Positions 1-64,000 of a stretch of 64,000 bases of DNA are shown here, in pieces. Each line of letters begins with the position of its first letter. Position 1 is the first letter of the stretch. The translations under genes and the position numbers were made by a program. Source of the DNA: Spirilliplanes yamanashiensis (lineage in GTDB: Bacteria; Actinomycetota; Actinomycetes; Mycobacteriales; Micromonosporaceae); contig NZ_BOOY01000009.1 in assembly GCF_016863475.1 (NCBI RefSeq), positions 1 to 64,000 of the forward strand. Direction: 5' to 3'. The notes under the pieces are model-generated. The model had not been told where the DNA came from. It saw only the letters and a list, made by a program, of their open reading frames with translations, and ran no database searches.

Positions 1-96
1 GACCCCGACCCAGGCCCCGACCCAGGCCCCGACCCAGGCCCCGACCCAGGCCCCGACCCAGGCACCGACCCAGGCCCCGACCCAGGCACCGGCGCC
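1..96. repeat. 12-nt tandem repeat (gacccaggcccc-like, ~7.5 copies) encoding TQAP peptide repeats
   Basis: Direct reading shows near-perfect repeated units with two ccc->cac variants. Confidence 0.8.
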
Positions 97-352
97 CGGG
101 GCCGAGCGCCCCACGTCGCCCGCCCCGCCGTTCGAGGCGCCCGAGTTCGTCGGCTTCACCGGGTCCGCCGACGACGACGGCGGCGAGACCGTCGTGTTCG
201 CCGACCTGTACCAGCCGTCGCAGCCCGCGGCGGCACAGCCGCCGCCGCTGGCCGAGCCGATCCCGTACCAGGTCGACCCGGGCCAGGCGGAGCAGGCCGC
301 GCAGCGGCTGGCGGCCCTGCTGCGCGAGGACCCGTCCCTGCTGCAGGACTGA
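2..352 (+). CDS. 3' end of a gene encoding a Pro/Ala/Gln-rich protein with seven N-proximal tandem TQAP repeats (partial, start outside window)
   Basis: Frame 2 is open from the window edge to TGA at 350-352. It translates to (TQAP)x7 followed by a Pro-rich acidic tail. A perfect 12-nt DNA tandem repeat is visible at 1-95. Confidence 0.4.
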   Translation, partial: TPTQAPTQAPTQAPTQAPTQAPTQAPTQAPAPGAERPTSPAPPFEAPEFVGFTGSADDDGGETVVFADLYQPSQPAAAQPPPLAEPIPYQVDPGQAEQAAQRLAALLREDPSLLQD

Positions 353-365
353 CCGCGCGGCGGCG

Positions 366-3300
366 TCAACCGACGGAGGCGGTGACGGATTGGATGCCGT
401 CGCCGGGCCGGCAGTGCGCGGCGCTGATGTCCGACGACGAGAGCGACCAGATGCGCGGACCGTTGGCGGTGTATCGCCGGAAGGTGCTCTCGGACACGCA
501 CCGGACGCTGACGTACACGTAGCCCCCGGTCGAACACCACGCCACGGCGCCGTACCTGTTGGTCGCCTCCACGTAGTCGGGTGCGTGCCGGGCCGCGCAG
601 GACGGCACCGCGTTCCCCGCACCACCGCCGCGCGAGCCCGCCGACGGCAGGTCGCCGGCCGATTCTCCGCTCGCGGGGCAGATCTGGGCGAAGTCCAGCT
701 CGGGCAGGTACGTCGACCACTTCTCCCTGGTCAGGCTCACGCCCGCGAGTGCGCACGCCCGGACGCTCGGATCCGCGATCAGGTCCTTCATCGCCCCGAG
801 GTTCCACAGGGTGGCCCGGCCGGCGTTGCCGGACTCGTTGGCGTCGGCGATCAGCACGGACCGTCCGTCCCGGCTGATCGCGGCCGACCACCGGTCCGCG
901 CGGTCGACGTCCTGCTCGCCCATGAGGATCGGGCGGGAACCGCCGGCGAGGCTCCAGGCCGACAGGGTCTCGGCCCCGGAGTCGACGGCGACGACGGTCG
1001 AGCCGTCGTGGGAGAACGCCATCGCGGCGGCGTGCGTGAGGTCCTCGGCGAAGCGTCCCACGCTGCGCGGCCGCTCGGGCGACGTGATGGTCCAGATCGT
1101 CGAGTACCGGCCCTGGGCCACCGCCACGGTGTTCCCGTCGGACGACATCGCGAGGTGTCCGATCCGCGCGCCGCGCGCGCCGGAGATCTTCCCCAGCTGC
1201 GCCGGCCCGGAGGGGGCGCGGAGGTCCCACACCCCTGCCGTGGTGTCGGACGTGCGCGACGCCGCCACCAGCCGGCCGCCCGGCCCGAAGGCCACCGGGA
1301 GACGCAGGTCGGCCGGCGGGTCGAGTCGCCGCGCCGGCCGGCCGGGCGCGACGTCCCACAGTTCGACGGTCCGGGTCCGGCCGTCGCCCACGGCGACCGT
1401 GGAGCCGTCCGGGCTGATGCCGAGCTCCGCCTGCGCCGCCACCGACCATTCCTCGGCCGCCGCGAACTCGGCGACCCGGACCGGCCGGGCGGGGTCGGCG
1501 AGGTCCGTCACCCGCACCCGGCCGTACGCGTCCGCCACCGCCACGAACCGCCCGTCCGGGGTGAGGGCCGCCCGGTGCACCGGCGCGTCGAACACGGGGA
1601 TCTCCGTCCGGGCGCCGCCGGGCGCCGCCCGCAGCACGGCCGTCGGCAGCGAGCCCACGGTCAGCAGCTGCCCGGACGCCGTGAACGCCGACGCCAGGCC
1701 CTGCGGTTCGCCGGCGTCCCGGAACGTCGCGACCCGCTCGGGGGCCGCGGGCGCGGAGGTGTCCCACTGCGCGCCGCCGGCGATGAGCGTGCGGGAGTCC
1801 GGGCTCAGCGCGATGGCCGAGCCGGCGTCAGCGACGGTGGTGATGCGGTCACGGAAGGCCGCGGACTTCGCCCAGCCGATCTCGTAGGGCTCGATGACGG
1901 AGATGACGGCGCCGTCGCCCTCGGCGATCGCCATCCGGCTCCCGTCCGGGGCGATCGCGATGGACGTCACCATCCCGCCCTGGTTGAGGAAGGTCTCGGC
2001 CGACGTGGGAACGGCTCGGGAGGTCAGGTCCAGGACGTAGGTCTGGCGCTTCGCGCCGATCACCAGCTCCGGCGTCGACGGCAGGAAGGCCAGCGCCCCG
2101 ACCGCGTCCCGGCCGATCACGTCGTCGAGCATGCCGGTCAGCTTCGGGGCGGCGGGGCTCGACAGGTCCCAGAGGCCGGTCCGGCCGCCCACCGCGTGGG
2201 TCGCCAGCATGGTGCCGTCGGCGCTGAACGCCGCGAGCTCGATGACCTTGCCCGCCGCGTTGCCGATCTGCGGGGCCAGCACGGCGGGCCGCCGCGGGTC
2301 GGCGAGGTCCCACAGCGAGCCGCCCTCGCGGAGGCGCAGGTCGGCCGTCGCGATGAACAACCGCCGGCCGGTCTGACCGAACGTCACGTCGGTCACGGTG
2401 TGGTGGACGGGGATCTGCCCGACGATCTCCGGTTCGGCCGGCGCGGAGATGTCGAAGACCGTGGCGTACGGTTCGCCGCTGGTGGCCGCGACGACGATCC
2501 GCCCGTCCCCGCTGACGTCCCACCGCTCGAACCTGCCGAGCCTCGACAGCTCCTTCGGGACGGCCCGGTCGGCGACGGTCCACACCGTCAGCTCGCCGGC
2601 CTCGCCGATGACGACGTCGTTGCCGGCGTACCTGACGTTCCTGCCCGCCATCGGCCCCGCGTACCGGGTCGACGCGACCATTCCGGCCAGGCGCCCGGGA
2701 GCGTCGGCACCGAGCTGGAGCTTCGTCGCGGCGATGCCGAGCTGCAGCGCCGTCGCCATGTCCCGATCGGCGAGCTCCTGCGCCTCGTTGAACAGGCGGC
2801 GGCCGATGGCGATCCGCTGCTGCTCGTCGGCGACGGCCCGCTGCTTCGTGGCGTCCGCGGCCGACTGCTCGGCGAGGCGCTGCTGACGGAGGGCCTCGGC
2901 GGCGGCGTCCTCGGCGAGCCGCCGCTGCTCCGCGGCGATCCGGCCCGCGTCCTCCGCGGCCGCCCTGGCCTCCTCGGCGAGCCGCGTCTGCTCGACGGCG
3001 ATCTGCCGCTGCCGCTCGGCGACCGCCGTGGCGTCGTTGGCCAGCCGGGTCTGGTCCGCCGCGATCCTCTTCTGCCGTTCGGACTCCGCCGTCGACCTGG
3101 CCGCGGCTGCCGCCTGCTCCTTCGCGAAGGCCGCCTGTTCCTGCGCGCGCCGCCCGGCCTCGCGCGCCACCTGCTGCTGCTCCCGGGCGATCTGCTCCTG
3201 CCGCCGCGCGTTCGCCTGCTGCCGCTGCACCTCCGCCGACGCCTGGTTCGCCAGCACGCGCTGCTGCTGCGCCCGCGTCGCCTGCCGGCCGGCCTCCGCC

Positions 3301-4121
3301 GCCGCCGCGCGAGCCCGCTCCCGCTCGGCCGCCGCGTTGCGCACCTGCGCCTGCGCCTCGGCGGCGGACCGGCCCGCGACCTGCTCCTGCTCCGCGGCGC
3401 GCGCCTCCTGGAACCCGGCCTCCGCCGCCACCTTCGCCTCGCGGGCGTTGCGCACCGCGACGACACCGGTCAGCGCGGCCACCAGCGCCAGCACCGTCAG
3501 GCCGCCGACGCCGGCCGACCACAACCGCCGGGCGCGCCGGTGCTGGCGGACGTCCTCGCCCTCGAGCTCGTCCTTGCTCAGGCCGTGCATCGGCGCCGCC
3601 AGCTGCGCGACCGCGTCGCGGAACCGCGGGTCGCGCAGCGTCAGCGGACCGCCCTCGCGCGCCCACCGCAGGTCCAGGTAGAGCGGCTCCTCGGCGAGCA
3701 CCCCGCGGAGCGCGGCCGGCACCGCGGACGAGTCCTCCGTGAAGTCGCCCCGCGCCGGATCCCACTGCCACTCACCGTCGGTGACGACCGGCAGGATGCG
3801 GTCCGGTGACCTGGTCGCCACCCAGTGCTCGATCTCCCTGTTCACCCAGTCCGAGCGCGCCGCCTCCGGCGAGGCCAGCAGGACCAGGAACTCCGAGTTG
3901 TCGAGCGCGTCCTGGATCGATGACCACAGGGCCGGCGACACCGACAGTCCGGTGTGATCCCGGAAGACCCACAGGGCGCGACGGCGGTGCCACGGCTTCG
4001 CCAACCGGTGCAGACCGCGCTGGAGCGCCGGCGCGAGCCGGCCGTCCGCCGCGTGGCTGTACGAGATGAACGCGTCGAACCTCAATGGAGCCCCTGATCG
4101 ATGAGCGTTTCGTGGGCGCAC
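366..4121 (-). CDS. TIR-domain protein: N-terminal TIR, single TM segment, ~300-aa Ala/Gln/Arg/Glu coiled coil, PD40/WD40-like beta-propeller repeats, Cys-rich C-terminus
   Basis: The N-terminus has FDAFISYSH (TIR betaA motif) and SDWVNREIEHW (the conserved TIR Glu position). A hydrophobic helix LWSAGVGGLTVLALVAALTGVVAV is preceded by RRARR. There are repeated ISPDGSTVAV/LSPDSRTLIAGG beta-propeller blades. The start codon is GTG at 4121-4119. Confidence 0.8.
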   Translation of the reverse strand: MRPRNAHRSGAPLRFDAFISYSHAADGRLAPALQRGLHRLAKPWHRRRALWVFRDHTGLSVSPALWSSIQDALDNSEFLVLLASPEAARSDWVNREIEHWVATRSPDRILPVVTDGEWQWDPARGDFTEDSSAVPAALRGVLAEEPLYLDLRWAREGGPLTLRDPRFRDAVAQLAAPMHGLSKDELEGEDVRQHRRARRLWSAGVGGLTVLALVAALTGVVAVRNAREAKVAAEAGFQEARAAEQEQVAGRSAAEAQAQVRNAAAERERARAAAAEAGRQATRAQQQRVLANQASAEVQRQQANARRQEQIAREQQQVAREAGRRAQEQAAFAKEQAAAAARSTAESERQKRIAADQTRLANDATAVAERQRQIAVEQTRLAEEARAAAEDAGRIAAEQRRLAEDAAAEALRQQRLAEQSAADATKQRAVADEQQRIAIGRRLFNEAQELADRDMATALQLGIAATKLQLGADAPGRLAGMVASTRYAGPMAGRNVRYAGNDVVIGEAGELTVWTVADRAVPKELSRLGRFERWDVSGDGRIVVAATSGEPYATVFDISAPAEPEIVGQIPVHHTVTDVTFGQTGRRLFIATADLRLREGGSLWDLADPRRPAVLAPQIGNAAGKVIELAAFSADGTMLATHAVGGRTGLWDLSSPAAPKLTGMLDDVIGRDAVGALAFLPSTPELVIGAKRQTYVLDLTSRAVPTSAETFLNQGGMVTSIAIAPDGSRMAIAEGDGAVISVIEPYEIGWAKSAAFRDRITTVADAGSAIALSPDSRTLIAGGAQWDTSAPAAPERVATFRDAGEPQGLASAFTASGQLLTVGSLPTAVLRAAPGGARTEIPVFDAPVHRAALTPDGRFVAVADAYGRVRVTDLADPARPVRVAEFAAAEEWSVAAQAELGISPDGSTVAVGDGRTRTVELWDVAPGRPARRLDPPADLRLPVAFGPGGRLVAASRTSDTTAGVWDLRAPSGPAQLGKISGARGARIGHLAMSSDGNTVAVAQGRYSTIWTITSPERPRSVGRFAEDLTHAAAMAFSHDGSTVVAVDSGAETLSAWSLAGGSRPILMGEQDVDRADRWSAAISRDGRSVLIADANESGNAGRATLWNLGAMKDLIADPSVRACALAGVSLTREKWSTYLPELDFAQICPASGESAGDLPSAGSRGGGAGNAVPSCAARHAPDYVEATNRYGAVAWCSTGGYVYVSVRCVSESTFRRYTANGPRIWSLSSSDISAAHCRPGDGIQSVTASVG

Positions 4122-4162
4122 AGGCTTTCACGGCGCATCGACCGGGGAAAGGGCGATGCGCG

Positions 4163-7100
4163 TCACGCCCCGGCCGGACGGCGTTCGGCGGCGTAGGTGA
4201 TCGCCGCCTCCACGCCCGCCACCCGGTCGGCGAGCAGGCCGACCGCGCCGACCGCGCGGACCAGCGGGTCGTCCTCCGCGCCGCCCAGGGCGCGGCCCCG
4301 CAGGTACGCCGCCTTCACGTCGGCCCACCGCTGGGCCTGCTCGGGCGTCAGGCGGCCGCGCAGCTCGGCGAGCTTCAGCAGGTTCGCCTCGGCGCCCGAG
4401 GTGAGGGTCTGCGCCTCGCCGGCGTAGTGGTCGTCGATGACGGCGTCGAGTTCGTCGTCGTTCATGGCGGGCACGACGCGTTCGGCGAGCTTGTTCATGT
4501 TGCGGTACGAGCCCTGCAGCTTGAACGGCGGCTCGGTGCGGGCGTCGTCGCTCTGCGCGGCGGAGGCGATGTACGCCTGGTTGTTGGCGAGCACCACCTG
4601 CTGTACCCGGAGCAGTTTGCGCAGCACGCCGAGGATCTGCTCCAGCTCGACGGGCTGGTACGGGTGGGCGAGCCGGTCGGCGCGCACGGAGGTGTCGCCG
4701 CGGGCGAGGCGCACGAGCAGTTCGACGTCGCCGCGGTCGCGGGCGGCGACCGGGGCGAGCACCGGGTTCGCGGTGAGCGAGTTCTCCAGGTAGGACAGCG
4801 CGAACACGTCCTCCTTGCCGGACAGCACGTCGCCGAGGTTCCACACGTCGGCGCGGTTGGCGAGCATGTCGGGGATGCGGAACCGGCTGCCGGTCTCGGT
4901 GTACGGGTTGCCGGCCATGCACACGGCGAACCGCTTGCCGCGCAGGTCGTAGGTGCGGGTGCGGCCGTCCCAGACGCCCTCGATGCGGCGCTGGGCGTCG
5001 CACAGGGAGATGAACTTCTGCAGCAGCTCGGGCGAGGTGTGCTGGATGTCGTCGAGGTAGAGCAGGACGTTGTTGCCCAGCTCCAGCGCAAAGTTGATCT
5101 TCTCGACCTCCTGGCGGGAGGTGGCGTCGGGCGCCTCCGCCGGGTCGAGGGACGTGACGGCGTGGCCGAGGGCGGGGCCGTTCACCTTGACGAAGACCAG
5201 GCCGAGCCGGTTGGCGACGTACTCCATGACGGTGGTCTTGCCGTAGCCGGGCGGTGAGATCAGCAGCAGCAGGCCGGACTGGTCGGTGCGCTTGCCGTCG
5301 CCGGTGGCGCCGAGCTGGCGGGCCAGGTTGTCGCCGATGAGCGGCAGGTAGACCTCGTCGAGGAGCCGGTTGCGGACGAACGCGCTCATCACGCCCGGCT
5401 TGTACTCGTCGAGGCGCAGCCGGTCGCGTTCGGCGGCGGCCAGCGCGGTGCGCTGCTTCTGGTACGCCCGGTACGCGGGCACCCGCTGCTCGCGGAACGC
5501 CCGGGTGCGGGTGAGCACCTCGTCGAGGCGCAGGTCCAGGGTCCGGCCGGCGGTGATCCGCGGGTGGGTGCCGAGCAGGCCGGTGACCGTCTCGGTGAGC
5601 GCGGCGGCCGAGTCGTGCCGGGTGAGGGCGGCGCCGGTCAGCTCCACGGCGACGGCCTCGGGCAGGTCCTCGGGCGACGCGGTGTCCGGCCTGGCGGCCA
5701 GGAACGCCGACAGCCACGCGGTGACGAGCTGCCGCCGGGCGGCCAGGTCGCCGTCGAGCAGCCGCAGGTCGTCGGCGTACTCGCGGGCCGCGGCGGCCGG
5801 CAGCGCCTGGTGGAAGCGTTCGACGAGGGTGCGGGCGGCGGCGCTGGTGACGAACCCGGCGTGCGGGTCGGCCAGCTCCTCCACCAGGTACTCGCCGACG
5901 TCGGCGGCCGGCGGCAGCCCGGCGGCGGCGGCGAAGTCGCGGGCGGCCGCGGTGAGCTCGGCGCACAGCTCGCCCAGGGCCGGGCCGGCGGAGCCGAACA
6001 GGTCGCGGGCGCGCACCAGCGACGCGGCGCGCCGCGCCCACGCGTCCTTCGGGCCGGGCCCGAACGCCCAGAACAGCTGCGCGTCGGCGCGCACCGCGGC
6101 GGGGTGGCGCAGCAGGCCGGCGGCCGCGTGCAGGCGCACCAGCGCGTCGAGGATGGCGGCCGCGTCGGCGTCGTGCACGCCGCGCTCGTATCCCTCGTCG
6201 TACCGCGCCTCCGCCGCGCGGCGCACCACGTCGCGCAGCGTGCCGTCGGCGGCGGCCGCCGCGACCCCGGCGGGGTCCTCGGCCAGCAGCGCGGCGGCCA
6301 GGTGCTCCGCGCGGTACACCTGCGGCGTCTCCGACACGACGGTCTGCGACCAGAAGTCGCGGGTGGCGCGGAACGCCGGGTCGGTGACGGGCGCGCGGTA
6401 GTCGGTGGCGGTGACGGCGAACGCCAGCTCGTCGCCGTCCGGCACCAGCGTCAGGTCGACGGCCTGGGTGTTCACGGCGAACCTGTGCCGGCCGAGCCGG
6501 ATCGTGGCGCCGCCGTCGCCGTACAGGTCGAGGCGGTCGCGCAGGGACCGTCCGGCCTCCTGCCGGGCGGCCTTGACCCGGCCGTCCAGCTCCTCGGCCC
6601 GCACGGTGTCGCCGAGGGCACGCAGCTCGTCGGCGACCGCGCGCAGCTTGCCGACCATGGGGTCGGTGGCGAAGTACGTGTTGACCTCGTCGAGCGTGCC
6701 GAGCGCGGCGACCCGCCGCTGCACGCTGGCGAGGGTGCGCTGGGCGGACGCGGCGAGCCGGTCGGCGCGGCGGGCGCGGTCGTCCAGCAGCGCCTGGCGG
6801 CGGGCGGAGAACGCCTCGTAGACCTCGGCGCGCTTCGTGGCGAGCTGGTCGAGGAAGTCGTCGCCGAACCGCGACTCCAGCGCCTCCACCTGCAGCATCA
6901 GCCGGGCGAGCTGCTCGTCGCAGCGGTCCGGGGTGTCCGCGGCGGCGAGCGCGCCGGTGACGGACTGCCCCAGCAGCGCGAACTCGGCGGCGAACGCGGC
7001 CCGGTTCTCCACCGAGCCCAGGTCGCGGCGGCGCGCGTCGAGCGTGGCGCGGGCCCGGTTGACGCCGCCCAGCACCTCGCCGATGCGTTCCAGGATCGCC

Positions 7101-9058
7101 ACCCGCACGGTGGCGTCGGCGATGTCGAGGCCGCCGACCACCTCGGTGACGACCTGCAGGCCGTCGGCCTGCTCGGTGAGCCGCTCCGCGACGGGCGCCG
7201 CCTCGGCGACGGTGGCGATGCCGGCCGCGTCGGCGACGAGCTGCTCCACGGCGGCCTGGTAGCCGGCGAACGCGTCCGCGCGCTGGAGGAACTCGACGGC
7301 GCGGCGGGCGGCGGCGTCGATCTCGCCGGCCAGCTCCGCCTCCAGGGCGTCCAGCCGGGCGGTGTCCACGTACCGCAGCTCGTGCAGCGACACCACACGG
7401 CCCCGCGCCTGCCGCAGCGCGGCGAGCTGGCGCACCCAGGCATCGGTCGTGGTGGGCACCTCGCCGCGGGCCCGGCGGACCAGCGACCCGGTCGCGGCCT
7501 CGGCCTCGGCGACGGCGCCCGCGGCCTGGTCCGTCAGGGCCTGGACGGCCTCGAACTCGTCGAGCACCTGCTCGGCGGTGGCCCGCACCTCGGACAGCGG
7601 CGTGCGCAGGTCGCCCAGCTCGCGCTCGCCCAGCCAGTGGTAGTGGTCGAACAGCCGGGTGCACGCCGCGATGATCGCCTCGAACACGGCCGTCGACGGC
7701 GTCATCTCGTCGACCATGCGCGCCACCGACAGGCTGTCGGCGATGCCGCGCACCAGGTCCGCGTTGCCGACCCGCTCCAGCGGGCCGGTGCCGACGGGCT
7801 GCGCCGCCGCGTGCGTGTCGGACACGTACGGGGTCTGCCACACCTGCATCGGGTGCACCCGCGTCGGCTCGTCCGATGTGGACCGGAACGCGACGAGGGT
7901 GCCGTCGTCGAACAGCGAGTACCCGTGGCAGGGGATCGGCGTGGCGACCTCCTTGCGGATCACGTTGTACGGCAGCAGCAGGTAGTGGCCCGCCGCGCGG
8001 GCGTGGAAGACGTACAGCACGTCCTCGCCGTTGACGCTGCGCACGACCCGCTCGAACTCCAGGTCGGCCACGTCCGCGTCGAACGTCTTCGCCACCCCGG
8101 TGGACAGGTAGTAGCCGCCGGGAAAGATGAGGCCCTGGTCCTCGGGCAGCCGCTGGCACGCCTGGCCGATGCCGTCGAGGCGCCGCACGTCCTTCGTGCG
8201 GGTGTTGAACACCAGGTACCGCTGGACGGTCTCCTTGTAGGGCAGGACCCTGAGCAGGATCAACGGCCCCACCCGGGCGTACGCGATCTCGGCGTCCGCC
8301 AGGCTCTGCAACGGCTCGTCGACCGGCTCGGACCAGATGCCCTCGCCGTCCTCCGTGTTGTTCTCCACCTTGACGGTCAGCGTGCCGCCGACCGTCTCCA
8401 CGAACACCTCGTCGCCGATCGAGATGTGCGGGTGCCGGCCGAGCACGTGCTGCTCGCGCGTGGTGAGCGTCCACTCCAGATCGTGGCTCGGCGGGAACAC
8501 GTGGTCGCGTTCGCCGCGGTTGTCCACGTACGACACCGAACCGTCCGTGCCGACCTTCCAGCGCAGCACCTTCAGGTCGTCGGCGCGGGCGCCCGTCTGG
8601 AACACCGCCAGCAGCAGCCCCTCCAGGCGCCGCAGCTGCAACAGCCGGGTGTCGCGGTAGTAGCGGTACAGCTCGGCGAAGTCGCGCTGGAAACCCGGAT
8701 CGTCGAGCAGGCCCGGCACCGCGCCCGCGTCGAACCGCACGGCGTCGCCGTCCCGGGCGAACGCGTGCACGTCGAAGACGTCCGCAATGGACGTCTCCGT
8801 CTTCAGTCCGATAAAGACGTTGTAGCCGAACAGCATCGCGCCGCCGACCTGCGCGACGTCGCGCGGCACGCAGTTGTTCGCCGTGCGGATGCGCTCCGTG
8901 CCGAGCAGGCGCATCTGCTGCCCGCCGAACGTCTCCACCCGGCGGGCGTTCAGCTCCTCCGCGCGCCGCGCCAGCGCCTGCGCCTGCGTGGACAGCCGGC
9001 CGCGCAGGACCTCGTACGTGCCGGCGTCCAGCGTCGGCGCCTCCTGCAGATCGGTCAC
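4163..9058 (-). CDS. Giant (1631 aa) protein with a C-terminal AAA+ ATPase domain, flotillin-associated
   Basis: Walker A-like LLLISPPGYGKTTVMEY and Walker B-like VLLYLDDIQH are present, plus a sensor-region RFAVCMAGNPYTE. Amino-acid composition is normal across 1631 aa. The start overlaps the flotillin stop by 4 nt. The alternative-frame ORF 4128..8474 is Arg/Gly junk. Confidence 0.8.
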   Translation of the reverse strand: MTDLQEAPTLDAGTYEVLRGRLSTQAQALARRAEELNARRVETFGGQQMRLLGTERIRTANNCVPRDVAQVGGAMLFGYNVFIGLKTETSIADVFDVHAFARDGDAVRFDAGAVPGLLDDPGFQRDFAELYRYYRDTRLLQLRRLEGLLLAVFQTGARADDLKVLRWKVGTDGSVSYVDNRGERDHVFPPSHDLEWTLTTREQHVLGRHPHISIGDEVFVETVGGTLTVKVENNTEDGEGIWSEPVDEPLQSLADAEIAYARVGPLILLRVLPYKETVQRYLVFNTRTKDVRRLDGIGQACQRLPEDQGLIFPGGYYLSTGVAKTFDADVADLEFERVVRSVNGEDVLYVFHARAAGHYLLLPYNVIRKEVATPIPCHGYSLFDDGTLVAFRSTSDEPTRVHPMQVWQTPYVSDTHAAAQPVGTGPLERVGNADLVRGIADSLSVARMVDEMTPSTAVFEAIIAACTRLFDHYHWLGERELGDLRTPLSEVRATAEQVLDEFEAVQALTDQAAGAVAEAEAATGSLVRRARGEVPTTTDAWVRQLAALRQARGRVVSLHELRYVDTARLDALEAELAGEIDAAARRAVEFLQRADAFAGYQAAVEQLVADAAGIATVAEAAPVAERLTEQADGLQVVTEVVGGLDIADATVRVAILERIGEVLGGVNRARATLDARRRDLGSVENRAAFAAEFALLGQSVTGALAAADTPDRCDEQLARLMLQVEALESRFGDDFLDQLATKRAEVYEAFSARRQALLDDRARRADRLAASAQRTLASVQRRVAALGTLDEVNTYFATDPMVGKLRAVADELRALGDTVRAEELDGRVKAARQEAGRSLRDRLDLYGDGGATIRLGRHRFAVNTQAVDLTLVPDGDELAFAVTATDYRAPVTDPAFRATRDFWSQTVVSETPQVYRAEHLAAALLAEDPAGVAAAAADGTLRDVVRRAAEARYDEGYERGVHDADAAAILDALVRLHAAAGLLRHPAAVRADAQLFWAFGPGPKDAWARRAASLVRARDLFGSAGPALGELCAELTAAARDFAAAAGLPPAADVGEYLVEELADPHAGFVTSAAARTLVERFHQALPAAAAREYADDLRLLDGDLAARRQLVTAWLSAFLAARPDTASPEDLPEAVAVELTGAALTRHDSAAALTETVTGLLGTHPRITAGRTLDLRLDEVLTRTRAFREQRVPAYRAYQKQRTALAAAERDRLRLDEYKPGVMSAFVRNRLLDEVYLPLIGDNLARQLGATGDGKRTDQSGLLLLISPPGYGKTTVMEYVANRLGLVFVKVNGPALGHAVTSLDPAEAPDATSRQEVEKINFALELGNNVLLYLDDIQHTSPELLQKFISLCDAQRRIEGVWDGRTRTYDLRGKRFAVCMAGNPYTETGSRFRIPDMLANRADVWNLGDVLSGKEDVFALSYLENSLTANPVLAPVAARDRGDVELLVRLARGDTSVRADRLAHPYQPVELEQILGVLRKLLRVQQVVLANNQAYIASAAQSDDARTEPPFKLQGSYRNMNKLAERVVPAMNDDELDAVIDDHYAGEAQTLTSGAEANLLKLAELRGRLTPEQAQRWADVKAAYLRGRALGGAEDDPLVRAVGAVGLLADRVAGVEAAITYAAERRPAGA

Positions 9059-11079
9059 CTCACGACCGTGCCGTTGGCCGTACCCGTGAGGGCCGAGATC
9101 TTCCGGTCGGCGACGCCGAGCTGCTGCGCGGCGTCGAGCAGCTCCCGCAGCTTGCCGGCGTCGGCGCCGCCGGCCTTGATCTGCTGGGTGAGGAACGCGG
9201 CCAGCGTCATATTCGCGATGTCGCCCGTGGACACCCCGCCCAGCACGCGGCCCAGGTCCTCGGCGAGGTTCGCCGAGCCGTCCAGGTACCGCGCCCCGAT
9301 GCCCTGCGCCACCGTGGAGTGGCCGACGAACCCGTCGAGGCTCTTGCCCATCGTGATCGAGCCGAGCAGCTTGTCGAAGAACACCGAGTCGCCGCCGACG
9401 ATGTCGATGTTCGCCTTCTCCAGGCCCGCGGAGACCACCATCGCCTGCGACTCGGCGATCTGCCGGTGCACGTCGATGCCGGCGAGCCGGATCTCCTTCT
9501 CCATCTCCAGCCGCAGCCGGTACTCCTCGTGCTCGCGGGTCGCGTCGTCCAGCGCCGCCATCGCGCCGGCCTTCTCCTGCAGACCCTCGGCCTCGCCCTT
9601 CAGCTTCTCGCGGATCGCCTCCGCCGCCACCAGCGCCTTCTCGCGGTCCACGGCGGCCTCGGCGCGGCCAGTCTTCTCCACCACCTCGGCGTTGCGCTCG
9701 CGCACCTGCACGTCGGCCAGCCCCGCCGCGGCCGCCTCGGCCTGCGTCCCCTCGGCCAGCCGGATCTTCGCCCGGGCGTCCAGCTCCGCCGTCTGCTGCC
9801 GCGCCTCGGCCAGCGTCAGCTCCTCGCGCGCCTTGTGCTTCGCGGCCGCCTCGGCGGCCTCCGCCGCCTTGATGTCCTTGACCAGGTGCTCCTGCGCCTC
9901 CGCCTCGGCGGCGATGATGACGGCCTGCCGGGTCCGCTCCGCCTCCTCGACGACGCGCAGCCGCTTGATGTTCTCCTCCTGCTCGGCCACGGTCTTCTCG
10001 ACGGCGATGCGCTCGCGGATCACCTCGGCGATCGAGCGCTTCTCCGCCTCGACCTCCTTATTCTTCGCGATCGTCGACAGTTCCGTCTCCCGCTCGCGGC
10101 CGATCACCTCGAGCATCCGGTCCTTCTCGATGCGCTCCGTCTCGATCGCGATGACCCGCTCGCGGTTCTTCTCCGCCACGGCGATCTCGCGCGCCTTGTT
10201 CTCCTTCTGCACCCCGAGCTGCTGCTCGGTGCGCAGGTGCGCGCCCTCGGCGCGGAGCCGCTCCTCGGCGTGCGCCAGCGCGATCTCCGCCTCCTCGCGG
10301 GCCCGCATCGTCTCGATCTCCCGGCGCTGCTTGATCTCCGCGTCCGCCTGCCGGCGCTCCAGCTCGAGGATCGCCTCCTTGGCGTCCACGTTCTGCCGGG
10401 TGAGCTCCTTCTCCTCGTTGCGCTTGTAGTCGTTCGTCTTGATCGCCTCGATCGCCGTCAGCTCGGTGATCTTGCGAATGCCCTGCGCGTCCAGGATGTT
10501 CTTCGGGTCCAGCGACGACATCGGCGTCTGCTCGAGGTAGTCGATCGCCGCGTCCTCGAGGCTGTAACCGTTCAGGTCCGTGCCGATCACCTGGATGATC
10601 TGGTCGCGGAACTCGTCGCGCTTCGTGTACAGGTCGACGAAGTCCAGCTGCTTGCCGACCGTCTTCAACGCCTCCGAGAACTTCGCGCTGAACAGCTCCT
10701 GCAACGTCAGCTCGTTGCTCGCCCGCGCCGTGCCGATCGCCTGCGCCACCTTCACCACGTCCTCCACGGTCTTGTTGACCCGCACGAAGAACGTGATCCG
10801 GATGTCCGCCCGGATGTTGTCGCGGCAGATCAGACCCTCCCGGCCCGTCCGCGCGATCTCGATCGTCTTCACCGAGATGTCCATCGTCTCGGCCTTGTGC
10901 AGCACCGGCAGCACCACGGCGCCCGTGAACGTCACGTCCACCCGCCGCGTCTTGCTCACGATCAGCGCCTTGCCCTGCTCCACCTTGCGGAACAGCCGGC
11001 TGACGATGAGCGCCATGCCGATGACGACGACGAGAATGACGGCCAGCAGGATGCCGAGCCCGGTGGAGATGACGTCCAT
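9055..11079 (-). CDS. SPFH/band-7 flotillin family protein (YqiK-like) with long C-terminal coiled coil
   Basis: An N-terminal TM helix is followed by an SPFH core (KALIVSKTRRVDVTFTGAVVLPVLHKAETMDISVKTIEI...RADIRITFFVRV). An extended EA/KR-rich heptad region follows. Confidence 0.9.
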   Translation of the reverse strand: MDVISTGLGILLAVILVVVIGMALIVSRLFRKVEQGKALIVSKTRRVDVTFTGAVVLPVLHKAETMDISVKTIEIARTGREGLICRDNIRADIRITFFVRVNKTVEDVVKVAQAIGTARASNELTLQELFSAKFSEALKTVGKQLDFVDLYTKRDEFRDQIIQVIGTDLNGYSLEDAAIDYLEQTPMSSLDPKNILDAQGIRKITELTAIEAIKTNDYKRNEEKELTRQNVDAKEAILELERRQADAEIKQRREIETMRAREEAEIALAHAEERLRAEGAHLRTEQQLGVQKENKAREIAVAEKNRERVIAIETERIEKDRMLEVIGRERETELSTIAKNKEVEAEKRSIAEVIRERIAVEKTVAEQEENIKRLRVVEEAERTRQAVIIAAEAEAQEHLVKDIKAAEAAEAAAKHKAREELTLAEARQQTAELDARAKIRLAEGTQAEAAAAGLADVQVRERNAEVVEKTGRAEAAVDREKALVAAEAIREKLKGEAEGLQEKAGAMAALDDATREHEEYRLRLEMEKEIRLAGIDVHRQIAESQAMVVSAGLEKANIDIVGGDSVFFDKLLGSITMGKSLDGFVGHSTVAQGIGARYLDGSANLAEDLGRVLGGVSTGDIANMTLAAFLTQQIKAGGADAGKLRELLDAAQQLGVADRKISALTGTANGTVVR

Positions 11080-11672
11080 CAGCTGTCCTTAGAGTCTCGT
11101 GGTTCCAGCGCGACGTCGGCGGGGACCACCCAGAAGAACTCCCCGTCCGCGTCGAAGTCGTAGAGCACCGCGACGGTGCCGTACCGCAGCTCGTCCTGCC
11201 CCGCCTGGCGCACCTGCACCAGCGCCGTCGACCCGTCGGCCGCCGCCACCTCCGCCTGACCGAACCGGTCGGTCACCCGCTGCGTGCGGATCACCGCCGT
11301 CCGCCCGAGGAAGTGCTGCCGCGACGGCTCCACGCCCGTCGGCATCGCCCTGCGCAACACCGCGACGAGCAGGCGCGTCGTCACCCACGCCGTGACGAGC
11401 GCCGCCGCGAGGGCGATCGCACCGGCGCCGGGCACGTTCTCCAGCAGGACGGCACCGGCCAGGCTGACGAACCAGGCCACGGCGATCAGCAACGACAGCG
11501 CCACGGTGACGGGCACGCCCCCGAGCCCGACACTGCCGAAGGCGTCCTCACCGAGACTGTCGGTGTCCGCCCCGCCGACCATGACGACCAGCCAGTAGAC
11601 GACCACCACGGCGAGCAGGAAGGTGAACAGAACGGTCGGGAAGCTCAACGCCGCCTCGACGAACCCGCCCAT
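11079..11672 (-). CDS. NfeD/YqiJ-like membrane protein (3 TM helices plus C-terminal OB-fold-like beta domain)
   Basis: Three hydrophobic helices are followed by a ~70-aa beta-rich tail. It sits immediately upstream of the flotillin gene and overlaps it by 1 nt, which is the classical NfeD-SPFH arrangement. Confidence 0.7.
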   Translation of the reverse strand: MGGFVEAALSFPTVLFTFLLAVVVVYWLVVMVGGADTDSLGEDAFGSVGLGGVPVTVALSLLIAVAWFVSLAGAVLLENVPGAGAIALAAALVTAWVTTRLLVAVLRRAMPTGVEPSRQHFLGRTAVIRTQRVTDRFGQAEVAAADGSTALVQVRQAGQDELRYGTVAVLYDFDADGEFFWVVPADVALEPRDSKDS

Positions 11673-11751
11673 CCCGCCCCCGTCTCAGTTGTCCTGGTGC
11701 CGCCCTAGATGATGGCAGGAGGGTGCAAGATCCGTTGCCCCGTCGACGGCC

Positions 11752-11765
11752 GGACGGATCCGTCC
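11752..11765. promoter_or_regulatory. Perfect 14-bp palindrome GGACGGATCCGTCC ~80 bp upstream of the NfeD-flotillin-ATPase-TIR operon start; candidate operator
   Basis: Read directly from the sequence. It lies in the non-coding leader of the minus-strand operon. Confidence 0.3.
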
Positions 11766-12338
11766 GAACGGACATTTCAACGCAACGTTGAGGGGGCACG
11801 GTCAGAGATGTGACACAAGCAGCGCAACCTCACGCCATATAAACGACGCCGCGCCCGGCGACCGTCGGCATCCTCCATCACGCGCGTGTCTGTGCGCATG
11901 GTTCTTCGGCGGCGGTGCTCACTGCCCACCTCTCGATCGGCCCATCGCGGACCGACGCCCTGGCCACACGTAGCGCCGGCCGAAGCAGCTTCACGTCATC
12001 AAGAACGGCCTGGCCGAAGCCGGACCGTACGCACGCACTCAAGGTCCATGGCCTCGCGCGCCCACCAACACCAAGTACCCCAATGAAGGCCAAGACGGTG
12101 GACCGTCAAGGCCGTTACGGTCCCTCCACCCATCACCCGGCGGAGGCAATTCCCGGGATCGACGCATTAGCCGGTTGCCGACAATGCCGGGACTTGACAG
12201 AACATTGACGGCAAATTGAGCATGCGGCCACCACCCTTCGGCGCTGGCGCCACTCCTCGCAGCCATTGAGTGCGGACTTCTAGGGACACCGCCGTCCAAC
12301 GTTATGGACGGCGCCCTTTGCTCGCCGTCGTTGTCGTG

Positions 12339-12629
12339 TCAAATTCGATCGTAGACAGGGGTGTACTCGGGCGCAGTCTCAGGAACATCCGGGTATCGAA
12401 TGGTGCCCTCAGTCTCCCACCAGCGGCTCGTATACTCGCTCGGATTCTTGTACTCGAAGATCGCTACTAGGCCAAGCAGGGAGACCGGACTGTCCGCCCA
12501 GAAATCCCAGCCATCTCGCTCAGCGCAATACGCATCCTGCTTCCGGTCGTACCACACGGAGAATCCTTTATTCTCCAGGACTGCGATCGCCGTCGTGTAG
12601 ACATTCACGTGCTCGCTCAGCGCTGGCAT
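12339..12629 (-). CDS. Candidate immunity protein (96 aa) for the RHS C-terminal toxin
   Basis: It starts 8 nt downstream of the RHS stop on the same strand. Its composition is non-junk (W/Y/E rich) and its GC is markedly lower than the genome, matching the adjacent toxin tip. Confidence 0.5.
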   Translation of the reverse strand: MPALSEHVNVYTTAIAVLENKGFSVWYDRKQDAYCAERDGWDFWADSPVSLLGLVAIFEYKNPSEYTSRWWETEGTIRYPDVPETAPEYTPVYDRI

Positions 12630-12637
12630 CCCTACCC

Positions 12638-15600
12638 CTATCTGTTCCGGATGAGAGTTATCGCGTCGTGCGGAATCGAGCCTACGAAGAGAACCTCCTC
12701 AGCACGCCGCGCATCGCGCACCACGCGTGAGTCACCACTCCTGTTGGCGGCTTGCATGACGTTATTGTGATCAATAAACTTGGCCCCGCCCGCAATTGCC
12801 TTATTGACATCGATTGCAACCATTCCTTGACCTGAGGCGAACCGTTCGGTCGCTCCCTCAGTCACCGACGCAGAGATGTGCTTGGTCGGCCGGTTCAAAA
12901 TATGGTCGGTTATGGACCCGGTGGTACCGCGAGGCTGCAGGTCTTCGCCCTTGTCGAATGCCGTACGATCATCATAGTTCAGCTGCCGGTAAACCGTTGG
13001 CCCACAGTCCGCGCTGTTCCTACTCCTGTTGTTGTTGTGGACCAGTACCGGCGTGTCGCCGGCTGTCACATAGTACGTGTGGATGTCGGCCACGGTCAGG
13101 TCGCGCATTTCGCGCTTACCGTGATAATTGCGGACCGCCGCGACGACGACCCCGCTTCCTTCCACGCCCAGCTTCGTGCCCCGCCGGAGGTTCTTGGCGT
13201 CTGTCCACTTCCGGTCAGTGGCGTTCCAGAACGGGTGGTTCTGCGTCGTCTTCAGGACGTACGTCTTGCCCTTGTTGTTCCGGACCTTGAGGTCGGTCAG
13301 CTCACGGTCGAGATTGCGATGAATCGCGGTGACCTGCCGGTCACCAGATTTCCCGGTCTCCGGGTCCTTCGCCTCGACCTTGTCGCCGACGTTGACGTCC
13401 TTGATGGGACGGGTTGAGCCGTCTGCCATCAGCACCTCGGTGTCGGGGTCGAAGCTGTGCTTCGCTCCCTTGGCAGGTGCTGTCAGGCACCCGTGCCCGC
13501 CGCCGACCGAGACGCCGGCCACGCCGACGGCCGACTGCAGCCCGCTGCCACCGGAACCACCACCCTTGCGGTTGAGCAGGCTGAGGCCCGGGACCATACC
13601 GAGAACAGACGACTTCACGTCCACCCGGCCCGTCGTGACAGCCTGCCCGACGACGTCCTCGACGCCGTTCTGGGCCGCCTCCGTCGCCAGACGACCGGCC
13701 CAGCCCGTGCCCACACGCGCCGCCACCGCGGTGCCGACCTTCGCGGCGATGAGACCGCCCGCGCCACCCGCAAGACCCGACAGCGCGCCGGTGCCCAGCG
13801 ACCCGAGTGCGTCGCCCAACGAGTTGATGTCGCCTTGCAGGCCGTCCTTGGCCAGGTTGATCAGCGCGGCCGTTCCGGCCATACAGGCGATCGCGCCCAC
13901 GCCGGCTGTCACCGCCGTGCAGGCCACGCCGGCCAGGATCGCGCCACCGATCGCCGCGATCTCCAGCAGCATGTTCTTGTTGTTCTGCACAAACTTCTTC
14001 GTGGCGGCCACGCCGTCCTGGATGACGCTGACGGTTTTGCCGATCCCTCTGGCTACCTTCGCGAACGCTTTCTTGTGCGCCTGGAAGATTCTCGTTCGCT
14101 CGACCGCCGCGGCGATCGATTTCGCTTTCTGGGCGACCCACTTCCGGGCGCTGTTCGCCGTCTTCTGCACCCAGTTCTTGGCGCTGCTCCACGCCTTGGA
14201 GACGCTGTGGACCGCCTTACTGATGGTGCGGCCGACCGCCTTGACCGCCCGGGCGGCGTAGTTGTAGACCGACACGGCACCGCGGTAGAACGCCGTCGAC
14301 TGCACGTAGTTCTTCGTCGCCGTCCAGGCCGTCGAGACCACCGACGACACCGCGCTCTTGGCCTTGTTCCACGCGCCCTTGAAGCTCCAGTGGCCTGTCG
14401 GGTCCGTGTTCTTCAACGGGTTGGCGTCGCCGTACTGGTAGCGGTTGGCGCTGACCGAGTCCGGGACCGGGCTGACCGACGCCATGTCCCGGGTGTCGAA
14501 CTGGCCGGTGTCGACGTTGTACCAGCGCGCGTGCATGTTGACGCGGTTGGTCGCGGTGTCCTTCCACTCCGACTGGTAGCCGAGGCCGCCGACCAGGCCG
14601 GTCGACTGCAGGACTGCGCCCAGCGGGTCGTACGTCGCCGAGCCGATCAGGGTGGGGCTGTCGGCGGTGAACTGGCCCACGACGTCGTCGTGCTGGTCGG
14701 TCCAGACGTTGCGGGTGGCGCCCGCGGACCTGGTCGCGACCACGTCGCCGGCGCTGTCGCGCACGTACGTCGCCGACCCGTCGGCCGCCAGGTCGTTGCC
14801 CAGGCCTGAGTACGAGAAACCGTCTCGGATGGAGCGGCCGAGCGCGTCGTAGCGGTAGGTCTGGCTCGCCTGGTTGACGACCTGCCCGAAGGCGTCCGAG
14901 CGGGTGGTCTGGCCGCCCGCCGAGGCGAGCGTGCCCCGCGGCGTGTACGCGTACGAGGTGCCGTTCGCCGTCTTCAGGCGGTTGCGTTCGTCGTACGTGA
15001 ACAACTTCTCGCCGTTCTGCACGCGGTTGCCGGACTTGTCGTACGCGTACGCGGTGATCTTCGTACCGTCGTTCCAGGCCACCAGGCGGTCGGCGTAGTC
15101 GTACTCGTAGCTGTTGTCTGCGGAGCCGGCAAAGCCGGTGGTCTTCTTGCGGAGCAGGTTGTCGTTGTCGTCGTACTCGTACTCGATCTTGGCGATGGAG
15201 GCGCCCGCGCCGGTCTTCAGCTCGTCGACGATCGGGCGGTTGAAGTCGTCGAAGGCGATGTTGCGTGTGTTGCCCGTGCCGAACGTGACCTTCTCGACCT
15301 GCGACAGCTTGTTGTAGTCGTAGCTCTCCCGGATGCCTGCGGTCGTGTTGGCGAGGGTCTTGACCCGGCCCGCGCTGTCATAGGTGAACGACGTCCGGCC
15401 GGCGGCGTCCTCGCGCTCCGCAACTTCGCCGTCGTCGGTGTAGGAGAACGTCGTGTTGCCCGACGGGCCCGTAATTGAGGTGGGCAGTCCGCGGTCGTCG
15501 TACGACAGGACGTTCGTGCCGCCGACGCCGGAGAACTTCGTCATCCGGCCGCCGGTGTCGTAGTCGAACTCGCGGTTCTCCGTCGCCGCCTCGGCACCCG

Positions 15601-18600
15601 CGCCGACCTGCTTGCGCAGCTTGCCCATCTCGTCGTACTCGCTGGTCAGCGTGACGCCGCCGGGCAGCACCTGCTTGGCGGGGCGGCCTGCCCGGTCGTA
15701 CGCCGTGGTGAAGGTGCGGTCGGCCAGGTCGGGGTGCGCGGCCGTGGCAGGCTCGATCTGCGACTCCGGCAGGCCGAGCGAGTTGTACGTCGTCCAGAAC
15801 GCGTTGCGGCGGCCGTCGGTGAACCGGGTGCGGTTGCCCGCCAGGTCATAGCCGAACGTGGTCTCGATGTGGTCGGAGTCGGAGATCGGCTGGATCTGCT
15901 TGACCAGCATGTTGGTAGCGTCGTACTCGAAGGTCGTCGTGTTGACGTTGGGATCCGTGCTCTCGACCACGTTGCCGGCCGGATCGTACGACGTATGGGC
16001 CGTGTGCCATTCGCCCTCGGCACCCTGCGTGAGAACTCTCGTCACCCGACCGGCAGAGTCGCGGTTCTCCGTGATCTCCGTGCCGTCCGGCAGGTACGTC
16101 GACGTGTACCCGCCGCCGTACTCGAAGCGGGTGATGTTGCCGGCGCCGTCTGTCTCGGTCAGCGGCCGGCCGGTCGCGTCGTACGTCGTCTTGGTAGTGA
16201 CCTTGCCGGGCGAGACGGTCTCTGCGAGCCACCCGCCGTAGCCGTAGCGATAGTCGGTGGTCAGTTGCTTGCCGGTCTGCCGCACCGCGGTTGTCGTGGT
16301 GACCTGCCGGCCGAGGAAGTCCCAAGTGGCGGCATTCACTGCTCCGTTGGGATCGGTCATCTGCAGCACGTCGCCGACCAGGTTGTAGCGGTAGCGGGTC
16401 TCGCCGCCGTTCGCCGCCGTCACCTTCGCGAGGCGATCGAGCTGGTCGTAGGTGTACCGGGTGGTCTTGCCGAGCGGGTCGCGCACCGACTCCAGGCGAC
16501 CCGACGGGTCGTAGTTGTTGACCACCTCGGGGACCACGGCCTCCGACGTACCGGGCGCGGTGTAGCGCGGCAGCTTGGACGACGTGGCCCTGCCGTCGGC
16601 GTCAAAGGTGGTGACCGACCAGTTTCCGTTCTCGTCCTTGGTGTCGGTCGTCTCGCCGAAAGTGTTGTAGCCGGTCCAGCTGACCGCGTTCGCCATGACC
16701 GAGCCACCGGTGGCGGTCTCGCTGAGCGCCGCCGGAGCCGTCGTCCTCACCGGCCGCCCGGCCTCGTCGTTGGCGAAGTAAGTTGTGTTGCCGTTCGGAT
16801 CGACCGTGGAGACGATCCGGCCGTTGCGGTCGCGCTTGTGGATGGTCCGGACGACCTGGCCGCTGTCCAGCCCGCCGTTGAGAATGTTGCGCTCGATGTT
16901 CGTCACAGCGTGCTGGTAGACCCTGACGTCGCGGACGGCGCCCGCCCAGCGGTCCGTGGCTCCCCCCGCGTACTTCCCCCGGCCAATGACGAAGGCGTTG
17001 TGACTCGGCAGCGGCTTGTTCAGGATCGTCGAACCTTCAAGCTTGCCGTTGACGTAGAGCTTCATCGACCGGTCGGTCGCGTCGTAGGCAGCCGCCAGGT
17101 GCGTCCATGTGTCGAGCTGCGGCACGGACGTCGAGAATGTGTTCTGGCCGGACCAGCTGTCGGCGTCGGCGCTAGGAACGGTCATCGACCACCGGTCGCT
17201 GGTGGCCTTGTACTGCAGGTAGAAGGCGCTGGCGCGCTCGCCGTCCTGGGAGAGCACGGTGCGGTTGCCACTCTTCGTGGTCAGCTTGACCCAGGCCGCA
17301 ACCGTGTAGCTGCTGGTCGTGTTGAGCGCGGGTCCAGGAGTCTCGACGGAGCCTGAACCGTTCAGGAGCAGGCCCCCGTCACGCTCGGCGGACCAGCTCG
17401 CGCCGGTGTCGAGCGCGCCGGTGAGGCTGCCCACGGAGTCAGGTGCGCTATTGCCCGCCTTCTCGGCGAGCGACCAGCGAGCCACCGGGTCGTACCGGCT
17501 CCCGGTGTGCGTCGTCTCGGTGAGCAGGGCGCCGGTCGCTGAGAACGATGACAGGACGGAACTGACGTCGAAGTACGCTCCGCCCTTGCCGTCGCCCTCA
17601 CGGTGCACCGTCGACACGACGTTGTCGTCGGCGTCGTAGGTGAGCTCGGTCAGGCGGTCGACGCCCGTCGGGTCGGTGCGGGAGCTGGTCTGGCGGTTCG
17701 CCGCGTCGTAGGTGTACTCGGTGGCCGTGGCGCCCTGGTTCGTGATCGCCTTCGTGACGTTGCCGGCGGCGTCGTAGAAGTTTTCCGCCAGCACGACGGT
17801 CTTCTCGCCGTCGGTGCGGGTCGTCTTCGCCTGGAGGCCGTCGTCCGTGTACGTGTGGCTGGTCGTCCAGCCCATGGCGTCCGTCTCGGAGGCCAGGCGG
17901 CCGGCCGGGTCGTACGAGCGGGACACCACCACCAGGTCCTTGGCGGGCTGGGGGTCGTTCGGGTCGCCCGTCCAGCCGAGCAGGGTTGAGGTGAGCAGGC
18001 GGCCCGCTGCGTCGTACGCGTTGCGGACCACGCCGCCGTCGTCGCTCTCCTCCTCGGCGATGCGGCCGTACGCGTCGTAGCGGTAGACCGTCGTGCGGCC
18101 GCCCGGAGACGTGTCGCTGGTCTCCTGGCCGTACTCGTTGAAGGTGTGCCGCTGGGTGCGGGTCGCGTCGCCGCCGGTGAGGTCCTGCTCGATGACGGCG
18201 GTGGTGTTGCCGTCGCGGTCGTACTCGTTGGTGGTCAGCTTGGTGTGGACCGCCCCCGTGACGCGGTTTGTGACGCCCGGGTCCCGCACGGTCTTCGCGC
18301 GGCCCATCGCGTCGTACGTGTACGTGGTGACCAGGCCCTGCGGGTGGGTGTCGGTGACCTCGGTCTGGGTGGCGCGGCGGCCGAGGCCGTCGTAGGTGAA
18401 GGTGGTGACCTTGCCGGCCGGGTCGGTCACCTCGGCGACGTCGCCGGTGGCGTAGTACCTGACGGTCTGCTTGGCGCCGCCGGGCGTGACAACCGTGGTC
18501 GGCAGGCCGGCGGGGGTGACGCCGCCGCCGACGGCGGCCGTGGTGGCCGTCGTGTACGTCGTGGCCGTCACCCGGCCGAGCGGGTCGGTGACCGCCGTCC

Positions 18601-21600
18601 GGTTGCCCTGGGCGTCGTAGGCGTACGACGTCAGGTACGTGTTGTCCGTGGCGGAAGCGGAGCGGCCGTCGCGCGACGTCAGCATCAGGTCGTTGCGGGC
18701 GTCGGGCGCCAGCGTGGTGCTCGTCGCGTCCGGGTAGTACGTGAAGTACACCGAGGAGCACTTGTTCGCGGCCTGGTTCTGGCAGGTGATGGTCTGCTTG
18801 GTGTTGCCGCGCACGTCCTGCAGGTTCTGCGTCCACACACCGTTCGGGTCGTAGATGAGGCTGCCGAAGCCGCCGACGTCGTAGCCGAACCTCGTCTCGT
18901 TGCCGAGGGCGTCGCCCTGTGCCACGAGGCGGTTTCCGTTGACCAGGTCGTAGCTGGAGACGAGCTGCTCGCCGGAGGGGCCGGTCACCGTCACCCGGGA
19001 GACGGGCATCGGCACGGCCTTGGCGACGCCGGCAACCATGGTGACGGCGACCGGGGCGGTCTGCTTCGCCGCCGCCCAGTGCGCACTCACCTGGTCGACG
19101 CTCAGCGTCGACGGCACGTAGGCGACCTCGGCGATGGAGCCGGGGAAGTAGCCGGCGGCGGGCGTCGTCGTGCTGCCCGTCCACCCGGCCGACCACTTGC
19201 CGGCCCCGACGTAGGCGTGCACGGCAGCGGTCGGCTTCAGATCGCCGTCGAGCTTGCCGACCAGCTGGCCGTCGAGATACAGCGACTGGGTGGCCGGAGC
19301 GGCGGACAGCACCACGTGGTGCCACTTGCCGTCGTTCACGGCGTTCTTGCTGACGATGGACTGGACCTTGCCGGTCCAGAGCCCGCCCCGAAGCTTGCCG
19401 TCCGTGCCGACGTAGATGGCGGGCACCCAGGCGCCCTCGTTGCTGGCGACCTCGCTCATCTCGACGGTCTGATAGCCGTAGAGGATGCCGCCCGCGGTGC
19501 TCCTGTTCGCCATCTTGAACCACATGGAGATGGACGCCGGGTCGGTGCTCGGCACGTCGGCCTCAGGCATCTCCAGGTACGACGAGGTGCCGTTGAAGCT
19601 CGCCGCAGTGGCGTCCTCGAAGGGCCCGGGCACGCCCAGCGTGACCTGGTTGAAGCCGGCGTCGCCGCCCGCGACCTCGTTGACCGGGTCCCCGACGTCG
19701 CTCTCGGCCAGCCGGAAGTAGTCGGCCGGGCGGGCGCCGAGCACCGAGGCGGCGTACACGTCGCTGCTGCCGACCACCGTCGGCGCCGCCAGCTTCCAGG
19801 TGCCGCCGTTCTCGTCGGTGACCTGTGCGACGTTGCCGGTGACGCGGTCGTAGGCGACTGCGGCGGTCACGCCGCCGGAGGGCCGGACGACCCGGTCCAG
19901 CACAGGCTGCTTCGTCACGCCGGCGTTGCGCAGCTGCGCGACGGTGCCACCGGTCAGCGCCTGGTTGAACACCGCCACGTCGGAGATGGCGCCGTTGAAG
20001 TAGGTGGCCGGAGCGGGCGCCTTGCCGGAGTTCGCGTGGTCAGGCCAGCTGCCACCTACGAAACCGGCGCCGACCACGACGTTGTTGCTGCTGGCCGCGG
20101 ACCACGTGACGATCGTGCCGGCAAGCGTGGCCCGGGCGACACCGTCGACGTACAGGGTCTGCGAGTCACCCGCACCGGCGAGCGCGACGTGGTGCCACTT
20201 GCCGTCGGTGACCTTGATACCCGAGTTCATCGTCTTGGCGGCGCTGCCCATCCAGAACTGGCCGCGGAGATTGCCGTTCTTGTCGACGTACAGCGCCGGG
20301 GTGTAGTCGCTGGTTGCGCTGCCCTTGGTGACGGGTGTGCCGTTGTAGCTGAACAGCACGCCGTTCGGCGTCGACGTCCGGAACCACATGCTGACCGTCT
20401 GGTACTGCCCGTTGGCGATGAGCTTTCCGGGCAGCTGGACGTGCGAGCTCGTGCCGTTGAAGCCGGCGGTCGTCGCCTCCGATCCGGCGAGGCCGGCAGG
20501 CTGGCCGAGCGCGACGTCGGCGTACCGCGCGTTGTCCGTCCCGGCGTTGCTCAGCACGGCACTGGCGGCGGTCTGGCCGGCGGTCTCCCGCAGCGGCCAG
20601 TACGACGTCGGGCCGGCGTTGAGCACCGTGTTGGCGTACTGGGAAGTGTCGGCGTGACCGTACTTCCAGCACTGGTCGGCGCCGTCGGGCTGGCAGACCC
20701 GCTCCAGCCGGTCGTCGGCGCCGTAGGTGTACGTCCACGTGCCGGCGCTCTCCGGCCGCGCCGGGTCGGCACGATCGGTGATCACCTGGGTGACGTGCGG
20801 CTGTGTGGAGCCGGTCGGCGTGGCCCAGCGCAACGTGAGGCTGCGGCCGGACGCCGCGGTCAGCTTCTCGGGGTTGCCCGCCGCGTCGTGCGTGACGGTC
20901 AGCCTGCGACCGTTCGCATCGGTGATGGAGGTCAACCGGTAGACGCCGGCACCTGCGGCGCGGCCGAACGCGTAGACGCTCGCGTCCTTGTCGGTCAGCG
21001 TGTAACCGGTAAGCGTCGTGCCGCTCTTGGTCTCGGTGAAGGTGGCGAAACGGCCCTGCGGCGGCGTGAAGGAGCCGTCGGGCCTGCGACCGAACGCCAG
21101 GTCCTGCCCCGTCGGGTACGTCACCGCGACGGTCTGCACAGTCCCGGCGGCGTCCTTCACCTGGGTGGCGCGCATGTCGAGCACGCTCGCCCACCCCGTG
21201 CCGAACGCGTTGGTGCGGCGCGTGTCGAGGCTGTTGTAGCTGCGGGTCAACGCCAGCGACGGGCCGACGGTCGGCACGCTGGCGTCGGTCGCGGACGTCG
21301 TGTAGTTGCCGGTGCTCGGGTCGTACCCCTTGCCGGGGTTCTGCGCGAGGCCCGAGGTGATGAGCGGCTGCGGCACCGACGTCGTGAACGACCACGGCAG
21401 CGTGATGCCGCTCTTGGTGACGGTGTCGTCGACCTGAGCGCTCCACAGGTACGTGCCGTTCCAGGCGAGCTTGCCGGCCGGCACGGTCCAGGCGGCGGAC
21501 GAGATGGACCCGGAGTCCGCCACCGCGACCTTGGGACTCTTGATGTCGTACACCGTGAACTGGTACTTCAAGCCCTTGTTGGGCCAGGCGTCGCCGTCCT

Positions 21601-23377
21601 TGGCACGGACGATCAGCTCGGGGGTGAGCGTCGGCATGACCGCGTTGGCGGCCGGGTAGCGGGCATCGATCTGCGGCTTGACGTTCTCCGCGTACGTGAG
21701 CTCCAGAACCGGCGAAAAGCTGCCGCCGGAGACGTTCGCCGAGGTGAACCGCTTGAACGCCGGCTCGTCGCCCGCACCCTCGCCGGCCACCAGGGCGAGA
21801 CCGTTGTTGGCGGCGCCCTTCGACCAGTCGTTGAAGGTGGTGACGTTCAACGGCACGGTCACCCACTGGCCGATCGTCGGGTCGCCGCCCGTGTTGCCGC
21901 ACGTCGCCGACGTCGGCGTCGGATTGAGGGAACCGACGGTGGCGGAGGTCAGCGCGGGTCCCGGCCAGGCGCCGTCGGTCTGGCCCGCGACCGTCCACTT
22001 CTCGCTGATCCGGCGGACGGTGAACGGCTGGGTGCTGTTGCACCGGTACGCCCAAGTCATGTGCAGCTTGAGCTTGGCCGCGGTGATCCGCATGCCCTTG
22101 AAGCCCTGGTCGTCGAACTTGTCGAAGTGGATGAAGGACCGGTACTTGTGGGTGCCGCCGTCCCAGGTGCCGACCGGCAGGTCGTTGCCGTTGCCGTTGG
22201 CGGCCGGCTGGTTGTCCACCATCACGTCGCCCGTGGCCACCGTGCTGGCGGTCGGGTCGACCCGCACCGGGAAGACGCGGGCCGGGTCGCGCAGCCACGC
22301 CTGGCTCGCGTCGACCCGCAGCGCCCAGCCGCCATCGCGCTCGAGCAGTGCGTAGGTGATGTCGCCGGAGTCGGCCGGCGCACCCGACCGGGGGTCGACC
22401 TTCGAGTCGTACATGTAGCCGGCCGGGAACCATGCCACGGTCTCGCCGGCGGCGTTGCGCAGCTCGACGTCGTTGTGCTCGCCCAGGTGCGGCGTCAGCC
22501 CCTTGAGGCGCAGGGGGAACACCCAGGACGACGGCGCGTCCGGGGAGTGCAGGACCAGCGTCTCCTTGACGCCGGCGTCGAAGGTCTCCAGCTCGAGGTC
22601 CGTCGCGGGCAGGACGGCCGGGTACGTGGACCTGATCCCGTCCACCACGCCCGTGGCCGGTGCCGCGCCCTCCAGCCAGTAGCCGAAGGACTCGCCGGTC
22701 GGCAGCGTGACGGTGGCCAATTCCTCGGTGCGGCGGACGTCCTCCGCCTGAGCGGCCGGTGCCGCGGCAGCGCGCACGGCCGAGGCCGTCGGGCGGCCGA
22801 TCCGGCTCGTGACGGAGACCCCGATGCTGTTGGCCGCCATGTGCAGGCGCCCGTCGGCGCGCTTGACGAGGTCGAGGTCGATCGGCTGGAAGGTGCCGTC
22901 GGCGGCCTCGTAGTTCACGGGGCGGCCGTAGCGGCGCGTCGTCCGGGATCCGTCGGCGTTCTGGAAGACGTCGGTCGACGCCGTCGAGCGGTTCGCGAGC
23001 CGCTTGCTGGTCCTCGCGTCGAAGGTGCCCTCGCCGTCGGCGACGGTCTTCGCCGCCGACGGGTCGTGCGGAACGTACGGGTCGAGCGTGCCCGGGGCCT
23101 GGACCGGCTTACGGCCCGTGCCACCACCTGCGCGGGTGTCGGCGGCGGAGGCCGGGCGGCCGTCGAGCGCGCCGGGTCCGCGTTCCTGCTGTGGCAGTCC
23201 CGTCACCGAGGCGAGCGCCGACGACTGGCCGAGCCACGACCACATCCAGGAGATCGGGAAGTCGCCTTCCGGCACCGCGCCCGGCGGTACGGCCACATTC
23301 AGCCCGAGCACCGCCGCAACGACGACACCGACCCGTTTCCAGGCACGCAGCATCCCCGTCTCCTCCCCCGTGATCAC
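12638..23377 (-). CDS. RHS/YD-repeat polymorphic toxin (3579 aa): signal peptide, 3 LamG-like domains, YD repeats, RHS core, Lys/Ala-rich helical region, glycine-zipper hydrophobic segment, Hint domain, C-terminal toxin domain of unassigned family
   Basis: Many YD motifs are present (TYTYDAMGR, YRYDAYGR, YDAAGRLL and others). The RHS core end motif is YGDANPLKNTDPTGHW. The Hint motifs are CLTAPAKG...TEVLMADGS...HNHPFW...VLVHN. The last ~130 aa are unique and low-GC. Confidence 0.9.
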   Translation of the reverse strand: MITGEETGMLRAWKRVGVVVAAVLGLNVAVPPGAVPEGDFPISWMWSWLGQSSALASVTGLPQQERGPGALDGRPASAADTRAGGGTGRKPVQAPGTLDPYVPHDPSAAKTVADGEGTFDARTSKRLANRSTASTDVFQNADGSRTTRRYGRPVNYEAADGTFQPIDLDLVKRADGRLHMAANSIGVSVTSRIGRPTASAVRAAAAPAAQAEDVRRTEELATVTLPTGESFGYWLEGAAPATGVVDGIRSTYPAVLPATDLELETFDAGVKETLVLHSPDAPSSWVFPLRLKGLTPHLGEHNDVELRNAAGETVAWFPAGYMYDSKVDPRSGAPADSGDITYALLERDGGWALRVDASQAWLRDPARVFPVRVDPTASTVATGDVMVDNQPAANGNGNDLPVGTWDGGTHKYRSFIHFDKFDDQGFKGMRITAAKLKLHMTWAYRCNSTQPFTVRRISEKWTVAGQTDGAWPGPALTSATVGSLNPTPTSATCGNTGGDPTIGQWVTVPLNVTTFNDWSKGAANNGLALVAGEGAGDEPAFKRFTSANVSGGSFSPVLELTYAENVKPQIDARYPAANAVMPTLTPELIVRAKDGDAWPNKGLKYQFTVYDIKSPKVAVADSGSISSAAWTVPAGKLAWNGTYLWSAQVDDTVTKSGITLPWSFTTSVPQPLITSGLAQNPGKGYDPSTGNYTTSATDASVPTVGPSLALTRSYNSLDTRRTNAFGTGWASVLDMRATQVKDAAGTVQTVAVTYPTGQDLAFGRRPDGSFTPPQGRFATFTETKSGTTLTGYTLTDKDASVYAFGRAAGAGVYRLTSITDANGRRLTVTHDAAGNPEKLTAASGRSLTLRWATPTGSTQPHVTQVITDRADPARPESAGTWTYTYGADDRLERVCQPDGADQCWKYGHADTSQYANTVLNAGPTSYWPLRETAGQTAASAVLSNAGTDNARYADVALGQPAGLAGSEATTAGFNGTSSHVQLPGKLIANGQYQTVSMWFRTSTPNGVLFSYNGTPVTKGSATSDYTPALYVDKNGNLRGQFWMGSAAKTMNSGIKVTDGKWHHVALAGAGDSQTLYVDGVARATLAGTIVTWSAASSNNVVVGAGFVGGSWPDHANSGKAPAPATYFNGAISDVAVFNQALTGGTVAQLRNAGVTKQPVLDRVVRPSGGVTAAVAYDRVTGNVAQVTDENGGTWKLAAPTVVGSSDVYAASVLGARPADYFRLAESDVGDPVNEVAGGDAGFNQVTLGVPGPFEDATAASFNGTSSYLEMPEADVPSTDPASISMWFKMANRSTAGGILYGYQTVEMSEVASNEGAWVPAIYVGTDGKLRGGLWTGKVQSIVSKNAVNDGKWHHVVLSAAPATQSLYLDGQLVGKLDGDLKPTAAVHAYVGAGKWSAGWTGSTTTPAAGYFPGSIAEVAYVPSTLSVDQVSAHWAAAKQTAPVAVTMVAGVAKAVPMPVSRVTVTGPSGEQLVSSYDLVNGNRLVAQGDALGNETRFGYDVGGFGSLIYDPNGVWTQNLQDVRGNTKQTITCQNQAANKCSSVYFTYYPDATSTTLAPDARNDLMLTSRDGRSASATDNTYLTSYAYDAQGNRTAVTDPLGRVTATTYTTATTAAVGGGVTPAGLPTTVVTPGGAKQTVRYYATGDVAEVTDPAGKVTTFTYDGLGRRATQTEVTDTHPQGLVTTYTYDAMGRAKTVRDPGVTNRVTGAVHTKLTTNEYDRDGNTTAVIEQDLTGGDATRTQRHTFNEYGQETSDTSPGGRTTVYRYDAYGRIAEEESDDGGVVRNAYDAAGRLLTSTLLGWTGDPNDPQPAKDLVVVSRSYDPAGRLASETDAMGWTTSHTYTDDGLQAKTTRTDGEKTVVLAENFYDAAGNVTKAITNQGATATEYTYDAANRQTSSRTDPTGVDRLTELTYDADDNVVSTVHREGDGKGGAYFDVSSVLSSFSATGALLTETTHTGSRYDPVARWSLAEKAGNSAPDSVGSLTGALDTGASWSAERDGGLLLNGSGSVETPGPALNTTSSYTVAAWVKLTTKSGNRTVLSQDGERASAFYLQYKATSDRWSMTVPSADADSWSGQNTFSTSVPQLDTWTHLAAAYDATDRSMKLYVNGKLEGSTILNKPLPSHNAFVIGRGKYAGGATDRWAGAVRDVRVYQHAVTNIERNILNGGLDSGQVVRTIHKRDRNGRIVSTVDPNGNTTYFANDEAGRPVRTTAPAALSETATGGSVMANAVSWTGYNTFGETTDTKDENGNWSVTTFDADGRATSSKLPRYTAPGTSEAVVPEVVNNYDPSGRLESVRDPLGKTTRYTYDQLDRLAKVTAANGGETRYRYNLVGDVLQMTDPNGAVNAATWDFLGRQVTTTTAVRQTGKQLTTDYRYGYGGWLAETVSPGKVTTKTTYDATGRPLTETDGAGNITRFEYGGGYTSTYLPDGTEITENRDSAGRVTRVLTQGAEGEWHTAHTSYDPAGNVVESTDPNVNTTTFEYDATNMLVKQIQPISDSDHIETTFGYDLAGNRTRFTDGRRNAFWTTYNSLGLPESQIEPATAAHPDLADRTFTTAYDRAGRPAKQVLPGGVTLTSEYDEMGKLRKQVGAGAEAATENREFDYDTGGRMTKFSGVGGTNVLSYDDRGLPTSITGPSGNTTFSYTDDGEVAEREDAAGRTSFTYDSAGRVKTLANTTAGIRESYDYNKLSQVEKVTFGTGNTRNIAFDDFNRPIVDELKTGAGASIAKIEYEYDDNDNLLRKKTTGFAGSADNSYEYDYADRLVAWNDGTKITAYAYDKSGNRVQNGEKLFTYDERNRLKTANGTSYAYTPRGTLASAGGQTTRSDAFGQVVNQASQTYRYDALGRSIRDGFSYSGLGNDLAADGSATYVRDSAGDVVATRSAGATRNVWTDQHDDVVGQFTADSPTLIGSATYDPLGAVLQSTGLVGGLGYQSEWKDTATNRVNMHARWYNVDTGQFDTRDMASVSPVPDSVSANRYQYGDANPLKNTDPTGHWSFKGAWNKAKSAVSSVVSTAWTATKNYVQSTAFYRGAVSVYNYAARAVKAVGRTISKAVHSVSKAWSSAKNWVQKTANSARKWVAQKAKSIAAAVERTRIFQAHKKAFAKVARGIGKTVSVIQDGVAATKKFVQNNKNMLLEIAAIGGAILAGVACTAVTAGVGAIACMAGTAALINLAKDGLQGDINSLGDALGSLGTGALSGLAGGAGGLIAAKVGTAVAARVGTGWAGRLATEAAQNGVEDVVGQAVTTGRVDVKSSVLGMVPGLSLLNRKGGGSGGSGLQSAVGVAGVSVGGGHGCLTAPAKGAKHSFDPDTEVLMADGSTRPIKDVNVGDKVEAKDPETGKSGDRQVTAIHRNLDRELTDLKVRNNKGKTYVLKTTQNHPFWNATDRKWTDAKNLRRGTKLGVEGSGVVVAAVRNYHGKREMRDLTVADIHTYYVTAGDTPVLVHNNNRSRNSADCGPTVYRQLNYDDRTAFDKGEDLQPRGTTGSITDHILNRPTKHISASVTEGATERFASGQGMVAIDVNKAIAGGAKFIDHNNVMQAANRSGDSRVVRDARRAEEVLFVGSIPHDAITLIRNR

Positions 23378-23463
23378 ATGAGACGGAAGGGAGTCTGCTG
23401 TACGGCTATGACATCCGGCAATACGTCAGAGTGCCGTTAAATCGACGCCGGTCGCTCCGACTG

Positions 23464-24033
23464 TCAGCCCTTCAACGCTTCGGCCACCAGCGCTTCCACC
23501 GTTCGGCTGATGGCGGCCGGCTCCTGCTCCTCCACAACGGACACGTTGTCGCGGCGGGCGCCCGTGCCCACAAGGACGAACCGGACGTTCGTGTAGGTCG
23601 GCGCCGCCGCGACGACCGCCCCGTTCGCGGCGTCACCGACGCTGAGAATCAGGTCACATCGGCTGTTCACCAGCGTCGCCAGGTAGGTGGCCGCCTGCTC
23701 GCGCGTCTGCGGTCCGTCGACCTCCAGGTACTGCACCTTGCCGCGGGTCTCCAGCGACGCGGCCTGCATGCCGGCCCATACCGGCGCTGCCGCCGGATCG
23801 TTCACGCCACCACTGCCGGTGAGCAGACAGGCACTCACGTCGCGGTACACGCGCGCCCGCGGATCGGGCGAGCCCTCGGGCCAGACGAGCCAGGTGACCA
23901 CCGAGGCGACGAGCAGCGCGAGGGCCGAGCCGGCGATGACCGCTGTGCGCCGGCCGCCGGGCAGGCGCCATCGCGGCGCGCCGGCCCGACCGGCCCTGGC
24001 GCGCAGCTTCTGACCCACTCCTCCGCCGAGCAT
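23464..24033 (-). pseudogene. N-terminal half of a BMP-family (PnrA/Med-like) substrate-binding lipoprotein, apparently truncated (189 aa)
   Basis: SACLLTGSGGVNDPAAAPVWAGMQAAS...GKVQYLEV...CDLILSVGDAANGAVVAAAPTYTNVRFVLVGTG matches the conserved N-terminal BMP domain pattern. The ORF stops after ~190 aa, 87 bp before the RHS start. The track offers no continuation frame. Confidence 0.4.
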
Positions 24034-24097
24034 GGCGGAGAGAGTACAACGCGCCGCCCGGCCGGGCGGCCCCGTCAGTCGGCCCCGGGCACGACCG

Positions 24098-24838
24098 GCC
24101 TGCGGCCCATTGCGCGTAAGCGATCGGCCGGTCCGTGATGACCGCGTCCACCCACGGCTGGAGGCGGGACCAGTCGGCGGCCCCGTTCGGCGTCCACGCG
24201 TACAGCTTCAGGCCCGCCGCCCGCCACGTCGCCGCCCGGGCCGCCGTGATCGACCCGTGGGCCTTGACGAAGGACGTGCCGAGCGGGATGACCGCTTCGG
24301 GTGGCAGGTGGCCGGCGTTGTGGACCAGGGCCGTCACGGTGCCGGGGATCGCGGTGCGGGCCGCCAGCACTGTGGTGCGGTCGAAGGACATGAGGGTGAC
24401 GGCGGGGCGGCCGACGGTGGCGTCGATGTCGGCGGCGACCGCGGCCCACTGCGCCGGGGTGGGGGTGACCTTGAGTTCGGTGAGGACGTGGGTGCCGGGC
24501 GGCGCGGCCGCGTAGACGGCGCGCAGCGTCGGGACGACCTGGCCGTCGTCGGTGGGGACCGGGGTGGTGAAGCGGGTGATCGGGCCCGTGCGGGGGCTGA
24601 TCCGGTCGACGGTGGCGTCGTGCAGGACGACCGGGGTGCCGGTGGCGTCGAAGCGGACGTCGAGTTCCCACGTGGGGATCCCGGCGTCGGCGGCGGCGTG
24701 GAACGCGTCGAGGGTGTTCTCCAGGGCGTGTTCGGTGCCGCCGCGGTGGGCGGCCGGTGGGGGTGCGCAGGGTTGTGGGGCCGGCGCCGGCACTGCCGGG
24801 GGGACGAGCAGTGCCAGCGCCGTGACGAGGGGGAGCAT
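24098..24838 (-). CDS. Secreted glycerophosphodiester phosphodiesterase (GDPD family); C-terminal boundary unresolved
   Basis: A signal peptide MLPLVTALALLVPPAV is followed by HRGGTEHALENTLDAF...ELDVRFDATGTPVVLHDATVDRI...ITDRPIAYAQW. The in-frame ORF then runs on through Arg-rich junk to 23654. This suggests a frameshift or sequencing error near 24075-24100, and a stop exists at 24075-77 in the adjacent frame. Confidence 0.65.
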
Positions 24839-24840
24839 GG

Positions 24841-26961
24841 TCAGCTGGACAGGCGGACCTGGAGGACGGACAGGGTGGTGACCGCGCCGGCGGCCGGTTC
24901 GCCCGGGAAGGCCTCGCCGGGGGTGCCGACGACGGCGTCCGCCCTGCCGTCCTTGTTGAGGTCGCCGAGGGCGAGGGCCGCGGTGAAGCGGTCGCCGGCC
25001 TCCGGGGTGCCCCACAGGTCGTCCTGGCCGAACCAGGTGTACGGGGTGAGCGCGTGCGGCCGGGCCGTGGTGACGGCCCCGCCGTGGAAGACGGTCAGCG
25101 CGCCGAAGCCGTTGGCGTGGCCGGGCATGCCGGCGAGCAGGTCGGCGTAGCCGTCGGCGTTGACGTCGCCGGTGGCGAAGGCGCTGCCGAACTCGTCGCC
25201 GGCGTTGTTGCCGAGGTTCTCGAACTGGCGGGGCTCGGCCGTGAACGCCTTGCCGGTGGTGGTCTGGCCGCCGGGGAAGACGGTCATCGCGCCCGAGCGG
25301 GGCAGGTCGCCGGGGGCCTCGCCGGGGACGCCGGCGACGACGTCGCCCCAGCCGTCCTTGTTGAAGTCGCCCACCGCGACGGCCGCGCCGAAGCGGTCAC
25401 CGGCCTCGTTGACGCCGCCGTTTCCGCTCTGGTTCCTGCCGAAGCCGGCGCCCTTGCCGTCGGCGTCGCCGGGCATCACGAAGATGCAGCCGGCGGACGG
25501 GTCGGCGGCGGGGGCCTCGTTCGGGACGCCGATGACGAGGTCCGCGTAGACGCCGGCGCCGGACTTGTTGCCGACGACGTTGCCGGCGGCGAGGGCGGCG
25601 CCGAACCGGTCGCCGGCCTCGTCCCCGCCGCCCATCTCGGTCTGGTTGATCGTCCACCCGGCGGCGAGCGCGGTGCCCGTGCCCTTGAGGATCACGACCT
25701 CACCGCTGGCGAGACCCCCCAGACGGCGGCCGGGTGCGCCGACGGCCAGGTCGGCACGGCCGTCGCCGTTGAAGTCCCCGGCGGCGAGGGCGGCGCCGAA
25801 CTCGTCGTTGGCGCCGTCAGTGCGGCCGATGTCATTCTGGTCGATGCCGCGGGCCTTCTCCAGGCCGTTCGCGGAGCCGTGGAAGATCGCGATCGACCCG
25901 GCCTTCGTCGTGCCGACGACCTCGCCGGGGGTGCCGACGGCGAGGTCGGCGCGCTTGTCGTTGTTGAAGTCGCCGACGGCCAGGGCGGCCCCGAACCGGT
26001 CGCCCGCCTCGTCGGCCGCGTTGAACTCGGTCTGCGACAGCACGCGGCCCGTGGACGGGCCGTTCTTGCCGCCGTTGAAGACGGTCACCGTGCCGGACGC
26101 GGCCCCGGCGGCCGAGGGGGCGTTCGGGGCGCCGACGGCGATGTCGAGGTGGCCGTCGCCGTTGAAGTCGGCGGTGGCGACGGCGGAGCCGAAGCCGGCG
26201 CCCGCGGTGGGCGCCCGGCCGGCGTCGACCGGGGTGAGGGTGAGCTGGTCGTAGGCGTCGGCGCCGGGGGCGGCCCAGCGGAAGCCGGCGACCGGGGCGG
26301 CCTGCACGGCGCCGGTGGTGTCGGTCGAGCCCAGGCAGCCTTCGGTGGCGGCGGTGGTCGCTACGGCGACGATCTCGTAGCGGTCGTCGCCCGCGGACCG
26401 GACGATGGGCGCGCCGGCGTCGCCGCGGCACAGGCCGGAACCCTCGGTGGCGGGGGTGAGGTCGACGCCGCCGTCGCGGGCCGCGGTGACGTCGAGGCCG
26501 ACGGTGTGCGGGGCGTCCGGGATCCAGGTGGTCCTGGTGCGGCCGAGGCCGGCGGCGGTGAGCCGCTCGCCGGTGGCGGCGGCCCGGGTGGCGAGGCGCG
26601 CGGTGGGCGCGGTGACGGGAGACGCGAGCGCGACCAGGGCGAGGCCGGGCGCGGCGTTCTGCCGGACGTCGGCGACGCGGACGGTGCGGCCGCCGGCGAC
26701 GGCGGTGAGCGTGGCGGTGACGCCGGCGACGCACTGTTGCGCGGTCAGGACGACCCGCGGGCCGATGAGGGCGCCGGTGCAGTTGCGGGCGCCGTCGGCG
26801 CCGGGCGTGCCGGCCTGGAGGCGGACGGCGAACCCGAAGGCGTCGCCGCCGGCGGCACCGCCGGCGGCGTGGGCCGGGGCGCCGAGCAGGGCCGCGGCGG
26901 TGGCGGCGGCCGCGCAGGCGGCGGTGAGCCGCCCGCCGGATGTGGGCATGGTGGTACGCAT
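24841..26961 (-). CDS. Secreted trypsin-fold pseudoprotease domain fused to multiple FG-GAP (integrin-alpha-like) beta-propeller repeats
   Basis: Signal peptide present. CTGALIGPRVVLTAQQC replaces the ...TAAHC motif (H->Q). GDAGAPIV replaces GDSGGP (S->A). GLALVAL sits at the Asp102 position. At least six DFNGDG/DFNNDK...AVGAPG FG-GAP repeats follow. Confidence 0.8.
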   Translation of the reverse strand: MRTTMPTSGGRLTAACAAAATAAALLGAPAHAAGGAAGGDAFGFAVRLQAGTPGADGARNCTGALIGPRVVLTAQQCVAGVTATLTAVAGGRTVRVADVRQNAAPGLALVALASPVTAPTARLATRAAATGERLTAAGLGRTRTTWIPDAPHTVGLDVTAARDGGVDLTPATEGSGLCRGDAGAPIVRSAGDDRYEIVAVATTAATEGCLGSTDTTGAVQAAPVAGFRWAAPGADAYDQLTLTPVDAGRAPTAGAGFGSAVATADFNGDGHLDIAVGAPNAPSAAGAASGTVTVFNGGKNGPSTGRVLSQTEFNAADEAGDRFGAALAVGDFNNDKRADLAVGTPGEVVGTTKAGSIAIFHGSANGLEKARGIDQNDIGRTDGANDEFGAALAAGDFNGDGRADLAVGAPGRRLGGLASGEVVILKGTGTALAAGWTINQTEMGGGDEAGDRFGAALAAGNVVGNKSGAGVYADLVIGVPNEAPAADPSAGCIFVMPGDADGKGAGFGRNQSGNGGVNEAGDRFGAAVAVGDFNKDGWGDVVAGVPGEAPGDLPRSGAMTVFPGGQTTTGKAFTAEPRQFENLGNNAGDEFGSAFATGDVNADGYADLLAGMPGHANGFGALTVFHGGAVTTARPHALTPYTWFGQDDLWGTPEAGDRFTAALALGDLNKDGRADAVVGTPGEAFPGEPAAGAVTTLSVLQVRLSS

Positions 26962-27276
26962 TGATGAACTCCCCCGTGTTGACCGCCGGAATCCTCACGG
27001 ATGCGGCGCGAGGCTGTCCACCCCGTCCGCGTGCGCGCGCACATACTCACGCAATGTGGTGGCAGGCAGCGACCGAGCGTTACGGGAAGGTTGTCCGCAT
27101 TCGGACCAGCTGCGATGTCCGTTCCGTCTGGCCTCCGCCGAAAGGTCAGCCGCCCGCACACTTCAGCTCGCGGCTCTTGTGTGACGCTCAGTAGCTGTCC
27201 TACGGTGTTTCCAGCACGTTAATGACGCTGAGTGACCGCTCGATCGTCCCGTCCCCCCGGAAGGCGCTCCGCGACC

Positions 27277-28467
27277 ATGACCCACTCCGAAGTGCACCTC
27301 GTCGGCGGCACCCGCCTCGAGGCCGTGAAGCTCGCCCCGGTGGCCGTGGCGATGCGCGCCGCGGGCCTCGTCGCACCGGTCCTCGTGGCCGGCGGCCGGC
27401 ACCCCGCCCGGCTGCGGCAGGCGCTGGCCGCGTTCGACCTGGAGCCCGACGTCACGCTCGACGTCGAGCCGGGCGGCGACAGCCGGGCCGAACTGCTCAC
27501 CGAGCTGGTCCGCGGGCTGGACGCGTTGTGGAGCGCGCGTCCGCCCGCGGCCGTCGTCGTCCAGGGCGACAGCACCACCAGCCTGGCCGGGGCGCTGGCC
27601 GCGTACGCGCTGCGGATCCCGGTGGTGCACCTGGAGGCGGGGGTGCGGTCGGGCGACCTGGAGTCGCCGTTCCCCGAGGAGGCCAACCGGCGGCTCGTCG
27701 CGCAGATCGCCCGCCTGCACCTGGCGCCCACGCCGCCGGCCGCCATGAACCTGGTGGACGAGGGCGTCGGCGCGGACGGCGTGCTGATCACCGGCAACAC
27801 CGTCGTCGACGCCACGCTCGCCGTCGCCGCGCGCAAGCTGCCCTACGAGGACGCGGACGTCGCCGCCGCCCGGGCCGCCTCGCACGGCCGCCGGCTCATC
27901 CTGGTCACCGCGCACCGCCGCGAGTCCTGGGGCGCCCCGCTCGACCGGATCCTGGAGGCGGTCCGCGCGCTGGTGCGCCGCTACTCCGACGTCGAGGTCG
28001 TGCTGCCCAGCCACCCCGACCCCGCCGTGCGGGCGCAGGTGGACGCCGCGCTCGGCGGGATGGAGCGGGTCACCGTCACCGGCCCGCTGCCGTACCCGGA
28101 CCTGGCCCGGCTGCTCAGCGAGGCGTACCTGGTGCTCACCGACTCGGGCGGCCTGCAGGAGGAGGCGCCGTCGTTCGGGGTGCCCGCGCTGGTGCTGCGC
28201 GACGTCACCGAGCGGGTCGAGTCACTCAACGCCGGCTGCGCCCGGCTCGTCGGCTCCGACACCGACCTCATCGTCAAGGAGGCCGCGGTCCTGCTCGACG
28301 ACCGCCGCCGCCGCGACGCCATGACCGCGTCCGGCAACCCGTACGGCGACGGCCTGGCCGCCGCCCGGGCCGCCCAGGCGACGGCCGCCCTGCTGGGCCT
28401 GGCCGAGCCGCCCGAGGCGATGCCCGCCGTCGTGCCCGCCGCCGCCTCGACCGGGGTGCCCGCCTGA
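27277..28467 (+). CDS. wecB: UDP-N-acetylglucosamine 2-epimerase (non-hydrolysing)
   Basis: MTHSEVHLVGGTRLEAVKLAPV, HLEAGVRSGD and DSGGLQEEAPSFGVPALVLRDVTER are family hallmarks. The start was chosen at the conserved N-terminus, since the track start at 27232 adds 15 aa. Confidence 0.85.
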   Translation: MTHSEVHLVGGTRLEAVKLAPVAVAMRAAGLVAPVLVAGGRHPARLRQALAAFDLEPDVTLDVEPGGDSRAELLTELVRGLDALWSARPPAAVVVQGDSTTSLAGALAAYALRIPVVHLEAGVRSGDLESPFPEEANRRLVAQIARLHLAPTPPAAMNLVDEGVGADGVLITGNTVVDATLAVAARKLPYEDADVAAARAASHGRRLILVTAHRRESWGAPLDRILEAVRALVRRYSDVEVVLPSHPDPAVRAQVDAALGGMERVTVTGPLPYPDLARLLSEAYLVLTDSGGLQEEAPSFGVPALVLRDVTERVESLNAGCARLVGSDTDLIVKEAAVLLDDRRRRDAMTASGNPYGDGLAAARAAQATAALLGLAEPPEAMPAVVPAAASTGVPA

Positions 28468-28485
28468 GGCCGCGCGGACGGTGAA

Positions 28486-28938
28486 GTGACGCTCGCCCGC
28501 GGTCACCGCGTGTCAGGATCGGATCACACCTGCTGGAGGTACGCGTTGCCCATCGAGTCCCCGACGGCGAACGTCGCCCGGTTCTACGCCGAGGCGTGGA
28601 CCCAGCGCGACCCGTCCGCGGTCCGCCGGATCATCGCGCCGTGCGCCGAGATCGAGTGGAACCTCGACCTGCCCGTCGACGACGAGCAGCTCGTGCAGAC
28701 GCTCGACCGGCTCGCGGCGAGCGCCCGGTCGGTCGCGCTGGTGTCGGAGACGTACGCCGGCGAGCGGGCCACGATGCTGTACGACTGCGCCGGGGTGTTC
28801 GGCAGCGCCCGGGTGGCGGAGTTCCTGGTGGTCGCCGACGGCCGGATCACCGAGGTGCGCCAGGTGTGGGATCCGACGGCCGTGCGCCGCTACTTCCCGG
28901 ACCTGCTGGAGGACGTCAGCCCTCCCCCAGCCCCTTGA
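28486..28938 (+). CDS. SnoaL-like / NTF2-fold small protein
   Basis: The ~150-aa ORF has the (A)RFYAEAW...DP motif typical of the SnoaL/ketosteroid-isomerase-like fold. The start is uncertain. Confidence 0.45.
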   Translation: MTLARGHRVSGSDHTCWRYALPIESPTANVARFYAEAWTQRDPSAVRRIIAPCAEIEWNLDLPVDDEQLVQTLDRLAASARSVALVSETYAGERATMLYDCAGVFGSARVAEFLVVADGRITEVRQVWDPTAVRRYFPDLLEDVSPPPAP

Positions 28939-30541
28939 GCGGGGCGGCGGTCCAGCTCGCGGGCACGTTCCACTTCTGCGAGTCGGTGCCGTCGCAGGCG
29001 CGGGTCACGACCATCGGCCAGGCGTTGCTGACCTTCTGGATGTTGGGCACGCCGAAGCCGAGGGCCTGCAGGCAGACGTTCCCGCTGTTGTCCTGGATCT
29101 GGTAGGCCTCGCTGCCGTTCGGGTTGCGGCCGTAGAGGCGCCAGGTGGTGGCGGCGGTGACCTGGCCGGCGTTGCAGTCGACGACCCACGGGTACTCGTT
29201 GGGCGCGGGCGACAGGCTCAGGCAGTGCTTGATGCCCTTCTTCGGGTCGTTGTCGTTCTCGTCGGCGAGGTCGTTGGGCGTGATGGTGATGCGGGCCCGG
29301 TAGTACAGCGCGCCGGCGACCTGCTGCGCGGCCGGCAGCGGCTCGATCTTCCAGACGTGGTTCCAGTGCGGCACGCCGGAGAAGGCCTGCTTGCAGGGGT
29401 ACGTGATGAGCGCGGGCGTCGCCGTGCCGTACTGCCGGGCGCCCGTGACGTCGTCCTGCGGCAGGTCCAGGCAGTAGCCGACGTTGGCCCGGTTGACCAG
29501 CTGGTCGGAGTCCGGCCCGGCCGCGCCGGCGCCCATGCCCGCGTCGGGGAAGTAGCTGTGCTGCGAGCTGTTGGTCTTGCAGGCGTCGCCCATCTTGATC
29601 CGGCTCCCGACGGCGACGGCGCCCTCGTTGGTGAAGCACATCCCGTTCCACGAGGAGCCGTTGGTGGTGCCCTGGAACACGAATGCGTCGCTCTGGAAGG
29701 CCCACTGCTGGCTGGGGATCGTGGCCGCCGCGCAGGCCTGGAACATGACGTACGCGTTGAGCGCCGGGTTCGCGGTGAGGCACAGGCCGGCGGGCTCGAT
29801 GCGCAGGTTGAGGTTCTTCTGGTACGTGAACGTCAGCTGCCCGCGGGGAGTGCCGGCGCAGTCGACCAGCTTGACGTAGGCGCCCGCGACGGGCGGGTCG
29901 GTGTCGGAGCCGACGCACAGGTGGCCCGCGCCGCTGACCTGGATGCGGCCGCCGGGGATGTTCTCGTTGTTGCTGCCCATCGTGTACGTGGCGTGGAGCG
30001 ACCGGCCGGCCCCCTCGACCAGGCCGGTCGAGCGCAGCAGCGCCCAGCCGGGGACCGCGACGGTGCCCACCCCGCCGGTGCCGTCGCAGACGACGCGCTT
30101 GTTCCGGATGACGCCCGGATTGTCCTGGTAACCGGTCGGGTCGACCGCGTAGTAGTCGATCGTCATCGAGTAGCGCACGGCGGGCGTGGTGCCCGGGACC
30201 GTCCGGTCCGTGACGACGTAGCTGTGGTCCGCGTCGGTGTACTGGGCGACCGTCTTGGTGCTGGTGCAGGGCAGCTTGGCGATGTCACCGACGGGGTTGT
30301 TCTGGCTGTCGGTGCCCCCGGTCACGGCCGAGCGCAGCAGCGACAGCGCGGCGTCGAGGCCGGCCTGGGCGCTGCTGACGGAGACCTGGCGGCTGTTGAC
30401 CCGGCCGGAGGTCTTCACCTGCACGACGACGGTGCTGGACAGCAGCACGCTGAGCGCCAGGCCGACGACGGTCAGCAGCATGGCGAGCACCATGTTGCCC
30501 CGATCGTCCGAGTGGTCGCCCCACGCCGGCCGCTGCCGCAT
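28916..30541 (-). CDS. Membrane-anchored protein with ricin-B (beta-trefoil, QxW) lectin domains
   Basis: An N-terminal TM helix MVLAMLLTVVGLALSVLL is present. Repeated Cys pairs and QQW/QKW motifs (QQWAFQ, SQKWNV) occur. An SD-like GGAAGGGGG precedes the ATG at 30541. Confidence 0.6.
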   Translation of the reverse strand: MRQRPAWGDHSDDRGNMVLAMLLTVVGLALSVLLSSTVVVQVKTSGRVNSRQVSVSSAQAGLDAALSLLRSAVTGGTDSQNNPVGDIAKLPCTSTKTVAQYTDADHSYVVTDRTVPGTTPAVRYSMTIDYYAVDPTGYQDNPGVIRNKRVVCDGTGGVGTVAVPGWALLRSTGLVEGAGRSLHATYTMGSNNENIPGGRIQVSGAGHLCVGSDTDPPVAGAYVKLVDCAGTPRGQLTFTYQKNLNLRIEPAGLCLTANPALNAYVMFQACAAATIPSQQWAFQSDAFVFQGTTNGSSWNGMCFTNEGAVAVGSRIKMGDACKTNSSQHSYFPDAGMGAGAAGPDSDQLVNRANVGYCLDLPQDDVTGARQYGTATPALITYPCKQAFSGVPHWNHVWKIEPLPAAQQVAGALYYRARITITPNDLADENDNDPKKGIKHCLSLSPAPNEYPWVVDCNAGQVTAATTWRLYGRNPNGSEAYQIQDNSGNVCLQALGFGVPNIQKVSNAWPMVVTRACDGTDSQKWNVPASWTAAPLKGLGEG

Positions 30542-31008
30542 CCCGCCCCCTTCCGCCACACCAGGTGTCCTCCTATCGGCACGCCGGAGCGGATGCTGAG
30601 AAAACGCCCCGGGCATGACACCGGTCACAGCACTGCCGGGTGTCAATATGCGCTCGTCAGCGAATTGACGGTCCGATGTGGATCTCCCATTCACGTGACG
30701 GAAAGCTGACCTGACCACGCGGCGTATTCCCAACGGTGCACCGGGTCGTTAGCTTGTCCACTGTGGGACGACGCTTGAGGGATCAGGCGGGGGCATCGTG
30801 GCGCGCGGAGGTGGACGTGACCAGGGGTGATGTTCGGTCGGCGCCAGGCTGACCGGAGCGCGGCGGCGCCGCCGCCGGATGACACGCATTTTTCTTCACA
30901 TTTCCGCGTAACCGCTGGGCCATTCCGGCCGGCGGTAGGTCAGCGCGCGCATTTCCTTCCCGGGGCGGCCCCTCGGGAGCTCCGGCGCGCCCATTTCCGG
31001 GAGAGATC

Positions 31009-32973
31009 ATGAATCGTCGTCGCATTGTCGCCGCGGTCGTGGCCGCGGCCCTCGTGGCCACCGGCGCGGCGCCGGCCGCGGCCGACCCGACCGCGGACCC
31101 GCCCGCCGACCCGCGCGTGGACCTGGCGGTGCTGGTGGTCACCGACGGCGGCGCCGCCACCCAGGCCGTCGCCGCCCACCTGACCGCGCAGGGCGTGCCG
31201 CACCGCACCGTGCGCCTCGACGACCCGGGCCGCCCCGCCATCGACGCCGCCTTCCTGGCCGACGCCGACGGCGCGAACTTCCAGGGCGTCGTGCTGCCCA
31301 ACGCGAACCCGTTCGCCGACCAGGCCGAGCTGGCCGCGCTGCACGCGTTCGAGGCGCGGTACGGCGTCCGCCAGGTCGACGCGTACCTGTGGCCGACGCC
31401 GCAGGTCGGGCTCAACTACCCGGCGTACTCGGGGCCGCTCGACGGCACCACCGCCGCCGCCACCGCCGAGGGGCTGGCCGGGCCGTTCCGCTACCTGCGC
31501 GGGCACGTCCCGTTCGAGGACAACGACCCGGGCCTGTGGGAGAGCTACGGGTTCCTGGCGCAGCCGCTGGTGGACGCGCCGGACACGTTCACGCCGCTCG
31601 TCACCACGGTGGCCCCCGACGGCACGGCGGGCGTGCTGGCCGGCGTCTTCGGCAGCGGCGGGCGCGAGGAGCTGGCGGTGACGTTCGCGTACAACGCCGC
31701 CCAGCAGCAGTTCCGGCTGCTGGCGCCCGGCATGGTCGAGTGGCTCACCCGCGGCGTGCACCTCGGCCTGCACCGCAACCACCTGTCGGTGCACGTGGAC
31801 GACGTCTTCCTCGGCGACGCCCGCTGGCACACCGGCGGCAACTGCACCCCGGGTGAGGACTGCACCGGCGGGCAGACCACCGCCGACATCCGGATGACGG
31901 CGGACGACGTCGCGTACGCCGCGCAGTGGCAGGAGCGCTCCGGCTTCACGCTCGACCTGGTCTACAACGGCGCCGGCAGCGACGAGGCCGGCCCGGGCGA
32001 CCCGCTCACGGCCGCGCTGCTGGCGGCGCGCGACAGGTTCCGCTGGACGAACCACACCTACAGCCACGACTTCCTGGGCTGCGTCCAGGACACCACCGTC
32101 GTCCCGTGGCGGTGCGCGACCGGCCCGGACGGCGCCGTCCGCTACGCCACCGGGGCGCACATCGCCGACCAGGTCGCCCGCAACCGGGCGTGGGGCCTGG
32201 CCCGCGGCCTGCCGCTGGTCGAGGGAGAGCTGGTCACCGGCGAGCACTCTGGCCTGCGGGTGCTGCCCCAGCAGCCGGCGGACAACCCGGACCTGGCGCC
32301 CGCCCTGGACACCACCCAGGTCCGCTGGCTGGCCGCCGACAACTCGCGGCAGCCCGCCCAGCGGGCCGTCGGCGGGGCGCTGACCGTGCCCCGGCACCCG
32401 CTGAACGTCTTCTTCAACGTCGGCACCGCCGCCGAGGAGACCGACGAGTACAACTGGATCTACACCGCCCGCGCCGACGGCGGCAGCGGCGTCTGCGAGG
32501 ACAACCCGGCCACCGTCACCTGCGTGCCGCCGCTGGACCCCGCCACCGGGTACGCCGAGGTCATCGTGCCGCTGGAGACGCGGCTGGCGCTCGCCCGCAT
32601 CCTCGGCAACGACCCGCGGCCGCACTACGTGCACCAGTCGAACCTGGCCGAGGAGCGCATCCTCTACCCGCTGCTCGACAGCATCCTCGGCACGTACCGC
32701 TCGCTGCTGGCCGACAACACGCCCATCGTGTGCGCGCGGCTGGCCGACAGCGGCGCGGAGTTGCGGCGCCAGGCCCGGTGGGCGGACGCGGTGGCCGCCG
32801 GGACGGCGCACGCCTATTTGCAGGACGGCGTCGTGCACGTCACCGCGCCCGACGGCGTCGACGTGCCGCTGACCGTGCCCGAGGGCAGCACTGTGGACGG
32901 TGCCGCGTTCGGCACGGCGTACGCCGGATCGCGCTCGGCCTGGACGACCACCGCGCGGGTGTTCGTGCCGTGA
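31009..32973 (+). CDS. Secreted 654-aa protein, candidate metal-dependent polysaccharide deacetylase (PelA-DA / Agd3-like?)
   Basis: A signal peptide MNRRRIVAAVVAAALVATGAAPAAA is present. HVDDVF (Asp-Asp motif) and WTNHTYSHDF (H-x3-H) are spaced as in metal-dependent CE-type deacetylases. The gene sits directly upstream of the PelF-like GT with a 4-nt overlap. The functional call is inference. Confidence 0.5.
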   Translation: MNRRRIVAAVVAAALVATGAAPAAADPTADPPADPRVDLAVLVVTDGGAATQAVAAHLTAQGVPHRTVRLDDPGRPAIDAAFLADADGANFQGVVLPNANPFADQAELAALHAFEARYGVRQVDAYLWPTPQVGLNYPAYSGPLDGTTAAATAEGLAGPFRYLRGHVPFEDNDPGLWESYGFLAQPLVDAPDTFTPLVTTVAPDGTAGVLAGVFGSGGREELAVTFAYNAAQQQFRLLAPGMVEWLTRGVHLGLHRNHLSVHVDDVFLGDARWHTGGNCTPGEDCTGGQTTADIRMTADDVAYAAQWQERSGFTLDLVYNGAGSDEAGPGDPLTAALLAARDRFRWTNHTYSHDFLGCVQDTTVVPWRCATGPDGAVRYATGAHIADQVARNRAWGLARGLPLVEGELVTGEHSGLRVLPQQPADNPDLAPALDTTQVRWLAADNSRQPAQRAVGGALTVPRHPLNVFFNVGTAAEETDEYNWIYTARADGGSGVCEDNPATVTCVPPLDPATGYAEVIVPLETRLALARILGNDPRPHYVHQSNLAEERILYPLLDSILGTYRSLLADNTPIVCARLADSGAELRRQARWADAVAAGTAHAYLQDGVVHVTAPDGVDVPLTVPEGSTVDGAAFGTAYAGSRSAWTTTARVFVP

Positions 32974-34385
32974 GGGTCGCGATGGTCACGGAGGGCACCT
33001 ACCCGCAGGCGTTCGGGGGCGTCAGCGTGTGGTGTGACCAGCTCGTGCGCGGCCTGCCCCGGACCGACTTCGACGTGTACGCGATCAGCGTCACGGGCCG
33101 CGAGCCGGACGCGTGGGAGCTGCCCGACTCCGTGACCGTCCACCATGTACCGCTGTGGGGACCGGCGCCGCGGCAGTCGCGCCGGTCCACCGTGGACGTC
33201 GCCGACGCGCACCGGGCGCTGATCCGGTCGCTGCTGGCGCCGCCCGGCGAGGCCGAGCCCGCGTTCGCCGCGGCGCTCCGGCGGTTGTGCGAGCTGGCCC
33301 CCGCCCCGATGCCGGCGGGCGACGCGCCGGTGCGGTGGCTGCTGGACGCGTGGCGGGACAGCTCGCTCGCGTCCGAAGTGGACGTGCGCCCGTCGATCCT
33401 CGACGCACTGACCTGTGTGGACATCGTCGGGCACTGGCTGCGCCCGCTGCTGCGGCCGGCGCCCGTCGCCGACGTGTGCCACGCCGTCACCAACGGGCTG
33501 GCGGCGCTGCCGGCGCTGGCCGCGAAGTGGACCCGCGGCACCCCGCTGCTGCTCACCGAACACGGCGTCTACCTGCGGGAACGCTACCTGGGCCTGCGGG
33601 CGGCCGACAGCTCGTGGCCGGTCAAGGCGGTGCTCGTGGCGTTCCAGCGGCTGCTGTGCACGGCCGCGTACCGCGAGGCCGACCTCATCACCCCGGGCAA
33701 CCGGTACAACCACCGCTGGGAGACGCGGTTCGGCGCGTTGCCCGAGCGCATCCGCACCGTCTACAACGGAGTCGACCCGGCCGACTTCCCGCCCGCCGGC
33801 CGCGAACCCGCCGTGCCGACCATCACCTGGGCCGGTCGCGTCGACCCCATCAAGGACCTGGAGACGCTGATCCGGTCGTTCGCGCTGGTGCGCGAGCAGA
33901 TCCCGGACGCCCGGCTGCGCATCTTCGGCGGCACCCCGGCCGGCGCCCGCGGCTACCACGACCGGTGCGTGGCGCTGGCCGCCGAGCTGGGCGCCGCGGA
34001 CGCGGTGACGTTCGAGGGCCGGGTGGCGAACATCCGCGACGCGTACGCGGCCGGGCACGTCGTCGTGCTGTCCAGCATCTCGGAGGGTTTCCCGTACACC
34101 CTCATCGAGGCGATGACCTCGGGCCGGGCCACCGTGTCGACCGACGTGGGCGGGGTCGCCGAGGCGGTCGCCGACACCGGCTTCGTGGTGCCGCCGCGGG
34201 ACCCGGCCGCCATGGCGGAGCGGTGCGTCACGCTGCTGCGCGACGAGCTGCTGCGGCACCGGCTGGGCGCGGCCGCCCGCGACCGGGCGCTGCAGAACTT
34301 CACCGTCGACCAGGCCGTGGACGCGTTCGACGAGATCTACGCCGACCTGGCCGGGCTCGCCGCGGCGCCGGCGGTGGCGGCGTGA
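32970..34385 (+). CDS. GT4 glycosyltransferase with PelF-type N-terminal extension
   Basis: The N-terminus VRVAMVTEGTYPQAFGGVSVWCDQLVRGLP resembles the PelF/DUF3492 opening. A C-terminal GT4 EX7E-like region SEGFPYTLIEAMTSGRATVSTDVGG is present. Confidence 0.75.
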   Translation: MRVAMVTEGTYPQAFGGVSVWCDQLVRGLPRTDFDVYAISVTGREPDAWELPDSVTVHHVPLWGPAPRQSRRSTVDVADAHRALIRSLLAPPGEAEPAFAAALRRLCELAPAPMPAGDAPVRWLLDAWRDSSLASEVDVRPSILDALTCVDIVGHWLRPLLRPAPVADVCHAVTNGLAALPALAAKWTRGTPLLLTEHGVYLRERYLGLRAADSSWPVKAVLVAFQRLLCTAAYREADLITPGNRYNHRWETRFGALPERIRTVYNGVDPADFPPAGREPAVPTITWAGRVDPIKDLETLIRSFALVREQIPDARLRIFGGTPAGARGYHDRCVALAAELGAADAVTFEGRVANIRDAYAAGHVVVLSSISEGFPYTLIEAMTSGRATVSTDVGGVAEAVADTGFVVPPRDPAAMAERCVTLLRDELLRHRLGAAARDRALQNFTVDQAVDAFDEIYADLAGLAAAPAVAA

Positions 34386-35734
34386 GCGCGTACCCCGAGC
34401 TGTCCCGGCGCATGGCGCCGGTCTGCGCCGAGGCGGTCGACGACATGGAGGTCGCCGCGGTCCTGGAGTCCGACGGCGTCACCGACGCGACCGCGGACCG
34501 GCTGTACGGCTCCCCCGACGTGTTCCACCTGGCCCGGCGGCTGCGGGCCGACCACCCGCGCCGGCCGTCCGCCGTGCCGCCCGCCCCCGGCCCGTGGCGC
34601 GCCCAGCCGTGGCGGCACCTGCTGCGCGGTGTCCTGTTCGGACTGCCCGCGGTGTGCTACCTCGCGGTCAGCGGGGTCGCGGCGGGCCGGCGGGCCGGCG
34701 TCGTGCTCGTCGTGTCCGTCCTGCTGTCGTGGGCGGCGAGCCAGGCGCTCGCGTACCTCGGGCACGTGCGGCTCGGCTGGGGCGACCGCGACGGCGCGGC
34801 CCGCGTGCTGCGCGGCGGGCTGCTCGGCCTCGGCGCGGCCGTGCTCGCGGCGACGGCGGCGACCGCGGCCGCGCTGCACGTCCCGGCGCCGGTGACGCTC
34901 GTCGCCGCCGCGCAGGTCACCTACCTGCTGGCCGCCACCGTGGCGCTGGTGCTCGGCGCGGAGTGGCTGCTGGTGGCCGCGCTGGCCCCGGGCGTGGGCG
35001 CCGCCGTGACCGGGGTGCTGCTCGGCGGCGACGCGGTGCGCTCGGCGCCCGTGGTGTGCGGGGCCGTCGGCACCGTGCTCGCCTCCGTCGCGGCGGCGCT
35101 GTGGGTGACCCGCGGCGCCCGGCCCGGCCCGCCCACCCGGGCCGAGCTGCGCGACGCCCTGCCGCACGCCGCGTTCGGGCTGTGCGTCGCCGGGCTGCTG
35201 CTGTTCGTGCCCGCCGCCCGCACCCTGCCGCCGCCCGGCGTGGTGGACGGCGGCCCGGGCGGCGCCGCCGCCGGGCTGGCCGCGCTCGTGCCGCTGTCGG
35301 TCAGCATGGGCGTCGCCGAGTGGCTGCTCGTGCGGTACCGGGCCGACACCCACCGCTGGCTGCAACGCGCCGTGACGCTGCGCCAGTTCGCGGCGCGCGC
35401 CTCGCTGGCGCTGGCCCGCGGCACCGCCGTCTACCTCGCCGTCCTGGTCGCCGGGGTCGCCGCGGGCGCGCTGCTGGTCACCCGGGCCGCCCCCGCCGCC
35501 CTGGCCGGATACGTCGCCCTCGGCGCGGCCCTGTTCGTCGCGCTGCTGCTCATGACGTTCCGGGTGCGCGGGCCCGTCGTCGCCGGGGCCGCCGCCGCGC
35601 TCGCCGCCGACGCCGCGCTGCTCACCGCCCACCCCGATCCCGACCGGGTCCAGCTGATCACCGCGGGCGCCCTGTTCCTGGGCCTGGCCGCGTACGCCTC
35701 GGTCGCGCTGTCCCGCGCGCACCGCCACCTGTAG
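34382..35734 (+). CDS. Polytopic membrane protein, PelG-like (putative polysaccharide exporter)
   Basis: The ~450-aa ORF has ~10-12 predicted TM helices. Its GTG start overlaps the GT stop (GTGA). Its position after the PelF-like gene mirrors pelF-pelG. Confidence 0.6.
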   Translation: MSAYPELSRRMAPVCAEAVDDMEVAAVLESDGVTDATADRLYGSPDVFHLARRLRADHPRRPSAVPPAPGPWRAQPWRHLLRGVLFGLPAVCYLAVSGVAAGRRAGVVLVVSVLLSWAASQALAYLGHVRLGWGDRDGAARVLRGGLLGLGAAVLAATAATAAALHVPAPVTLVAAAQVTYLLAATVALVLGAEWLLVAALAPGVGAAVTGVLLGGDAVRSAPVVCGAVGTVLASVAAALWVTRGARPGPPTRAELRDALPHAAFGLCVAGLLLFVPAARTLPPPGVVDGGPGGAAAGLAALVPLSVSMGVAEWLLVRYRADTHRWLQRAVTLRQFAARASLALARGTAVYLAVLVAGVAAGALLVTRAAPAALAGYVALGAALFVALLLMTFRVRGPVVAGAAAALAADAALLTAHPDPDRVQLITAGALFLGLAAYASVALSRAHRHL

Positions 35735-35748
35735 AGAGAGGGAACGCC

Positions 35749-36741
35749 ATGACAACGGTCGCCGTCACCGGTGCCGAGGGCTTCATCGGCTCGCACCTGA
35801 CCGAGCGCCTGGTCGCCGCGGGCCACCGCGTCCGCGCGATGGTGCAGTACAACTCGTTCGACACCCGCGGCTGGCTGGACACCCTCGGCGCCGACGTGCT
35901 CGCCGACGTCGACGTGGTGGCCGGCGACGTCGAGGACCCGGCCACCGTCGCGCAGCTCGTCGAGGGCGCCGAGGTCGTCTACCACCTGGCCGCGCTCATC
36001 GCGATCCCGCACTCCTACCGGGCGCCGCGCTCGTACGTGAACACCAACGTCATCGGCACCCTCAACGTGCTGGAGGTGGTGCGCGCGGGCGGGGCCGGGC
36101 GGCTCGTGCACACCTCCACGTCGGAGACGTACGGCACCGCGCGCACCGTGCCGATCCGCGAGGACCACCCGCTGCAGGCGCAGTCGCCGTACGCCGCCAG
36201 CAAGGTCGCCGCCGACAAGCTGGTCGAGAGCTACCACCTCAGCTTCGGGGTGCCCGCGGTGACGCTGCGCCCGTTCAACACGTTCGGCCCCCGGCAGTCG
36301 GCGCGGGCCGTCATCCCGACCGTGGTCAGCCAGCTCGCGGCCGGCGCGGCCGAGATCCGGCTCGGCGCCCTCGACCCGACCCGCGACTTCACGTTCGTGC
36401 AGGACACCGCCGCCGCGTTCCACGCCGTCGGCACCGCGCCCGCCGACGTGGTGGTCGGCGAGACGTTCAACGCGGGCACCGGCGACGAGATCTCCATCGG
36501 CGCCCTGGCCGCCACCATCGGCGAGCTGATGGGCCGGCCGGTGCCGGTGCGCCCGCAGGACGACCGGCTGCGCCCGGCGAACTCCGAGGTCATGCGGCTG
36601 GTCTGCGACAGCCGCAAGCTGCGCGCCGCCACCGGCTGGGCGCCGCTGTTCGACCTGGCCGACGGCCTCAAGCACACCATCGACTGGTTCCTCGACCCGG
36701 CCAACCTGGCCCGCTACCGCACCGACGGGTACGTCCTCTAA
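35749..36741 (+). CDS. NAD-dependent sugar-nucleotide epimerase/dehydratase (extended SDR)
   Basis: A Rossmann motif VTGAEGFIGSHL and a YAASKVAAD (YxxxK) motif are present. A strong SD GAGAGAGGG lies upstream. Confidence 0.85.
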   Translation: MTTVAVTGAEGFIGSHLTERLVAAGHRVRAMVQYNSFDTRGWLDTLGADVLADVDVVAGDVEDPATVAQLVEGAEVVYHLAALIAIPHSYRAPRSYVNTNVIGTLNVLEVVRAGGAGRLVHTSTSETYGTARTVPIREDHPLQAQSPYAASKVAADKLVESYHLSFGVPAVTLRPFNTFGPRQSARAVIPTVVSQLAAGAAEIRLGALDPTRDFTFVQDTAAAFHAVGTAPADVVVGETFNAGTGDEISIGALAATIGELMGRPVPVRPQDDRLRPANSEVMRLVCDSRKLRAATGWAPLFDLADGLKHTIDWFLDPANLARYRTDGYVL

Positions 36742-36756
36742 CCGAAGGGAACTGCC

Positions 36757-37479
36757 ATGCACGCGGTCATCCTCGCCGGCGGCAAGGGGGTGCGGCTGCG
36801 GCCGTACACCACGTCCCTGCCCAAACCGCTGGTCCCGATCGGGGACCGGTACTCCATCCTCGAGATCATCATGCGGCAGCTGGCGGGCTGCGGCTTCCGC
36901 ACCGCCACCCTCGCCATCGGCCACCTCGGGCACCTCATCCGCGCGTACGTGGGCGACGGCTCCCAGTGGGGCCTGGAGCGGGTCGACTACCAGTCGGAGG
37001 ACTCGCCGCTCGGCACGATCGGGCCGCTGCTGGCCATGCGGGACAGGCTGCCGGAGACGTTCCTCGTGATGAACGGCGACGTGCTCACCGACCTCGACTA
37101 CGGCGACCTGCTCAAGCGGCACGTCGGCTCGGGCGCGGCGCTGACCGTGGCGACCTACCCGCGCCAGGTGAAGATCGACTTCGGGGTCCTCACCAGCAGC
37201 GGCGGGCGCATCGTCGACTTCGTCGAGAAGCCCACCATCGACTACCACGTCAGCATGGGCGTCTACGGGATGTCCGCGTCCGCCCTCGGTCACTACACGC
37301 CCGGCCTGCCGCTCGGCTTCGACGAGCTGGTCCTCGACCTGCTCGCCACCGGCTCCGGCCCGGACGAGTACCGCTTCGACGGCCGCTGGCTCGACATCGG
37401 CCGCCCCGACGACTACGACCGGGCGAACGCCGAGTTCGAGCTGCTCGGCCCCCTGCTGCTGCGGCAGCCGGCGCCGTGA
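36757..37479 (+). CDS. Sugar-phosphate nucleotidyltransferase (NDP-sugar pyrophosphorylase)
   Basis: ILAGGKGVRLRPYT..PKPLVPI is the canonical nucleotidyltransferase signature. Confidence 0.85.
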   Translation: MHAVILAGGKGVRLRPYTTSLPKPLVPIGDRYSILEIIMRQLAGCGFRTATLAIGHLGHLIRAYVGDGSQWGLERVDYQSEDSPLGTIGPLLAMRDRLPETFLVMNGDVLTDLDYGDLLKRHVGSGAALTVATYPRQVKIDFGVLTSSGGRIVDFVEKPTIDYHVSMGVYGMSASALGHYTPGLPLGFDELVLDLLATGSGPDEYRFDGRWLDIGRPDDYDRANAEFELLGPLLLRQPAP

Positions 37480-38345
37480 GGATCGTGCTGTTCGGCGGCG
37501 CCGGCTTCCTCGGCCGGCACGTCGCCGCGGCGCTGACCGGCCACGACGTGGTCGCGCCGGCGCGGTCCGCCGTCGACCTGACGGCCGGGCCGGAGGCGAT
37601 CGCGGGGCTGCTGCGCGGCGCGGACGCGATCGTCAACTGCGCCGGTGTCACGACGGGCCCGGCGGCGGGGCTGGCCGCCGGGAACGTCGTGGCCGTGGCG
37701 CACCTGCTCACCGCGTGGGAACGCGCCGAGCCGGGCGCCCGGCTCGTCCACCTGGGCTCGGCCGCCGAGTACGGCGCGGCCGCGCCGGGCCGCCCGGTGG
37801 CCGAGACCGACGAGCCGGAACCCGTCTCCGCGTACGGGCACAGCAAGCTCGCCGGCACCGCCCTGGTGGCGGCGGCGCACCGGCGCGGCCTGCCCGCGAC
37901 CGTGCTGCGGGTGTTCAACCCGCTCGGCCCGGGCACCCCGGCGGCGCTGCTGCCCGGGCGGCTCGTGGCCGGCCTGCGGGCCGCCGCGGACGGCGGCCCG
38001 CCCGCGACGACGGGCCCGCTGGACGGCCACCGCGACTTCGTGGACGCCCGCGACGTCGCGGCGGCCGTGCGCACCGCCGCGACCGCCCGCGCCCCGCTGC
38101 CCGCCCTGCTCAACGTGGGCAGCGGCCGCGCCACCGCCCTGCGCGACCTGGCCGGGCTGGCGGCGGCGCTGGCCGAGCAGCCCCCGCCCGCCGAGCTGGG
38201 CGGCGGGTCGGCCCGGTCGGCGGCCGTGACGTGGCAGCAGGCCGACCTGGCCCGGGTCACGGCGGCGCTGGGCTGGCGCCCCCGCGTGCCGCTGGCGCAG
38301 TCGCTGCGCGACATGGGCCTCGGCGTCCGGGCCGCGGTGCCGTGA
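37476..38345 (+). CDS. NAD(P)-dependent epimerase/reductase (SDR, RmlD-like size)
   Basis: VLFGGAGFLGRHV and SAYGHSKLAG (YxxxK) are present. The gene is 289 aa and overlaps the upstream stop by 4 nt. Confidence 0.7.
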   Translation: MRIVLFGGAGFLGRHVAAALTGHDVVAPARSAVDLTAGPEAIAGLLRGADAIVNCAGVTTGPAAGLAAGNVVAVAHLLTAWERAEPGARLVHLGSAAEYGAAAPGRPVAETDEPEPVSAYGHSKLAGTALVAAAHRRGLPATVLRVFNPLGPGTPAALLPGRLVAGLRAAADGGPPATTGPLDGHRDFVDARDVAAAVRTAATARAPLPALLNVGSGRATALRDLAGLAAALAEQPPPAELGGGSARSAAVTWQQADLARVTAALGWRPRVPLAQSLRDMGLGVRAAVP

Positions 38346-38998
38346 CCGGCGGCGTGACCGGCGGTGTGGTGGTGCCCGCCTACTTCCACCCGGCCGTGGC
38401 CGCCGGGGCGTGGCGGGCGCTGGCCGCGGCGGGCGACGCCGTGCGCGCGGTCGTGTTCAACGTGGACAGCGGGCCCGGCGCCGCCCCCGAGCGGGAACTG
38501 CTCGCCGTGGCGGCCCGGCTGCGGGTGCCCGTGCTCGGCTACGTCGACGCCGGCTACGGCGCCCGGCCCGCCGCCGACGTCGTCGCGGACCTCGCCCGGC
38601 ACCGCGCCTGGTACCCGGTCACCGGCGTCTTCCTCGACCGGGTGCCCGCCGGCCCCGCCCACCTGTCGCACTGCGCCGCGCTCGCCGCCGCCGCCCGCCG
38701 GCACGGCCTGCCCCAGGTCGTCTTCAACCACGGCGTCCACCCGCACCACGGCTACGCGGCCCTCGCCGACGCCCTCGTCACCTTCGAGGGCCCGGCCACC
38801 GCGCACCGCGACGTCGCCGCCCCCCGCTGGGTCCGCGACCACCCGGCCGCGATGTTCTGGCACCTCGTCCACGACTGCCCGCCGGACGAGGCCGCCGCCG
38901 TGCGCACCCGCGCCGCGGCCCACCACGCGGGCATGGTCTACGCCACCGACCGGCGGGGGGTGAACCCGTGGGACGGGCTGCCCTCGTGGCCGCTGTGA
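38342..38998 (+). CDS. Spherulin-4 family protein (GH135 / Sph3-like putative glycoside hydrolase)
   Basis: VVVPAYFHPAVAAGAW...VVFNVDSGPG...LGYVDAGYGARP...GVFLDR match the family-defining motifs of spherulation-specific family 4. Confidence 0.6.
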   Translation: MTGGVTGGVVVPAYFHPAVAAGAWRALAAAGDAVRAVVFNVDSGPGAAPERELLAVAARLRVPVLGYVDAGYGARPAADVVADLARHRAWYPVTGVFLDRVPAGPAHLSHCAALAAAARRHGLPQVVFNHGVHPHHGYAALADALVTFEGPATAHRDVAAPRWVRDHPAAMFWHLVHDCPPDEAAAVRTRAAAHHAGMVYATDRRGVNPWDGLPSWPL

Positions 38999-39753
38999 CC
39001 CTCGCCCTCGGCGGCTGCCAGCCCCCGCCCGCGCCCCCGCCGCCACCCGCGGGCCGCTGGGCTCCGGCCCCCGGCACCACCTGGCAGTGGCAGCTCACCG
39101 GCGCCGTCGACGTCACCGTCGACGCCGCCGTGTTCGACGTCGACGGCTTCACCACGCCCGCCGCCACCGTCCGCGAGCTGCACGCCCGCGGCCGCAAGGT
39201 CATCTGCTACATCTCCGTCGGCTCCGCCGAGGACTTCCGCCCCGACGCCCACCGCTGGCCCCCCGCCGTGCTCGGCAGACCCCTGCCCGGCTGGCCCGGC
39301 GAACGCTGGCTCGACATCCGCGACCCCGAACGGCTCGCCCCGGTCCTGCGCCCCCGCCTCGACATGTGCCGCGACAAGGGCTTCGACGGCGTCGAGCCGG
39401 ACATCATGGACGCCTACCGCCACGACACCGGCTTCCCTCTCACCGCCGCCCACCAGCTCGCCTTCAACCGCTGGATCGCCCGCGAGGCCCACGCCCGCGG
39501 CCTGGCCGCCGGCCTGAAGAACGACCTCGACCAGGTGCCCGCCCTGGTCGCCGACTTCGACTTCGCGGTCAACGAGGAGTGCGCCGCCTACGCCGAGTGC
39601 GCCGCCCTGACCCCGTTCGTGGCCGCCGGCAAGGCCGTCTTCCACGCCGAGTACGACCTCGACCCGGCCGCCTACTGCCCGGCGACGACCCGGCTGGGGC
39701 TCAGCTCGATCCGCAAGGACCGTGACCTGGGCCCCCGGCTGCGGCGCTGCTGA
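38968..39753 (+). CDS. GH114 family endo-alpha-1,4-polygalactosaminidase-like lipoprotein (PelA-hydrolase / Ega3-like)
   Basis: A lipobox-like LALGGC precedes RKVICYISVGSAEDFRPD and FDGVEPDIMD (GH114 catalytic region pattern). Confidence 0.75.
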   Translation: MGRAALVAAVTLALGGCQPPPAPPPPPAGRWAPAPGTTWQWQLTGAVDVTVDAAVFDVDGFTTPAATVRELHARGRKVICYISVGSAEDFRPDAHRWPPAVLGRPLPGWPGERWLDIRDPERLAPVLRPRLDMCRDKGFDGVEPDIMDAYRHDTGFPLTAAHQLAFNRWIAREAHARGLAAGLKNDLDQVPALVADFDFAVNEECAAYAECAALTPFVAAGKAVFHAEYDLDPAAYCPATTRLGLSSIRKDRDLGPRLRRC

Positions 39754-39780
39754 CCCGCCCGCCCGCGGTCGCCTAGTACG

Positions 39781-40686
39781 GTGCTGACCGTGGAATACGT
39801 TCCCTTCGACCAGCGCACGCCCGACCCGCAGTACCACTCCCTGCTCGCGCGGGTGCTGTCCGACGGGGAGGAGGTGCCCACCCGGCAGGGTCCGGCCGCG
39901 TACACGCTCATGCAGCAGGCGATGCGGTTCGACCTGGCCAACGGGTTCCCCGTGATCACGAACCGCAGCATCCGGTCGTTCTGGCGCAAGCCGATCGGGG
40001 AGCTGTGCGCGTTCATCAACGGGGCCACCACGCTCGCCGAGCTGGAGAAGTTCGGCTGCGACTGGTGGGGGGCCTGGGCGACCGAGGCGAAGACGAGCAA
40101 GCGCGGCTTGCCGCCCGGCGACATCGGGCCCGGCTCGTACGGTGGGGCGTTCCACGACTTCCCGACGAGCGAGGGGCCGGGCTTCGACCAGTTCGCGCAC
40201 CTCGTGGAGCAGATCCGGGAGCTGCCGGGCGACCGGACGCACTTCGTGTCGCCGTGGATCCCGCAGTACCAGGTGCGCGGCGCGGGCAAGACGCCGCGGA
40301 CGACGATCGCGCCGTGTCACGGGTGGGTGCACGTGCGGGTCATCCGGGGGCGGCTGCACCTGCACATGTTCCAGCGCTCCGGTGACCTGCCGGTCGGCGT
40401 GCCGTCCAACATGATCCAGTACGCGGCGCTGCTGCTGATGCTCGAGCACCTGACCGGCTACCCGGCGGCGACGTATTACCACACGATCTCCGACGCCCAC
40501 ATCTACGCCGACCAGGCCGACGCGGTGCGTGAGCTGCTGACCCGGCCCGCGCTGCGGCTGCCCACCGTGCACCTGAACGACGCGGGGCGGGCGGTGACGG
40601 ACATCCACGACTTCCGCGCCGAGCACTTCGATCTCAGCGACTACGAGCCGCACCCGTCGATGCCGCGGATCCCGGTGGCGCCGTGA
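39781..40686 (+). CDS. thyA: Thymidylate synthase (ThyA family, divergent with ~30-aa insertion)
   Basis: RFDLANGFPVITNR, IAPCHGWVHV, MFQRSGDLPVGVPSN (Asn of PFN retained) and HFDLSDYEPHPSMPRIPVA are all present. Confidence 0.85.
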   Translation: MLTVEYVPFDQRTPDPQYHSLLARVLSDGEEVPTRQGPAAYTLMQQAMRFDLANGFPVITNRSIRSFWRKPIGELCAFINGATTLAELEKFGCDWWGAWATEAKTSKRGLPPGDIGPGSYGGAFHDFPTSEGPGFDQFAHLVEQIRELPGDRTHFVSPWIPQYQVRGAGKTPRTTIAPCHGWVHVRVIRGRLHLHMFQRSGDLPVGVPSNMIQYAALLLMLEHLTGYPAATYYHTISDAHIYADQADAVRELLTRPALRLPTVHLNDAGRAVTDIHDFRAEHFDLSDYEPHPSMPRIPVAP

Positions 40687-41210
40687 GCTGGGAGAACGTG
40701 TCGACGTCGCTGATCGTGGCGGCGGACGAGGTGGACCTGATCGGGCGGTCCGACGGCAGCCTGCCGTGGCACCTGCCGTCGGACATGCGGCACTTCCAGC
40801 AGCTCACGAACGGGCACGTGGTGGTCGCGGGGCGGCTCACCCACGACTCGATCATGGCGAAGCTGGGGCGGCCGCTGCCGGGCCGGTTCACGGTGGTGGT
40901 CACCCGGCGGACGGGGCTGCCGCCGGTACCGGGGGTGACGTACCAGCCGGACATCGCGTCGGCGATGACGACGGCGCGCGGCATCGAGGGGTTCGCCGGC
41001 CGGCGTCAGCTGTTCGTCATCGGCGGGGCGCAGGTGTACGCACAGGCGCTGCCGTTCGTCGACCGGGTGTTCCTGACCCGGGTGCACACCCACGCCCACG
41101 GCGACGTGCACATGCCGGAGGGCTGGCTGGACGCGTTCCGGCTGGTCAAGGCGGAGAAGAGCGACGCCGACCAGATCGCCGTCACCTACTCGGAGTACGT
41201 CCGGTCCTGA
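40683..41210 (+). CDS. folA: Dihydrofolate reductase
   Basis: LIVAADEVDLIGRSDGSLPWHLPSDMRHFQQLT and VVAGRLTHDS match the DHFR pattern. The gene overlaps the thyA stop by 4 nt. Confidence 0.85.
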   Translation: MSWENVSTSLIVAADEVDLIGRSDGSLPWHLPSDMRHFQQLTNGHVVVAGRLTHDSIMAKLGRPLPGRFTVVVTRRTGLPPVPGVTYQPDIASAMTTARGIEGFAGRRQLFVIGGAQVYAQALPFVDRVFLTRVHTHAHGDVHMPEGWLDAFRLVKAEKSDADQIAVTYSEYVRS

Positions 41211-41641
41211 TGTCCTTCTACCACCTGGAGAACTCGCGCAGCGAGGAGCAGACCGCGGAGATGCGGCGGCTCGACGCGGCGGGGGTGTGCCTGTTCTGCC
41301 CCGGGCACCTGGAGGCGAACCAGGAGGTCCTGCACCGGGCGGCGCACTGGGCGGTCACGCCGAACCGGTTCCCGTACCCGAACGCGGCGCGGCACCTGCT
41401 GCTGGTGCCGGACGCGCACGTGACGGGCATGACGCAGCTCGCGCCCGCGGCCCGGCTCGGCTTCTTCACCGCCCTGGAGTGGGTGGAGGCGCAGTTCGGC
41501 CTGGTGCACTACGGCGTCGGGGTGCGCAACGGCGACTCGCCGCTGACCGGTTCGACCATCCGGCACCTGCACGTGCACGTGATCGTGGGCGACCTGGGCG
41601 GCGAACCGGTGCGGTTCAGGATGAGCCGGCCACCCAGATGA
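41210..41641 (+). CDS. HIT-superfamily nucleotide hydrolase/transferase
   Basis: A CLFCPGH Zn-like motif and the histidine triad HLHVHVI are present. The ATG overlaps the folA stop (ATGA). Confidence 0.6.
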   Translation: MSFYHLENSRSEEQTAEMRRLDAAGVCLFCPGHLEANQEVLHRAAHWAVTPNRFPYPNAARHLLLVPDAHVTGMTQLAPAARLGFFTALEWVEAQFGLVHYGVGVRNGDSPLTGSTIRHLHVHVIVGDLGGEPVRFRMSRPPR

Positions 41642-42443
41642 GTTCGACGCCGGCCTCGCGCAGCACGCGGTCGCCGTCGAGCATCGCGTACGGCCCGGCG
41701 ACGTAGCAGCGCCGGAACCCGGCGGCGGCCACCAGCCGGGCGCAGGCCGGGCACGGGAACGTCGTCACGTACAGGTCGGCGCCGGCCAGGCTGCGGCCCT
41801 CGCGGGCGGCGTCGGCGACGATGCCGGCCTCGGCGTGCAGGGCGGTGGACAGGTCCCAGCGCAGGCCGCGGCTGTACTCGTTGCGCGGGTCGCCGTCGGC
41901 GTACGGGGCGTACTCGGTGGGCTGGTGGGTGTTGTGGGCGACCGCGATGACCTCGCCGTCGCGGGCGGCGACGGCGCCGACCTGCCGCCACCAGTCGGAG
42001 CTGCGCGCCGCCTCGGCGGTGGCGCGGCCCATGAGCAGGCGGGACAGGTCGTCGGCGGCGACCTCGCCGTCGAAGCCGGCGGGGCGGGCGGCCTGCGCCC
42101 AGGCGCGGTCCCAGCGCAGGAACGTGGGCTCGTACACGGCGGTGAGCCCGTACCGCTGGACGACCCGGCGCATGAGGTCTTCGTCGGGGACGATGAGGGT
42201 CTGCGCGGTGACCGCCGCGGGCAGGTCGCCGCGCTCGACGACGCGGGCCTTCGCGCGGCCGGCGGCGACGAGGTAGTGCGCGGCCCGCTCGGGGTCGAGG
42301 GCGCGGATCTCCTTGGTGAGCGCCTTCTCCTCGGCGGCGAAGCTGCGCCCGAGCAGCAGCACCTCGGCGCCCGGGTGCCGGTCGAACAGCGCCTCGTAGC
42401 CGGCGTGCAGCACCGGAAGGTACAGCAGGAGCTGCTCAGTCAC
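41616..42443 (-). CDS. Two-domain protein with C-terminal CMP/dCMP-type cytidine-deaminase zinc-binding domain
   Basis: HAEAGIVADAARE and PCPACARLV carry the H(A)E and PCxxC zinc ligands. An N-terminal ~110 aa is of unknown function. Confidence 0.7.
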   Translation of the reverse strand: MTEQLLLYLPVLHAGYEALFDRHPGAEVLLLGRSFAAEEKALTKEIRALDPERAAHYLVAAGRAKARVVERGDLPAAVTAQTLIVPDEDLMRRVVQRYGLTAVYEPTFLRWDRAWAQAARPAGFDGEVAADDLSRLLMGRATAEAARSSDWWRQVGAVAARDGEVIAVAHNTHQPTEYAPYADGDPRNEYSRGLRWDLSTALHAEAGIVADAAREGRSLAGADLYVTTFPCPACARLVAAAGFRRCYVAGPYAMLDGDRVLREAGVELIWVAGSS

Positions 42444-43059
42444 CCCGGCGCTCGGCCTTTTCCGCGGCCTGCCGCAGCTGCATCGTGCGCAGCCGGTTCG
42501 ACGTGCTGATCGTCGCCATCCGGTCGAGCACCTCGACGCGCCCGCACCAGTCCTTCTCCAGCTCGGCGATCTCGACCTGGGTGTACGTCTCGGCGGTCGC
42601 CACGAGCACGTCGGGGCGCACCGCCTTGATGAGCGACCAGCGGGGCTCGTCGGCGGGCTTGACGGTGACCAGGCCGACGCCGCGCTGGTGGGTGACCATG
42701 CGCAGCCGCTCCAGCTCGGGCACGGCCGGGCGGGACGGGCCCTTGCGGCGGCGCACCTTCTCGTCGGAGTCGACGCCGACGATGAGGAAGTCGGCGAACT
42801 GGCGGGCCGCCTCCAGGTACATGGAGTGGCCCTCGTGCAGGATGTCGAACGTGCCGCTGGTGAGGACGATCCGCAGGCCCAGCGTGCGCAGGGCGGCGAC
42901 GATCTCGGAGATCCGCCCGTAGTCGCGGATGAAGCGCAGTTCGAAGTTCGACGCGTCGGCGAACAGCCCGCTGCTGGTCAGCATGGGCCGCGTCGTGGAC
43001 CAGTCGGCGGGTGTCATCGCGGCTCCCGCCTGCCGCGCGATCGCGGTCTCAACCACCAC
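42436..43059 (-). CDS. Cytidylyltransferase-like nucleotidyltransferase (HxGH class; TagD/RfaE-domain-II-like)
   Basis: TSGTFDILHEGH (HxGH) and a C-terminal ISTSNRL (ISxTxIR-like) are present. The gene overlaps the downstream deaminase gene by 8 nt. Confidence 0.7.
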   Translation of the reverse strand: MVVETAIARQAGAAMTPADWSTTRPMLTSSGLFADASNFELRFIRDYGRISEIVAALRTLGLRIVLTSGTFDILHEGHSMYLEAARQFADFLIVGVDSDEKVRRRKGPSRPAVPELERLRMVTHQRGVGLVTVKPADEPRWSLIKAVRPDVLVATAETYTQVEIAELEKDWCGRVEVLDRMATISTSNRLRTMQLRQAAEKAERRGD

Positions 43060-43143
43060 GGCGTCGTCTCCCTCACGGCTCGGACCCTAACTCTGACGCA
43101 ACGCGCCGGCCCCATCGTAGTGACGCGGATATCGTGGCAGCCC

Positions 43144-43944
43144 ATGGAGGCAGCCGAGGTCCTCGACCTGGTCCGCGCGCACCTTCCGGCGGCGCCGGCG
43201 GCGTCGGCGCGGCGCCTGGGCGCCGGCCTGGACCACACGGCGTGGCTGGTCGACGACGACCTGGTGGTCCGCTGCCCGACGCCGGCCGCCGAGGCGCGGC
43301 TGCTCGCGGCCGTCGCCGCGGTGAGCCCGCTGCCGGTGCCGGAGGTGGTGTTCGCCGCGGGCGGCTGCCTGGCCTACCGCCGGCTGCCCGGCGTCCCGCT
43401 GCTGCACGCCCCGGCCCCGGCCGACGGCGGCGCGGCGGTCGGCGCGGCCGTGGCGGGCCTGGCGGCGGCGCTGCGGGCGGCGACCCCGGACCTGGCCGGG
43501 CTGGTCCCGGCCGACGACACCCCGCCCGCGGAGTGGCTGGCGGAGGCGCGGGCGGCGTGGCCGCGGCTGCGGGCGGCGGTCCCGGCGCGCTTCCACGGCG
43601 CGGTGGACGCGTTCCTGGCGGCGCCGCCGCCCGGACCGGCGCGTGAGCTGGTGTTCGCCCACAACGACCTGGGGATCGAGCACATCCTGGTGGACGCGGA
43701 CGGCCGGATCACGGGCATCCTCGACTGGTCGGACGCGGCGCTGGCCGACCCGGCCCGGGACGTGGCGCTGGTGTACCGGGACCTGGGCCCGCGCGCCCTG
43801 GTCGCCGCGGACCCGGCGGTGCGGGACCGGGCGGTGTTCCACGCCCGCTGCGGCACGCTGGAGGACCTGGCGTTCGGCCTCGACCAGCCGGCGCCGGCGT
43901 ACGCGGCGAAGGCGCTGCGGTCGCTCGGGTGGCTGTTCGTCTGA
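43144..43944 (+). CDS. Phosphotransferase (APH/choline-kinase-like kinase fold)
   Basis: HNDLGIEHILVD...ITGILDWSDAALADPARD resembles the Brenner and DFG-like motifs of APH-family kinases. Confidence 0.6.
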   Translation: MEAAEVLDLVRAHLPAAPAASARRLGAGLDHTAWLVDDDLVVRCPTPAAEARLLAAVAAVSPLPVPEVVFAAGGCLAYRRLPGVPLLHAPAPADGGAAVGAAVAGLAAALRAATPDLAGLVPADDTPPAEWLAEARAAWPRLRAAVPARFHGAVDAFLAAPPPGPARELVFAHNDLGIEHILVDADGRITGILDWSDAALADPARDVALVYRDLGPRALVAADPAVRDRAVFHARCGTLEDLAFGLDQPAPAYAAKALRSLGWLFV

Positions 43945-43995
43945 CGTTTCGGAGGGGTGGGCGGCCCGTCCTATCAGGACGATAGGGTGGCGGCC

Positions 43996-44499
43996 ATGAT
44001 CGAAGCGTCATCGGGGCATCGCCGTGAGTATTCGGCAACGAGGGCGCTGCACCGCCGCCCGCCGGAGCGCCCGAACCAGGCGGCCATGGCCCAGGTGCAG
44101 CGCACCGCGGCCGCGGTGGCCGACGAGCCCGCCGCCCTGGCCGAGCGGTTCTACCACCACCTGTTCCAGCTGGCCCCGGGGGTGCGCGACATGTTCCCGG
44201 CGGACATGACGGCGCAGAACGACCGGCTGGCCGGCGCACTGTTCGACGCGGTGCGGGCCCTGGTCGACGACCCGGAGCGCCGCGCCCCGCGCATGGAGGC
44301 GCACCTGCACCGGCTGGGCGCCGACCACGCCCACCGGTACGCGGTGCGGCCGGAGCACTACCCGTTCGTGGGGCACGCGCTGGTGCGCGCGGTGCAGGAC
44401 GTGTCCGGCGACTGGTCGGCGTCGACCAGCTCGGCCTGGCTGTGGGTGTACGAGTGGATGAGCAGCCACATGATGAGCGCCGCGCACGACGTCCGATAA
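43996..44499 (+). CDS. Single-domain globin (Hmp N-terminal-like)
   Basis: FYHHLFQLAPGVRDMF and the later HA..HxxxxV helices resemble bacterial globins. The start is uncertain. Confidence 0.5.
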   Translation: MIEASSGHRREYSATRALHRRPPERPNQAAMAQVQRTAAAVADEPAALAERFYHHLFQLAPGVRDMFPADMTAQNDRLAGALFDAVRALVDDPERRAPRMEAHLHRLGADHAHRYAVRPEHYPFVGHALVRAVQDVSGDWSASTSSAWLWVYEWMSSHMMSAAHDVR

Positions 44500-44713
44500 G
44501 GACGTTTATGAACATAAGGGACGAATGCCGCGCAAGATCGTTCCGCGGCGCGGGTACGCCGACCGGGCGCGCGGGTCCTCTGTGCACCCGTCCACACCCG
44601 ACGGATGATCATGCGCGCGAGTCACGATCGACCGCCCTCGAATGAGTGAGCGGTTTCGTGGCGAACTGGCTACCGAGAGGTAACCTTTAACCCGATCCGG
44701 GGTTGAGGGGGCC

Positions 44714-46309
44714 GTGGTGGACGGTTCGGTCGCCGAGTTCGAGCAGCTCGCCGCCGGGTTGACCGCGCTCGAGGACAGGTTCGTGTGGGACGTCGCGGCG
44801 ACGCTCGACGCGGCCGAGCGCCTGGAGCGCGAGGCGGCGCTGCTCGGCGACGAGGAGCTGGCGGTCCGCGCCCGCCTCGTGCAGGCCAACATGTGGATGC
44901 GCCGGGGCGACATCGCGGCCGCCGCCCGCCGCATGCGCGAGATCGACCAGTGGGCGGACGAGAACGACCGGTCGATGATCCGAGCGCGCGCCCAGCTGCT
45001 GCTCACGAGCGTGCACCACCTGCTCGGCGACCCCGCCACCAGCCTGGAGCACGCCATCCGCGCCGTCGAGTACCTGGACGCCGGCGCGACGCCGCACGCC
45101 ACCGTGTGGCACCGGGTGAAACTGGCCGACGCGCTGGCCGAGGCGGGCTCGATCGCGGCGGCGCGCACCCGCTACGAGCAGGCCGAACAGCTCGCCGCCG
45201 CGCACGGCGCGCACCGGCTGCACATGGCGGTGCTCAACAACCGCGCCTACTCCGAGTACGCCGCCGGCGAGCACGAGCAGGCCGCCGCGGTGGTGGACCG
45301 GCTGCGGGCGAAGGCGGCGGCGCACGGGTTCCCGCTCGACCCGGCCGACCTCGACACGATCGGCAACATCCAGATCGGCAACCACCGGTACGCGGACGCC
45401 GAGCGCACGCTGCACGCCTGCATCGCCCTGCACGCCGAGGGCCGGCACGGCACCGCCGACCAGCTCGCCGAGTACCTGCTGACGCTCTGCCGGGCGCAGC
45501 GCGGGCTGGGCGCGACCGAGCGGGCGCAGCACACGCTGGACGCCAGCCGGCGGATCTGCGAGGAGCGCGGGCTCGGCGAGGTGCTCGTCCGGGTGCACCA
45601 GGAGCAGGCCGAGCTGCACGCCGCCCGGGGCGAGTTCGCGCAGGCGTACGCAGTGCACAAGGCGTTCTTCGCCGCCTACGACCGGTTGCACTCGTCGCGG
45701 CGGGAGGCGCAGGCGCGCACCCGGCAGGCGATGTTCGAGACGGCCGAGGCGCGCGAGGAGGCCGAGCGCTTCCGCGAGCAGGCCCGCCGCGACCCGCTGA
45801 CCGGGCTGCGCAACCGCCGGTTCGTCGACGAGCAGCTGCCCGCGCTCATCGCCGACCCGGGCGCGCCGGTGACCATCGCGATCCTCGACCTCGACCACTT
45901 CAAGCGGGTCAACGACGAGCTGTCGCACGACGTCGGCGACCAGGTGCTGCGCGTGGTGGCGGGCCTGCTGGACGCGGAGGTGGCCGAGCTGGCGCCGGCC
46001 GGGTTCGCGGCGCGCCTGGGCGGCGAGGAGTTCCTGCTGGCGCTGCCCGGACTGACCGCCGCGACCGCGGTGGCCTGCCTCGACCTGCTGCGGGTGCGGA
46101 TCCGGTCGTACCCGTGGGCGGAGGTGACCGGGCGCCTGCCGGTGACGGTGAGCATCGGCGCGGCCAGCACCGACGACGAGGTGGAACCGACCCAGCGCGG
46201 CCTGCTGTCCACAGCGGACAGCAACCTGTACGCGGCCAAGCGCGGCGGCCGCGACCGCGTGGTGACGGGCGCCGCGCACGGGCTGCGGCGGCACCGGAGC
46301 GGGGCGTAG
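44714..46309 (+). CDS. Diguanylate cyclase (GGDEF) with N-terminal TPR-like helical sensor region
   Basis: RDPLTGLRNRRF...ILDLDHFKRVND...RLGGEEFLLAL carries the GGEEF active-site motif. Confidence 0.85.
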   Translation: MVDGSVAEFEQLAAGLTALEDRFVWDVAATLDAAERLEREAALLGDEELAVRARLVQANMWMRRGDIAAAARRMREIDQWADENDRSMIRARAQLLLTSVHHLLGDPATSLEHAIRAVEYLDAGATPHATVWHRVKLADALAEAGSIAAARTRYEQAEQLAAAHGAHRLHMAVLNNRAYSEYAAGEHEQAAAVVDRLRAKAAAHGFPLDPADLDTIGNIQIGNHRYADAERTLHACIALHAEGRHGTADQLAEYLLTLCRAQRGLGATERAQHTLDASRRICEERGLGEVLVRVHQEQAELHAARGEFAQAYAVHKAFFAAYDRLHSSRREAQARTRQAMFETAEAREEAERFREQARRDPLTGLRNRRFVDEQLPALIADPGAPVTIAILDLDHFKRVNDELSHDVGDQVLRVVAGLLDAEVAELAPAGFAARLGGEEFLLALPGLTAATAVACLDLLRVRIRSYPWAEVTGRLPVTVSIGAASTDDEVEPTQRGLLSTADSNLYAAKRGGRDRVVTGAAHGLRRHRSGA

Positions 46310-46837
46310 ATGCGGCTGGTCGTCATGGCGGACACCCACGTGCCGAAGCGGGCGCGGGACCTGCCGCCGGAGCTGTGGGCGGCCGTCGACGCCGCCGACG
46401 TCGTGGTGCACGCCGGCGACTGGGTGGACGTGCCGCTGCTGGACGCCCTGGAGGCGCGCAGCCGGCGGCTGATCGCGGTGTACGGCAACAACGACGGCCC
46501 GGAACTGCGCCGCCGCCTGCCGGAGGTGGCCCGCGCCGACCTGGACGGGCTGCGGCTGGCGGTGGTGCACGAGACCGGCGGCCGGGACGGTCGCGAGCGG
46601 CGGTGCGCGACCCTGTTCCCGGACACGGACGTGCTGGTCTTCGGCCACTCGCACATCCCGTGGGACACGACCGCGCCCGGCGGGTTGCGGCTGCTCAACC
46701 CCGGCTCGCCGACGGACCGCCGCCGGCAGCCGCAGTGCACGTACCTGACGGCGGCCGTGGCGGGCGGACGCCTCGCGGACGTCCGCCTGCACCCGGTCAG
46801 CCGAGGGAACGCAGCCGGGGCTGCAGCTCCTTCGTGA
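46310..46837 (+). CDS. Metallophosphoesterase (YfcE-like)
   Basis: MADTH, GD, GNND and GHSHIP metal-binding motifs are present. The ATG overlaps the cyclase stop codon. Confidence 0.75.
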   Translation: MRLVVMADTHVPKRARDLPPELWAAVDAADVVVHAGDWVDVPLLDALEARSRRLIAVYGNNDGPELRRRLPEVARADLDGLRLAVVHETGGRDGRERRCATLFPDTDVLVFGHSHIPWDTTAPGGLRLLNPGSPTDRRRQPQCTYLTAAVAGGRLADVRLHPVSRGNAAGAAAPS

Positions 46838-47756
46838 AGAAGTCCAGGAAGCCGTCCGGGTCGGGCCCGGCGTTCATGAGCACGAGGTGGTCGAAGCCCG
46901 CCTCCGCGTAGGGCTTCGCGGCCTCGACGTGCGTCTCCGGGTCGGGGCCGCACGCGAACTGCTTCCTGACGTCGTCGACGGTGACCGTGGCCGACGCGGC
47001 CTCGAAGTTCACCGGGTTCGGCAGCTCGGCCATCACCTTCCAGCCGGTCACCGCCCACCGGCTGGTCGTCCAGGCGGCCTGCGCCGCGGCGTCGGCGTCG
47101 GGCGCCCACGCGACCGGCACCTCGGCGTAGCGCGGGCCGGTGCCGCCACCCGCGGTGTACGCCTCGACCAGCTCGGCCTTCGGCTCGGTGGCGAACAGGC
47201 CGTCGCCCAGCTCGGTGGCGATCTTCACCGAGGCGGGGCCGCTGACCGCGACGGCGATCTCCGGCAGCCGGTCCGGCAGGTCGAAGACGCGGGCGTCCTC
47301 CAGCTGCAGGTGCTTGCCCTCGTACGACTGGTAGCCGCCCTGCCACAGCAGCCGGATGATCTCCAGCGCCTCGCGGAACCGCTCGTGGCGCCCCCGCACG
47401 CTGGGGAAGCCCTGGCCGACGACGTGCTCGTTGAGCCGTTCGCCCGCGCCGACGCCCAGCGTGAACCGGTTGTCGGACACGATCGCCAGGGTGGCGGCGG
47501 CCTGCGCGATGATCGCCGGGTGGTAGCGCCCGCTCGGGCACGTCACGCCGGTGGCCAGGCGCAGCCGGGTGGTCTTCGCGGCGATGGCGCCGAGCACCGT
47601 CCAGGCGAACGGCGAGTGGCCCTGGTCGTCGAGCCACGGGTGGTAGTGGTCGCTGATCTCGACGAAGTCGAACCCGGCCTCCTCGGCCCGGACGGCCTGG
47701 CGGATCAGCTCCTGCGGGCCGAAGCCCTCGGCGACGAGCTTGTACCCGATCTGCAT
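46797..47756 (-). CDS. LLM-class F420-dependent oxidoreductase (luciferase-like; Fgd-like)
   Basis: MQIGYKLVAEGFGPQELIRQAVRAEEAGFDFVEISDHYHPW is typical of the family N-terminus. The track start at 47906 adds 50 aa of Arg-rich junk. Confidence 0.75.
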   Translation of the reverse strand: MQIGYKLVAEGFGPQELIRQAVRAEEAGFDFVEISDHYHPWLDDQGHSPFAWTVLGAIAAKTTRLRLATGVTCPSGRYHPAIIAQAAATLAIVSDNRFTLGVGAGERLNEHVVGQGFPSVRGRHERFREALEIIRLLWQGGYQSYEGKHLQLEDARVFDLPDRLPEIAVAVSGPASVKIATELGDGLFATEPKAELVEAYTAGGGTGPRYAEVPVAWAPDADAAAQAAWTTSRWAVTGWKVMAELPNPVNFEAASATVTVDDVRKQFACGPDPETHVEAAKPYAEAGFDHLVLMNAGPDPDGFLDFFTKELQPRLRSLG

Positions 47757-47809
47757 GCCGACCTGCCTTCCCGGCAGACCGGCACACAAACCGGGCGCGT
47801 CGATCCGGG

Positions 47810-49156
47810 TCAGCCGCGACGCCACTTCTGGTTGGCGCCGCCGACGCACGTCCACAGGTGCAGCAGCGCGCCGTTGTTGCCGTTCCACTCGGCGATGTCG
47901 ACGCACTTGTTCGCCATCGGGTTCACCAGGTCACCGGCCGCGCTGAGGACGAACTGCTGGGCCTGGTGGCCGTTGCAGGTGGCCAGCTGGATGGGCGTGC
48001 CGTCCGCGGTGGCCGCGCCGGCGACGTCCATGCACAGGTTGTTCTGGCTGCGCAGCGTGCCGCCGACGAACTCGAACGCCTGGCTGGTGATGTCCAGGCA
48101 GTCCCACACGTGCAGGCGCTGGCCGGGCGCGTAGTTCCAGTTGGGCACGTCGATGCACTTGCCGTTCCAGTTGCTGATCAGCCGGTTGCCGCTGCCGGCG
48201 GGCGGCGGGTTGCCCGGGGTGCCGGGCGTGCAGCCGTTGTCGCCGGTGACGTTGTCGGTGTGCGTGGTGCCGGCCGACCGGAACGCGTTCACCTGGGCGG
48301 TGGCCTGCGCCGGGCTGAGCACCTGCTTCTTGGCGTGGAACACGTAGTCGACGTGCTGGTGCCACACGCTGGTGCCGCCGGAGTGCCCGGTCAGGTCGAT
48401 GAACCACTGGTTGAAGTCGATCGACATGTTCTGCCGGGGGTAGAACTTGCCGCCGTGCGTGCCGACGAGCTGGCCGTCGATGTAGTACTTGATCTCGCCG
48501 TTCGCGACGGTGGCCATCACGTCGCGCCAGCCGGCGATGCTGCGGTTCTGCTTGCTGTACTGCCGGTCCTGCACCCACGGGTCGGCCTGGTACGTGTACC
48601 AGGACGTCTGGAAGTTGGTCGGGCCGCTCTCGCCCCAGCCGCCGTTGGGCAGGTACTCGGAGAAGTCCAGCTCGCTGTAGATCGGGTCGAACGCGTAGCG
48701 CAGCGGGCTGATCGTGTAGAAGGTCTGGTTCACGATGTCGCCGTCGGCGCCGGACACGGGCGTGTCGGCGAACTTGATCCGCGCGAAGTAGGTGCCCTCG
48801 AAGAAGCGCCGGTCCGACAGTGAGAACTCGGCGTGGCTGGTGCCGGCGGCCGTGCCGTTGGTGCTGGCCTGCAGGCGGGCCACCTTCTGGCCGTCCACGG
48901 TCGGGAACGAGATGTTGCCCGCCGACCAGGTCGCGCCCGGCACGCCGGGGCCGCCCTGGTTGCCGCGCAGGTGCCAGCCGCGCTGGGCGAGTGCGGGGTC
49001 GGCGTTCGAGCCGTAGGTGAAGTCGTCGAACAGCACGCCGCAGGCGACCGCGGCGCTGGAGGGCTGGGCCGCGACGATGCCGACGGCGGTGAGGGCGGCG
49101 GTCACGGCGACGGCGCCGGCGGCGAGCACCGTCCGGCGGAGCAGAGAGCGTTTCAT
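47810..49156 (-). CDS. Secreted GH16 family glycoside hydrolase with C-terminal ricin-B/CBM13 lectin domain
   Basis: A signal peptide, an ExDxxE-type motif SELDFSEY, and a C-terminal Cys-rich beta-trefoil with QQF/QKW motifs are present. Confidence 0.75.
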   Translation of the reverse strand: MKRSLLRRTVLAAGAVAVTAALTAVGIVAAQPSSAAVACGVLFDDFTYGSNADPALAQRGWHLRGNQGGPGVPGATWSAGNISFPTVDGQKVARLQASTNGTAAGTSHAEFSLSDRRFFEGTYFARIKFADTPVSGADGDIVNQTFYTISPLRYAFDPIYSELDFSEYLPNGGWGESGPTNFQTSWYTYQADPWVQDRQYSKQNRSIAGWRDVMATVANGEIKYYIDGQLVGTHGGKFYPRQNMSIDFNQWFIDLTGHSGGTSVWHQHVDYVFHAKKQVLSPAQATAQVNAFRSAGTTHTDNVTGDNGCTPGTPGNPPPAGSGNRLISNWNGKCIDVPNWNYAPGQRLHVWDCLDITSQAFEFVGGTLRSQNNLCMDVAGAATADGTPIQLATCNGHQAQQFVLSAAGDLVNPMANKCVDIAEWNGNNGALLHLWTCVGGANQKWRRG

Positions 49157-49327
49157 CGAGAACCGGCTCCTAGACGGAGGGGGACGGGAGTGTTCACAGC
49201 ATCGTGACGCCCGTCGATGCCCGTCAATGAGTTTCTAAGAATTTTTTAACATCTGGGATGCCGGGGAGCGTAATTGTTACCGCCGCTGCGGCAATTCGCC
49301 CGCTTCCCGGCGCGCGGGCCCGGCCGG

Positions 49328-51646
49328 ATGATCGACTGGACGGTGATGCTGCCGCTCCACGTCACCCGCTCCGGCGAGCCCGAGCTCCGCTTCGCGGACA
49401 CCGGCCGCCTCGTCGTCGGCCGCGACCCCGGCTGCGCGGTCGTCGTCGACGACCCGCTCGTCTCCCGCGAGCACTGCCTGCTGGAACGCCGCCCCGACGG
49501 CTGGCTGGTCACCGACACCAGCCGCAACGGCACGTTCGCCGGGGACGCCCCCGTGGGCACCCGGCTGCTCGGCCCCGGCGAGACCCTGGTGCTGCGCCTC
49601 GGCGGCCCCGGCTCCGGCCCGGCCGTGACCCTGCGCGTCGACCCGGCCCCCAACCGGCACGCCCTGCCCACGGTCTCCGGCCCGAACCCGCTCGCCGCCG
49701 CCGGCCCGGACGACGTCGTCGCCCTGCACCCCCTCGACCGCGGTCCCGTCCCGATCGGCCGGGTGCCCGACAACCGCGTCGTCGTGGACGACCTGCTGGT
49801 CTCCCGCTACCACGCCGTCGTCACGCTCACCGGGCCCGGCCGCGCCGAGGTCACCGACCTGGGCGCCCGCAACGGCACCTTCGTCAACGGCCACCCGGTC
49901 GACCGCTCCACGCTGCGCCCCGGCGACCGGCTCACCGTCGGCCGCCGCACCTTCTCCTACGACGGCCGCACCGGCCTGCGCGAACATGGCCGCGCCCGGC
50001 ACGCCGCGCTCACCGCCGACCACCTGACCGTCCGCTACGGCGACACCCCCGTGCTGGCCGACGTGTCGTTCTCCGTCGACCCCGGCACGTTCCTGGCCAT
50101 CATCGGCCCCAGCGGCGCCGGCAAGTCCACCCTGCTGCGCGCGCTCACCGGCGCCCGCGCCGCCGACCAGGGCCGGGTGCTGGTCGACGGCATCGACTTC
50201 TACCCGGCCTACGACGAGGTCCGGCACCGCATCGGGCTGGTGCCCCAGGACGACGTCCTGCACGACCAGCTCAAGGTCGGCCAGGCCCTGCGGTACGCGG
50301 CCGCGCTGCGCCTGCCCGACGACGTGCCGGCCGCCGCCCGCGACGAACGCGTCACCTCCGTGCTCGCCCAGCTCGACCTGACCGCCCGCCGCGACCTGCA
50401 GATCGCCCGGCTGTCCGGCGGCCAGCGCAAACGCGCCTCGGTGGCGATGGAGCTGCTCACCGAGCCGTCCCTGCTGTACCTCGACGAACCCACCTCCGGC
50501 CTGGACCCGCTGCTCGACCGCGAGGTCATGCGCGGCCTGCGCCACCTCGCCGACCGCGGCCGCACCGTCGTCGTGGTCACCCACAGCACCCTGCAACTGC
50601 ACATGTGCGACAAGGTCCTCGTGCTGGCCCGCGGCGGCCGCGTCGCCTACTTCGGCCCCCCGGACCGGCTGCTCGCCCACTTCGGCGCCGCCGACTACGC
50701 CGACGCGTTCACCGCCCTCAGCGACGAGGCCACCTCGTGGGCCACCCGGTACGCGACCGGCACCCAGCCCGCGGTGACCCCGCCCCCGCGTACCACCGCA
50801 CCCCTGCCGCCGAGGCAGAGCCGGCGGCGGCAGTTCGGCCTGCTCATGCACCGCCAGGCCGCCCTCGCCCTGGCCGACCGCCGCCAGCTCGGCCTGCTCC
50901 TCGGCCTGCCGTTCTTCCTGGCCGCCGTCGTCCAGACCGCCCCGTCGTCGGCGGGCCTCGCACTGCGGCCCGGCGCCCCGCCCCAGCTCGGCGCCGCCAC
51001 CCTGCTCGTCATCCTGGTCATCGGCGCCGCCTTCATGGGCATGGCCACCAGCGTCCGCGAACTCGTCGCCGAACGCCCCGTCTACCTGCGCGAATGGTCC
51101 GTCGGCCTGCGACCCGGCGTGTACCTGCTGTCGAAGATCGCCACCGCGGCCGCACTGTGCGTCGTGCAGTCGGCGCTGCTGGCGGCCCTCGGCCTGCTCG
51201 GCCGCGACCTGCCCCGGCACGGCCTCATCCTGCGCTCCGCGTGGCTGGAACTGGCCCTCGTGCTGACCCTCACCGCCCTGACGGCGGCGATGGCGGGGCT
51301 GCTGGCGAGCGCGCTCGTCTCCCGCACCGAACACACCATGCCGATCCTGGTCGTGTCCGTCATGGCGCAGCTCGTGCTCAGCGGCGGCCTGTTCAGCATC
51401 GGCGACCGCCCGTGGCTCCAGGCGATCGCGGTGGTGAGCCCGACCCGGTGGGGGTTCGCCGCGGCGGCGTCGTCGGTGGACCTGCGCGCCTTCCGGCTGC
51501 TGCTGCCCGCGGACGCGCTGTGGGTGCACACGCGCGGCGCCTTCGCGGTGGCCGTCGCGGTGCTGTCCGGGCTGGCGGTGCTGTTCGGGGTGGCGGCGCT
51601 GGTCGCGCTGCGGCGCCGGGAGGAACGGCCCCGCCGCGTGCGTTAG
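49328..51646 (+). CDS. FHA-FHA-ABC transporter (two forkhead-associated domains fused to ABC ATPase and ABC-2 permease; Rv1747-like)
   Basis: Two FHA cores (GR.P.....L.D..VSR.H; NGTFVNG) are present. Walker A GPSGAGKST, signature LSGGQRKR and Walker B LLYLDEPTSGLD follow. Six TM helices end the protein. Confidence 0.8.
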   Translation: MIDWTVMLPLHVTRSGEPELRFADTGRLVVGRDPGCAVVVDDPLVSREHCLLERRPDGWLVTDTSRNGTFAGDAPVGTRLLGPGETLVLRLGGPGSGPAVTLRVDPAPNRHALPTVSGPNPLAAAGPDDVVALHPLDRGPVPIGRVPDNRVVVDDLLVSRYHAVVTLTGPGRAEVTDLGARNGTFVNGHPVDRSTLRPGDRLTVGRRTFSYDGRTGLREHGRARHAALTADHLTVRYGDTPVLADVSFSVDPGTFLAIIGPSGAGKSTLLRALTGARAADQGRVLVDGIDFYPAYDEVRHRIGLVPQDDVLHDQLKVGQALRYAAALRLPDDVPAAARDERVTSVLAQLDLTARRDLQIARLSGGQRKRASVAMELLTEPSLLYLDEPTSGLDPLLDREVMRGLRHLADRGRTVVVVTHSTLQLHMCDKVLVLARGGRVAYFGPPDRLLAHFGAADYADAFTALSDEATSWATRYATGTQPAVTPPPRTTAPLPPRQSRRRQFGLLMHRQAALALADRRQLGLLLGLPFFLAAVVQTAPSSAGLALRPGAPPQLGAATLLVILVIGAAFMGMATSVRELVAERPVYLREWSVGLRPGVYLLSKIATAAALCVVQSALLAALGLLGRDLPRHGLILRSAWLELALVLTLTALTAAMAGLLASALVSRTEHTMPILVVSVMAQLVLSGGLFSIGDRPWLQAIAVVSPTRWGFAAAASSVDLRAFRLLLPADALWVHTRGAFAVAVAVLSGLAVLFGVAALVALRRREERPRRVR

Positions 51647-52485
51647 CCCCGCGCCGTGTGGCGCAGGATCTCCGGCACGACCACGTCCCACAGCGCCGGC
51701 GGCGGATGCTCGTGCCCCAGCCCCTCCAGCGGCACCAGCCGCGCCCCGGCGATCCGCTCGGCCAGCGCCCGCCCGTGCGCCAGCGAGAACAGCGGATCCT
51801 CCGTGCCGTGCAGGACCAGCGTCGGCGCGGTCACGGCGTCGAGGCCGGCCTTGGGCTCCGGCCCTGCCTCCGCCACCCAGTGGTTGACCTGGCTGGCCGC
51901 CATGTCCCGGGTACGGCCGACCACCCGCTCGGCGAGCCGCCGCAACCCGTCCTCGCCGATCGTCACCGACCCGGCCGCCGAGCGGACGTCCCTCATCAGC
52001 CCCTCGACGGCGGCTTCGGGGTCCGTCCAGTCCGGCGCGGGCGGCGGCTCCTGGCGCTGGCCCTGCTCCTGCTCCTCCTCGACGTCGCCCGGGCTGGTCG
52101 ACATCAGCGTCAGCGTCGCCACCCGGTCGCCGTGCTCGATCGCGATCCGCTGCGCGATCCCGCCACCCATGGACAACCCGACGACGTGGGCCCGGTGGAC
52201 CCCGAGCGCATCCAGCAGGGCGAGCGGGTCGGCCGCCAGGTCGGCGCCGGTGTACCCCGGTTCGCCCGCCGGGTAGGAGGTGGAGCGGCCGGTGTCGCGG
52301 TGGTCGTAGCGGATCACCCGGCGGCCGCCGTGGGCGAGGCGGCGGCAGAACTCGTCGGCCCACCAGTCCAGGGAACTGGCGCCGCCGGCGATCAGGAGGA
52401 CGGCGGGGTCGGCGGGGTCACCAAAGCTCTCCACGCACAGCTCGACGCCGTTCACCTGCACCATCGTCTCGCCGCTCATCGCCAT
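51643..52485 (-). CDS. Alpha/beta hydrolase
   Basis: A nucleophile elbow GLSMGG and a C-terminal GHEHP are present. Confidence 0.7.
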   Translation of the reverse strand: MAMSGETMVQVNGVELCVESFGDPADPAVLLIAGGASSLDWWADEFCRRLAHGGRRVIRYDHRDTGRSTSYPAGEPGYTGADLAADPLALLDALGVHRAHVVGLSMGGGIAQRIAIEHGDRVATLTLMSTSPGDVEEEQEQGQRQEPPPAPDWTDPEAAVEGLMRDVRSAAGSVTIGEDGLRRLAERVVGRTRDMAASQVNHWVAEAGPEPKAGLDAVTAPTLVLHGTEDPLFSLAHGRALAERIAGARLVPLEGLGHEHPPPALWDVVVPEILRHTARG

Positions 52486-52543
52486 TCCCCTCGTCCGCCC
52501 TCGTCGACCATATGAGGAGGCGGATCCGCCACGCCGGCGCGGC

Positions 52544-53116
52544 TCAGAATCGGACGTCCACGTCGCCACGTTCCTCGGCGGTGGCCTCGAAGTAGGACTC
52601 CGGGCGGTGGCCGCCGAGTCGCGCGATCAGGTTGGTGGGCACCGACTGGACGGCGGCGTTGTACGCCTGCACGGCCGTGTTGAAGAACTGCCGCGCGTAC
52701 GCGATCTTGTCCTCGGTACGCGCCAGCTCGGTCTGCAGCGCCGCGAAGTTCTCGTTCGCCCGCAGCTGCGGGTACGCCTCCGCCACCGCCAGCAGCCGGC
52801 CGAGCGCGGAACTGAGCGCCGCCTCCGCGCTCGCCTGGGTGGTGGCGCCGGTGCCGGCGGACTCGGCGGCCGCCCGCGCGGCCGTCACCACCGCGAACGT
52901 CTCGCGCTCGTGCCCGGCGTACGCCTTCACGGTCTCCACCACGTTGGGAACGAGGGAGTGACGCCGCTTGAGCTGCACGTCGATCTGCGCCCACGACGAC
53001 CGCACCTGCGTCCTCAGCCGCACCAGGCGGTTGTACGCCACCACCGCCCATCCGAGCACAACGACGACCAGGAAGGCCGCCGCGATGGCGGTGATCGCTG
53101 CCGTACCCACGGTCAT
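52544..53116 (-). CDS. LemA family membrane protein
   Basis: YNRLVRLRTQVRSSWAQIDVQLKRRHSLVPNVVETVKAYAGHERETF is the canonical LemA pattern after one TM helix. Confidence 0.8.
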   Translation of the reverse strand: MTVGTAAITAIAAAFLVVVVLGWAVVAYNRLVRLRTQVRSSWAQIDVQLKRRHSLVPNVVETVKAYAGHERETFAVVTAARAAAESAGTGATTQASAEAALSSALGRLLAVAEAYPQLRANENFAALQTELARTEDKIAYARQFFNTAVQAYNAAVQSVPTNLIARLGGHRPESYFEATAEERGDVDVRF

Positions 53117-53250
53117 TGCTCCTCCGACGACGGGATGGCTCCGCGTGTCCCGCGGCGCCGTGCCGTCGAGGCTAGGCAGCCGCCGGACGCGCACCCCAGC
53201 CTGAAAGTGCAGATCCACAGGGCACGGACCGGAGGCTCCTGCACGGCAGC

Positions 53251-54768
53251 ATGTCGGTGCACGCTGCCGGGGGGAGGGATGTCGTGAGCTGGCTGCCGCA
53301 TGTGGCGTGGCTCGTGGGTTACGTCATGGTGGTCGTCGTCGTGGGCCTGGCCGTCCGCCTGACGGCGCGGCTCACCCGCCCCGTCGTACCACCCGGAACG
53401 CCGACGCCCGACCTCATCGACACTCCCCCGGCCGTCGTCAATCTCCTCATGAACGGGCTGGCCGACGCACCTGACGCCGCCCCGGCGACGCTGCTCGACC
53501 TGGCCGCGCGGGGCCGCGTCGAGCTGTTCCCGGCCGGCGAGGAGACCCGCGTGCTGGTCCGCAACCGCCACCCCGGCGGCCTTACCGCGTATGAGCGTCG
53601 GGTGCTCGAACGGGTCACTCCACCGGGGAAGGCAGAGCCGCTGACCCTGGAAGAGGTCAGCCGGCGGCACGCCGCGGACGGCCACGAGTGGCAGCTGCGC
53701 CTGGTCGCCGAGGTGCGCCAGGACGCACAGGAACGCGGCCTGATCAGCACGGGCAAGGACAACCCCGCGACCTGGGTGTTCATCGTCGGCCTGTTGGTGC
53801 TGCTGCTGCCCACCTGCGGGGCGAGCGGGTCGCTGCTGATGCTGCTCGGCGGGGAGCGGGTGCACCCCCTGGCCGGGCTGGTGACCATGGCCGTCCTGGT
53901 CCTCGCCCTGTTCGCGGTGAGCCTGGTGCCCCTGATGCGGCTGGGCGGCTCGGCGCGCCGGGAACGGTTCACCCCCGAGGGCCGGCGGGTCGCCGGGCAC
54001 TGGGCCGGCGTGGCCGCGTGGTTGCGCGGGCACGAGGCGTTCGCCGACCTGCCGCCCGCCGCCGTGGGGCTCTGGGACAGGTACCTGGCGCACGGCGTCG
54101 CCGTCTCGGCGGCGCCGCGCGCGGCAGCCACCGTCGACCTGCGGACCGGCCGGGTGGGCCTGGTGCGCTCGACGTTCGGCGGCCGGGAACGCCTGGTCCG
54201 CGTCGACTATCCGAAGTCGACACCGTTGCGGATCACCGGCATGCGGTCCGCCCTCCGGCTCGCCACCGCCGCCGCCGGCCTGGCCGTGCTCGCGGGCGTC
54301 GTCGCGCTGCAGCGCGGACGTGCGGACGTCCTGCCGCGGCCGGTGCAGCTGTCGCTGGCGGCCGTGGGCGCGCTGCTCGCGCTGTGGTTCGCGTACCGGG
54401 TCGTCCGGTCGCTGGCCGACCTGGTGCTCCGGCGCACCGTCACGGGCCGGGTGGTGCGGCTGGTGCCGTGCAGCCAGTACCAGGACCCCCACGACCTGCT
54501 CGGGAGCGGGAAGGACACCCCGCCGGAGGTGCCGACGGAGCTGCGCGACGCCGAGGTGACCCGGGCCGGGGAGGGCTACGCGGTCACGTACGCCTACTTC
54601 GCGGTGCTGGACGACGGCGTGTCCGACCCCATCGGCGCCTGGTGGGTCTCCCCCCGGCAGGCCGCCGAGCTCCGCCGCACGCCCGACGTCGTCGCGCGCG
54701 TCGAGCCGTGGAGCCGGTGCCTGGTGGGCTGTCGCCCGCACGAGGCGTCGTCGCTCCTGCGGGTCTGA
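53251..54768 (+). CDS. Polytopic membrane protein, LemA-associated (DUF2207-like?), paralog 1
   Basis: It has 4-5 TM helices and normal composition. It is ~55-60% identical by eye to the next gene. Confidence 0.6.
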   Translation: MSVHAAGGRDVVSWLPHVAWLVGYVMVVVVVGLAVRLTARLTRPVVPPGTPTPDLIDTPPAVVNLLMNGLADAPDAAPATLLDLAARGRVELFPAGEETRVLVRNRHPGGLTAYERRVLERVTPPGKAEPLTLEEVSRRHAADGHEWQLRLVAEVRQDAQERGLISTGKDNPATWVFIVGLLVLLLPTCGASGSLLMLLGGERVHPLAGLVTMAVLVLALFAVSLVPLMRLGGSARRERFTPEGRRVAGHWAGVAAWLRGHEAFADLPPAAVGLWDRYLAHGVAVSAAPRAAATVDLRTGRVGLVRSTFGGRERLVRVDYPKSTPLRITGMRSALRLATAAAGLAVLAGVVALQRGRADVLPRPVQLSLAAVGALLALWFAYRVVRSLADLVLRRTVTGRVVRLVPCSQYQDPHDLLGSGKDTPPEVPTELRDAEVTRAGEGYAVTYAYFAVLDDGVSDPIGAWWVSPRQAAELRRTPDVVARVEPWSRCLVGCRPHEASSLLRV

Positions 54769-54784
54769 GCCGGCCGGCAGCGCC

Positions 54785-56287
54785 ATGGACCTGACGGAAC
54801 GCGTCGTCTCCCTGGCCGGCTACGTGCTGGTGATCGCCGGCATCGGGCTGGCCGTCCGGGTGGTGGCCCGGGGGACCCGGCCGGCCGTGCCGCGCGCCCG
54901 GCCGACGCCGGAGCTGGTCGACACCCCACCGGCGATCGTCAGCCTGCTGGTCAACCGGCTGGCCGATGCCCCGGACGCGGCGGCCGCGACGCTGCTCGAC
55001 CTGGCAGCCCGCGGCTACCTGGAGCTGCACGAGACCAGCGCAGACACGGTGGTGCTGGTGCGCCGCGACGATCCGGCCGGGCTCGCCGCCTACGAACGCC
55101 GGGTGCTGCGCCGGGTGACGCCACCGCCCGGTCGGGCGCCGTTCACCCTGCGGGAGCTGGGCGAGCGGCACGGCGAGGACGGCCACGAGTGGCACCTGCG
55201 GCTCGTCGCGGAGGTGCGGGCGGACGCGCGGCGGCGCGGGCTGCTCGCCACCGGCCGCGAGGGCCCGGCCGGCGGGATCTTCACCTTCGGGATCTTCGCC
55301 CTCTTCTGGCTCAACTGCTGGGCCTCGTCGCTGATCCTGGGGTTCTTCGACGTCCGCCGGCTGCCCGTGTGGGCGGTCGTCACGCTGCTGGCGACCGTCT
55401 CGTTCGGGCTGCTCGCGTTCTGGGTCGTGTGGTTCCCCCGCATCGTGGGCGACGTCCGGCGCGAGCGGTTCACACCCGACGGCCGGCGGCTGGCGGGTCA
55501 CTGGGCCGGGGTGGCGGCATGGTTGCGCGGGCACGAGGCGTTCGCCGGGCTGCGGCCCGCCTCGGTCACGGTGTGGGACCGCTACCTGCCGTACGGCGTG
55601 GCCCTCGGCGCCGCGACCGCGGCCGCCGCCGTCGTGGGCATGCGGGTCGGCCGCGTCGACGTCGTGCGGTCGACGTTCGGCGGCCGCGACGGGGTGGTCC
55701 GCGTCGTGTACCCGCGGTCCACCCGGATGCGGACGGCGGGCCTGCGGTCCGGCTGGCGGCTCGCGGTGGCCCTCGCCGGGCTGGCGGTCCTGGGTGGCGC
55801 CGTGGTGCTGCAGCGCGGCCACCCGCTTCCGGTGCCCGGCCGGCTGCTGGCGGCGGCCGCCGGCGCCTGGCTGGTGTACCGGGCGGTCCGCGCGACCGGT
55901 GACCTGGTGCGGCCCCGGCGCATCACCGGGCGGGTGATCCACCTGGTGCCGTCGGGCCGGTACGACGACCCTGGCAGCATCCACGGCATACCGGCGCCGG
56001 ACGACGGGGCACCGGCCGCGTCGCACCGCGGCGCCGACGGCGTGGGCCGGGTGCATGCCTACGTCGCCGTGCTGGACGACGGCCGGTCCGACCCGATCGG
56101 CGCCTGGTGGGTGAGCCTCGCGGACGCGGAGGTGCTGCGCTCCCACCCGGACGTGGTCGCGGTCGTCCAGCCGTGGAGCCGCTGCCTCGTCGACAGCCGG
56201 CCGCACGCCGCCGCGGGTGGGCAGCACAACAGTCGCGGGCCCCGGCGCCCGGGGCATGGCATCGTGGGCGCCCACGACGGTCGATGA
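54785..56287 (+). CDS. Polytopic membrane protein, tandem paralog 2
   Basis: It shares long collinear identical blocks with paralog 1 (for example ADAPDAA.ATLLDLAARG, AYERRVL.RVTPP, RERFTP.GRR.AGHWAGVAAWLRGHEAF, DPIGAWWVS). Confidence 0.6.
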   Translation: MDLTERVVSLAGYVLVIAGIGLAVRVVARGTRPAVPRARPTPELVDTPPAIVSLLVNRLADAPDAAAATLLDLAARGYLELHETSADTVVLVRRDDPAGLAAYERRVLRRVTPPPGRAPFTLRELGERHGEDGHEWHLRLVAEVRADARRRGLLATGREGPAGGIFTFGIFALFWLNCWASSLILGFFDVRRLPVWAVVTLLATVSFGLLAFWVVWFPRIVGDVRRERFTPDGRRLAGHWAGVAAWLRGHEAFAGLRPASVTVWDRYLPYGVALGAATAAAAVVGMRVGRVDVVRSTFGGRDGVVRVVYPRSTRMRTAGLRSGWRLAVALAGLAVLGGAVVLQRGHPLPVPGRLLAAAAGAWLVYRAVRATGDLVRPRRITGRVIHLVPSGRYDDPGSIHGIPAPDDGAPAASHRGADGVGRVHAYVAVLDDGRSDPIGAWWVSLADAEVLRSHPDVVAVVQPWSRCLVDSRPHAAAGGQHNSRGPRRPGHGIVGAHDGR

Positions 56288-56298
56288 GAGGTGGAGTC

Positions 56299-57333
56299 AT
56301 GGCGCGGCTACGATCGGCGATCGCCGCGCTGCTCGCCGCCGCCCTCCTCACCGCCTGCGAGAGCCCCGGGCAGGACGCCCCGGTCGGCGCCTCGGACCTG
56401 CTGAGCAGACCGCGGACGGTCGGCGCGTGGCCCGGTGCGAACGGCCTGTCCGGTGTGAACGGTGACCCCGTGCTCGACCGGGCCCACACCGAGCGCTTCT
56501 GCGCCGCCCGCGGTCGCCCGTGCCGCGTCGCGCACACCTACACCGACCGGGCGAGCTGGGAGTCGATGACGCGGGGGTCGGACTGGGTGTTCGAGTTCTA
56601 CGCCGGGTTCGACGGGGCGCTGGTGATCTCGCAGGGGCTGACGCCCGAGGACGGCACCCAGGACGATCTCGCCGCCTGCGCGCGGGGGGCGCACGACCAG
56701 CTGTGGCGGGACTTCGGCGCGGTGATGACGCGGCACGGGCGCGGGGACTCGGTCGTGCGGCTCGGGTGGGAGTTCAACGGGGACTTCATGCCGTGGCACG
56801 CCGCCGATCCGGGGACGTGGATCACCTGTTACCGGCGGGCGGCGGACGGGATCCGCGCGACGAACCCGGACGTGCTGCTGGACTGGACGATCAACGCGCA
56901 CGGGACGCCGCCGGGGATCTGCGGCGGGGTCAGCACCACCTGTTACCCGGGCGACGAGTACGTCGACATCGTCGGCATCGACAACTACGACCACTGGCCG
57001 GCGTCGGGCAGTGCGGCGGAGTTCGCGGCGACGGCGGCGGCGCCGGAGGGGCTGGACTGGTTGTACGCGTTCGCGCGCGAGCGCGGGAAGCTGTTCTCCG
57101 TCGGCGAGTGGGGGGTGGTGCCGACGGGGGACGCGGGGCGGGAGAACCCGGAGTTCGTGCGGTGGATGCACGCGTGGTTCGCGGCGCACGCGGACGGGCT
57201 GGCGTACGAGGCGTACTTCTCGGACTGTTCGGCCGGTGGGGTGCAGTCGAGCCTGTTCCGGACGGGGCCGGAGTGCCGGGCGAACCCGGGGTCGGCGGCG
57301 GTCTACAGAGAACTGTTCGGCGGGGCGGTGTGA
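56299..57333 (+). CDS. Lipoprotein glycoside hydrolase, GH26-like (beta-mannanase-like)
   Basis: A lipobox LLTAC, RLGWEFNGDFMPW (GH26-like catalytic acid region) and VGEWGV are present. A strong SD GAGAGGTGGAG lies upstream. Confidence 0.55.
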   Translation: MARLRSAIAALLAAALLTACESPGQDAPVGASDLLSRPRTVGAWPGANGLSGVNGDPVLDRAHTERFCAARGRPCRVAHTYTDRASWESMTRGSDWVFEFYAGFDGALVISQGLTPEDGTQDDLAACARGAHDQLWRDFGAVMTRHGRGDSVVRLGWEFNGDFMPWHAADPGTWITCYRRAADGIRATNPDVLLDWTINAHGTPPGICGGVSTTCYPGDEYVDIVGIDNYDHWPASGSAAEFAATAAAPEGLDWLYAFARERGKLFSVGEWGVVPTGDAGRENPEFVRWMHAWFAAHADGLAYEAYFSDCSAGGVQSSLFRTGPECRANPGSAAVYRELFGGAV

Positions 57334-57379
57334 CGATCTCCTCGTATCGAGCATCAACGACTTAGGATAGCCTTCCCTC

Positions 57380-59848
57380 ATGTCTTACGAGCCGCTCACC
57401 GTGCCGGGCGACGCCCGATCGGTGATCGAGCGGTTCCGCGCCGTGGCGCGGGCGCTGCCGGACACGCCGGCCCTAGTGTCGCCGGAGGGGTCGTACACCT
57501 TCGGCCAGGCCGATGCCCTGTCGGAGCGTATCGGCGCGATGTTGCGGCGTGATGACGTCACCGCATCCGTCGCGGTGCTGCTGCCGCAGACCGCCGACGG
57601 GCTGCTGGGCATGCTGGGGGCGCTGAAGTCGGGGCGGCCGGTGGTGCTGCTCGACCCGACGCTGCCCGCCGAGCGGCTGCGCCAGATCGTCGCCCAGGCA
57701 GGGGCCCGCGAGTGCCTCACCGACACCGCGCACGACCTTCCGATCAGGACGATCCTGCTCGCGGACGCGCTGCAGGGCACCGGCCCGGCCGGCGACGGCG
57801 GCACCGGCACCGCGTTCGTCTGCTTCACCTCCGGGTCCACCGGGCGGCCCAAGGGCGTCGTGCTCACCCACGGCATGCTGCTGAACGAGGCGTACGGCGG
57901 GCGCGAGCGGCTCGACCTGGGGCCCGGCGACACCGTCGCGCTGGTGCTGCCGGCCGCGTTCATGGCCGGGCTCACCGTCGTGGTGTTCGCGCTGCTCAAC
58001 GGGGCGACGCTGTACGCGTACGACCCGCGGGTGCGTGGCATCCGGGACCTGGCGCCCGCGCTGCGCGACGCCGGCGTCACCACGCTGCACTGCACGCCGT
58101 CGCTGCTGCGCTCGCTGCTGGCCGTTCTGCCGCCGGGGCACGTGCTCGACGGGTTGCGGCTGGTCACCACGTGCGGCGAGGCGATTCACGGGCGCGACGT
58201 CGCCGCGCTGCGCGCGCACCTGCCCGCGGACTGCACGTACACCAGCTGGTCCGGCTCGTCGGAGATCGGGCACCTGGCGTTCTTCCCGATCCGGCCCGGG
58301 GACCCCGTACCCGAGGGGATCGTGCCCGTGGGTTTCCCCGCGCCCGGCAAGGACGTGACGCTGGTCGGCGAGGACGGCCGGCCCGTGCCGCCGGGCGGGA
58401 CCGGCGAGGTCGTGGTGACGTCCGACCACCTGTCGGGCGGGTACTGGAACGCGCCCGAGGAGACCGCGGCGCGCTTCGACGGGCCGACGGTCTACCGCAT
58501 GGGCGACCTGGGGCGCTTCGACGAGCGCGGCGTGCTGCACCTGCTCGGCCGGCGCGACTCCGCCGTCAAGATCCGCGGCTACCTCGTGGAGCCCGCCGAG
58601 GTGGAGGCCGCGCTGCTGGCCGTGCCCGCCATCGCCGAGGCCGTCGTGGTGGCCGTGCGGGACGGCGCCGAGCCGGTGCGGCTGGCCGCGTACGTGGCGC
58701 CGCACCCCACCGCCGGCACACCCGCGCCCGCCACGCTGCGCCGGTTCCTGCGCGAGCGGCTGCCGTCCTGGATGGTGCCCGCCGCGATCGTCGTGCTGCC
58801 GTCGCTGCCGCGCAACGAGCGCGGCAAGGTCGACCGGGTCGCGCTGCCGCCGCCGCCCGCCGCCGACCCGGGGGTGCCGCCGCGGTCGCACTGGGAGGTC
58901 ATCGTCGCCGACCTGTGGGCGCACGTGCTCGACCTGGAGAGCGTCGGCGTGCACGACGATTTCATGGCGCTCGGCGGCGACTCGCTCGCCGCGGAGGAGC
59001 TGCTGGCGGCCGTCGAGGAGCGGCTCGGGCTGCGGCTCACCTCCACCGACCTGATCGAGGCGCCGACCGTGGCGGAGTTCGCCACACTCGTCGCGGCCCG
59101 GCCCACCACGCGGCACCCCACGCTGGTCACGCTGCGCGCCGACGGCGACGAGGCGCCGCTGTTCTGCTTCGCCGGGGCCGGCGGGCTCGGGTTCAGCTTC
59201 CTGCCGCTGGCCCGGCGGCTGCCCGCCGGGCGGCCGGTGCACGCGTTGCAGGCGTACGGGCTGGAGAACCGCGGCCTGCCCGACTGGAGCGTGCGGCGGG
59301 CCGCCCGCCGGCACCTCGCCACCATCCGCGAGCTGCAGCCGCACGGGCCGTACCACCTGGCCGGGCACTCCCTCGGCGGGCTCATCGCCCTGGAGGTGGC
59401 GCGGCAGCTCACCGCCGCCGGCGAGCAGGTCGCGCTCGTCGCCGTGCTCGACACGTACCTGCCCAAGGCCGCCAAGGACTCGACGTTCGCCGGCCCGGCC
59501 GCCCAGCCGCAGGCCGGGCTGCTGGCGCGGCTGCGCGGCGACTCGCGCGAGCTGTGGTCGTACCGGCTGCGGTTGCCGCTCGCGGGCATCGTGCCGTTCG
59601 ACGGCATCACCCAGTACGGGGTGTTCTTCGAGCAGGGCCACCTGCTCACCCGGCTGCACGGCCGGGTGCGGCCCTGGCCCGGCCGTGCCCTGCTGTTCCT
59701 CGCCGAGGACCACCCCGGCGACCCCGCGGCCTGGCACGACGTGCTCACCGGCGAGCTGGACGTGCACCGGGTCGCCTGCGACCACCCGTCGGTGCTGCGC
59801 GAACCGCACGTCGAGGCGGTCGCCGCCGCCATCGCGAAGGCGCTGTGA
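57380..59848 (+). CDS. Stand-alone NRPS-like enzyme: adenylation - PCP - thioesterase
   Basis: A-domain motifs FTSGSTGRPKGV (A3), YRMGDLG (A7), GRRDSAVKIRGYLVEPAEVE (A8) and NERGKVDR (A10) are present. The PCP motif is LGGDSLAA and the TE motif is GHSLGG. Confidence 0.85.
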   Translation: MSYEPLTVPGDARSVIERFRAVARALPDTPALVSPEGSYTFGQADALSERIGAMLRRDDVTASVAVLLPQTADGLLGMLGALKSGRPVVLLDPTLPAERLRQIVAQAGARECLTDTAHDLPIRTILLADALQGTGPAGDGGTGTAFVCFTSGSTGRPKGVVLTHGMLLNEAYGGRERLDLGPGDTVALVLPAAFMAGLTVVVFALLNGATLYAYDPRVRGIRDLAPALRDAGVTTLHCTPSLLRSLLAVLPPGHVLDGLRLVTTCGEAIHGRDVAALRAHLPADCTYTSWSGSSEIGHLAFFPIRPGDPVPEGIVPVGFPAPGKDVTLVGEDGRPVPPGGTGEVVVTSDHLSGGYWNAPEETAARFDGPTVYRMGDLGRFDERGVLHLLGRRDSAVKIRGYLVEPAEVEAALLAVPAIAEAVVVAVRDGAEPVRLAAYVAPHPTAGTPAPATLRRFLRERLPSWMVPAAIVVLPSLPRNERGKVDRVALPPPPAADPGVPPRSHWEVIVADLWAHVLDLESVGVHDDFMALGGDSLAAEELLAAVEERLGLRLTSTDLIEAPTVAEFATLVAARPTTRHPTLVTLRADGDEAPLFCFAGAGGLGFSFLPLARRLPAGRPVHALQAYGLENRGLPDWSVRRAARRHLATIRELQPHGPYHLAGHSLGGLIALEVARQLTAAGEQVALVAVLDTYLPKAAKDSTFAGPAAQPQAGLLARLRGDSRELWSYRLRLPLAGIVPFDGITQYGVFFEQGHLLTRLHGRVRPWPGRALLFLAEDHPGDPAAWHDVLTGELDVHRVACDHPSVLREPHVEAVAAAIAKAL

Positions 59849-60483
59849 TGCGGCGGCGCGGCACCTCCCGCGGCGGCCCCGCCGTCGTCCGGCACCGCGA
59901 CGCCCGGCCGCTGGGCCGCGTCGAGCAGCTCGTGCTGCGCGGCGACGGCCTCACCACCACTTCCCTGGAGATCCTCACCGGCCGGGCCATCACCGTGCGG
60001 GTGCGCGCGCACTGGCGCATCCCGCTGCACGCCGACGTCATGCACCCCGGCGACGAGCTCTACACCGGACTCGACGCGCCCGACCTGTCCTGGCTGGCCG
60101 CGGTCGGCGCGGGGCGGCTCGCCGCCGCCGACGGCGACGAGCTGCTGGTCCGCGACGTGCTGCTGACCGGCGACGACGGCGTCGACTACGGCGCCGCCAG
60201 CGTCGTCGCCGTCCTCGACCGGCTGCCCGCCGCCGTCGCCCGCGACCTCGCCACCACGGACGAGCCGATCGGGCGCATGCTGGCCCGCGCCCGGGTCCCG
60301 GTCCGCCGCGAGCTGCGGCACTGGGGGGTACGCCGGCTCGGCGTGCGCGGCACCACGCTCGGCGCCGGCGAGGACGCCGCCGTGCCCGCCCGCACGTACC
60401 TCATGCGCCTGGTCGACGACGGCCGCCCGCTGTGCCTGATCACCGAGTGGTTCGCGCCGCGCGTCTTCGAGGAGCGGGCGTGA
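59848..60483 (+). CDS. Chorismate pyruvate-lyase (UbiC-like)
   Basis: TTSLEILTGRAITVRV, RDVLLTGDDGVDYGAASVV and TYLMRLVDDGRPLCLITEWFAP align block-for-block with the UbiC fold. Confidence 0.6.
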   Translation: MRRRGTSRGGPAVVRHRDARPLGRVEQLVLRGDGLTTTSLEILTGRAITVRVRAHWRIPLHADVMHPGDELYTGLDAPDLSWLAAVGAGRLAAADGDELLVRDVLLTGDDGVDYGAASVVAVLDRLPAAVARDLATTDEPIGRMLARARVPVRRELRHWGVRRLGVRGTTLGAGEDAAVPARTYLMRLVDDGRPLCLITEWFAPRVFEERA

Positions 60484-61637
60484 GGACGCAGGTCTGCATC
60501 ATCGGCGCCGGCCCGGCCGGGCTGACCCTCGCGCACCTGCTGCACCGGCAGGGCATCGAGTGCGTGGTGCTGGAGCGGCGCAGCCGCGCCCACGTCGAGT
60601 CGCGGGTCCGCGCGGGCGTGCTGGAGCAGCCCACCGTCGACCTGTTCACCGAGATCGGCGTCGCCGGCCGCCTGCACCGCGAGGGCATGACCCACCACGG
60701 CGTCAACCTGCGCTTCGGCGGCGAGACCCACCGCATCGACTTCGACGCGCTCACCGGCGGCAAGGCCATCACCGTGTACGGCCAGCAGGAGGTCGTCAAG
60801 GACCTGCTGGCCGCGCTGGCCCCGCCCGTGCTGTTCGAGGTGTCGGACGTGCGCGTCGCCGACCGCCGGGTCACGGTCGTGCACGACGGCGCCGAGACGG
60901 TCGTCGACTGCGACGTCGTCGCCGGGTGCGACGGCTTCCACGGCGTCAGCCGCGCCTCGATTCCGGCCGGCGCGCTCACCGCCTACGAGCGCACCCACCC
61001 GTCCGCGTGGCTGGGCATCCTGGCCCGCACCAAGCCCGCCGCCGAGGAGCTGATCTACGCCCGGCACGACGACGGCTTCGCCCTGCACAGCATGCGCGGG
61101 CCCGCCCTCACCCGGCAGTACCTGCAGGTCCCCGCCGGCACCGACCTCGCCGACTGGCCCGACGAGCGGATCTGGGCCGCGCTGCGCCGCCGCCTCGACG
61201 ACCCCGCCCTGGAGGACGGCGAGATCGTCGACCGGGGCGTCACCGACCTGCGCAGCCACGTCGTCGAGCCGATGCGGCACGGCAACCTGTTCCTCGTCGG
61301 CGACGCCGCCCACATCGTCCCCGCCACCGGCGCCAAGGGCCTCAACCTGGCCGTCGCCGACGCGGTCGCGCTGTCGTACGCGCTCGGCGCCTACTACGCC
61401 GGGGTGCCCGCGGAGCTGGACCGCTACTCCGCGCGCTGCCTCGACCGGGTCTGGCGGGTGCAGCACTTCTCCTGGTGGATGACGTCGCTGCTGCACACCC
61501 CCGACCGCGCCGACCCGTTCGCCGCGCGGCTCCAGCACGCCGAGCTGGCGCAGGTCGTCTCCTCGCCGGCCGCGGCGCGCGTCCTGGCCGAGAACTACGT
61601 CGGGCTGCCGCACCCCGTGGGCTGGTCGTGGCGCTGA
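60480..61637 (+). CDS. pobA: 4-hydroxybenzoate 3-monooxygenase
   Basis: VRTQVCIIGAGPAGLTLAHLLHRQGIECVVLERRSRAHVESRVRAGVLEQ is near-identical in pattern to the PobA N-terminus. GDAAHIVPATGAKGLNLAVADA is also present. Confidence 0.85.
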   Translation: MRTQVCIIGAGPAGLTLAHLLHRQGIECVVLERRSRAHVESRVRAGVLEQPTVDLFTEIGVAGRLHREGMTHHGVNLRFGGETHRIDFDALTGGKAITVYGQQEVVKDLLAALAPPVLFEVSDVRVADRRVTVVHDGAETVVDCDVVAGCDGFHGVSRASIPAGALTAYERTHPSAWLGILARTKPAAEELIYARHDDGFALHSMRGPALTRQYLQVPAGTDLADWPDERIWAALRRRLDDPALEDGEIVDRGVTDLRSHVVEPMRHGNLFLVGDAAHIVPATGAKGLNLAVADAVALSYALGAYYAGVPAELDRYSARCLDRVWRVQHFSWWMTSLLHTPDRADPFAARLQHAELAQVVSSPAAARVLAENYVGLPHPVGWSWR

Positions 61638-62569
61638 GGATCGCGGTCGTCATGCCCACGTACCACCGCGCCGACCTGCTGCGCCGGGTCGTGCCCGCGT
61701 ACCTGGCGCAGGACCCGGACGAGCTGGTCGTGGTGCTCGACGGCCCCCAGCCCGGCCCGCGCGCCTACCTCGGCACGGTCGCCGACCCGCGGCTGCGGGT
61801 CCTGGAACTGGCCGACAACGTCGGTCCCGCCCGCGCCCGTGAGCAGGGCGCCCGCCTCGCCACCGCCGAGATCGTCTTCATCACCGACGACGACATCGTG
61901 CCCGGCGACGGCCTCGTCGCCCGGCACCGCGACTTCCACACCGGCCGCACCGGCGCCGTCCTCGCCGGCTACGTGCCCATCGCCGGCCTGCCCCGCCAGC
62001 GCCCCGGCCAGGTCTCCAGCCGCATCTTCGCCGCCGACTACGAACGCGCCATGCGCCGCTGGGACCGCGACCCCGGCACCGTGCTCGACGGCCTGTGGGG
62101 CGGCAACGTCAGCATGGAACGCAGCCTGTACCTGGCCGCCGAGGACCTGCGCGCCCCCGACCGGCTGCGCTACTTCGAGGACATGGACCTCGGCCTGCGC
62201 CTGCGCTCCCTCGGCGCCACCGGCCACTTCGACCGCGCCGCCACCGGCCTGCACCTGCACGAGAAGTCCAACGCGTCGTTCCTGCGCGAGGCCCGCGCCC
62301 GCGGCGCCGCGGTGCGCGCCATGGAGGCCCGCTGGCACTTCAGCCCGCCCACCGTCCACGCCGACGACGAACCCCCGGTGATCGCCCGCCTGCGCCGCCT
62401 CGTCGCGGCCGGCCTGCGCCTCCGCGTCGTCGTGCCGCTCGCGGTGCTGCTGCTGCGCGGGCTGCTCGCCGCCGCGGGGCGACTGCGGCTGTGGGGCGCC
62501 GAGGACCTGACCGCCCGCCTGCTGCGCGGCATCCTGGAGACCACCGCGTACGTGCGCGCGGGCCGCTGA
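61628..62569 (+). CDS. GT2 family glycosyltransferase
   Basis: IAVVMPTYHRADLL, a DxD-like FITDDDIV and an (Q/R)xxRW-like ERAMRRWD are present. The GTG start overlaps the pobA end. Confidence 0.7.
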   Translation: MALRIAVVMPTYHRADLLRRVVPAYLAQDPDELVVVLDGPQPGPRAYLGTVADPRLRVLELADNVGPARAREQGARLATAEIVFITDDDIVPGDGLVARHRDFHTGRTGAVLAGYVPIAGLPRQRPGQVSSRIFAADYERAMRRWDRDPGTVLDGLWGGNVSMERSLYLAAEDLRAPDRLRYFEDMDLGLRLRSLGATGHFDRAATGLHLHEKSNASFLREARARGAAVRAMEARWHFSPPTVHADDEPPVIARLRRLVAAGLRLRVVVPLAVLLLRGLLAAAGRLRLWGAEDLTARLLRGILETTAYVRAGR

Positions 62570-62572
62570 CCC

Positions 62573-63955
62573 TCAGCGGCCCGCGCCCCGGAACACCTCG
62601 GCGACCGTGCGCAGGACGACCTTGACGTCCAGCCACAGTGACCAGTTCTCGATGTAGTAGTTGTCGAACCGGGCCCGGTCCGAGATCGGGGTGTCCCCGC
62701 GCAACCCGCTGACCTGCGCCAGCCCGGTCAGCCCGACCGGCACCCGGTGCCGCATCGCGTACTCGGGGTGGTCGGCGGAGAACCGCTCCACGAAGAACGG
62801 GCGCTCCGGGCGCGGCCCGACGAACGTCATGTCGCCGCGCAGGATGTTCCACAGCTGGGGCAGCTCGTCCAGCGACGTGCGGCGCAGGAACCGGCCGATC
62901 GGCCCCACCCGCGGGTCGTCGGCCACCGACCACCGGGTCTGCGACTCCGCGTCGTCCGCCGGGCGCATGGACCGGAACTTGATCACGTCGAACGGCCGGC
63001 CGTACTGGCCGATGCGCTGCTGGCGGAAGAAGATGCCGGGGCCGCCCTCGACGCGGACGAGCAGGGCGCACACCAGCAGCACCGGGCTCAGCAGCAGCAG
63101 CGCCAGCACCGCCACCACCACGTCCGTCGTGCGCTTGACCAGCCACTTCCAGCCGCTCAGGGTGGACCGGCGGGCCCGCACCACCGGGATCGCGCCGATG
63201 TGGTCCGGGGCGCTCTGCACCGGGAAGTCCCGCAGCCGCGGCACCACCCACAGGTCGCACCGGGCGCTCTGCGGGCGCCGGACCAGCTCGATCAGGTCGG
63301 CGTCCGGGGTGTCCACGTCCGCCACGATGATCACGTCAGTCTTGGTCAGCCGCACCATCTCGTCCAGGTCGGCCAGGTGACCGATGAGCGGCTGCTGCTC
63401 CGCGTCCGGGTGCGGGGTCGACGCGTCGTCGACGAACCCGGCGAAGCGCAGCCCGTACTGCGGGTACCGGCGCAGCAGCCGGGCCAGCTCCACGGCGACC
63501 GGCCCGCCGCCGATGACGATCGCGTTGTGCTCCACCCACCGCCGCCGCCGCGCCAGCAACACCACGTTGATGGTGACGGCGCGGCCCACGATCACCAGCA
63601 GCGCCGACAGCGCGATGTTGCGCATGAACGGCCCCACGTCGGCGAGCGACGAGTGCCGCTGCGCCGCGATGATGCCCACCACGGCCGCCGACGCGAACAG
63701 CCGCATGCACAGCCCCGGCAGCTCGTCGAGAATGCTCATGTGCCGCCGGCCCTGGTAGAGCCCGCCCGCGGCGAAGATGACGACGGTCAGCACCGCCGCG
63801 AAGATCATGCCCTTCCAGTTCTGCGTGCTGACCAGCAACGGCGCCAGCATGGCCACCAGGTCGACCGGCATGGTCAGCATCCACGCCCGCAGCGGCCGCC
63901 ACCGGTTGCCCGTCGTGGACTCCAGATACGGCAGCACGACCGTGCTGGCCACCAC
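62573..63955 (-). CDS. Exopolysaccharide polyprenyl-phosphate glycosyl-1-phosphate transferase (WbaP/sugar transferase family)
   Basis: N-terminal TM helices and a Rossmann-like middle are followed by a C-terminal catalytic domain DELPQLWNILRGDMTFVGPRPERP. The N-terminus may extend past the ORF start. Confidence 0.8.
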   Translation of the reverse strand: MVASTVVLPYLESTTGNRWRPLRAWMLTMPVDLVAMLAPLLVSTQNWKGMIFAAVLTVVIFAAGGLYQGRRHMSILDELPGLCMRLFASAAVVGIIAAQRHSSLADVGPFMRNIALSALLVIVGRAVTINVVLLARRRRWVEHNAIVIGGGPVAVELARLLRRYPQYGLRFAGFVDDASTPHPDAEQQPLIGHLADLDEMVRLTKTDVIIVADVDTPDADLIELVRRPQSARCDLWVVPRLRDFPVQSAPDHIGAIPVVRARRSTLSGWKWLVKRTTDVVVAVLALLLLSPVLLVCALLVRVEGGPGIFFRQQRIGQYGRPFDVIKFRSMRPADDAESQTRWSVADDPRVGPIGRFLRRTSLDELPQLWNILRGDMTFVGPRPERPFFVERFSADHPEYAMRHRVPVGLTGLAQVSGLRGDTPISDRARFDNYYIENWSLWLDVKVVLRTVAEVFRGAGR

Positions 63956-64000
63956 CTGCCGGCCGTCGGCACTCCGGCGCGGGCCGGGTACGACCGCCGG

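Follow-up and report, generated by a model that had tools for sequence, protein, structure and literature searches.

Operons containing agd3 have been described in silico in bacteria by Bamford et al. 2020 (Nat Commun 11:2450, PMC7229062), who reported them in 45 bacterial species. Their Supplementary Data 2 includes Actinoplanes sp. SE50/110 with the architecture considered here, in which an SDR/nucleotidyltransferase/SDR trio is labeled 'Epi, GTA, Epi' and a membrane protein 'TM' (PMC7229062). We found no experimental study of any member of this operon type in the literature. Components of the machinery recur in three other systems. In Pel (Pseudomonas aeruginosa pelABCDEFG, Bacillus cereus pelDEADAFG), a PelF-type GT4 glycosyltransferase with a DUF3492 domain is encoded immediately upstream of a 12-TM protein, and the product is a cationic amino-sugar polymer that is partly de-N-acetylated; canonical pel operons carry GalE, and some are accompanied by GH114 genes. 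The galactosaminogalactan (GAG) cluster of Aspergillus fumigatus (uge3, gtb3, sph3, ega3, agd3) encodes Agd3 (CE18 + CBM87), Sph3 (GH135) and Ega3 (GH114), together with a Uge3-type epimerase and the large integral-membrane synthase Gtb3. Finally, the GDP-linked legionaminic acid pathway of Campylobacter jejuni opens with PtmE and LegB; LegB enzymes are GDP-GlcNAc-specific 4,6-dehydratases (PMC5378307).

The locus described here lies in a 64,000-nt stretch of Spirilliplanes yamanashiensis DNA (NZ_BOOY01000009.1:1-64000; hereafter the window), where eight + strand genes (g1–g8) exactly fill positions 31009–39753, with GC3 frame analysis and the independent gene calls of the source genome in agreement. 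The run of co-oriented, mostly overlapping genes reported by the initial annotation is therefore real, with a count of eight rather than nine, as the next co-oriented gene after g8 is thyA (starting at 39781), which is unrelated to the operon. At five of the junctions the genes overlap by 4 nt (GTGA-type), the remaining two have gaps of 14–15 nt, and g1–g8 are translationally coupled. Upstream, an intergenic leader of ~470 nt (30542–31008) separates g1 from a divergent ricin-B lectin gene and, judging from its position only, presumably holds the promoter; this leader has no coding frame by GC3, no Rfam family match and no match in a sigma-70 consensus search. The genes follow the long-form order Agd3 – GT-B glycosyltransferase – multi-TM – SDR – nucleotidyltransferase – SDR – GH135 – GH114, identical in content and order to the operon of Actinoplanes sp. 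SE50/110 without any difference in architecture; Actinoplanes and Spirilliplanes both belong to the family Micromonosporaceae. The same order is kept at 44 of 80 sampled actinomycete loci, among which the flanking genes are not conserved. All catalytic residues examined are invariant across orthologues.

Glycosyl transfer appears to be the task of a single soluble enzyme. The sole glycosyltransferase of the locus, g2 (32970–34385, + strand; 471 aa), is a cytoplasmic PelF-type GT4 with Pfam DUF3492 (4.7e-45) and GT1 domains. It scores 148.8 bits against the NCBIfam PelF equivalog NF038011 (cutoff 100), contains the EX7E motif, lacks a TM segment and aligns over its full length with proteobacterial PelF at ~29% identity, in line with its initial assignment. 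Its neighbor g3 (34382–35734, + strand; 450 aa) is a 12-TM protein of the MOP/MATE fold, presumed to act as exporter and partner of PelF; its N-terminal ~60 aa form a cytosolic four-helix domain, and it shares 49% identity with ACWT_0237 of Actinoplanes sp. SE50. An identification of g3 as PelG was rejected, as neither g3 nor any of 37 homologs matched the Pfam (PF16933) or NCBIfam PelG profiles and hhalign against a PelG alignment returned a probability of 0.06%. Hence, of the 'PelG-type multi-TM protein' proposed initially, the 12 TM segments and the MOP fold stand, while membership of the PelG family does not. One PelF–g3 fusion protein is known; this single case may reflect a frameshift or an erroneous gene call at the 4-nt overlap. 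Further unlike Pel, domains of PelD (the c-di-GMP receptor) and PelE are absent from the eight proteins and their neighbors in the window, and Pfam and NCBIfam profiles find no PelA (GH166 + CE4), PelB or PelC at the locus. In place of PelA, separate GH114, GH135 and CE18-like proteins are encoded, with CE18 rather than CE4 as the de-acetylating family.

These three proteins belong to the enzyme families of the GAG cluster, catalytic residues included. The first, g1 (31009–32973, + strand; 654 aa), is predicted to be a secreted Agd3-like polysaccharide de-N-acetylase (CE18 + CBM87), consistent with the candidate deacetylase claimed earlier. It has an N-terminal Sec signal peptide and matches Agd3 (PDB 6nwz) by phmmer (3.8e-7), and the same structure is the top Foldseek match of its AF2 model (pLDDT 83) over the full length (E 4.4e-29, TM 0.69). 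A CBM87, a CE domain and a beta-rich C-terminal domain can be recognized, as can motifs CM1 (DD), CM2 (HxxxH) and CM4 (H): D264-D265, H349/H353 and H542 correspond to Agd3 D377-D378, H510/H514 and H668 and do not vary among 80 orthologs, while the CM3 arginine has only candidates (R447 or R462). The Pfam CBM87_Agd3 score is 17.5 bits, under the cutoff of 27.6; the Pfam Agd3 models are sub-cutoff for g1, yet are matched by 5–7 of 17 scanned homologs. At the other end of the operon, g8 (38968–39753, + strand, with alternative starts at 38986 or 38995; 261 aa) is an Ega3-like lipoprotein of the GH114 endo-alpha-1,4-galactosaminidase type (Pfam Glyco_hydro_114, 1.2e-85), as had been proposed. It matches Ega3 (PDB 6oj1) across the entire TIM-barrel catalytic domain (3.1e-56), and its D145 and E203, invariant in 54 orthologs, correspond to Ega3 D189 (the Asp nucleophile) and E247 (the Glu acid/base; identities from PMC12054363). 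Its signal peptide carries the lipobox LGGC, and 48 of the 54 orthologs likewise have a lipobox. The third, g7 (38342–38998, + strand; 218 aa), has the GH135/Spherulin-4 domain recognized initially (Pfam Spherulin4, 1e-28; Sph3 PDB 5c5g, 1e-6). Its D99 and E149, conserved without exception in 67 orthologs, match Sph3 D166 and E222; the residue equivalent to Sph3 E167 is R or Q in the g7 family. In fungi, Sph3 is membrane-anchored and extracytoplasmic, but g7 and every ortholog examined have neither a signal peptide nor a TM segment, and in all of these the homologous region begins at the first residues. We know of no precedent for a GH135 protein in the cytoplasm. Apart from this missing anchor and the lipoprotein nature of its GH114, the locus differs from the GAG cluster in its synthase (PelF plus a MOP-fold protein instead of Gtb3) and in having no Uge3-type epimerase. 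The combination of Pel-type synthesis and export with separate GAG-type hydrolases, pointed out in the initial annotation, thus holds as a PelF-type glycosyltransferase and multi-TM partner alongside the Agd3, Sph3 and Ega3 families.

The sugar-supply genes appear to set the locus apart from both systems. The SDR g4 (35749–36741, + strand; 330 aa) is probably a LegB-like NDP-HexNAc 4,6-dehydratase: it scores 430.8 bits (E 2e-129) against NCBIfam TIGR04180 (LegB), below the equivalog cutoff of 475, and is colinear with C. jejuni LegB, with which it has 48% identity as well as HTSTSE[VT]YGT and YxxxK in common. The T-S-E within this motif is invariant in 60 orthologs and is replaced by S-A-A in PelX and by S-A-T in GalE. 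On these sequence grounds, and because g4 shares only 27% identity with GalE from a canonical pel operon, its assignment as a GalE/PelX/Uge3-type UDP-GlcNAc 4-epimerase is not supported, and the PelX-type epimerase first proposed here appears to be a dehydratase-type SDR. The nucleotidyltransferase g5 (36757–37479, + strand; 240 aa) is confirmed as a sugar-1-phosphate enzyme (Pfam NTP_transferase, 1.3e-32), with a UTP-glucose-1-P uridylyltransferase and several mannose-1-P guanylyltransferases as its closest relatives in PDB and NCBIfam; it is related to nucleotidyltransferases of Leg-type clusters but lacks the ~130-aa N-terminal extension of the Leg-cluster enzyme. Homologs of g5 adjoin g4-like dehydratases in aminotransferase clusters and in clusters of the legionaminic-acid type, and elsewhere relatives of g4 and g5 always lie next to enzymes of 4-keto-6-deoxy intermediates (LegC, DegT, NeuB-type clusters). 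The second SDR, also confirmed (g6; 37476–38345, + strand; 289 aa; Pfam Epimerase, 9.6e-34), is a short extended SDR and likely an NDP-4-keto-6-deoxy-sugar 4-reductase. Its top PDB matches are 2pk3 (GDP-6-deoxy-D-lyxo-4-hexulose reductase, 1.2e-18) and 6x3b (GDP-6-deoxy-D-mannose reductase), and it retains the catalytic S95 and YxxxK while missing the dehydratase Asp/Glu. Its matches also include PelX and MoeE5, both 4-epimerases, and a role as epimerase is possible; like g4, it matches the Pfam Epimerase/GDP_Man_Dehyd models. Compared to the legionaminic acid pathway, the LegC aminotransferase, NeuB-type synthase and CMP-transferase are absent, and with the reductase-type g6 instead the pathway would end at a 6-deoxy-HexNAc. 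Given the sub-cutoff LegB score and a locus without LegC and NeuB genes, the substrate of g4 and its nucleotide (GDP or UDP) can only be inferred.

On balance, we favor reading these genes as a self-contained, synthase-dependent exopolysaccharide operon of the bacterial agd3 type, related to Pel and fungal GAG and using a 6-deoxy donor. This reading is supported by the family and catalytic-residue evidence for every gene, the translational coupling, the conserved order amid non-conserved flanks, the PelF–g3 fusion, and the finding that these modules, SDR-NTase-SDR trio included, are also linked to pelF on Deinococcus plasmids and a linear plasmid of Streptomyces californicus. By homology at every step, g5, g4 (as 4,6-dehydratase) and g6 (as Rmd-like 4-reductase) would produce a dedicated nucleotide sugar in the cytoplasm, most likely a GDP-linked 2-acetamido-2,6-dideoxyhexose (D-FucNAc or D-QuiNAc), as suggested by the LegB-like motif and identity of g4, the company kept by g4/g5 relatives and the reductases structurally related to g6. 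The donor would be polymerized at the inner face of the membrane by g2 with g3, and the chain exported by g3. Outside the cell, the metallo-deacetylase g1 would strip part of the N-acetyl groups, resulting in a cationic, adhesive polymer whose de-acetylated stretches may be trimmed by the membrane-anchored g8. This topology follows the export signals (Sec in g1, the conserved lipobox in g8, none in g2 and g4–g7); lacking such a signal, g7 would act on the acetylated chain, probably on the cytoplasmic side or after exit by some other route. The likely product is thus a cationic polymer resembling Pel and GAG, in which 6-deoxy-HexNAc may be the building block. The partly de-N-acetylated amino-sugar polymer expected by the initial annotation remains reasonable, but the genes for sugar supply suggest that its amino sugar is of the 6-deoxy kind and not plain GalNAc.

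The same machinery might instead make an ordinary Pel/GAG-type alpha-1,4-GalNAc/GalN polymer, with g5 producing UDP-GlcNAc and g4 and/or g6 acting as UDP-GlcNAc 4-epimerases. This was the initial annotation's reading and agrees with the 'Epi, GTA, Epi' labels; we regard it as a tentative alternative. Such a backbone would fit more easily with the ~50% identity of g8 to fungal Ega3, which, like the Sph3 that g7 resembles, is specific for GalN/GalNAc polymers, and with a five-gene short form (g1-g2-g3-g7-g8) found in other Streptomyces, which does without g4–g6, presumably on a housekeeping donor such as UDP-GalNAc, and whose GH114 proteins share 69% identity with their long-form counterparts. 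PelX (6wj9/6wjb) is matched by g4 (1e-34) and g6 (1e-17), and a GalE also belongs to canonical pel operons. The resemblance of g6 to PelX and MoeE5 and the LegB shortfall of g4 count against the 6-deoxy donor. However, PelX and GalE both lack the dehydratase- or decarboxylase-type T-S-E, g4 is far closer to LegB than to GalE, its relatives and those of g5 belong to 4-keto-6-deoxy pathways, and a single epimerization requires less than two active SDRs and a nucleotidyltransferase.

Where the polymer ends up is a separate matter. A glycopolymer that filamentous actinomycetes attach to their walls or make specifically in development (on spore or sporangium surfaces), rather than a free biofilm matrix, seems rather improbable to us, and would be compatible with the 6-deoxy exopolysaccharide reading. 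The carriers are chiefly mycelial, sporulating actinomycetes, Streptomyces walls reportedly contain galactosamine (cited in PMC7229062), and Pfam profiles detect no c-di-GMP receptor at the locus; yet the operon contains no LCP-type ligase or wall-anchoring gene by Pfam/NCBIfam profiles, and non-mycelial Deinococcus, Thermus and Kocuria carry these modules too. No assignment of the locus to a conserved cell-wall glycan pathway with known product emerged. Streptomyces griseus cultures show endo-galactosaminidase activity (cited in PMC7229062, PMC12054363), which could suggest that the Agd3-, GH114- and GH135-type enzymes attack fungal GAG or foreign Pel and that no polymer is made. We consider this very improbable, with the hydrolases translationally coupled to a PelF glycosyltransferase, a MOP-fold exporter and three nucleotide-sugar genes, g7 devoid of an export signal, g8 a membrane-anchored lipoprotein rather than freely secreted, and sugar uptake and catabolic genes absent at the locus.

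The locus, first taken to be unusual, belongs to an operon type that was already catalogued in 2020 and is widespread in Streptomyces-like bacteria, as the conserved gene order and the Actinoplanes entry attest. What is new relative to Bamford et al. 2020 is that the 'TM' protein is a MOP/MATE-fold protein distinct from PelG, that the first 'Epi' is LegB-like, that the GH135 protein carries no export signal, and that the distribution is far wider, with relatives of g1 in at least 595 species compared to the 45 reported.

The exopolysaccharide operon (31009–39753, forward strand) consists of eight genes, here called g1 to g8, and not of nine as counted in the initial annotation. At a G+C content of about 75%, unfiltered ORF lists say little about this window. 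Plotting third-position GC by frame and inspecting start codons resolves eight forward-strand genes that fill the interval exactly, and identical, independent gene calls exist for all eight in the Spirilliplanes yamanashiensis assembly GCA_030811375.1 (Micromonosporaceae). Five junctions (g1/g2, g2/g3, g5/g6, g6/g7 and g7/g8) are 4-nt, GTGA-type overlaps, and the remaining two are gaps of 14–15 nt. The operon is followed, in the same orientation, by thyA (39781), folA and a gene for a HIT protein. These three, together with genes for a WecB-type epimerase, a SnoaL-like protein, a ricin-B lectin, APH, a globin and a GGDEF protein, were discarded as operon parts, being unlinked in other genomes. 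Rfam searches of the window and of the 470-nt leader upstream of g1 matched no family, and there was no match to the sigma-70 or intrinsic-terminator consensus across 30300–41800.

Relatives of g1 occur in at least 595 species in a genome scan. For comparison, 80 loci were fetched from Streptomyces, Streptosporangiaceae, Spirillospora, Actinoallomurus and Actinomadura. The full eight-gene set (the long form) is present in the same order in 44 of these, and most of the other 36 are interrupted by contig ends. A compact short form, g1-g2-g3-(g7)-(g8), with nothing replacing g4–g6, is represented by 11 loci. Conserved flanks around the operon were absent across the fetched loci. By protein identity the two forms make up two similarity groups: PelF (g2) identity is 0.83 among long-form loci and 0.75 among short-form loci, against 0.63 across the two groups; this grouping uses identity statistics alone, as midpoint-rooted neighbor-joining trees gave no clean short/long split. 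Both forms are encoded by Streptomyces sp. NPDC012935 (comparison loci L032 and L082, on NZ_JBIBBC010000017.1 and NZ_JBIBBC010000019.1), pointing to two paralogous systems that differ in product or in regulation. Carriers of the long form include many Streptomyces, Micromonosporaceae, Streptosporangiaceae and Deinococcus, and the operon is also found on a linear plasmid of Streptomyces californicus. On Deinococcus plasmids it is re-ordered with the same g4–g6-type trio, and a 716-aa protein of these plasmids exceeds the Pfam Agd3 cutoffs.

Bamford et al. list exactly this architecture for the agd3 operon of Actinoplanes sp. SE50/110, a member of the same bacterial family, and their table also has entries for the short and the Deinococcus forms (PMC7229062). 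The locus had been presented as an unusual hybrid, a description that does not hold given this earlier listing, the shared order in 44 of 80 loci and the occurrence of g1 relatives in at least 595 species. The call itself was right, and the locus adds one more member to a class that is catalogued but untested: our literature search on this cluster type in Streptomyces and Actinoplanes found no experimental paper, and none later than Bamford et al. The exopolysaccharide clusters of Actinoplanes missouriensis (imp, wps and gsf) are Wzx/Wzy or GtrA systems and are unrelated to the operon.

Sequence evidence supports the family assignments of the proposed secreted deacetylase, PelF and both hydrolases. 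The g1 protein (31009–32973) has an N-terminal signal peptide and matches the fungal deacetylase Agd3 (PDB 6nwz) in sequence searches (3.8e-7). Agd3 is also the top PDB match over the full length of its AF2 model (pLDDT 83; Foldseek E 4.4e-29, TM 0.69), followed by the deacetylase domains of human NDST1. The catalytic base and metal triad of Agd3 (D377, D378, H510 and H514) and its catalytic acid H668 (PMC7229062) align with D264, D265, H349, H353 and H542 of g1, and all five residues are invariant in 80 orthologues. The glycosyltransferase g2 (32970–34385) scores 148.8 bits against an NCBIfam PelF equivalog cutoff of 100 and contains the DUF3492 domain. The lipoprotein g8 (38968–39753) matches GH114 in Pfam (1.2e-85) and the fungal hydrolase Ega3 (6oj1; 3.1e-56). 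Its D145 and E203 are the conserved counterparts of the Ega3 nucleophile D189 and acid/base E247 (PMC12054363), and its lipoprotein signal is kept in 48 of 54 orthologues. In the same 2025 study, soluble production of bacterial GH114 enzymes, one from Streptomyces among them, failed (PMC12054363). The g7 protein (38342–38998) matches Spherulin-4/GH135 (1e-28) and the fungal hydrolase Sph3 (5c5g; 1e-6). The counterparts of Sph3 D166 and E222 are invariant in its orthologues, and the position of the adjoining E167 is occupied by R or Q in the g7 family. Fungal Sph3 has a membrane anchor and its domain lies outside the cytoplasm. Neither a signal peptide nor a TM segment was found in g7 or in any orthologue examined (comparison loci L005–L083), since the homologous barrel begins at the first residues.

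The g3 protein (34382–35734), with about 12 TM segments and a conserved cytosolic N-terminal domain of ~60 aa, had been called PelG-type. At the sequence level this identity was rejected: Pfam and NCBIfam models matched neither g3 nor any of 37 homologues, and hhalign gave the g3-family profile a probability of 0.06% both for genuine PelG from a canonical Paraburkholderia pel operon and for an alignment of 14 PelG sequences. Every sequence test applied leaves g3 outside the PelG family; what the two have in common is their fold class. Its role is nevertheless probably that of PelG, namely to partner PelF as the exporter. The TM protein adjoining pelF in Deinococcus belongs to the g3 family (hhalign 99.8%), and a 974-aa protein, a single case that could be an artefact, consists of a PelF module fused to a g3-family protein. 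The family, which comprises 1,288 representative clusters at E ≤ 1e-3 and lacks a Pfam model, would be a second kind of PelF membrane partner.

The literature labels and the first reading of the three genes g4–g6 need revision. The g4 protein (35749–36741) had been taken for a PelX-type epimerase. Its best family match is the LegB 4,6-dehydratase model (430.8 bits, E 2e-129, just below the equivalog cutoff), with the GalE model far behind at 136 bits. It is 48% identical to and colinear with C. jejuni LegB, 54–61% identical to LegB-type proteins adjoining LegC, DegT or NeuB genes (Azospirillum, Chelatococcus and Rhizobium), and only 27% identical to GalE of the canonical pel operon. The g4 and LegB-type proteins share the motif HTSTSE[VT]YGT, whereas PelX and the GalE of the canonical pel operon have S-A-A or S-A-T in place of T-S-E. 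In 4,6-dehydratases of the extended SDR class, a Glu in this place acts as the general base (T-D-E in RmlB, T-S-E in GMD). On the active-site motif and the 48% identity to LegB, the PelX/GalE epimerase label was rejected for g4. The nucleotidyltransferase g5 (36757–37479) is related to those from the same LegB-type clusters, and PtmE, the companion of LegB, is a GTP-specific GlcN-1-P guanylyltransferase (PMC5378307). The short SDR g6 (37476–38345) keeps the Ser-Tyr-Lys triad without the dehydratase acid/base. Structurally it is closest to GDP-4-keto-6-deoxyhexose reductases (2pk3 and 6x3b), and the epimerases PelX and MoeE5 were also matched. In the simplest reading, the module would carry out activation, 4,6-dehydration and 4-reduction in turn, yielding D-QuiNAc or D-FucNAc (6-deoxy-GalNAc). 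Homologues of g4 and g5 also occur as a mobile 'SDR-nucleotidyltransferase-SDR' module on a Rhizobium sp. WYJ-E13 plasmid (L089, 9001–11525), within a Wzm/Wzt cluster and alongside DegT, NeuB and a CMP-transferase. On Chelatococcus daeguensis pTAD1 (L088), they accompany a DegT aminotransferase within a PEP-CTERM/XrtA polysaccharide cluster.

Shown directly are the families to which the proteins belong, the conservation of catalytic residues and of the operon, the export signals and the g3 fold; every enzyme activity, the donor sugar, a PelF–g3 complex and where g7 acts are inferred. A catabolic or anti-fungal role of the operon was rejected because a glycosyltransferase, an exporter and nucleotide-sugar genes are coupled in it. 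On the nature of the product the evidence pulls two ways: the very Ega3-like GH114 and the existence of the short form fit a GalN/GalNAc backbone, and the conserved LegB-like genes fit a 6-deoxy sugar. We lean slightly towards a 6-deoxy polymer, with a plain GalNAc polymer only a little less likely and neither more likely than not; mixed or other products take the remaining probability. Spelled out in full, the 6-deoxy proposal, likewise less likely than not, is as follows: the long form might produce an undescribed matrix polysaccharide made of, or containing, a GDP-derived 2-acetamido-2,6-dideoxyhexose (D-FucNAc or D-QuiNAc), rather than a GalNAc-based Pel or galactosaminogalactan (GAG, from Aspergillus fumigatus). 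This polymer would be partly de-N-acetylated by the CE18 enzyme g1 and exported via a MOP-fold family unlike PelG in sequence, with the GH135 enzyme on the cytoplasmic side. A cytoplasmic GH135 has no known precedent.

Several other features of the window were observed. A giant RHS/YD-repeat gene (12638–23425, reverse strand; DUF6531, Laminin_G and TEN_YD-shell; 3,596 codons stop to stop, called as 3,571 aa) looks like a polymorphic toxin. The clearly lower G+C content of this stretch (0.63–0.71, versus about 0.72–0.78 in most of the window elsewhere) suggests horizontal acquisition. A 1,253-aa protein (366–4127, reverse) with an N-terminal TIR domain (TIR_2/ThsB-like) followed by WD40 β-propellers has an architecture resembling that of defence proteins that act against phages or deplete NAD. 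Beside it (4163–11684, reverse; coordinates are overlapping stop-to-stop frames) lies a large protein of the DUF3686 family, 'ATPase involved in DNA repair' (729.7 bits), which also has DUF7902 and AAA domains. After it come an SPFH/Band-7 protein and a 201-aa reading frame without family match (11079–11684), and together these may form an uncharacterised defence or repair module. Ricin-B lectin domains, which often bind Gal/GalNAc, occur in two proteins (28916–30541 and 47810–49234, both reverse); the former is divergent from g1 and is not conserved beside the operon in other genomes. Some 4 kb downstream of the operon, which itself has no PelD-type receptor, a globin-domain ORF with a GGDEF diguanylate cyclase directly after it (43945–46309, forward) looks like a globin-coupled c-di-GMP synthase; the pair is unlinked in the other 80 loci. 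Further along are an ABC transporter in which two FHA domains at the N-terminus precede the fused ATPase and ABC-2 permease domains (49274–51646, forward), a stand-alone NRPS-like A-T-TE protein (57371–59848, forward) and, at the window edge, a Bac_transf polyprenyl-phosphate sugar transferase (62573–64000, reverse) that probably starts a second, unrelated glycan cluster.

The operon is present in hundreds of Streptomyces and related species. With its LegB-like dehydratase module, the operon may make a 6-deoxy analogue of Pel/GAG. It mirrors the fungal GAG enzymes more clearly than any other bacterial system and is therefore relevant to the proposal that the GAG cluster came from bacteria. In the organisms that carry the operon, a polymer that is cationic and adhesive could influence how hyphae aggregate and form pellets during industrial fermentation, how cells adhere to soil and roots, and how they interact with fungi.

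What the first reader, a model, noticed from the sequence alone, without database searches (positions are those of the whole stretch)
38342..39753. Adjacent GH135-like (spherulin-4) and GH114-like hydrolase genes, the Sph3/Ega3 pairing otherwise characteristic of fungi
The two genes overlap (38968 vs 38998). The first has the spherulin-4 motifs VVPAYFHP...GAW, NVDSGPG, LGYVDAGY and GVFLD. The second has the GH114 ICY(I/F)S.GS.ED(F/W)RPD and DGV(E/F)PD(I/V)MD blocks behind a lipobox. Two distinct endo-acting hydrolases for one polymer imply processing of both acetylated and deacetylated regions, as shown for Sph3 vs Ega3.
Basis: partly seen in the sequence, partly recalled or inferred. Interest (0 to 1): 0.5.

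Follow-up and report, generated by a model that had tools for sequence, protein, structure and literature searches.

The report
Bacterial GAG/Pel-like exopolysaccharide operon hydrolases
The two genes are a real GH135 (Sph3-like) and GH114 (Ega3-like) hydrolase pair, but they are the last two genes of an eight-gene polysaccharide operon that is common in actinomycetes and was already listed in 2020, so the pairing is neither fungus-specific nor new.

Summary
Observation confirmed. Window 38342-38998 (+) encodes a spherulin-4/GH135 protein (Pfam 100.9 bits against a cutoff of 30.2; the AlphaFold model's best fold match is Sph3, TM 0.80). Window 38968-39753 (+) encodes a GH114 lipoprotein that is 44% identical to Aspergillus Ega3. 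Both keep the catalytic Asp/Glu pair.

Interpretation partly supported. The window comes from Spirilliplanes yamanashiensis (Micromonosporaceae). The pair closes a tightly coupled eight-gene operon: Agd3-like CE18 deacetylase, PelF-type GT4, MOP-fold membrane protein, SDR, sugar-1-P nucleotidyltransferase, SDR, GH135, GH114. At least 575 bacterial species genomes encode a GH135 relative, and 66 of the best 80 loci have GH114 directly downstream. Bamford et al. 2020 (Nat Commun, Supplementary Data 2) list this same gene order for Actinoplanes sp. SE50/110. "Otherwise characteristic of fungi" is therefore wrong.

One thing I did not find discussed: the bacterial GH135 has no signal peptide in the window or in nearly all of the other loci (Streptomyces, Micromonosporaceae), whereas GH114 is a lipoprotein and the deacetylase is secreted. 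The two hydrolases may therefore act on opposite sides of the membrane. GH135 would meet the fully acetylated chain inside the cell and GH114 the deacetylated polymer outside. This is inferred, not shown.

Verdict: a new member of a known kind that has been described only computationally. Interest is low to moderate.

The parts
31009..32973 (+). g1: secreted Agd3-like (CE18-type) polysaccharide de-N-acetylase, 654 aa, with N-terminal signal peptide MNRRRIVAAVVAAALVATGAAPAAA
   Evidence: The only significant PDB sequence hit is 6nwz Agd3 (E 3.8e-7; profile E 5.7e-8). There is a weak CBM87_Agd3 Pfam hit. Agd3 motifs are kept and invariant in 13 orthologues: CM1 DD (D264, D265), CM2 HxxxH (H349, H353), CM4 His (H542). 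One N-terminal hydrophobic segment.
32970..34385 (+). g2: cytoplasmic PelF-type GT4 glycosyltransferase (DUF3492 + GT1/GT4 domains)
   Evidence: Pfam DUF3492 at 149.5 bits and Glyco_trans_1_4 at 111.9 bits. NCBIfam NF038011 PelF equivalog at 146.6 bits, above its cutoff of 100. No TM segment. The GTGA start overlaps the g1 stop.
34382..35734 (+). g3: polytopic membrane protein, 450 aa, with a roughly 60-aa N-terminal helical soluble domain; presumed exporter or platform for the polymer
   Evidence: No Pfam or NCBIfam hit, even at E 10. All 86 homologues are 'hypothetical' with no Pfam domain. AlphaFold model pLDDT 91.1. The PDB fold hits with meaningful TM scores are almost all MOP-superfamily transporters: MATE 4mlb TM 0.53, WzxE 9g9n, MurJ. 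About 10-12 hydrophobic helices.
35749..36741 (+). g4: extended-SDR nucleotide-sugar enzyme (4,6-dehydratase-like or 4-epimerase)
   Evidence: Pfam Epimerase and GDP_Man_Dehyd. Best NCBIfam hit is TIGR04180 LegB-type 4,6-dehydratase at 430.8 bits, below its cutoff of 475; GalE scores only 136 bits. PDB neighbours are a mix of GalE and dTDP-glucose 4,6-dehydratase.
36757..37479 (+). g5: sugar-1-phosphate nucleotidyltransferase
   Evidence: Pfam NTP_transferase at 113.8 bits. Nearest solved structures are UTP-glucose-1-P uridylyltransferase and mannose-1-P guanylyltransferases.
37476..38345 (+). g6: SDR, reductase- or epimerase-like
   Evidence: Pfam Epimerase at 117.3 bits. Nearest solved structures are GDP-6-deoxy-D-lyxo-4-hexulose reductase 2pk3 and GDP-6-deoxy-D-mannose reductase 6x3b. 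GTGA overlap with g5.
38342..38998 (+). g7: leaderless GH135 / spherulin-4 (Sph3-like) protein, 218 aa (214 aa from the NCBI start at 38354)
   Evidence: PF12138 at 100.9 bits. Profile against Sph3 5c5g gives E 5.5e-25. AlphaFold pLDDT 94.3 with eight beta-alpha units. Foldseek best hits are 5d6t/5c5g at TMq 0.80, E 4e-15; the next hit is at E 7e-5. D99 and E149 are invariant in 121 sequences. No signal peptide or TM segment. GTGA overlap with the g6 stop leaves no room for a leader.
38968..39753 (+). g8: GH114 (Ega3-like) lipoprotein; signal MGRAALVAAVTLALGG|C, then a Pro-rich linker, then the catalytic domain
   Evidence: PF03537 at 286.9 bits. Ega3 6oj1 E 3.1e-56, 43.6% identity over 211 positions. 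Ega3 D189/E247 align with D145/E203. Orthologues in other genera carry an LLLLAAC-type lipobox.

Best explanation
The two genes are the last two cistrons of one eight-gene, translationally coupled operon in Spirilliplanes yamanashiensis. The operon most likely makes and processes a cationic, partly de-N-acetylated hexosamine exopolysaccharide of the Pel / galactosaminogalactan type. Proposed order of events: g5, g4 and g6 supply a nucleotide sugar. The cytoplasmic PelF-type GT4 (g2) polymerises it at the inner face of the membrane. The MOP-fold membrane protein (g3) moves the chain out. The secreted Agd3-like CE18 enzyme (g1) removes some N-acetyl groups, which makes the polymer cationic and adhesive. 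The membrane-anchored GH114 lipoprotein (g8) cuts deacetylated (GalN-type) stretches at the cell surface. The GH135 (g7) keeps the Sph3 catalytic Asp/Glu but has no export signal, so it probably acts in the cytoplasm, where the chain is still fully acetylated. That is the substrate type Sph3 prefers, and the role would be chain-length control, release or clearance of the nascent polymer. Shown here: the family memberships, the catalytic residues, the operon structure, its conservation, and the presence or absence of signal sequences. Inferred: the identity of the polymer, the substrate split between the two hydrolases, and the cytoplasmic site of GH135 action.
For: Operon: all eight genes lie on the + strand with GTGA overlaps or gaps of 16 nt or less, and the NCBI gene calls agree. 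Family assignments. Catalytic residues. Conservation among the best 80 loci: 54 are Agd3-PelF-membrane-GH135-GH114, 7 are the eight-gene form with GH114, and 10 are the same form without an adjacent GH114. At least 575 species genomes hold a relative. Export signals: g1 has a signal peptide and g8 a lipobox. GH135 is leaderless in the window, and in Streptomyces in-frame stop codons lie only 10-18 codons upstream of strand beta-1 (L025, L026, L045, L013, L032, L040, L068, L078). Published context: Sph3 acts on acetylated GAG and Ega3 on deacetylated GAG (PMC11356417; PMC12054363). The same bacterial operon type is interpreted as exopolysaccharide biosynthesis in PMC7229062.
Against: No experiment exists for any bacterial member in the literature I could search. 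The polymer is unknown. g4 to g6 look at least as much like a sugar-1-P nucleotidyltransferase / 4,6-dehydratase / 4-reductase set as like Uge3-type epimerases, so the sugar need not be plain GalNAc. Some orthologues in the same operon type carry a Tat-like leader on GH135 (Actinocorallia L007, L017, L028, L048; metagenomic L081). The family can therefore work outside the cell, and leaderless versions might be exported by an unrecognised route. A cytoplasmic endo-hydrolase has no precedent that I know of in synthase-dependent exopolysaccharide systems (own knowledge). Sph3 Glu167 is Arg or Gln in the bacterial clade. The g3 match to MOP transporters is fold-level only (TM about 0.5).
Confidence: 0.65

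Rival explanations
1. The fungal model applies unchanged. Both hydrolases act outside the cell on the exported polymer, and the leaderless GH135 reaches the surface by a non-classical route.
For: Orthologues with Tat-like leaders sit in the same operon, with GH114 present (L081) or absent (Actinocorallia). Fungal Sph3 is membrane-anchored by an N-terminal TM domain.
Against: No leader is possible in the window, because g7 overlaps g6 as GTGA. None is possible in many Streptomyces loci, where stops lie 10-18 codons upstream. Hitch-hiking on the deacetylase through Tat is unlikely, because 66 of 73 Agd3 homologues show no twin-arginine motif and have Sec-type leaders.
Confidence: 0.2
2. The hydrolases are mainly antagonistic or catabolic. 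They would degrade foreign GAG or Pel from neighbouring fungi and bacteria in soil rather than process a self-made polymer.
For: A secreted endo-galactosaminidase is known from Streptomyces griseus, and the carriers share soil habitats with GAG-producing fungi (discussion in PMC7229062). Recombinant Ega3 and Sph3 disrupt foreign biofilms.
Against: The genes are translationally coupled to a glycosyltransferase, a membrane protein, a deacetylase and nucleotide-sugar enzymes, and this order is conserved across genera. GH114 is lipid-anchored rather than released, and GH135 is leaderless.
Confidence: 0.08
3. The leaderless GH135 is not a degradative hydrolase in vivo. It would be a cytoplasmic accessory of the PelF-type synthase, for example a transglycosylase, a primer-releasing enzyme or a scaffold.
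For: Sph3 is required for GAG synthesis in A. fumigatus, not only for its degradation. Transglycosylation is documented for GH114 and suggested for GH135. The operon lacks PelD and PelE, so other partners may be needed. The catalytic residues are strictly conserved.
Against: There is no direct evidence. The N. crassa GH135 mutant stayed adherent, so the requirement is not universal.
Confidence: 0.07

Closest known systems
Bacterial agd3-containing exopolysaccharide operons (Bamford et al. 2020, Nat Commun 11:2450; Supplementary Data 2: Actinoplanes sp. [quoted passage not shown]
   Same: The gene content and order match the Actinoplanes entry. The Actinoplanes sp. SE50 proteins are direct homologues of g7 (P0026, 55% identity) and g3 (P0149, 49% identity).
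   Different: A different genus (Spirilliplanes), not listed in that paper's searchable supplement. That paper is bioinformatic only. In the text I could read, it does not comment on the missing export signal of GH135, the PelF equivalog status of the GT, or the MOP fold of the TM protein.
Fungal galactosaminogalactan cluster (uge3, gtb3, agd3, ega3, sph3) of Aspergillus fumigatus and Neurospora crassa
   Same: Homologues of Agd3 (catalytic motifs kept), Ega3 (44% identity, D/E kept) and Sph3 (fold TM 0.80, D/E kept) are clustered with a glycosyltransferase and nucleotide-sugar SDR enzymes.
   Different: A separate PelF-type GT4 plus a MOP-fold membrane protein take the place of the single GAG synthase gene. 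GH135 is leaderless, not TM-anchored. GH114 is a lipoprotein. Sph3 Glu167 is Arg here. The SDR set does not look like a plain Uge3-type 4-epimerase.
Pel system (P. aeruginosa pelABCDEFG; Gram-positive pelDEA(DA)FG)
   Same: A PelF-equivalog glycosyltransferase is followed by a polytopic membrane protein. The expected product is a partly deacetylated cationic hexosamine polymer, and a deacetylase plus endo-hydrolase handle it after synthesis.
   Different: No PelD, PelE, PelB or PelC. The membrane protein does not match the PelG models. PelA (GH166 plus its deacetylase domain) is replaced by three separate proteins: CE18, GH135 and GH114.

Membership tests
GH135 (Sph3 / spherulin-4) | Matches Pfam PF12138 above its gathering score | tested here: met
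   100.9 bits against a cutoff of 30.2, covering residues 9-214
GH135 (Sph3 / spherulin-4) | (beta/alpha)8 barrel with Sph3 as the nearest solved fold | tested here: met
   AlphaFold pLDDT 94.3 with eight strand-helix units. Foldseek hits 5d6t/5c5g at TMq 0.80, E 4e-15, about ten orders of magnitude better than the next hit.
GH135 (Sph3 / spherulin-4) | Catalytic Asp (Sph3 D166) and Glu (Sph3 E222) | tested here: met
   D99 in GVFLD and E149 in TFEG align with them and are invariant in 121 sequences
GH135 (Sph3 / spherulin-4) | Third putative catalytic residue, Sph3 Glu167 | tested here: not met
   Arg100 in the window. Across 121 bacterial sequences the position is R in 66, Q in 53 and E in 2. 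Later papers name only the Asp/Glu pair as nucleophile and acid/base.
GH135 (Sph3 / spherulin-4) | N-terminal TM anchor, as in fungal Sph3 | tested here: not met
   No signal peptide or TM segment, and the start overlaps the g6 stop. Orthologues in other genera are leaderless too.
GH135 (Sph3 / spherulin-4) | Retaining endo-alpha-1,4-N-acetylgalactosaminidase activity | not testable with these tools
   Needs an enzyme assay on acetylated GAG or Pel
GH114 (Ega3-type endo-alpha-1,4-galactosaminidase) | Matches Pfam PF03537 and shows close sequence similarity to Ega3 | tested here: met
   286.9 bits. 6oj1 E 3.1e-56. 43.6% identity over 211 positions.
GH114 (Ega3-type endo-alpha-1,4-galactosaminidase) | Catalytic Asp189 and Glu247 of Ega3 | tested here: met
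   They align with D145 (DGVEPD) and E203 (VNEEC). The numbering assumes the 6oj1 chain is offset by 41 residues.
GH114 (Ega3-type endo-alpha-1,4-galactosaminidase) | Located outside the cytoplasm | tested here: met
   Lipoprotein signal MGRAALVAAVTLALGG|C. Most of the 66 orthologues with a recovered N-terminus carry an LAAC/LTAC-type lipobox (my regex flagged 59; others have variants it did not cover). This is a sequence-based prediction only.
GH114 (Ega3-type endo-alpha-1,4-galactosaminidase) | Specificity for deacetylated GalN stretches | not testable with these tools
   Needs an enzyme assay
Bacterial agd3-type exopolysaccharide operon (Bamford 2020) | Agd3 homologue with catalytic motifs, a cytoplasmic GT and a multi-spanning membrane protein in one operon, often with GH114 and in some Actinobacteria with spherulin-4 | tested here: met
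   g1 keeps CM1, CM2 and CM4 (CM3 Arg613 was not aligned). g2 is a GT with no TM segment. g3 is polytopic. g7 and g8 are assigned above. The order is identical to the published Actinoplanes sp. SE50/110 entry.
Pel system | PelF glycosyltransferase | tested here: met
   NCBIfam NF038011 equivalog at 146.6 bits, above its cutoff of 100
Pel system | PelG membrane protein | tested here: inconclusive
   g3 gave no Pfam or NCBIfam hit at all, even at E 10. The predicted fold is MOP-superfamily-like at TM about 0.5. By my own knowledge that is the superfamily PelG is assigned to.
Pel system | PelD c-di-GMP receptor, PelE, and a PelA-type GH166/deacetylase fusion | tested here: not met
   All eight operon genes are assigned to other families, and none is PelD-, PelE- or PelA-like
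Fungal GAG cluster | Single GAG synthase gene (Gtb3) and a Uge3-type UDP-Glc/GlcNAc 4-epimerase | tested here: inconclusive
   The synthase role is split between g2 and g3; I did not compare either with Gtb3 directly. The best model for g4 is a LegB-type 4,6-dehydratase, below cutoff, and GalE scores much lower.

The most novel reading that the evidence does not exclude
In most actinomycete versions of this operon the two hydrolases are separated by the membrane. A leaderless, catalytically intact GH135 would work in the cytoplasm on the nascent, still fully N-acetylated chain made by the PelF-type transferase. The GH114 lipoprotein would work outside the cell on polymer already deacetylated by the secreted Agd3 homologue. 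Substrate specificity would then be enforced by compartment. A cytoplasmic endo-glycosidase would become an integral part of a synthase-dependent exopolysaccharide machine, which differs from the fungal GAG and Pseudomonas Pel models.
Probability: 0.35. Interest if true: 0.5.

Novelty: new member of a known kind. Interest (0 to 1): 0.25.

Why it matters
Cationic GalNAc/GalN polymers (Pel, GAG) are major biofilm adhesins. The enzymes that cut them are being developed as anti-biofilm agents. These actinomycete operons are the suggested bacterial source of the fungal GAG cluster, yet none has been characterised experimentally. This locus adds one more clean example and confirms the active-site residues. 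It also points to two concrete, testable differences from the fungal model. First, the GH135 is leaderless. Second, the three-gene nucleotide-sugar module looks more like a 6-deoxy-sugar route than like simple 4-epimerases. The gene pairing itself is neither surprising nor new.

Tried and rejected
1. Tat hitch-hiking of the leaderless GH135 on the deacetylase. The window's g1 leader has RRRIV, but 66 of 73 Agd3 homologues (all the Streptomyces ones) show no twin-arginine motif and have Sec-type leaders. Rejected as a general mechanism.
2. A rule that a Tat-bearing GH135 replaces a missing GH114. Actinocorallia fits it. The metagenomic locus L081 has both a Tat-like GH135 and an adjacent GH114. 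Actinomadura and Allokutzneria have a leaderless GH135 and no adjacent GH114. Rejected.
3. The promoter and terminator consensus scan of 30500-42000 found nothing. This is uninformative for a genome at 75% G+C.
4. Family searches for g3 found nothing in Pfam or NCBIfam, even at E 10, and no homologue carries a Pfam domain. Only fold comparison gave a lead. The afdb50 library was not available.
5. The original JBC papers on Sph3 and Ega3 are not held. Catalytic residue numbers come from a review and from the GH191 paper. The GH191 paper prints 'Asp196' for Sph3, which I read as a misprint of Asp166.
6. thyA-folA-HIT follow g8 after only 27 nt. They accompany the operon only in the closest relative, L001, so I did not count them as part of the system.
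Full report
ORIGIN AND GENE MODELS. The window is about 75% G+C, so raw ORF lists are full of spurious frames. A third-position GC frame plot resolves one uninterrupted run of + strand genes from about 31.0 to 41.6 kb. The GH135 protein is 100% identical to a Spirilliplanes yamanashiensis (Micromonosporaceae) protein (P0001). The NCBI gene calls on that contig (654, 471, 450, 330, 240, 289, 214 and 255 aa) agree with my models apart from two start codons.

THE OBSERVATION. Genes 38342-38998 and 38968-39753 are real, and all the quoted motifs are present. Pfam gives Spherulin4 at 100.9 bits (cutoff 30.2) and Glyco_hydro_114 at 286.9 bits (cutoff 27).

GH135 (g7). A profile of 24 homologues hits A. 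clavatus Sph3 (5c5g) at E 5.5e-25. An AlphaFold model has mean pLDDT 94.3 and eight strand-helix units. Its best PDB matches are the two Sph3 entries (TMq 0.80, E about 4e-15); the next hit is at E 7e-5. Sph3 Asp166 and Glu222 align with D99 and E149, and both are invariant in 121 sequences. Sph3 Glu167 is replaced by Arg here, and by Arg or Gln in 119 of the 121. The GH191 paper names only the Asp/Glu pair as nucleophile and acid/base.

GH114 (g8). It matches Ega3 (6oj1) at E 3.1e-56 with 43.6% identity over 211 positions. Ega3 Asp189 and Glu247 align with D145 and E203. The N-terminus MGRAALVAAVTLALGG|C is a lipoprotein signal, followed by a proline-rich linker. NCBI starts the gene 18 nt later, which still leaves the lipobox.

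WHAT THE PAIR BELONGS TO. The pair is the end of an eight-gene operon.
- g1 (31009-32973) is a secreted protein. Its only PDB relative is the GAG deacetylase Agd3. It keeps the Agd3 motifs CM1 (DD), CM2 (HxxxH) and the CM4 histidine, as defined in PMC7229062.
- g2 (32970-34385) passes the NCBIfam PelF equivalog cutoff (146.6 against 100).
- g3 (34382-35734) is a polytopic membrane protein with no family assignment anywhere. Its confident model (pLDDT 91.1) resembles MOP-superfamily transporters almost exclusively: MATE, WzxE and MurJ, at TM about 0.45-0.53.
- g4, g5 and g6 are an SDR, a sugar-1-phosphate nucleotidyltransferase and a second SDR.
Junctions are GTGA overlaps at g1/g2, g2/g3, g5/g6 and g6/g7, or gaps of 16 nt or less. 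This indicates co-transcription and translational coupling.

CONSERVATION. In the best 80 loci (Streptomyces, Actinoplanes, Krasilnikovia, Actinomadura, Actinocorallia, Allokutzneria, Actinocrinis), tblastn with the window proteins gives these architectures:
- 54 are Agd3-PelF-membrane-GH135-GH114.
- 7 are the eight-gene form with GH114 (in one of them the membrane-protein hit fell below my filter).
- 10 are the eight-gene form without an adjacent GH114.
- The rest are truncated contigs.
In total GH114 lies directly downstream of GH135 in 66 of the 80.

PRIOR KNOWLEDGE. Bamford et al. [quoted passage not shown] Their Supplementary Data 2 lists "Actinoplanes sp. [quoted passage not shown] The first entry is exactly the window's architecture. 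PMC12054363 states that most members of GH114, GH135 and GH166 are bacterial. Pel-type pelF/pelG loci in Actinobacteria were also noted in PMC7112194. I found no experimental work on any actinomycete member. The claim that the pairing is "otherwise characteristic of fungi" is therefore wrong, and the locus is a new member of a computationally described kind.

WHAT MAY BE NEW. The bacterial GH135 has no export signal. In the window its start overlaps the stop of g6. In Streptomyces the protein begins MLLVPLYEHP, right at strand beta-1. In at least eight loci an in-frame stop lies only 10-18 codons upstream, which leaves no room for a leader. Fungal Sph3, by contrast, has an N-terminal TM domain. 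The deacetylase has a signal peptide, and GH114 is a lipoprotein in nearly every locus. The simplest reading is that GH135 is cytoplasmic. There it would meet only fully acetylated polymer, the substrate class reported for Sph3, whereas GH114 would meet deacetylated polymer outside the cell. It is an inference.

Caveats on the compartment split:
- Actinocorallia orthologues and a metagenomic orthologue carry Tat-like leaders within the same operon type, so the family can act outside the cell.
- Tat hitch-hiking on the deacetylase is unlikely, because most Agd3 homologues have Sec-type leaders.
- No rule links Tat leaders to the absence of GH114.

MECHANISM AND CONFIDENCE. I put about 0.85 on the operon being a Pel/GAG-like exopolysaccharide synthesis and modification system. 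I put about 0.65 on the full statement given as the best explanation, and about 0.35 on the cytoplasmic GH135 model specifically. The sugar identity is open. g4 scores best against a LegB-type 4,6-dehydratase model (430.8 bits, cutoff 475) and far lower against GalE. It has a T-S-E active-site triad (STSETYG), which by my own knowledge is typical of 4,6-dehydratases and decarboxylases rather than GalE. The nearest solved relatives of g6 are GDP-6-deoxy-4-hexulose reductases. The nearest relatives of g5 are UTP-glucose-1-P uridylyltransferase and mannose-1-P guanylyltransferases. The eight-gene variants may therefore add a 6-deoxy sugar. The 54 five-gene Streptomyces loci do without these three genes.

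VERDICT. The locus is a new member of a known kind. Interest is 0.25.

Noticed in passing
window 35749-38345 (g4, g5, g6): The three genes published as 'Epi, GTA, Epi' look more like a sugar-1-P nucleotidyltransferase, a 4,6-dehydratase-like SDR (best model LegB-type TIGR04180, 430.8 bits, just under its cutoff; STSETYG triad) and a 4-keto-reductase-like SDR (nearest solved: GDP-6-deoxy-4-hexulose reductase). That would be an NDP-6-deoxy-sugar route, not two 4-epimerases. The module is absent from the 54 five-gene Streptomyces loci.
   Followed up: partly
window 34382-34560 (N-terminal ~60 aa of g3); alignment A3: The membrane protein has a conserved, confidently modelled four-helix soluble N-terminal domain (H3-17, H21-30, H35-42, H47-57; invariant E23, L28, E29, G32, F48, L50) ahead of the transporter-like helices. 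Neither the domain nor the whole protein matches any family in Pfam or NCBIfam. It could be the docking site for the PelF-type transferase or for the leaderless GH135.
   Followed up: partly
L007, L017, L028, L048 (Actinocorallia) and L081:10001-10954: Some GH135 orthologues in the same operon type carry Tat-like leaders (for example VLSRRKILQIMSTAAVVPAAAA, or TSRRAVLRDFGSVLSAAAIMPM after a long N-terminal extension). Most genera are leaderless. The predicted location of one orthologous enzyme therefore differs between lineages.
   Followed up: partly
L006-L008, L010, L017, L023, L028, L030, L036, L048: Actinomadura, Actinocorallia and Allokutzneria have the operon up to GH135. In 8 of these 10 loci there is no GH114 within about 10 kb downstream; in L006 and L036 the contig ends soon after GH135. 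Whether GH114 lies elsewhere in those genomes was not checked.
   Followed up: no
window 39781-41641: thyA, folA (DHFR) and a HIT-family gene follow GH114 after only 27 nt, on the same strand with overlapping junctions. This link to the operon is seen only in the closest relative (L001) and not in Actinoplanes or Streptomyces.
   Followed up: partly
window 12638-23425 (-): A 3595-aa ORF has RHS repeats, Laminin-G/ConA-like domains, DUF6531 and a C-terminal pretoxin-HINT domain, which marks it as a polymorphic toxin. It sits in a stretch of clearly lower G+C (63-70% against about 75%), which suggests horizontal acquisition.
   Followed up: no
window 366-4127 (-) and 4163-10057 (-): A 1253-aa protein with an N-terminal TIR domain and WD40 repeats lies next to a 1964-aa protein with DUF3686 ('ATPase involved in DNA repair') and DUF7902. 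This could be a defence-type gene pair. It was not examined.
   Followed up: no
window 44714-46309 (+), 27232-28467 (+), 28916-30733 (-): A TPR-GGDEF diguanylate cyclase lies 5 kb downstream of the operon. A UDP-GlcNAc 2-epimerase and a ricin-B-lectin protein lie just upstream. The operon has no PelD-type c-di-GMP receptor, so any regulatory link is speculative.
   Followed up: no

Follow-up and report, generated by a model that had tools for sequence, protein, structure and literature searches.

The window, 64 kb of DNA from the soil actinomycete Spirilliplanes yamanashiensis, contains an operon of four translationally coupled genes on the plus strand (57380–62569), which encode an A-PCP-TE enzyme, a DUF98/Rv2949c-like chorismate lyase, a 4-hydroxybenzoate 3-monooxygenase (PobA) and a GT2 glycosyltransferase. 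Its first two genes recur as a pair in distant Actinobacteria. With a confidence that falls somewhat short of even, the operon is interpreted as a self-supplying aroylation module, which attaches an aroyl group to a sugar residue in a glycan that is lipid-linked or belongs to the cell envelope.

Genes were called by GC3 frame analysis in combination with Pfam and NCBIfam scans. The A-PCP-TE gene (57380–59848; 822 residues with AMP-binding, AMP-binding_C, PP-binding and Thioesterase domains in Pfam) shares one base with the gene of the chorismate pyruvate-lyase family protein (59848–60483; 211 residues, PF01947), as read from the junction TGATG. The latter overlaps by four nucleotides (GTGA) with pobA (60480–61637; 385 residues, NF006091 and PHBH matches). 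The last gene of the operon, encoding the GT2 enzyme (61628–62569; 313 residues, Pfam and NCBIfam), begins at GTG 61628 and overlaps the end of pobA by 10 nucleotides. This start was chosen over ATG 61652, because the latter would remove the first strand of the GT2 domain; the GT2 orthologues of Micromonospora and Pilimelia likewise start within pobA. The three overlaps bear out the translational coupling proposed by an earlier reading made from the sequence alone (the sequence-only reading). Moreover, the gene order is kept in Micromonospora craniellae and Pilimelia columellifera, which argues against a chance arrangement.

Convergent with the operon lies the gene of a polyprenyl-phosphate sugar-phosphate transferase (minus strand, 62573–64000 and past the window end; Bac_transf and EPS_sugtrans in Pfam, TIGR03025 at 407 bits). 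The protein comprises 484 residues in the genome record and its 5' end is situated outside the window, so that the end coordinate of 63955 in the sequence-only reading turned out to be an internal GTG. Both convergent stop codons, of the GT2 and the sugar transferase genes, are covered by a GC-rich hairpin (62556–62586) with a perfect 14-bp stem and a CCC loop. Its predicted folding energy of −34.6 kcal/mol (z = −3.8) was reached by none of 200 shuffled sequences, and the hairpin likely represents a bidirectional transcript end. The identities proposed earlier for the five gene products, from the A-PCP-TE enzyme to the sugar transferase, agree with the Pfam, NCBIfam and PDB matches.

The lyase-like protein matches PF01947 (Rv2949c-like) with a modest 32.8 bits at a cut-off of 22, over its C-terminal half only, and scores far under the cut-off of the NCBIfam model cyano_chori_ly. 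Its sequence match in the PDB is 2nwi. The same DUF98 structure is the top Foldseek match of the AlphaFold model (pLDDT 85.8; E = 1e-10, TM 0.78–0.80 on the target). UTRA domains, which are ligand-binding domains of the same superfold, come next; E. coli UbiC is absent from the top 50 matches. The predicted structure displays the chorismate-lyase fold. An LRGDGLTTT motif is invariant in the family, and the invariant residues R102 and E200 are placed on R76 and E155 of E. coli UbiC by hhalign (probability 80%, E = 1.5e-5). Family membership, fold and the conserved Arg/Glu pair make the protein a putative 4-hydroxybenzoate synthase.

PobA reaches 538 bits with NF006091 (cut-off 351) and stays under the stricter equivalog TIGR02360 (476 bits vs. 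a cut-off of 538.7). In the PDB it most closely matches Pseudomonas PHBH (1d7l, 5.5e-119, residues 1–378), from which H72, Y201, S212, R214, R220, Y222 and Y385 are kept and Pro293 is replaced by Ala. Family HMM, full-length PHBH match and substrate-binding residues thus all correspond to a 4-hydroxybenzoate 3-monooxygenase, and family match and binding residues together give good support to the predicted conversion of 4-hydroxybenzoate (4-HBA) to protocatechuate. Near pobA, which overlaps both of its neighbours, there are no pca catabolic genes; this setting does not fit pobA and the lyase gene as independent catabolic genes.

Within the A-PCP-TE enzyme, the A domain comprises approximately residues 19–483, the PCP residues 509–571 and the TE residues 593–820. 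The A domain matches PF00501 (194 bits) as well as PF13193 and carries the ANL/NRPS hallmarks FTSGSTGRPKG, GRRDSAVKIRGYLVEP and PRNERGKVDR. AMP-binding fold, motif A3, A8 hinge and the A10 lysine are those of adenylation domains in general, and the catalytic Lys483 of A10 is invariant in a 22-sequence family alignment. The earlier statement that all core motifs are present is only approximately right, because A3, A7, A8 and A10 are canonical whereas A4 lacks its Asp (FMAGLT instead of FDxS) and A5 is altered (SWSGSSE instead of NxYGPTE). The specificity code reads MATSTCWHLK and specifies no proteinogenic amino acid; it was derived with a GrsA reference sequence and computed LgrA alignments, in which FMAGLT aligns with FDGS or FDIS of LgrA. 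Asp235, which contacts the α-amino group, is replaced by Met, Ala or Gly. It is found in none of 120 relatives, where position 235 is occupied by A, M, T, G, S, I, L, V or P; in contrast, Lys517 is conserved among them except for an Arg in one code group of two members. Due to the missing Asp235 an α-amino acid is not expected as substrate, and assignment to the NRPS A domains that activate α-amino acids was rejected on the Asp235/FDxS motif. Hence neither of the two observations named beforehand as speaking against the sequence-only reading, a code for a proteinogenic amino acid and a catabolic setting of pobA and ubiC, was made. The pocket code does not cleanly separate PobA-linked from PobA-less loci, and a prediction of PobA from His330 failed on locus L112.

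The PCP (PF00550, 53 bits) carries Ser535 within a GGDSL motif, as is characteristic of carrier proteins, and Gly532, Asp534, Ser535 and Leu536 are invariant in the 22-sequence alignment. The TE (PF00975, 99.7 bits) possesses the triad of a type I thioesterase, Ser664, Asp691 and His802, which is invariant family-wide; the GHSLGG motif reported previously is present around Ser664. The enzyme matches LgrA and EntF in the PDB. The nearest solved structures of the TE are 7crn/7dxo ('Non-ribosomal peptide synthetase 4'), followed by EntF, and the TE of Pks13 was also matched. The Pks13 TE transfers its acyl chain to trehalose.

With regard to domain order (A-T-TE), stand-alone organization and an A domain without Asp235, the enzyme resembles the quinone and furanone synthetases TdiA, AtrA, RalA and EchA. 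However, these use aryl-pyruvate substrates and their TE dimerises two units, whereas the cassette has a chorismate-lyase partner for benzoate synthesis and no aminotransferase or keto-acid supply. Membership in the TdiA/RalA/EchA group is disfavoured because of this dedicated partner gene, the predicted product of which is a benzoate.

An A-PCP-TE gene immediately precedes a lyase gene, often with a 4-nt overlap, in 15 loci that represent at least six genera of Actinobacteria as well as metagenomes (L001, which is the window, L084, L085, L089, L090, L091, L095, L097, L098, L099, L100, L101, L102, L106 and L112). Among loci fetched through the lyase alone, 11 of the 17 informative ones have the A-PCP-TE gene upstream. 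The cassette occurs in Micromonosporaceae, Microbacteriaceae, Nocardioidaceae and Nakamurellaceae. In two separate lineages (L001/L084/L085 and L101/L102/L106) the lyase gene is immediately succeeded by pobA, which in Nakamurella (L090) is found within the same locus, but most cassette loci lack PobA and most lack a GT2. Four loci (L001, L084, L085 and L112) have a homologous GT2 gene after the cassette, and the GT2 of L112, located after the lyase, is 36–39% identical to that of the window (tblastn). The conserved core is A-PCP-TE plus lyase, to which PobA and GT2 are lineage-specific additions. In locus L093 the lyase follows a PaaK-like aryl-acid ligase beside GT4 genes.

The sequence-only reading had described a stand-alone mini-cluster. 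The coupling of the four genes agrees with this description, but the surroundings recurrently consist of glycan-assembly genes, due to which the cassette resembles an acylation module of polysaccharide loci more than a mini-cluster. Around members of the A-PCP-TE family, genes are found for GT2, GT4, Wzx-like flippases, polytopic membrane proteins, GH16/GH26, RmlABCD, PGT and LCP proteins (L001, L084, L085, L087, L088, L090, L091, L099, L100, L101, L112 and L113); some cassette loci show none of these, such as L089, where the neighbours encode an amidase and an ABC transporter. In the window, the GT2 shows an EpsD-like match of the EPS type in Pfam and NCBIfam and has one C-terminal hydrophobic segment. 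A homologue of the sugar transferase (53% identical) is encoded in L105, divergent from the lyase gene. Directly upstream of the A-PCP-TE gene lies the gene of a GH26-family glycoside hydrolase-like lipoprotein (56299–57333, plus strand; 344 residues), which has weak Pfam matches to GH26 and GH5 and a lipobox in its N-terminus MARLRSAIAALLAAALLTAC. The same position is taken by a GH26-like gene in all three Micromonosporaceae loci, including the syntenic L084 and L085. Homologues named 'glycoside hydrolase family 26' are common in Micromonosporaceae, and in Actinoplanes missouriensis the GH26 gene wpsE is part of an EPS cluster of the Wzx/Wzy type (PMC13390465).

In the proposed module, the DUF98/Rv2949c-like enzyme would remove pyruvate from chorismate to yield 4-HBA, which PobA would hydroxylate to 3,4-dihydroxybenzoate. 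The A domain would then adenylate the benzoate and load it as thioester onto its own PCP, as suggested by the missing Asp235 and the adjacent lyase. That the substrate is the product of the lyase, or protocatechuate where PobA follows, is indicated most strongly by the recurrent lyase pairing. Ser664 of the TE would accept the aroyl group and hand it to an acceptor hydroxyl or amine rather than to water, since hydrolysis would amount to a futile cycle. Judging by the genomic context, a sugar residue in a lipid-linked repeat unit or in a cell-envelope glycan would be the most likely acceptor. This glycan would be the joint product of the GT2 encoded in the operon, the neighbouring sugar-phosphate transferase and further GT, Wzx and LCP proteins, and the GH26 lipoprotein might trim it outside the cell. 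In relatives without PobA the transferred group would be 4-hydroxybenzoyl. Esterification of a sugar or glycopolymer from a carrier-protein thioester has functional analogues in DltA-DltC, which serves D-alanylation of teichoic acids, in Pks13, and in CloN7/CouN7, which transfers pyrrolyl-S-PCP to noviose. Both Pks13 and CloN7 rely on an α/β-hydrolase for catalysis, and the TE of Pks13 is recognizably related in sequence to the cassette TE; however, these systems use other acyl groups and machinery, with neither a hydroxybenzoate nor a fused A-PCP-TE. Literature searches found no hydroxybenzoylated bacterial glycan, and we know of none.

Protocatechuate is an iron-binding catechol, and the A-PCP-TE could alternatively load it for a small catechol metallophore, with the TE coupling it to a small amine or alcohol. 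A model for this is petrobactin synthesis by AsbC-AsbD-AsbE, where protocatechuate is adenylated, carried as thioester and moved to a nucleophile without a condensation domain. In relatives, the A-PCP-TE would receive 2,3-dihydroxybenzoate (2,3-DHB) in trans from DhbE, and the glycan genes would be mere neighbours. Indeed, three relatives carry 2,3-DHB genes next to the cassette. In L085, DhbA-C-E-B (without ArCP) and a DAHP synthase are encoded in the cassette operon, a short way downstream of a gene for a SIP-type ferric reductase; in L084 they are encoded divergently from the cassette. The cassette of L091 has genes for an isochorismatase, a C-A-PCP-TE and a PPTase beside it. This explanation is nevertheless rather unlikely. 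Compared with the cassette, the Asb enzymes are three separate proteins, AsbE is not an α/β-hydrolase TE, and their 3,4-DHB derives from dehydroshikimate via AsbF instead of chorismate via 4-HBA. Enterobactin synthesis by EntE/EntB/EntF likewise yields a catechol-containing product, and EntF is the best full-length match over A, PCP and TE; the cassette, however, has no C domain, an A domain without Asp235 and 3,4- in place of 2,3-dihydroxybenzoate. The 64-kb window contains neither NIS synthetases nor any of the catecholate siderophore hallmarks searched for (C domain, Dhb/isochorismate homologues, transport or uptake genes), and so offers nothing in favour of the earlier label 'catechol siderophore-like'. 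Moreover, the cassette most often lacks PobA and would thus deliver 4-HBA, a non-chelator, and the family-wide link is to glycan genes.

A glycosylated hydroxybenzoate, either a small molecule or a glycolipid, appears doubtful. Rv2949c of M. tuberculosis supplies p-HBA for p-HBADs and phenolic glycolipids, adjoins the aryl-loading FadD22, an adenylating enzyme-carrier fusion, and acts in a pathway whose glycosyltransferases include a GT2, Rv2957. By analogy, the GT2 that follows the cassette in four loci would act on the phenolic hydroxyl and the TE would release the acid or an ester. However, FadD22 is a FAAL-type ligase without TE that passes its aryl group to Pks15/1, whereas the cassette combines an NRPS-type A domain and a fused TE with PobA for a second hydroxyl, in the surroundings of polysaccharide genes and without PKS or lipid-building genes. 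The GT2 itself resembles EPS-type EpsD and is missing from most cassette loci, and the nearby Wzx, PGT, LCP and GH genes indicate a polymer.

A substrate of the A domain that is neither an amino acid nor related to the lyase product, with lyase and PobA serving other ends such as catabolism or cofactor synthesis, is improbable. Many A-PCP-TE relatives with other pocket codes do lack a nearby lyase (L086, L087, L088 and L113), and the A domain is nearer to those of amino-acid NRPSs than to EntE/DhbE-type aryl ligases. Yet the 1-nt and 4-nt overlaps, taken with a neighbouring lyase gene in 15 loci of distant genera, would be hard to account for in this way, pca genes are lacking, and a role of the lyase in ubiquinone synthesis is unlikely because Actinobacteria use menaquinone. 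Oligomerisation by the TE, with the phenol hydroxyl attacking the acyl-enzyme so that 4-HBA or protocatechuate would be joined into linear or cyclic depsides, is highly improbable: the iterative TE of EntF, next to 7crn/7dxo among the solved matches, does likewise with other monomers, and A-PCP-TE and lyase would suffice on paper, as in L089, but the recurrent glycan genes and the co-operonic GT2 would be left unexplained, and we know of no precedent.

It is already known that A-carrier proteins load aryl acids and that hydroxybenzoates can derive from chorismate. Literature searches found no paper describing an A-PCP-TE plus chorismate-lyase cassette, in particular none in which the fused enzyme is tied to its own lyase within glycan-assembly loci. 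Genome mining probably labels such loci merely as 'NRPS-like', thereby masking a coherent family. Should the acceptor be a glycan, the cassette would represent a novel type of polysaccharide modification, and NRPS-like enzymes would gain a new task; with a small catechol conjugate as product, the cassette would amount to a minimal metallophore route free of condensation domains. With two to five genes, the system is small and concrete enough for testing. Extending the aroylation module to the whole family can be proposed only tentatively, as a widespread actinobacterial system in which a carrier-protein thioester supplies 4-hydroxybenzoyl or protocatechuoyl groups for the esterification of sugars in the cell envelope or in exopolysaccharides. 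If so, it would be the first example of a bacterial glycan acylated with an aromatic group by an NRPS-like route, a counterpart to both D-alanylation by Dlt and the p-hydroxybenzoylation of plant cell-wall polymers, and Micromonosporaceae would possess catechol-bearing polysaccharides with metal-binding or adhesive properties. Paralogues with other pocket codes, four of which are encoded in one Geodermatophilus locus, would then add other acyl groups.

The DNA surrounding the A-PCP-TE gene has a G+C content of 74% across the window and a counterpart on contig JAUSQT010000001.1 of Spirilliplanes yamanashiensis (Micromonosporaceae), at about 754-777 kb. True genes were told from many spurious open reading frames by third-position GC frame analysis, and domains were assigned by Pfam and NCBIfam scans. 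On the forward strand, the A-PCP-TE gene (57380-59848; 822 aa; AMP-binding, AMP-binding_C, PP-binding and Thioesterase domains) is followed by genes for an Rv2949c-like chorismate pyruvate-lyase (59848-60483; 211 aa; PF01947, 32.8 bits against a cut-off of 22), the 4-hydroxybenzoate 3-monooxygenase PobA (60480-61637; 385 aa; NF006091, 538 bits vs 351) and a GT2 (61628-62569; 313 aa). The A-PCP-TE and lyase genes have 1 nt in common (TGATG), lyase and pobA share 4 nt (GTGA), and the GTG start of the GT2 gene lies 10 nt within pobA. Both the gene set and the coupled junctions of the sequence-only reading were thus borne out by the domain assignments and the overlapping stops and starts. The sugar transferase it had added is present as a convergent gene for an EPS-type polyprenyl-phosphate sugar-phosphate transferase on the reverse strand, but the end coordinate given does not hold, the gene running from 62573 to beyond the window end. 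Scans for promoter and terminator consensus sequences over 52-64 kb gave no matches; the sole standout is a perfect 14-bp hairpin at 62556-62586, which spans both convergent stop codons. Upstream DUF2207 and LemA genes were excluded from the unit because they are missing in the corresponding loci of Micromonospora craniellae (L084) and Pilimelia columellifera (L085).

The alignment of PobA to Pseudomonas PHBH is full-length (5.5e-119), and PobA retains H72, Y201, S212, R214, R220, Y222 and Y385 of that enzyme, with only P293 altered. A catabolic role was rejected, since pobA overlaps both neighbours and pca genes are absent. The family of the lyase-like protein is small and tight, with 101 clusters in a set of 5.8 billion proteins, and its LRGDGLTTT motif, R102 and E200 are invariant. 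A profile comparison tentatively aligns the latter two residues with E. coli UbiC R76 and E155, an approximate UbiC sequence serving as the reference. The AlphaFold model of the lyase (pLDDT 85.8) is most similar to 2nwi (DUF98), with UTRA domains, which share the superfold, coming next.

The A-PCP-TE protein is most similar to NRPS modules for amino acids, LgrA and EntF among them. However, where these carry the Asp of the A4 motif FDxS, the A domain reads FMAGLT, and Asp235, which binds the alpha-amino group, is found in none of the 120 closest A-PCP-TE relatives. These replacements argue that the A domain, with the ten-residue pocket code MATSTCWHLK, is not an alpha-amino-acid activator. 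The A10 Lys is retained throughout except in a single code group of two members, where Arg stands in its place. An earlier statement that all core motifs are present therefore needs correction, as A4 and A5 are non-canonical. PCP residue S535 and the TE triad S664, D691 and H802 are invariant across the family.

Coupling of the A-PCP-TE and lyase genes is conserved. The same five-gene set recurs in identical order in M. craniellae and P. columellifera. Among loci fetched via the lyase alone, an A-PCP-TE gene immediately precedes the lyase gene in 11 of 17 informative ones, the two frequently overlapping by 4 nt; these include Glaciihabitans, Nakamurella leprariae (A-PCP only), Mumia flava and eight metagenome contigs. 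Together with the window, L084, L085 and a further relative's locus, L112, the pair is found in 15 loci. PobA comes after the lyase in each of two separate lineages, and in Nakamurella both are part of one locus. Mainly because of this coupling, the A domain probably loads the lyase product, 4-hydroxybenzoate, or protocatechuate where PobA is present, and this part of the earlier interpretation stands. In L093 (6654-8803), the lyase-like gene comes not after an A-PCP-TE gene but after one for a PaaK-type aryl-acid ligase (AMP-binding and AMP-binding_C_2), and adjoins two GT4 genes; the ligase seems to offer a different means of activation in an equivalent setting.

Lyase-linked pocket codes are of two types, with His at position 278 (AA[IST]H[SL]VW[TV]LK) or 330 ([MA]A[TEA]S[TS]C[WY]HLK), and every PobA-linked code is of the latter type. 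A link between His330 and PobA fits the six loci in which pobA immediately follows the lyase gene, as well as L090, with a PobA-like gene 7 kb downstream. However, L112, the locus that tests the rule, has His330 but lacks a PobA within 8 kb, and L091 likewise has His330 without a nearby PobA. His330 was therefore dropped as a marker of protocatechuate enzymes, and the code alone cannot decide between the two acids. Nor does a His278-type code signify lyase linkage, as it occurs in L113 (Pseudonocardia) without a lyase. A contig scan with generic motifs of the A-PCP-TE alignment (TSGxTGxPKG, KIRGYLVEP) returned ordinary NRPS modules of 24-36% identity, uninformative for synteny. Four A-PCP-TE paralogues lie within 16 kb in Geodermatophilus sp. 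SYSU D00758 (L088, 6593-22526), adjoining Wzx, GT2 and GT2-deacetylase genes; the codes of the three complete copies differ (AAESTCWMLK, AAISTAWELK and AAISPGWGLK), suggesting that the acyl donors have diversified.

Glycan-assembly genes surround the cassette in many loci. The gene upstream of A-PCP-TE (56299-57333, forward strand, 344 aa) encodes a GH26-family lipoprotein, and the locus goes on with FG-GAP, GT4, LytR-CpsA-Psr and GT2 genes. L084 and L085 hold GT2, GT4 and polytopic membrane proteins, and a homologue of the window GT2 comes after the cassette in both and in L112. Wzx flippases, GT2s and GH16s are found in L087, L088, L112 and L113, the last in the order A-PCP-TE, Wzx, GH16, GH16. 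A set of an approximately 407-aa GT2, a Wzx-like protein, a polytopic protein of 624-806 aa and GH16 recurs in L090, L091, L100 and L112; L099 carries rmlABCD and L105 a homologue of the window sugar transferase. Glycan genes do not accompany every cassette: an amidase and an ABC transporter are found in L089, and an amidohydrolase in L092 and L096. In Actinoplanes missouriensis, a GH26 gene lies within a Wzx/Wzy EPS cluster required for sporangium formation, and the wps-3 EPS cluster reportedly includes an FAD monooxygenase of the PheA/TfdB type together with a protein that has an intradiol dioxygenase domain (PMC13390465). These oxygenases are a further hint of aromatic chemistry within Micromonosporaceae EPS loci.

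The TE is closest to 7crn/7dxo and EntF TEs, with a weaker likeness to the TE of Pks13, which esterifies trehalose. No membrane segments were seen in A-PCP-TE, so any transfer would be cytoplasmic, plausibly to a lipid-linked repeat unit. The combined model, in which a hydroxybenzoate would be made, loaded on the PCP and transferred by the TE to a glycan sugar, is put forward tentatively, with the balance slightly against it. Literature searches found no paper describing the A-PCP-TE and lyase cassette, a conserved, testable relative of systems already described for loading aryl acids.

A catechol metallophore, the siderophore-like product suggested earlier, is unlikely: neither a condensation domain nor isochorismate or siderophore transport genes were found in the window, and glycan genes accompany the family instead. 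It stays viable because 2,3-DHB genes adjoin the cassette in L085 (3595-8877, same operon), L084 (4354-8582) and L091 (1-4791). L085 encodes DhbA, DhbC, DhbE, an ArCP-less isochorismatase and DAHP synthase, with an SIP gene upstream, and DhbE may load the A-PCP-TE carrier in trans; L091 encodes an isochorismatase, a C-A-PCP-TE protein and a PPTase. Somewhat less probable again is a p-HBAD-like aryl glycoside as the product, and depside formation driven by the TE is very improbable.

An FHA-FHA-ABC-ABC2 transporter (Rv1747-like; 49274-51646, forward strand) is encoded 5.7 kb upstream of A-PCP-TE; a 43% identical transporter (L086, 4300-6978) lies 3 kb from the Frankia AiPs1 A-PCP-TE homologue, and L089, L092 and L096 also have ABC_tran and ABC2 pairs close to the cassette. 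A Pel- or galactosaminogalactan-like EPS operon (31039-39753, forward strand) encodes DUF3492-GT4 (PelF/Gtb3-like), NAD-epimerase, NTP-transferase, Spherulin4 (Sph3-like) and GH114 (Ega3/PelA-like) proteins and two proteins without Pfam matches. A gene for a globin-domain protein and, after it, one for a GGDEF diguanylate cyclase (43957-46309, forward strand) could provide c-di-GMP input between the two EPS loci. On the reverse strand, a giant open reading frame of 3579 aa (12638-23377), with a G+C content of 63-68%, below its surroundings, encodes a polymorphic toxin of the RHS-repeat type, which has LamG domains, DUF6531 and, ahead of the C-terminal tip, a pretoxin-HINT domain; small downstream open reading frames, e.g. 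11079-11672, could be immunity genes. Proteins of 1239 aa (TIR and WD40), 1631 aa (a DUF3686 ATPase that also has DUF7902 and AAA domains) and 674 aa (SPFH/Band7) form a defence-island-like trio (366-11079, reverse strand).
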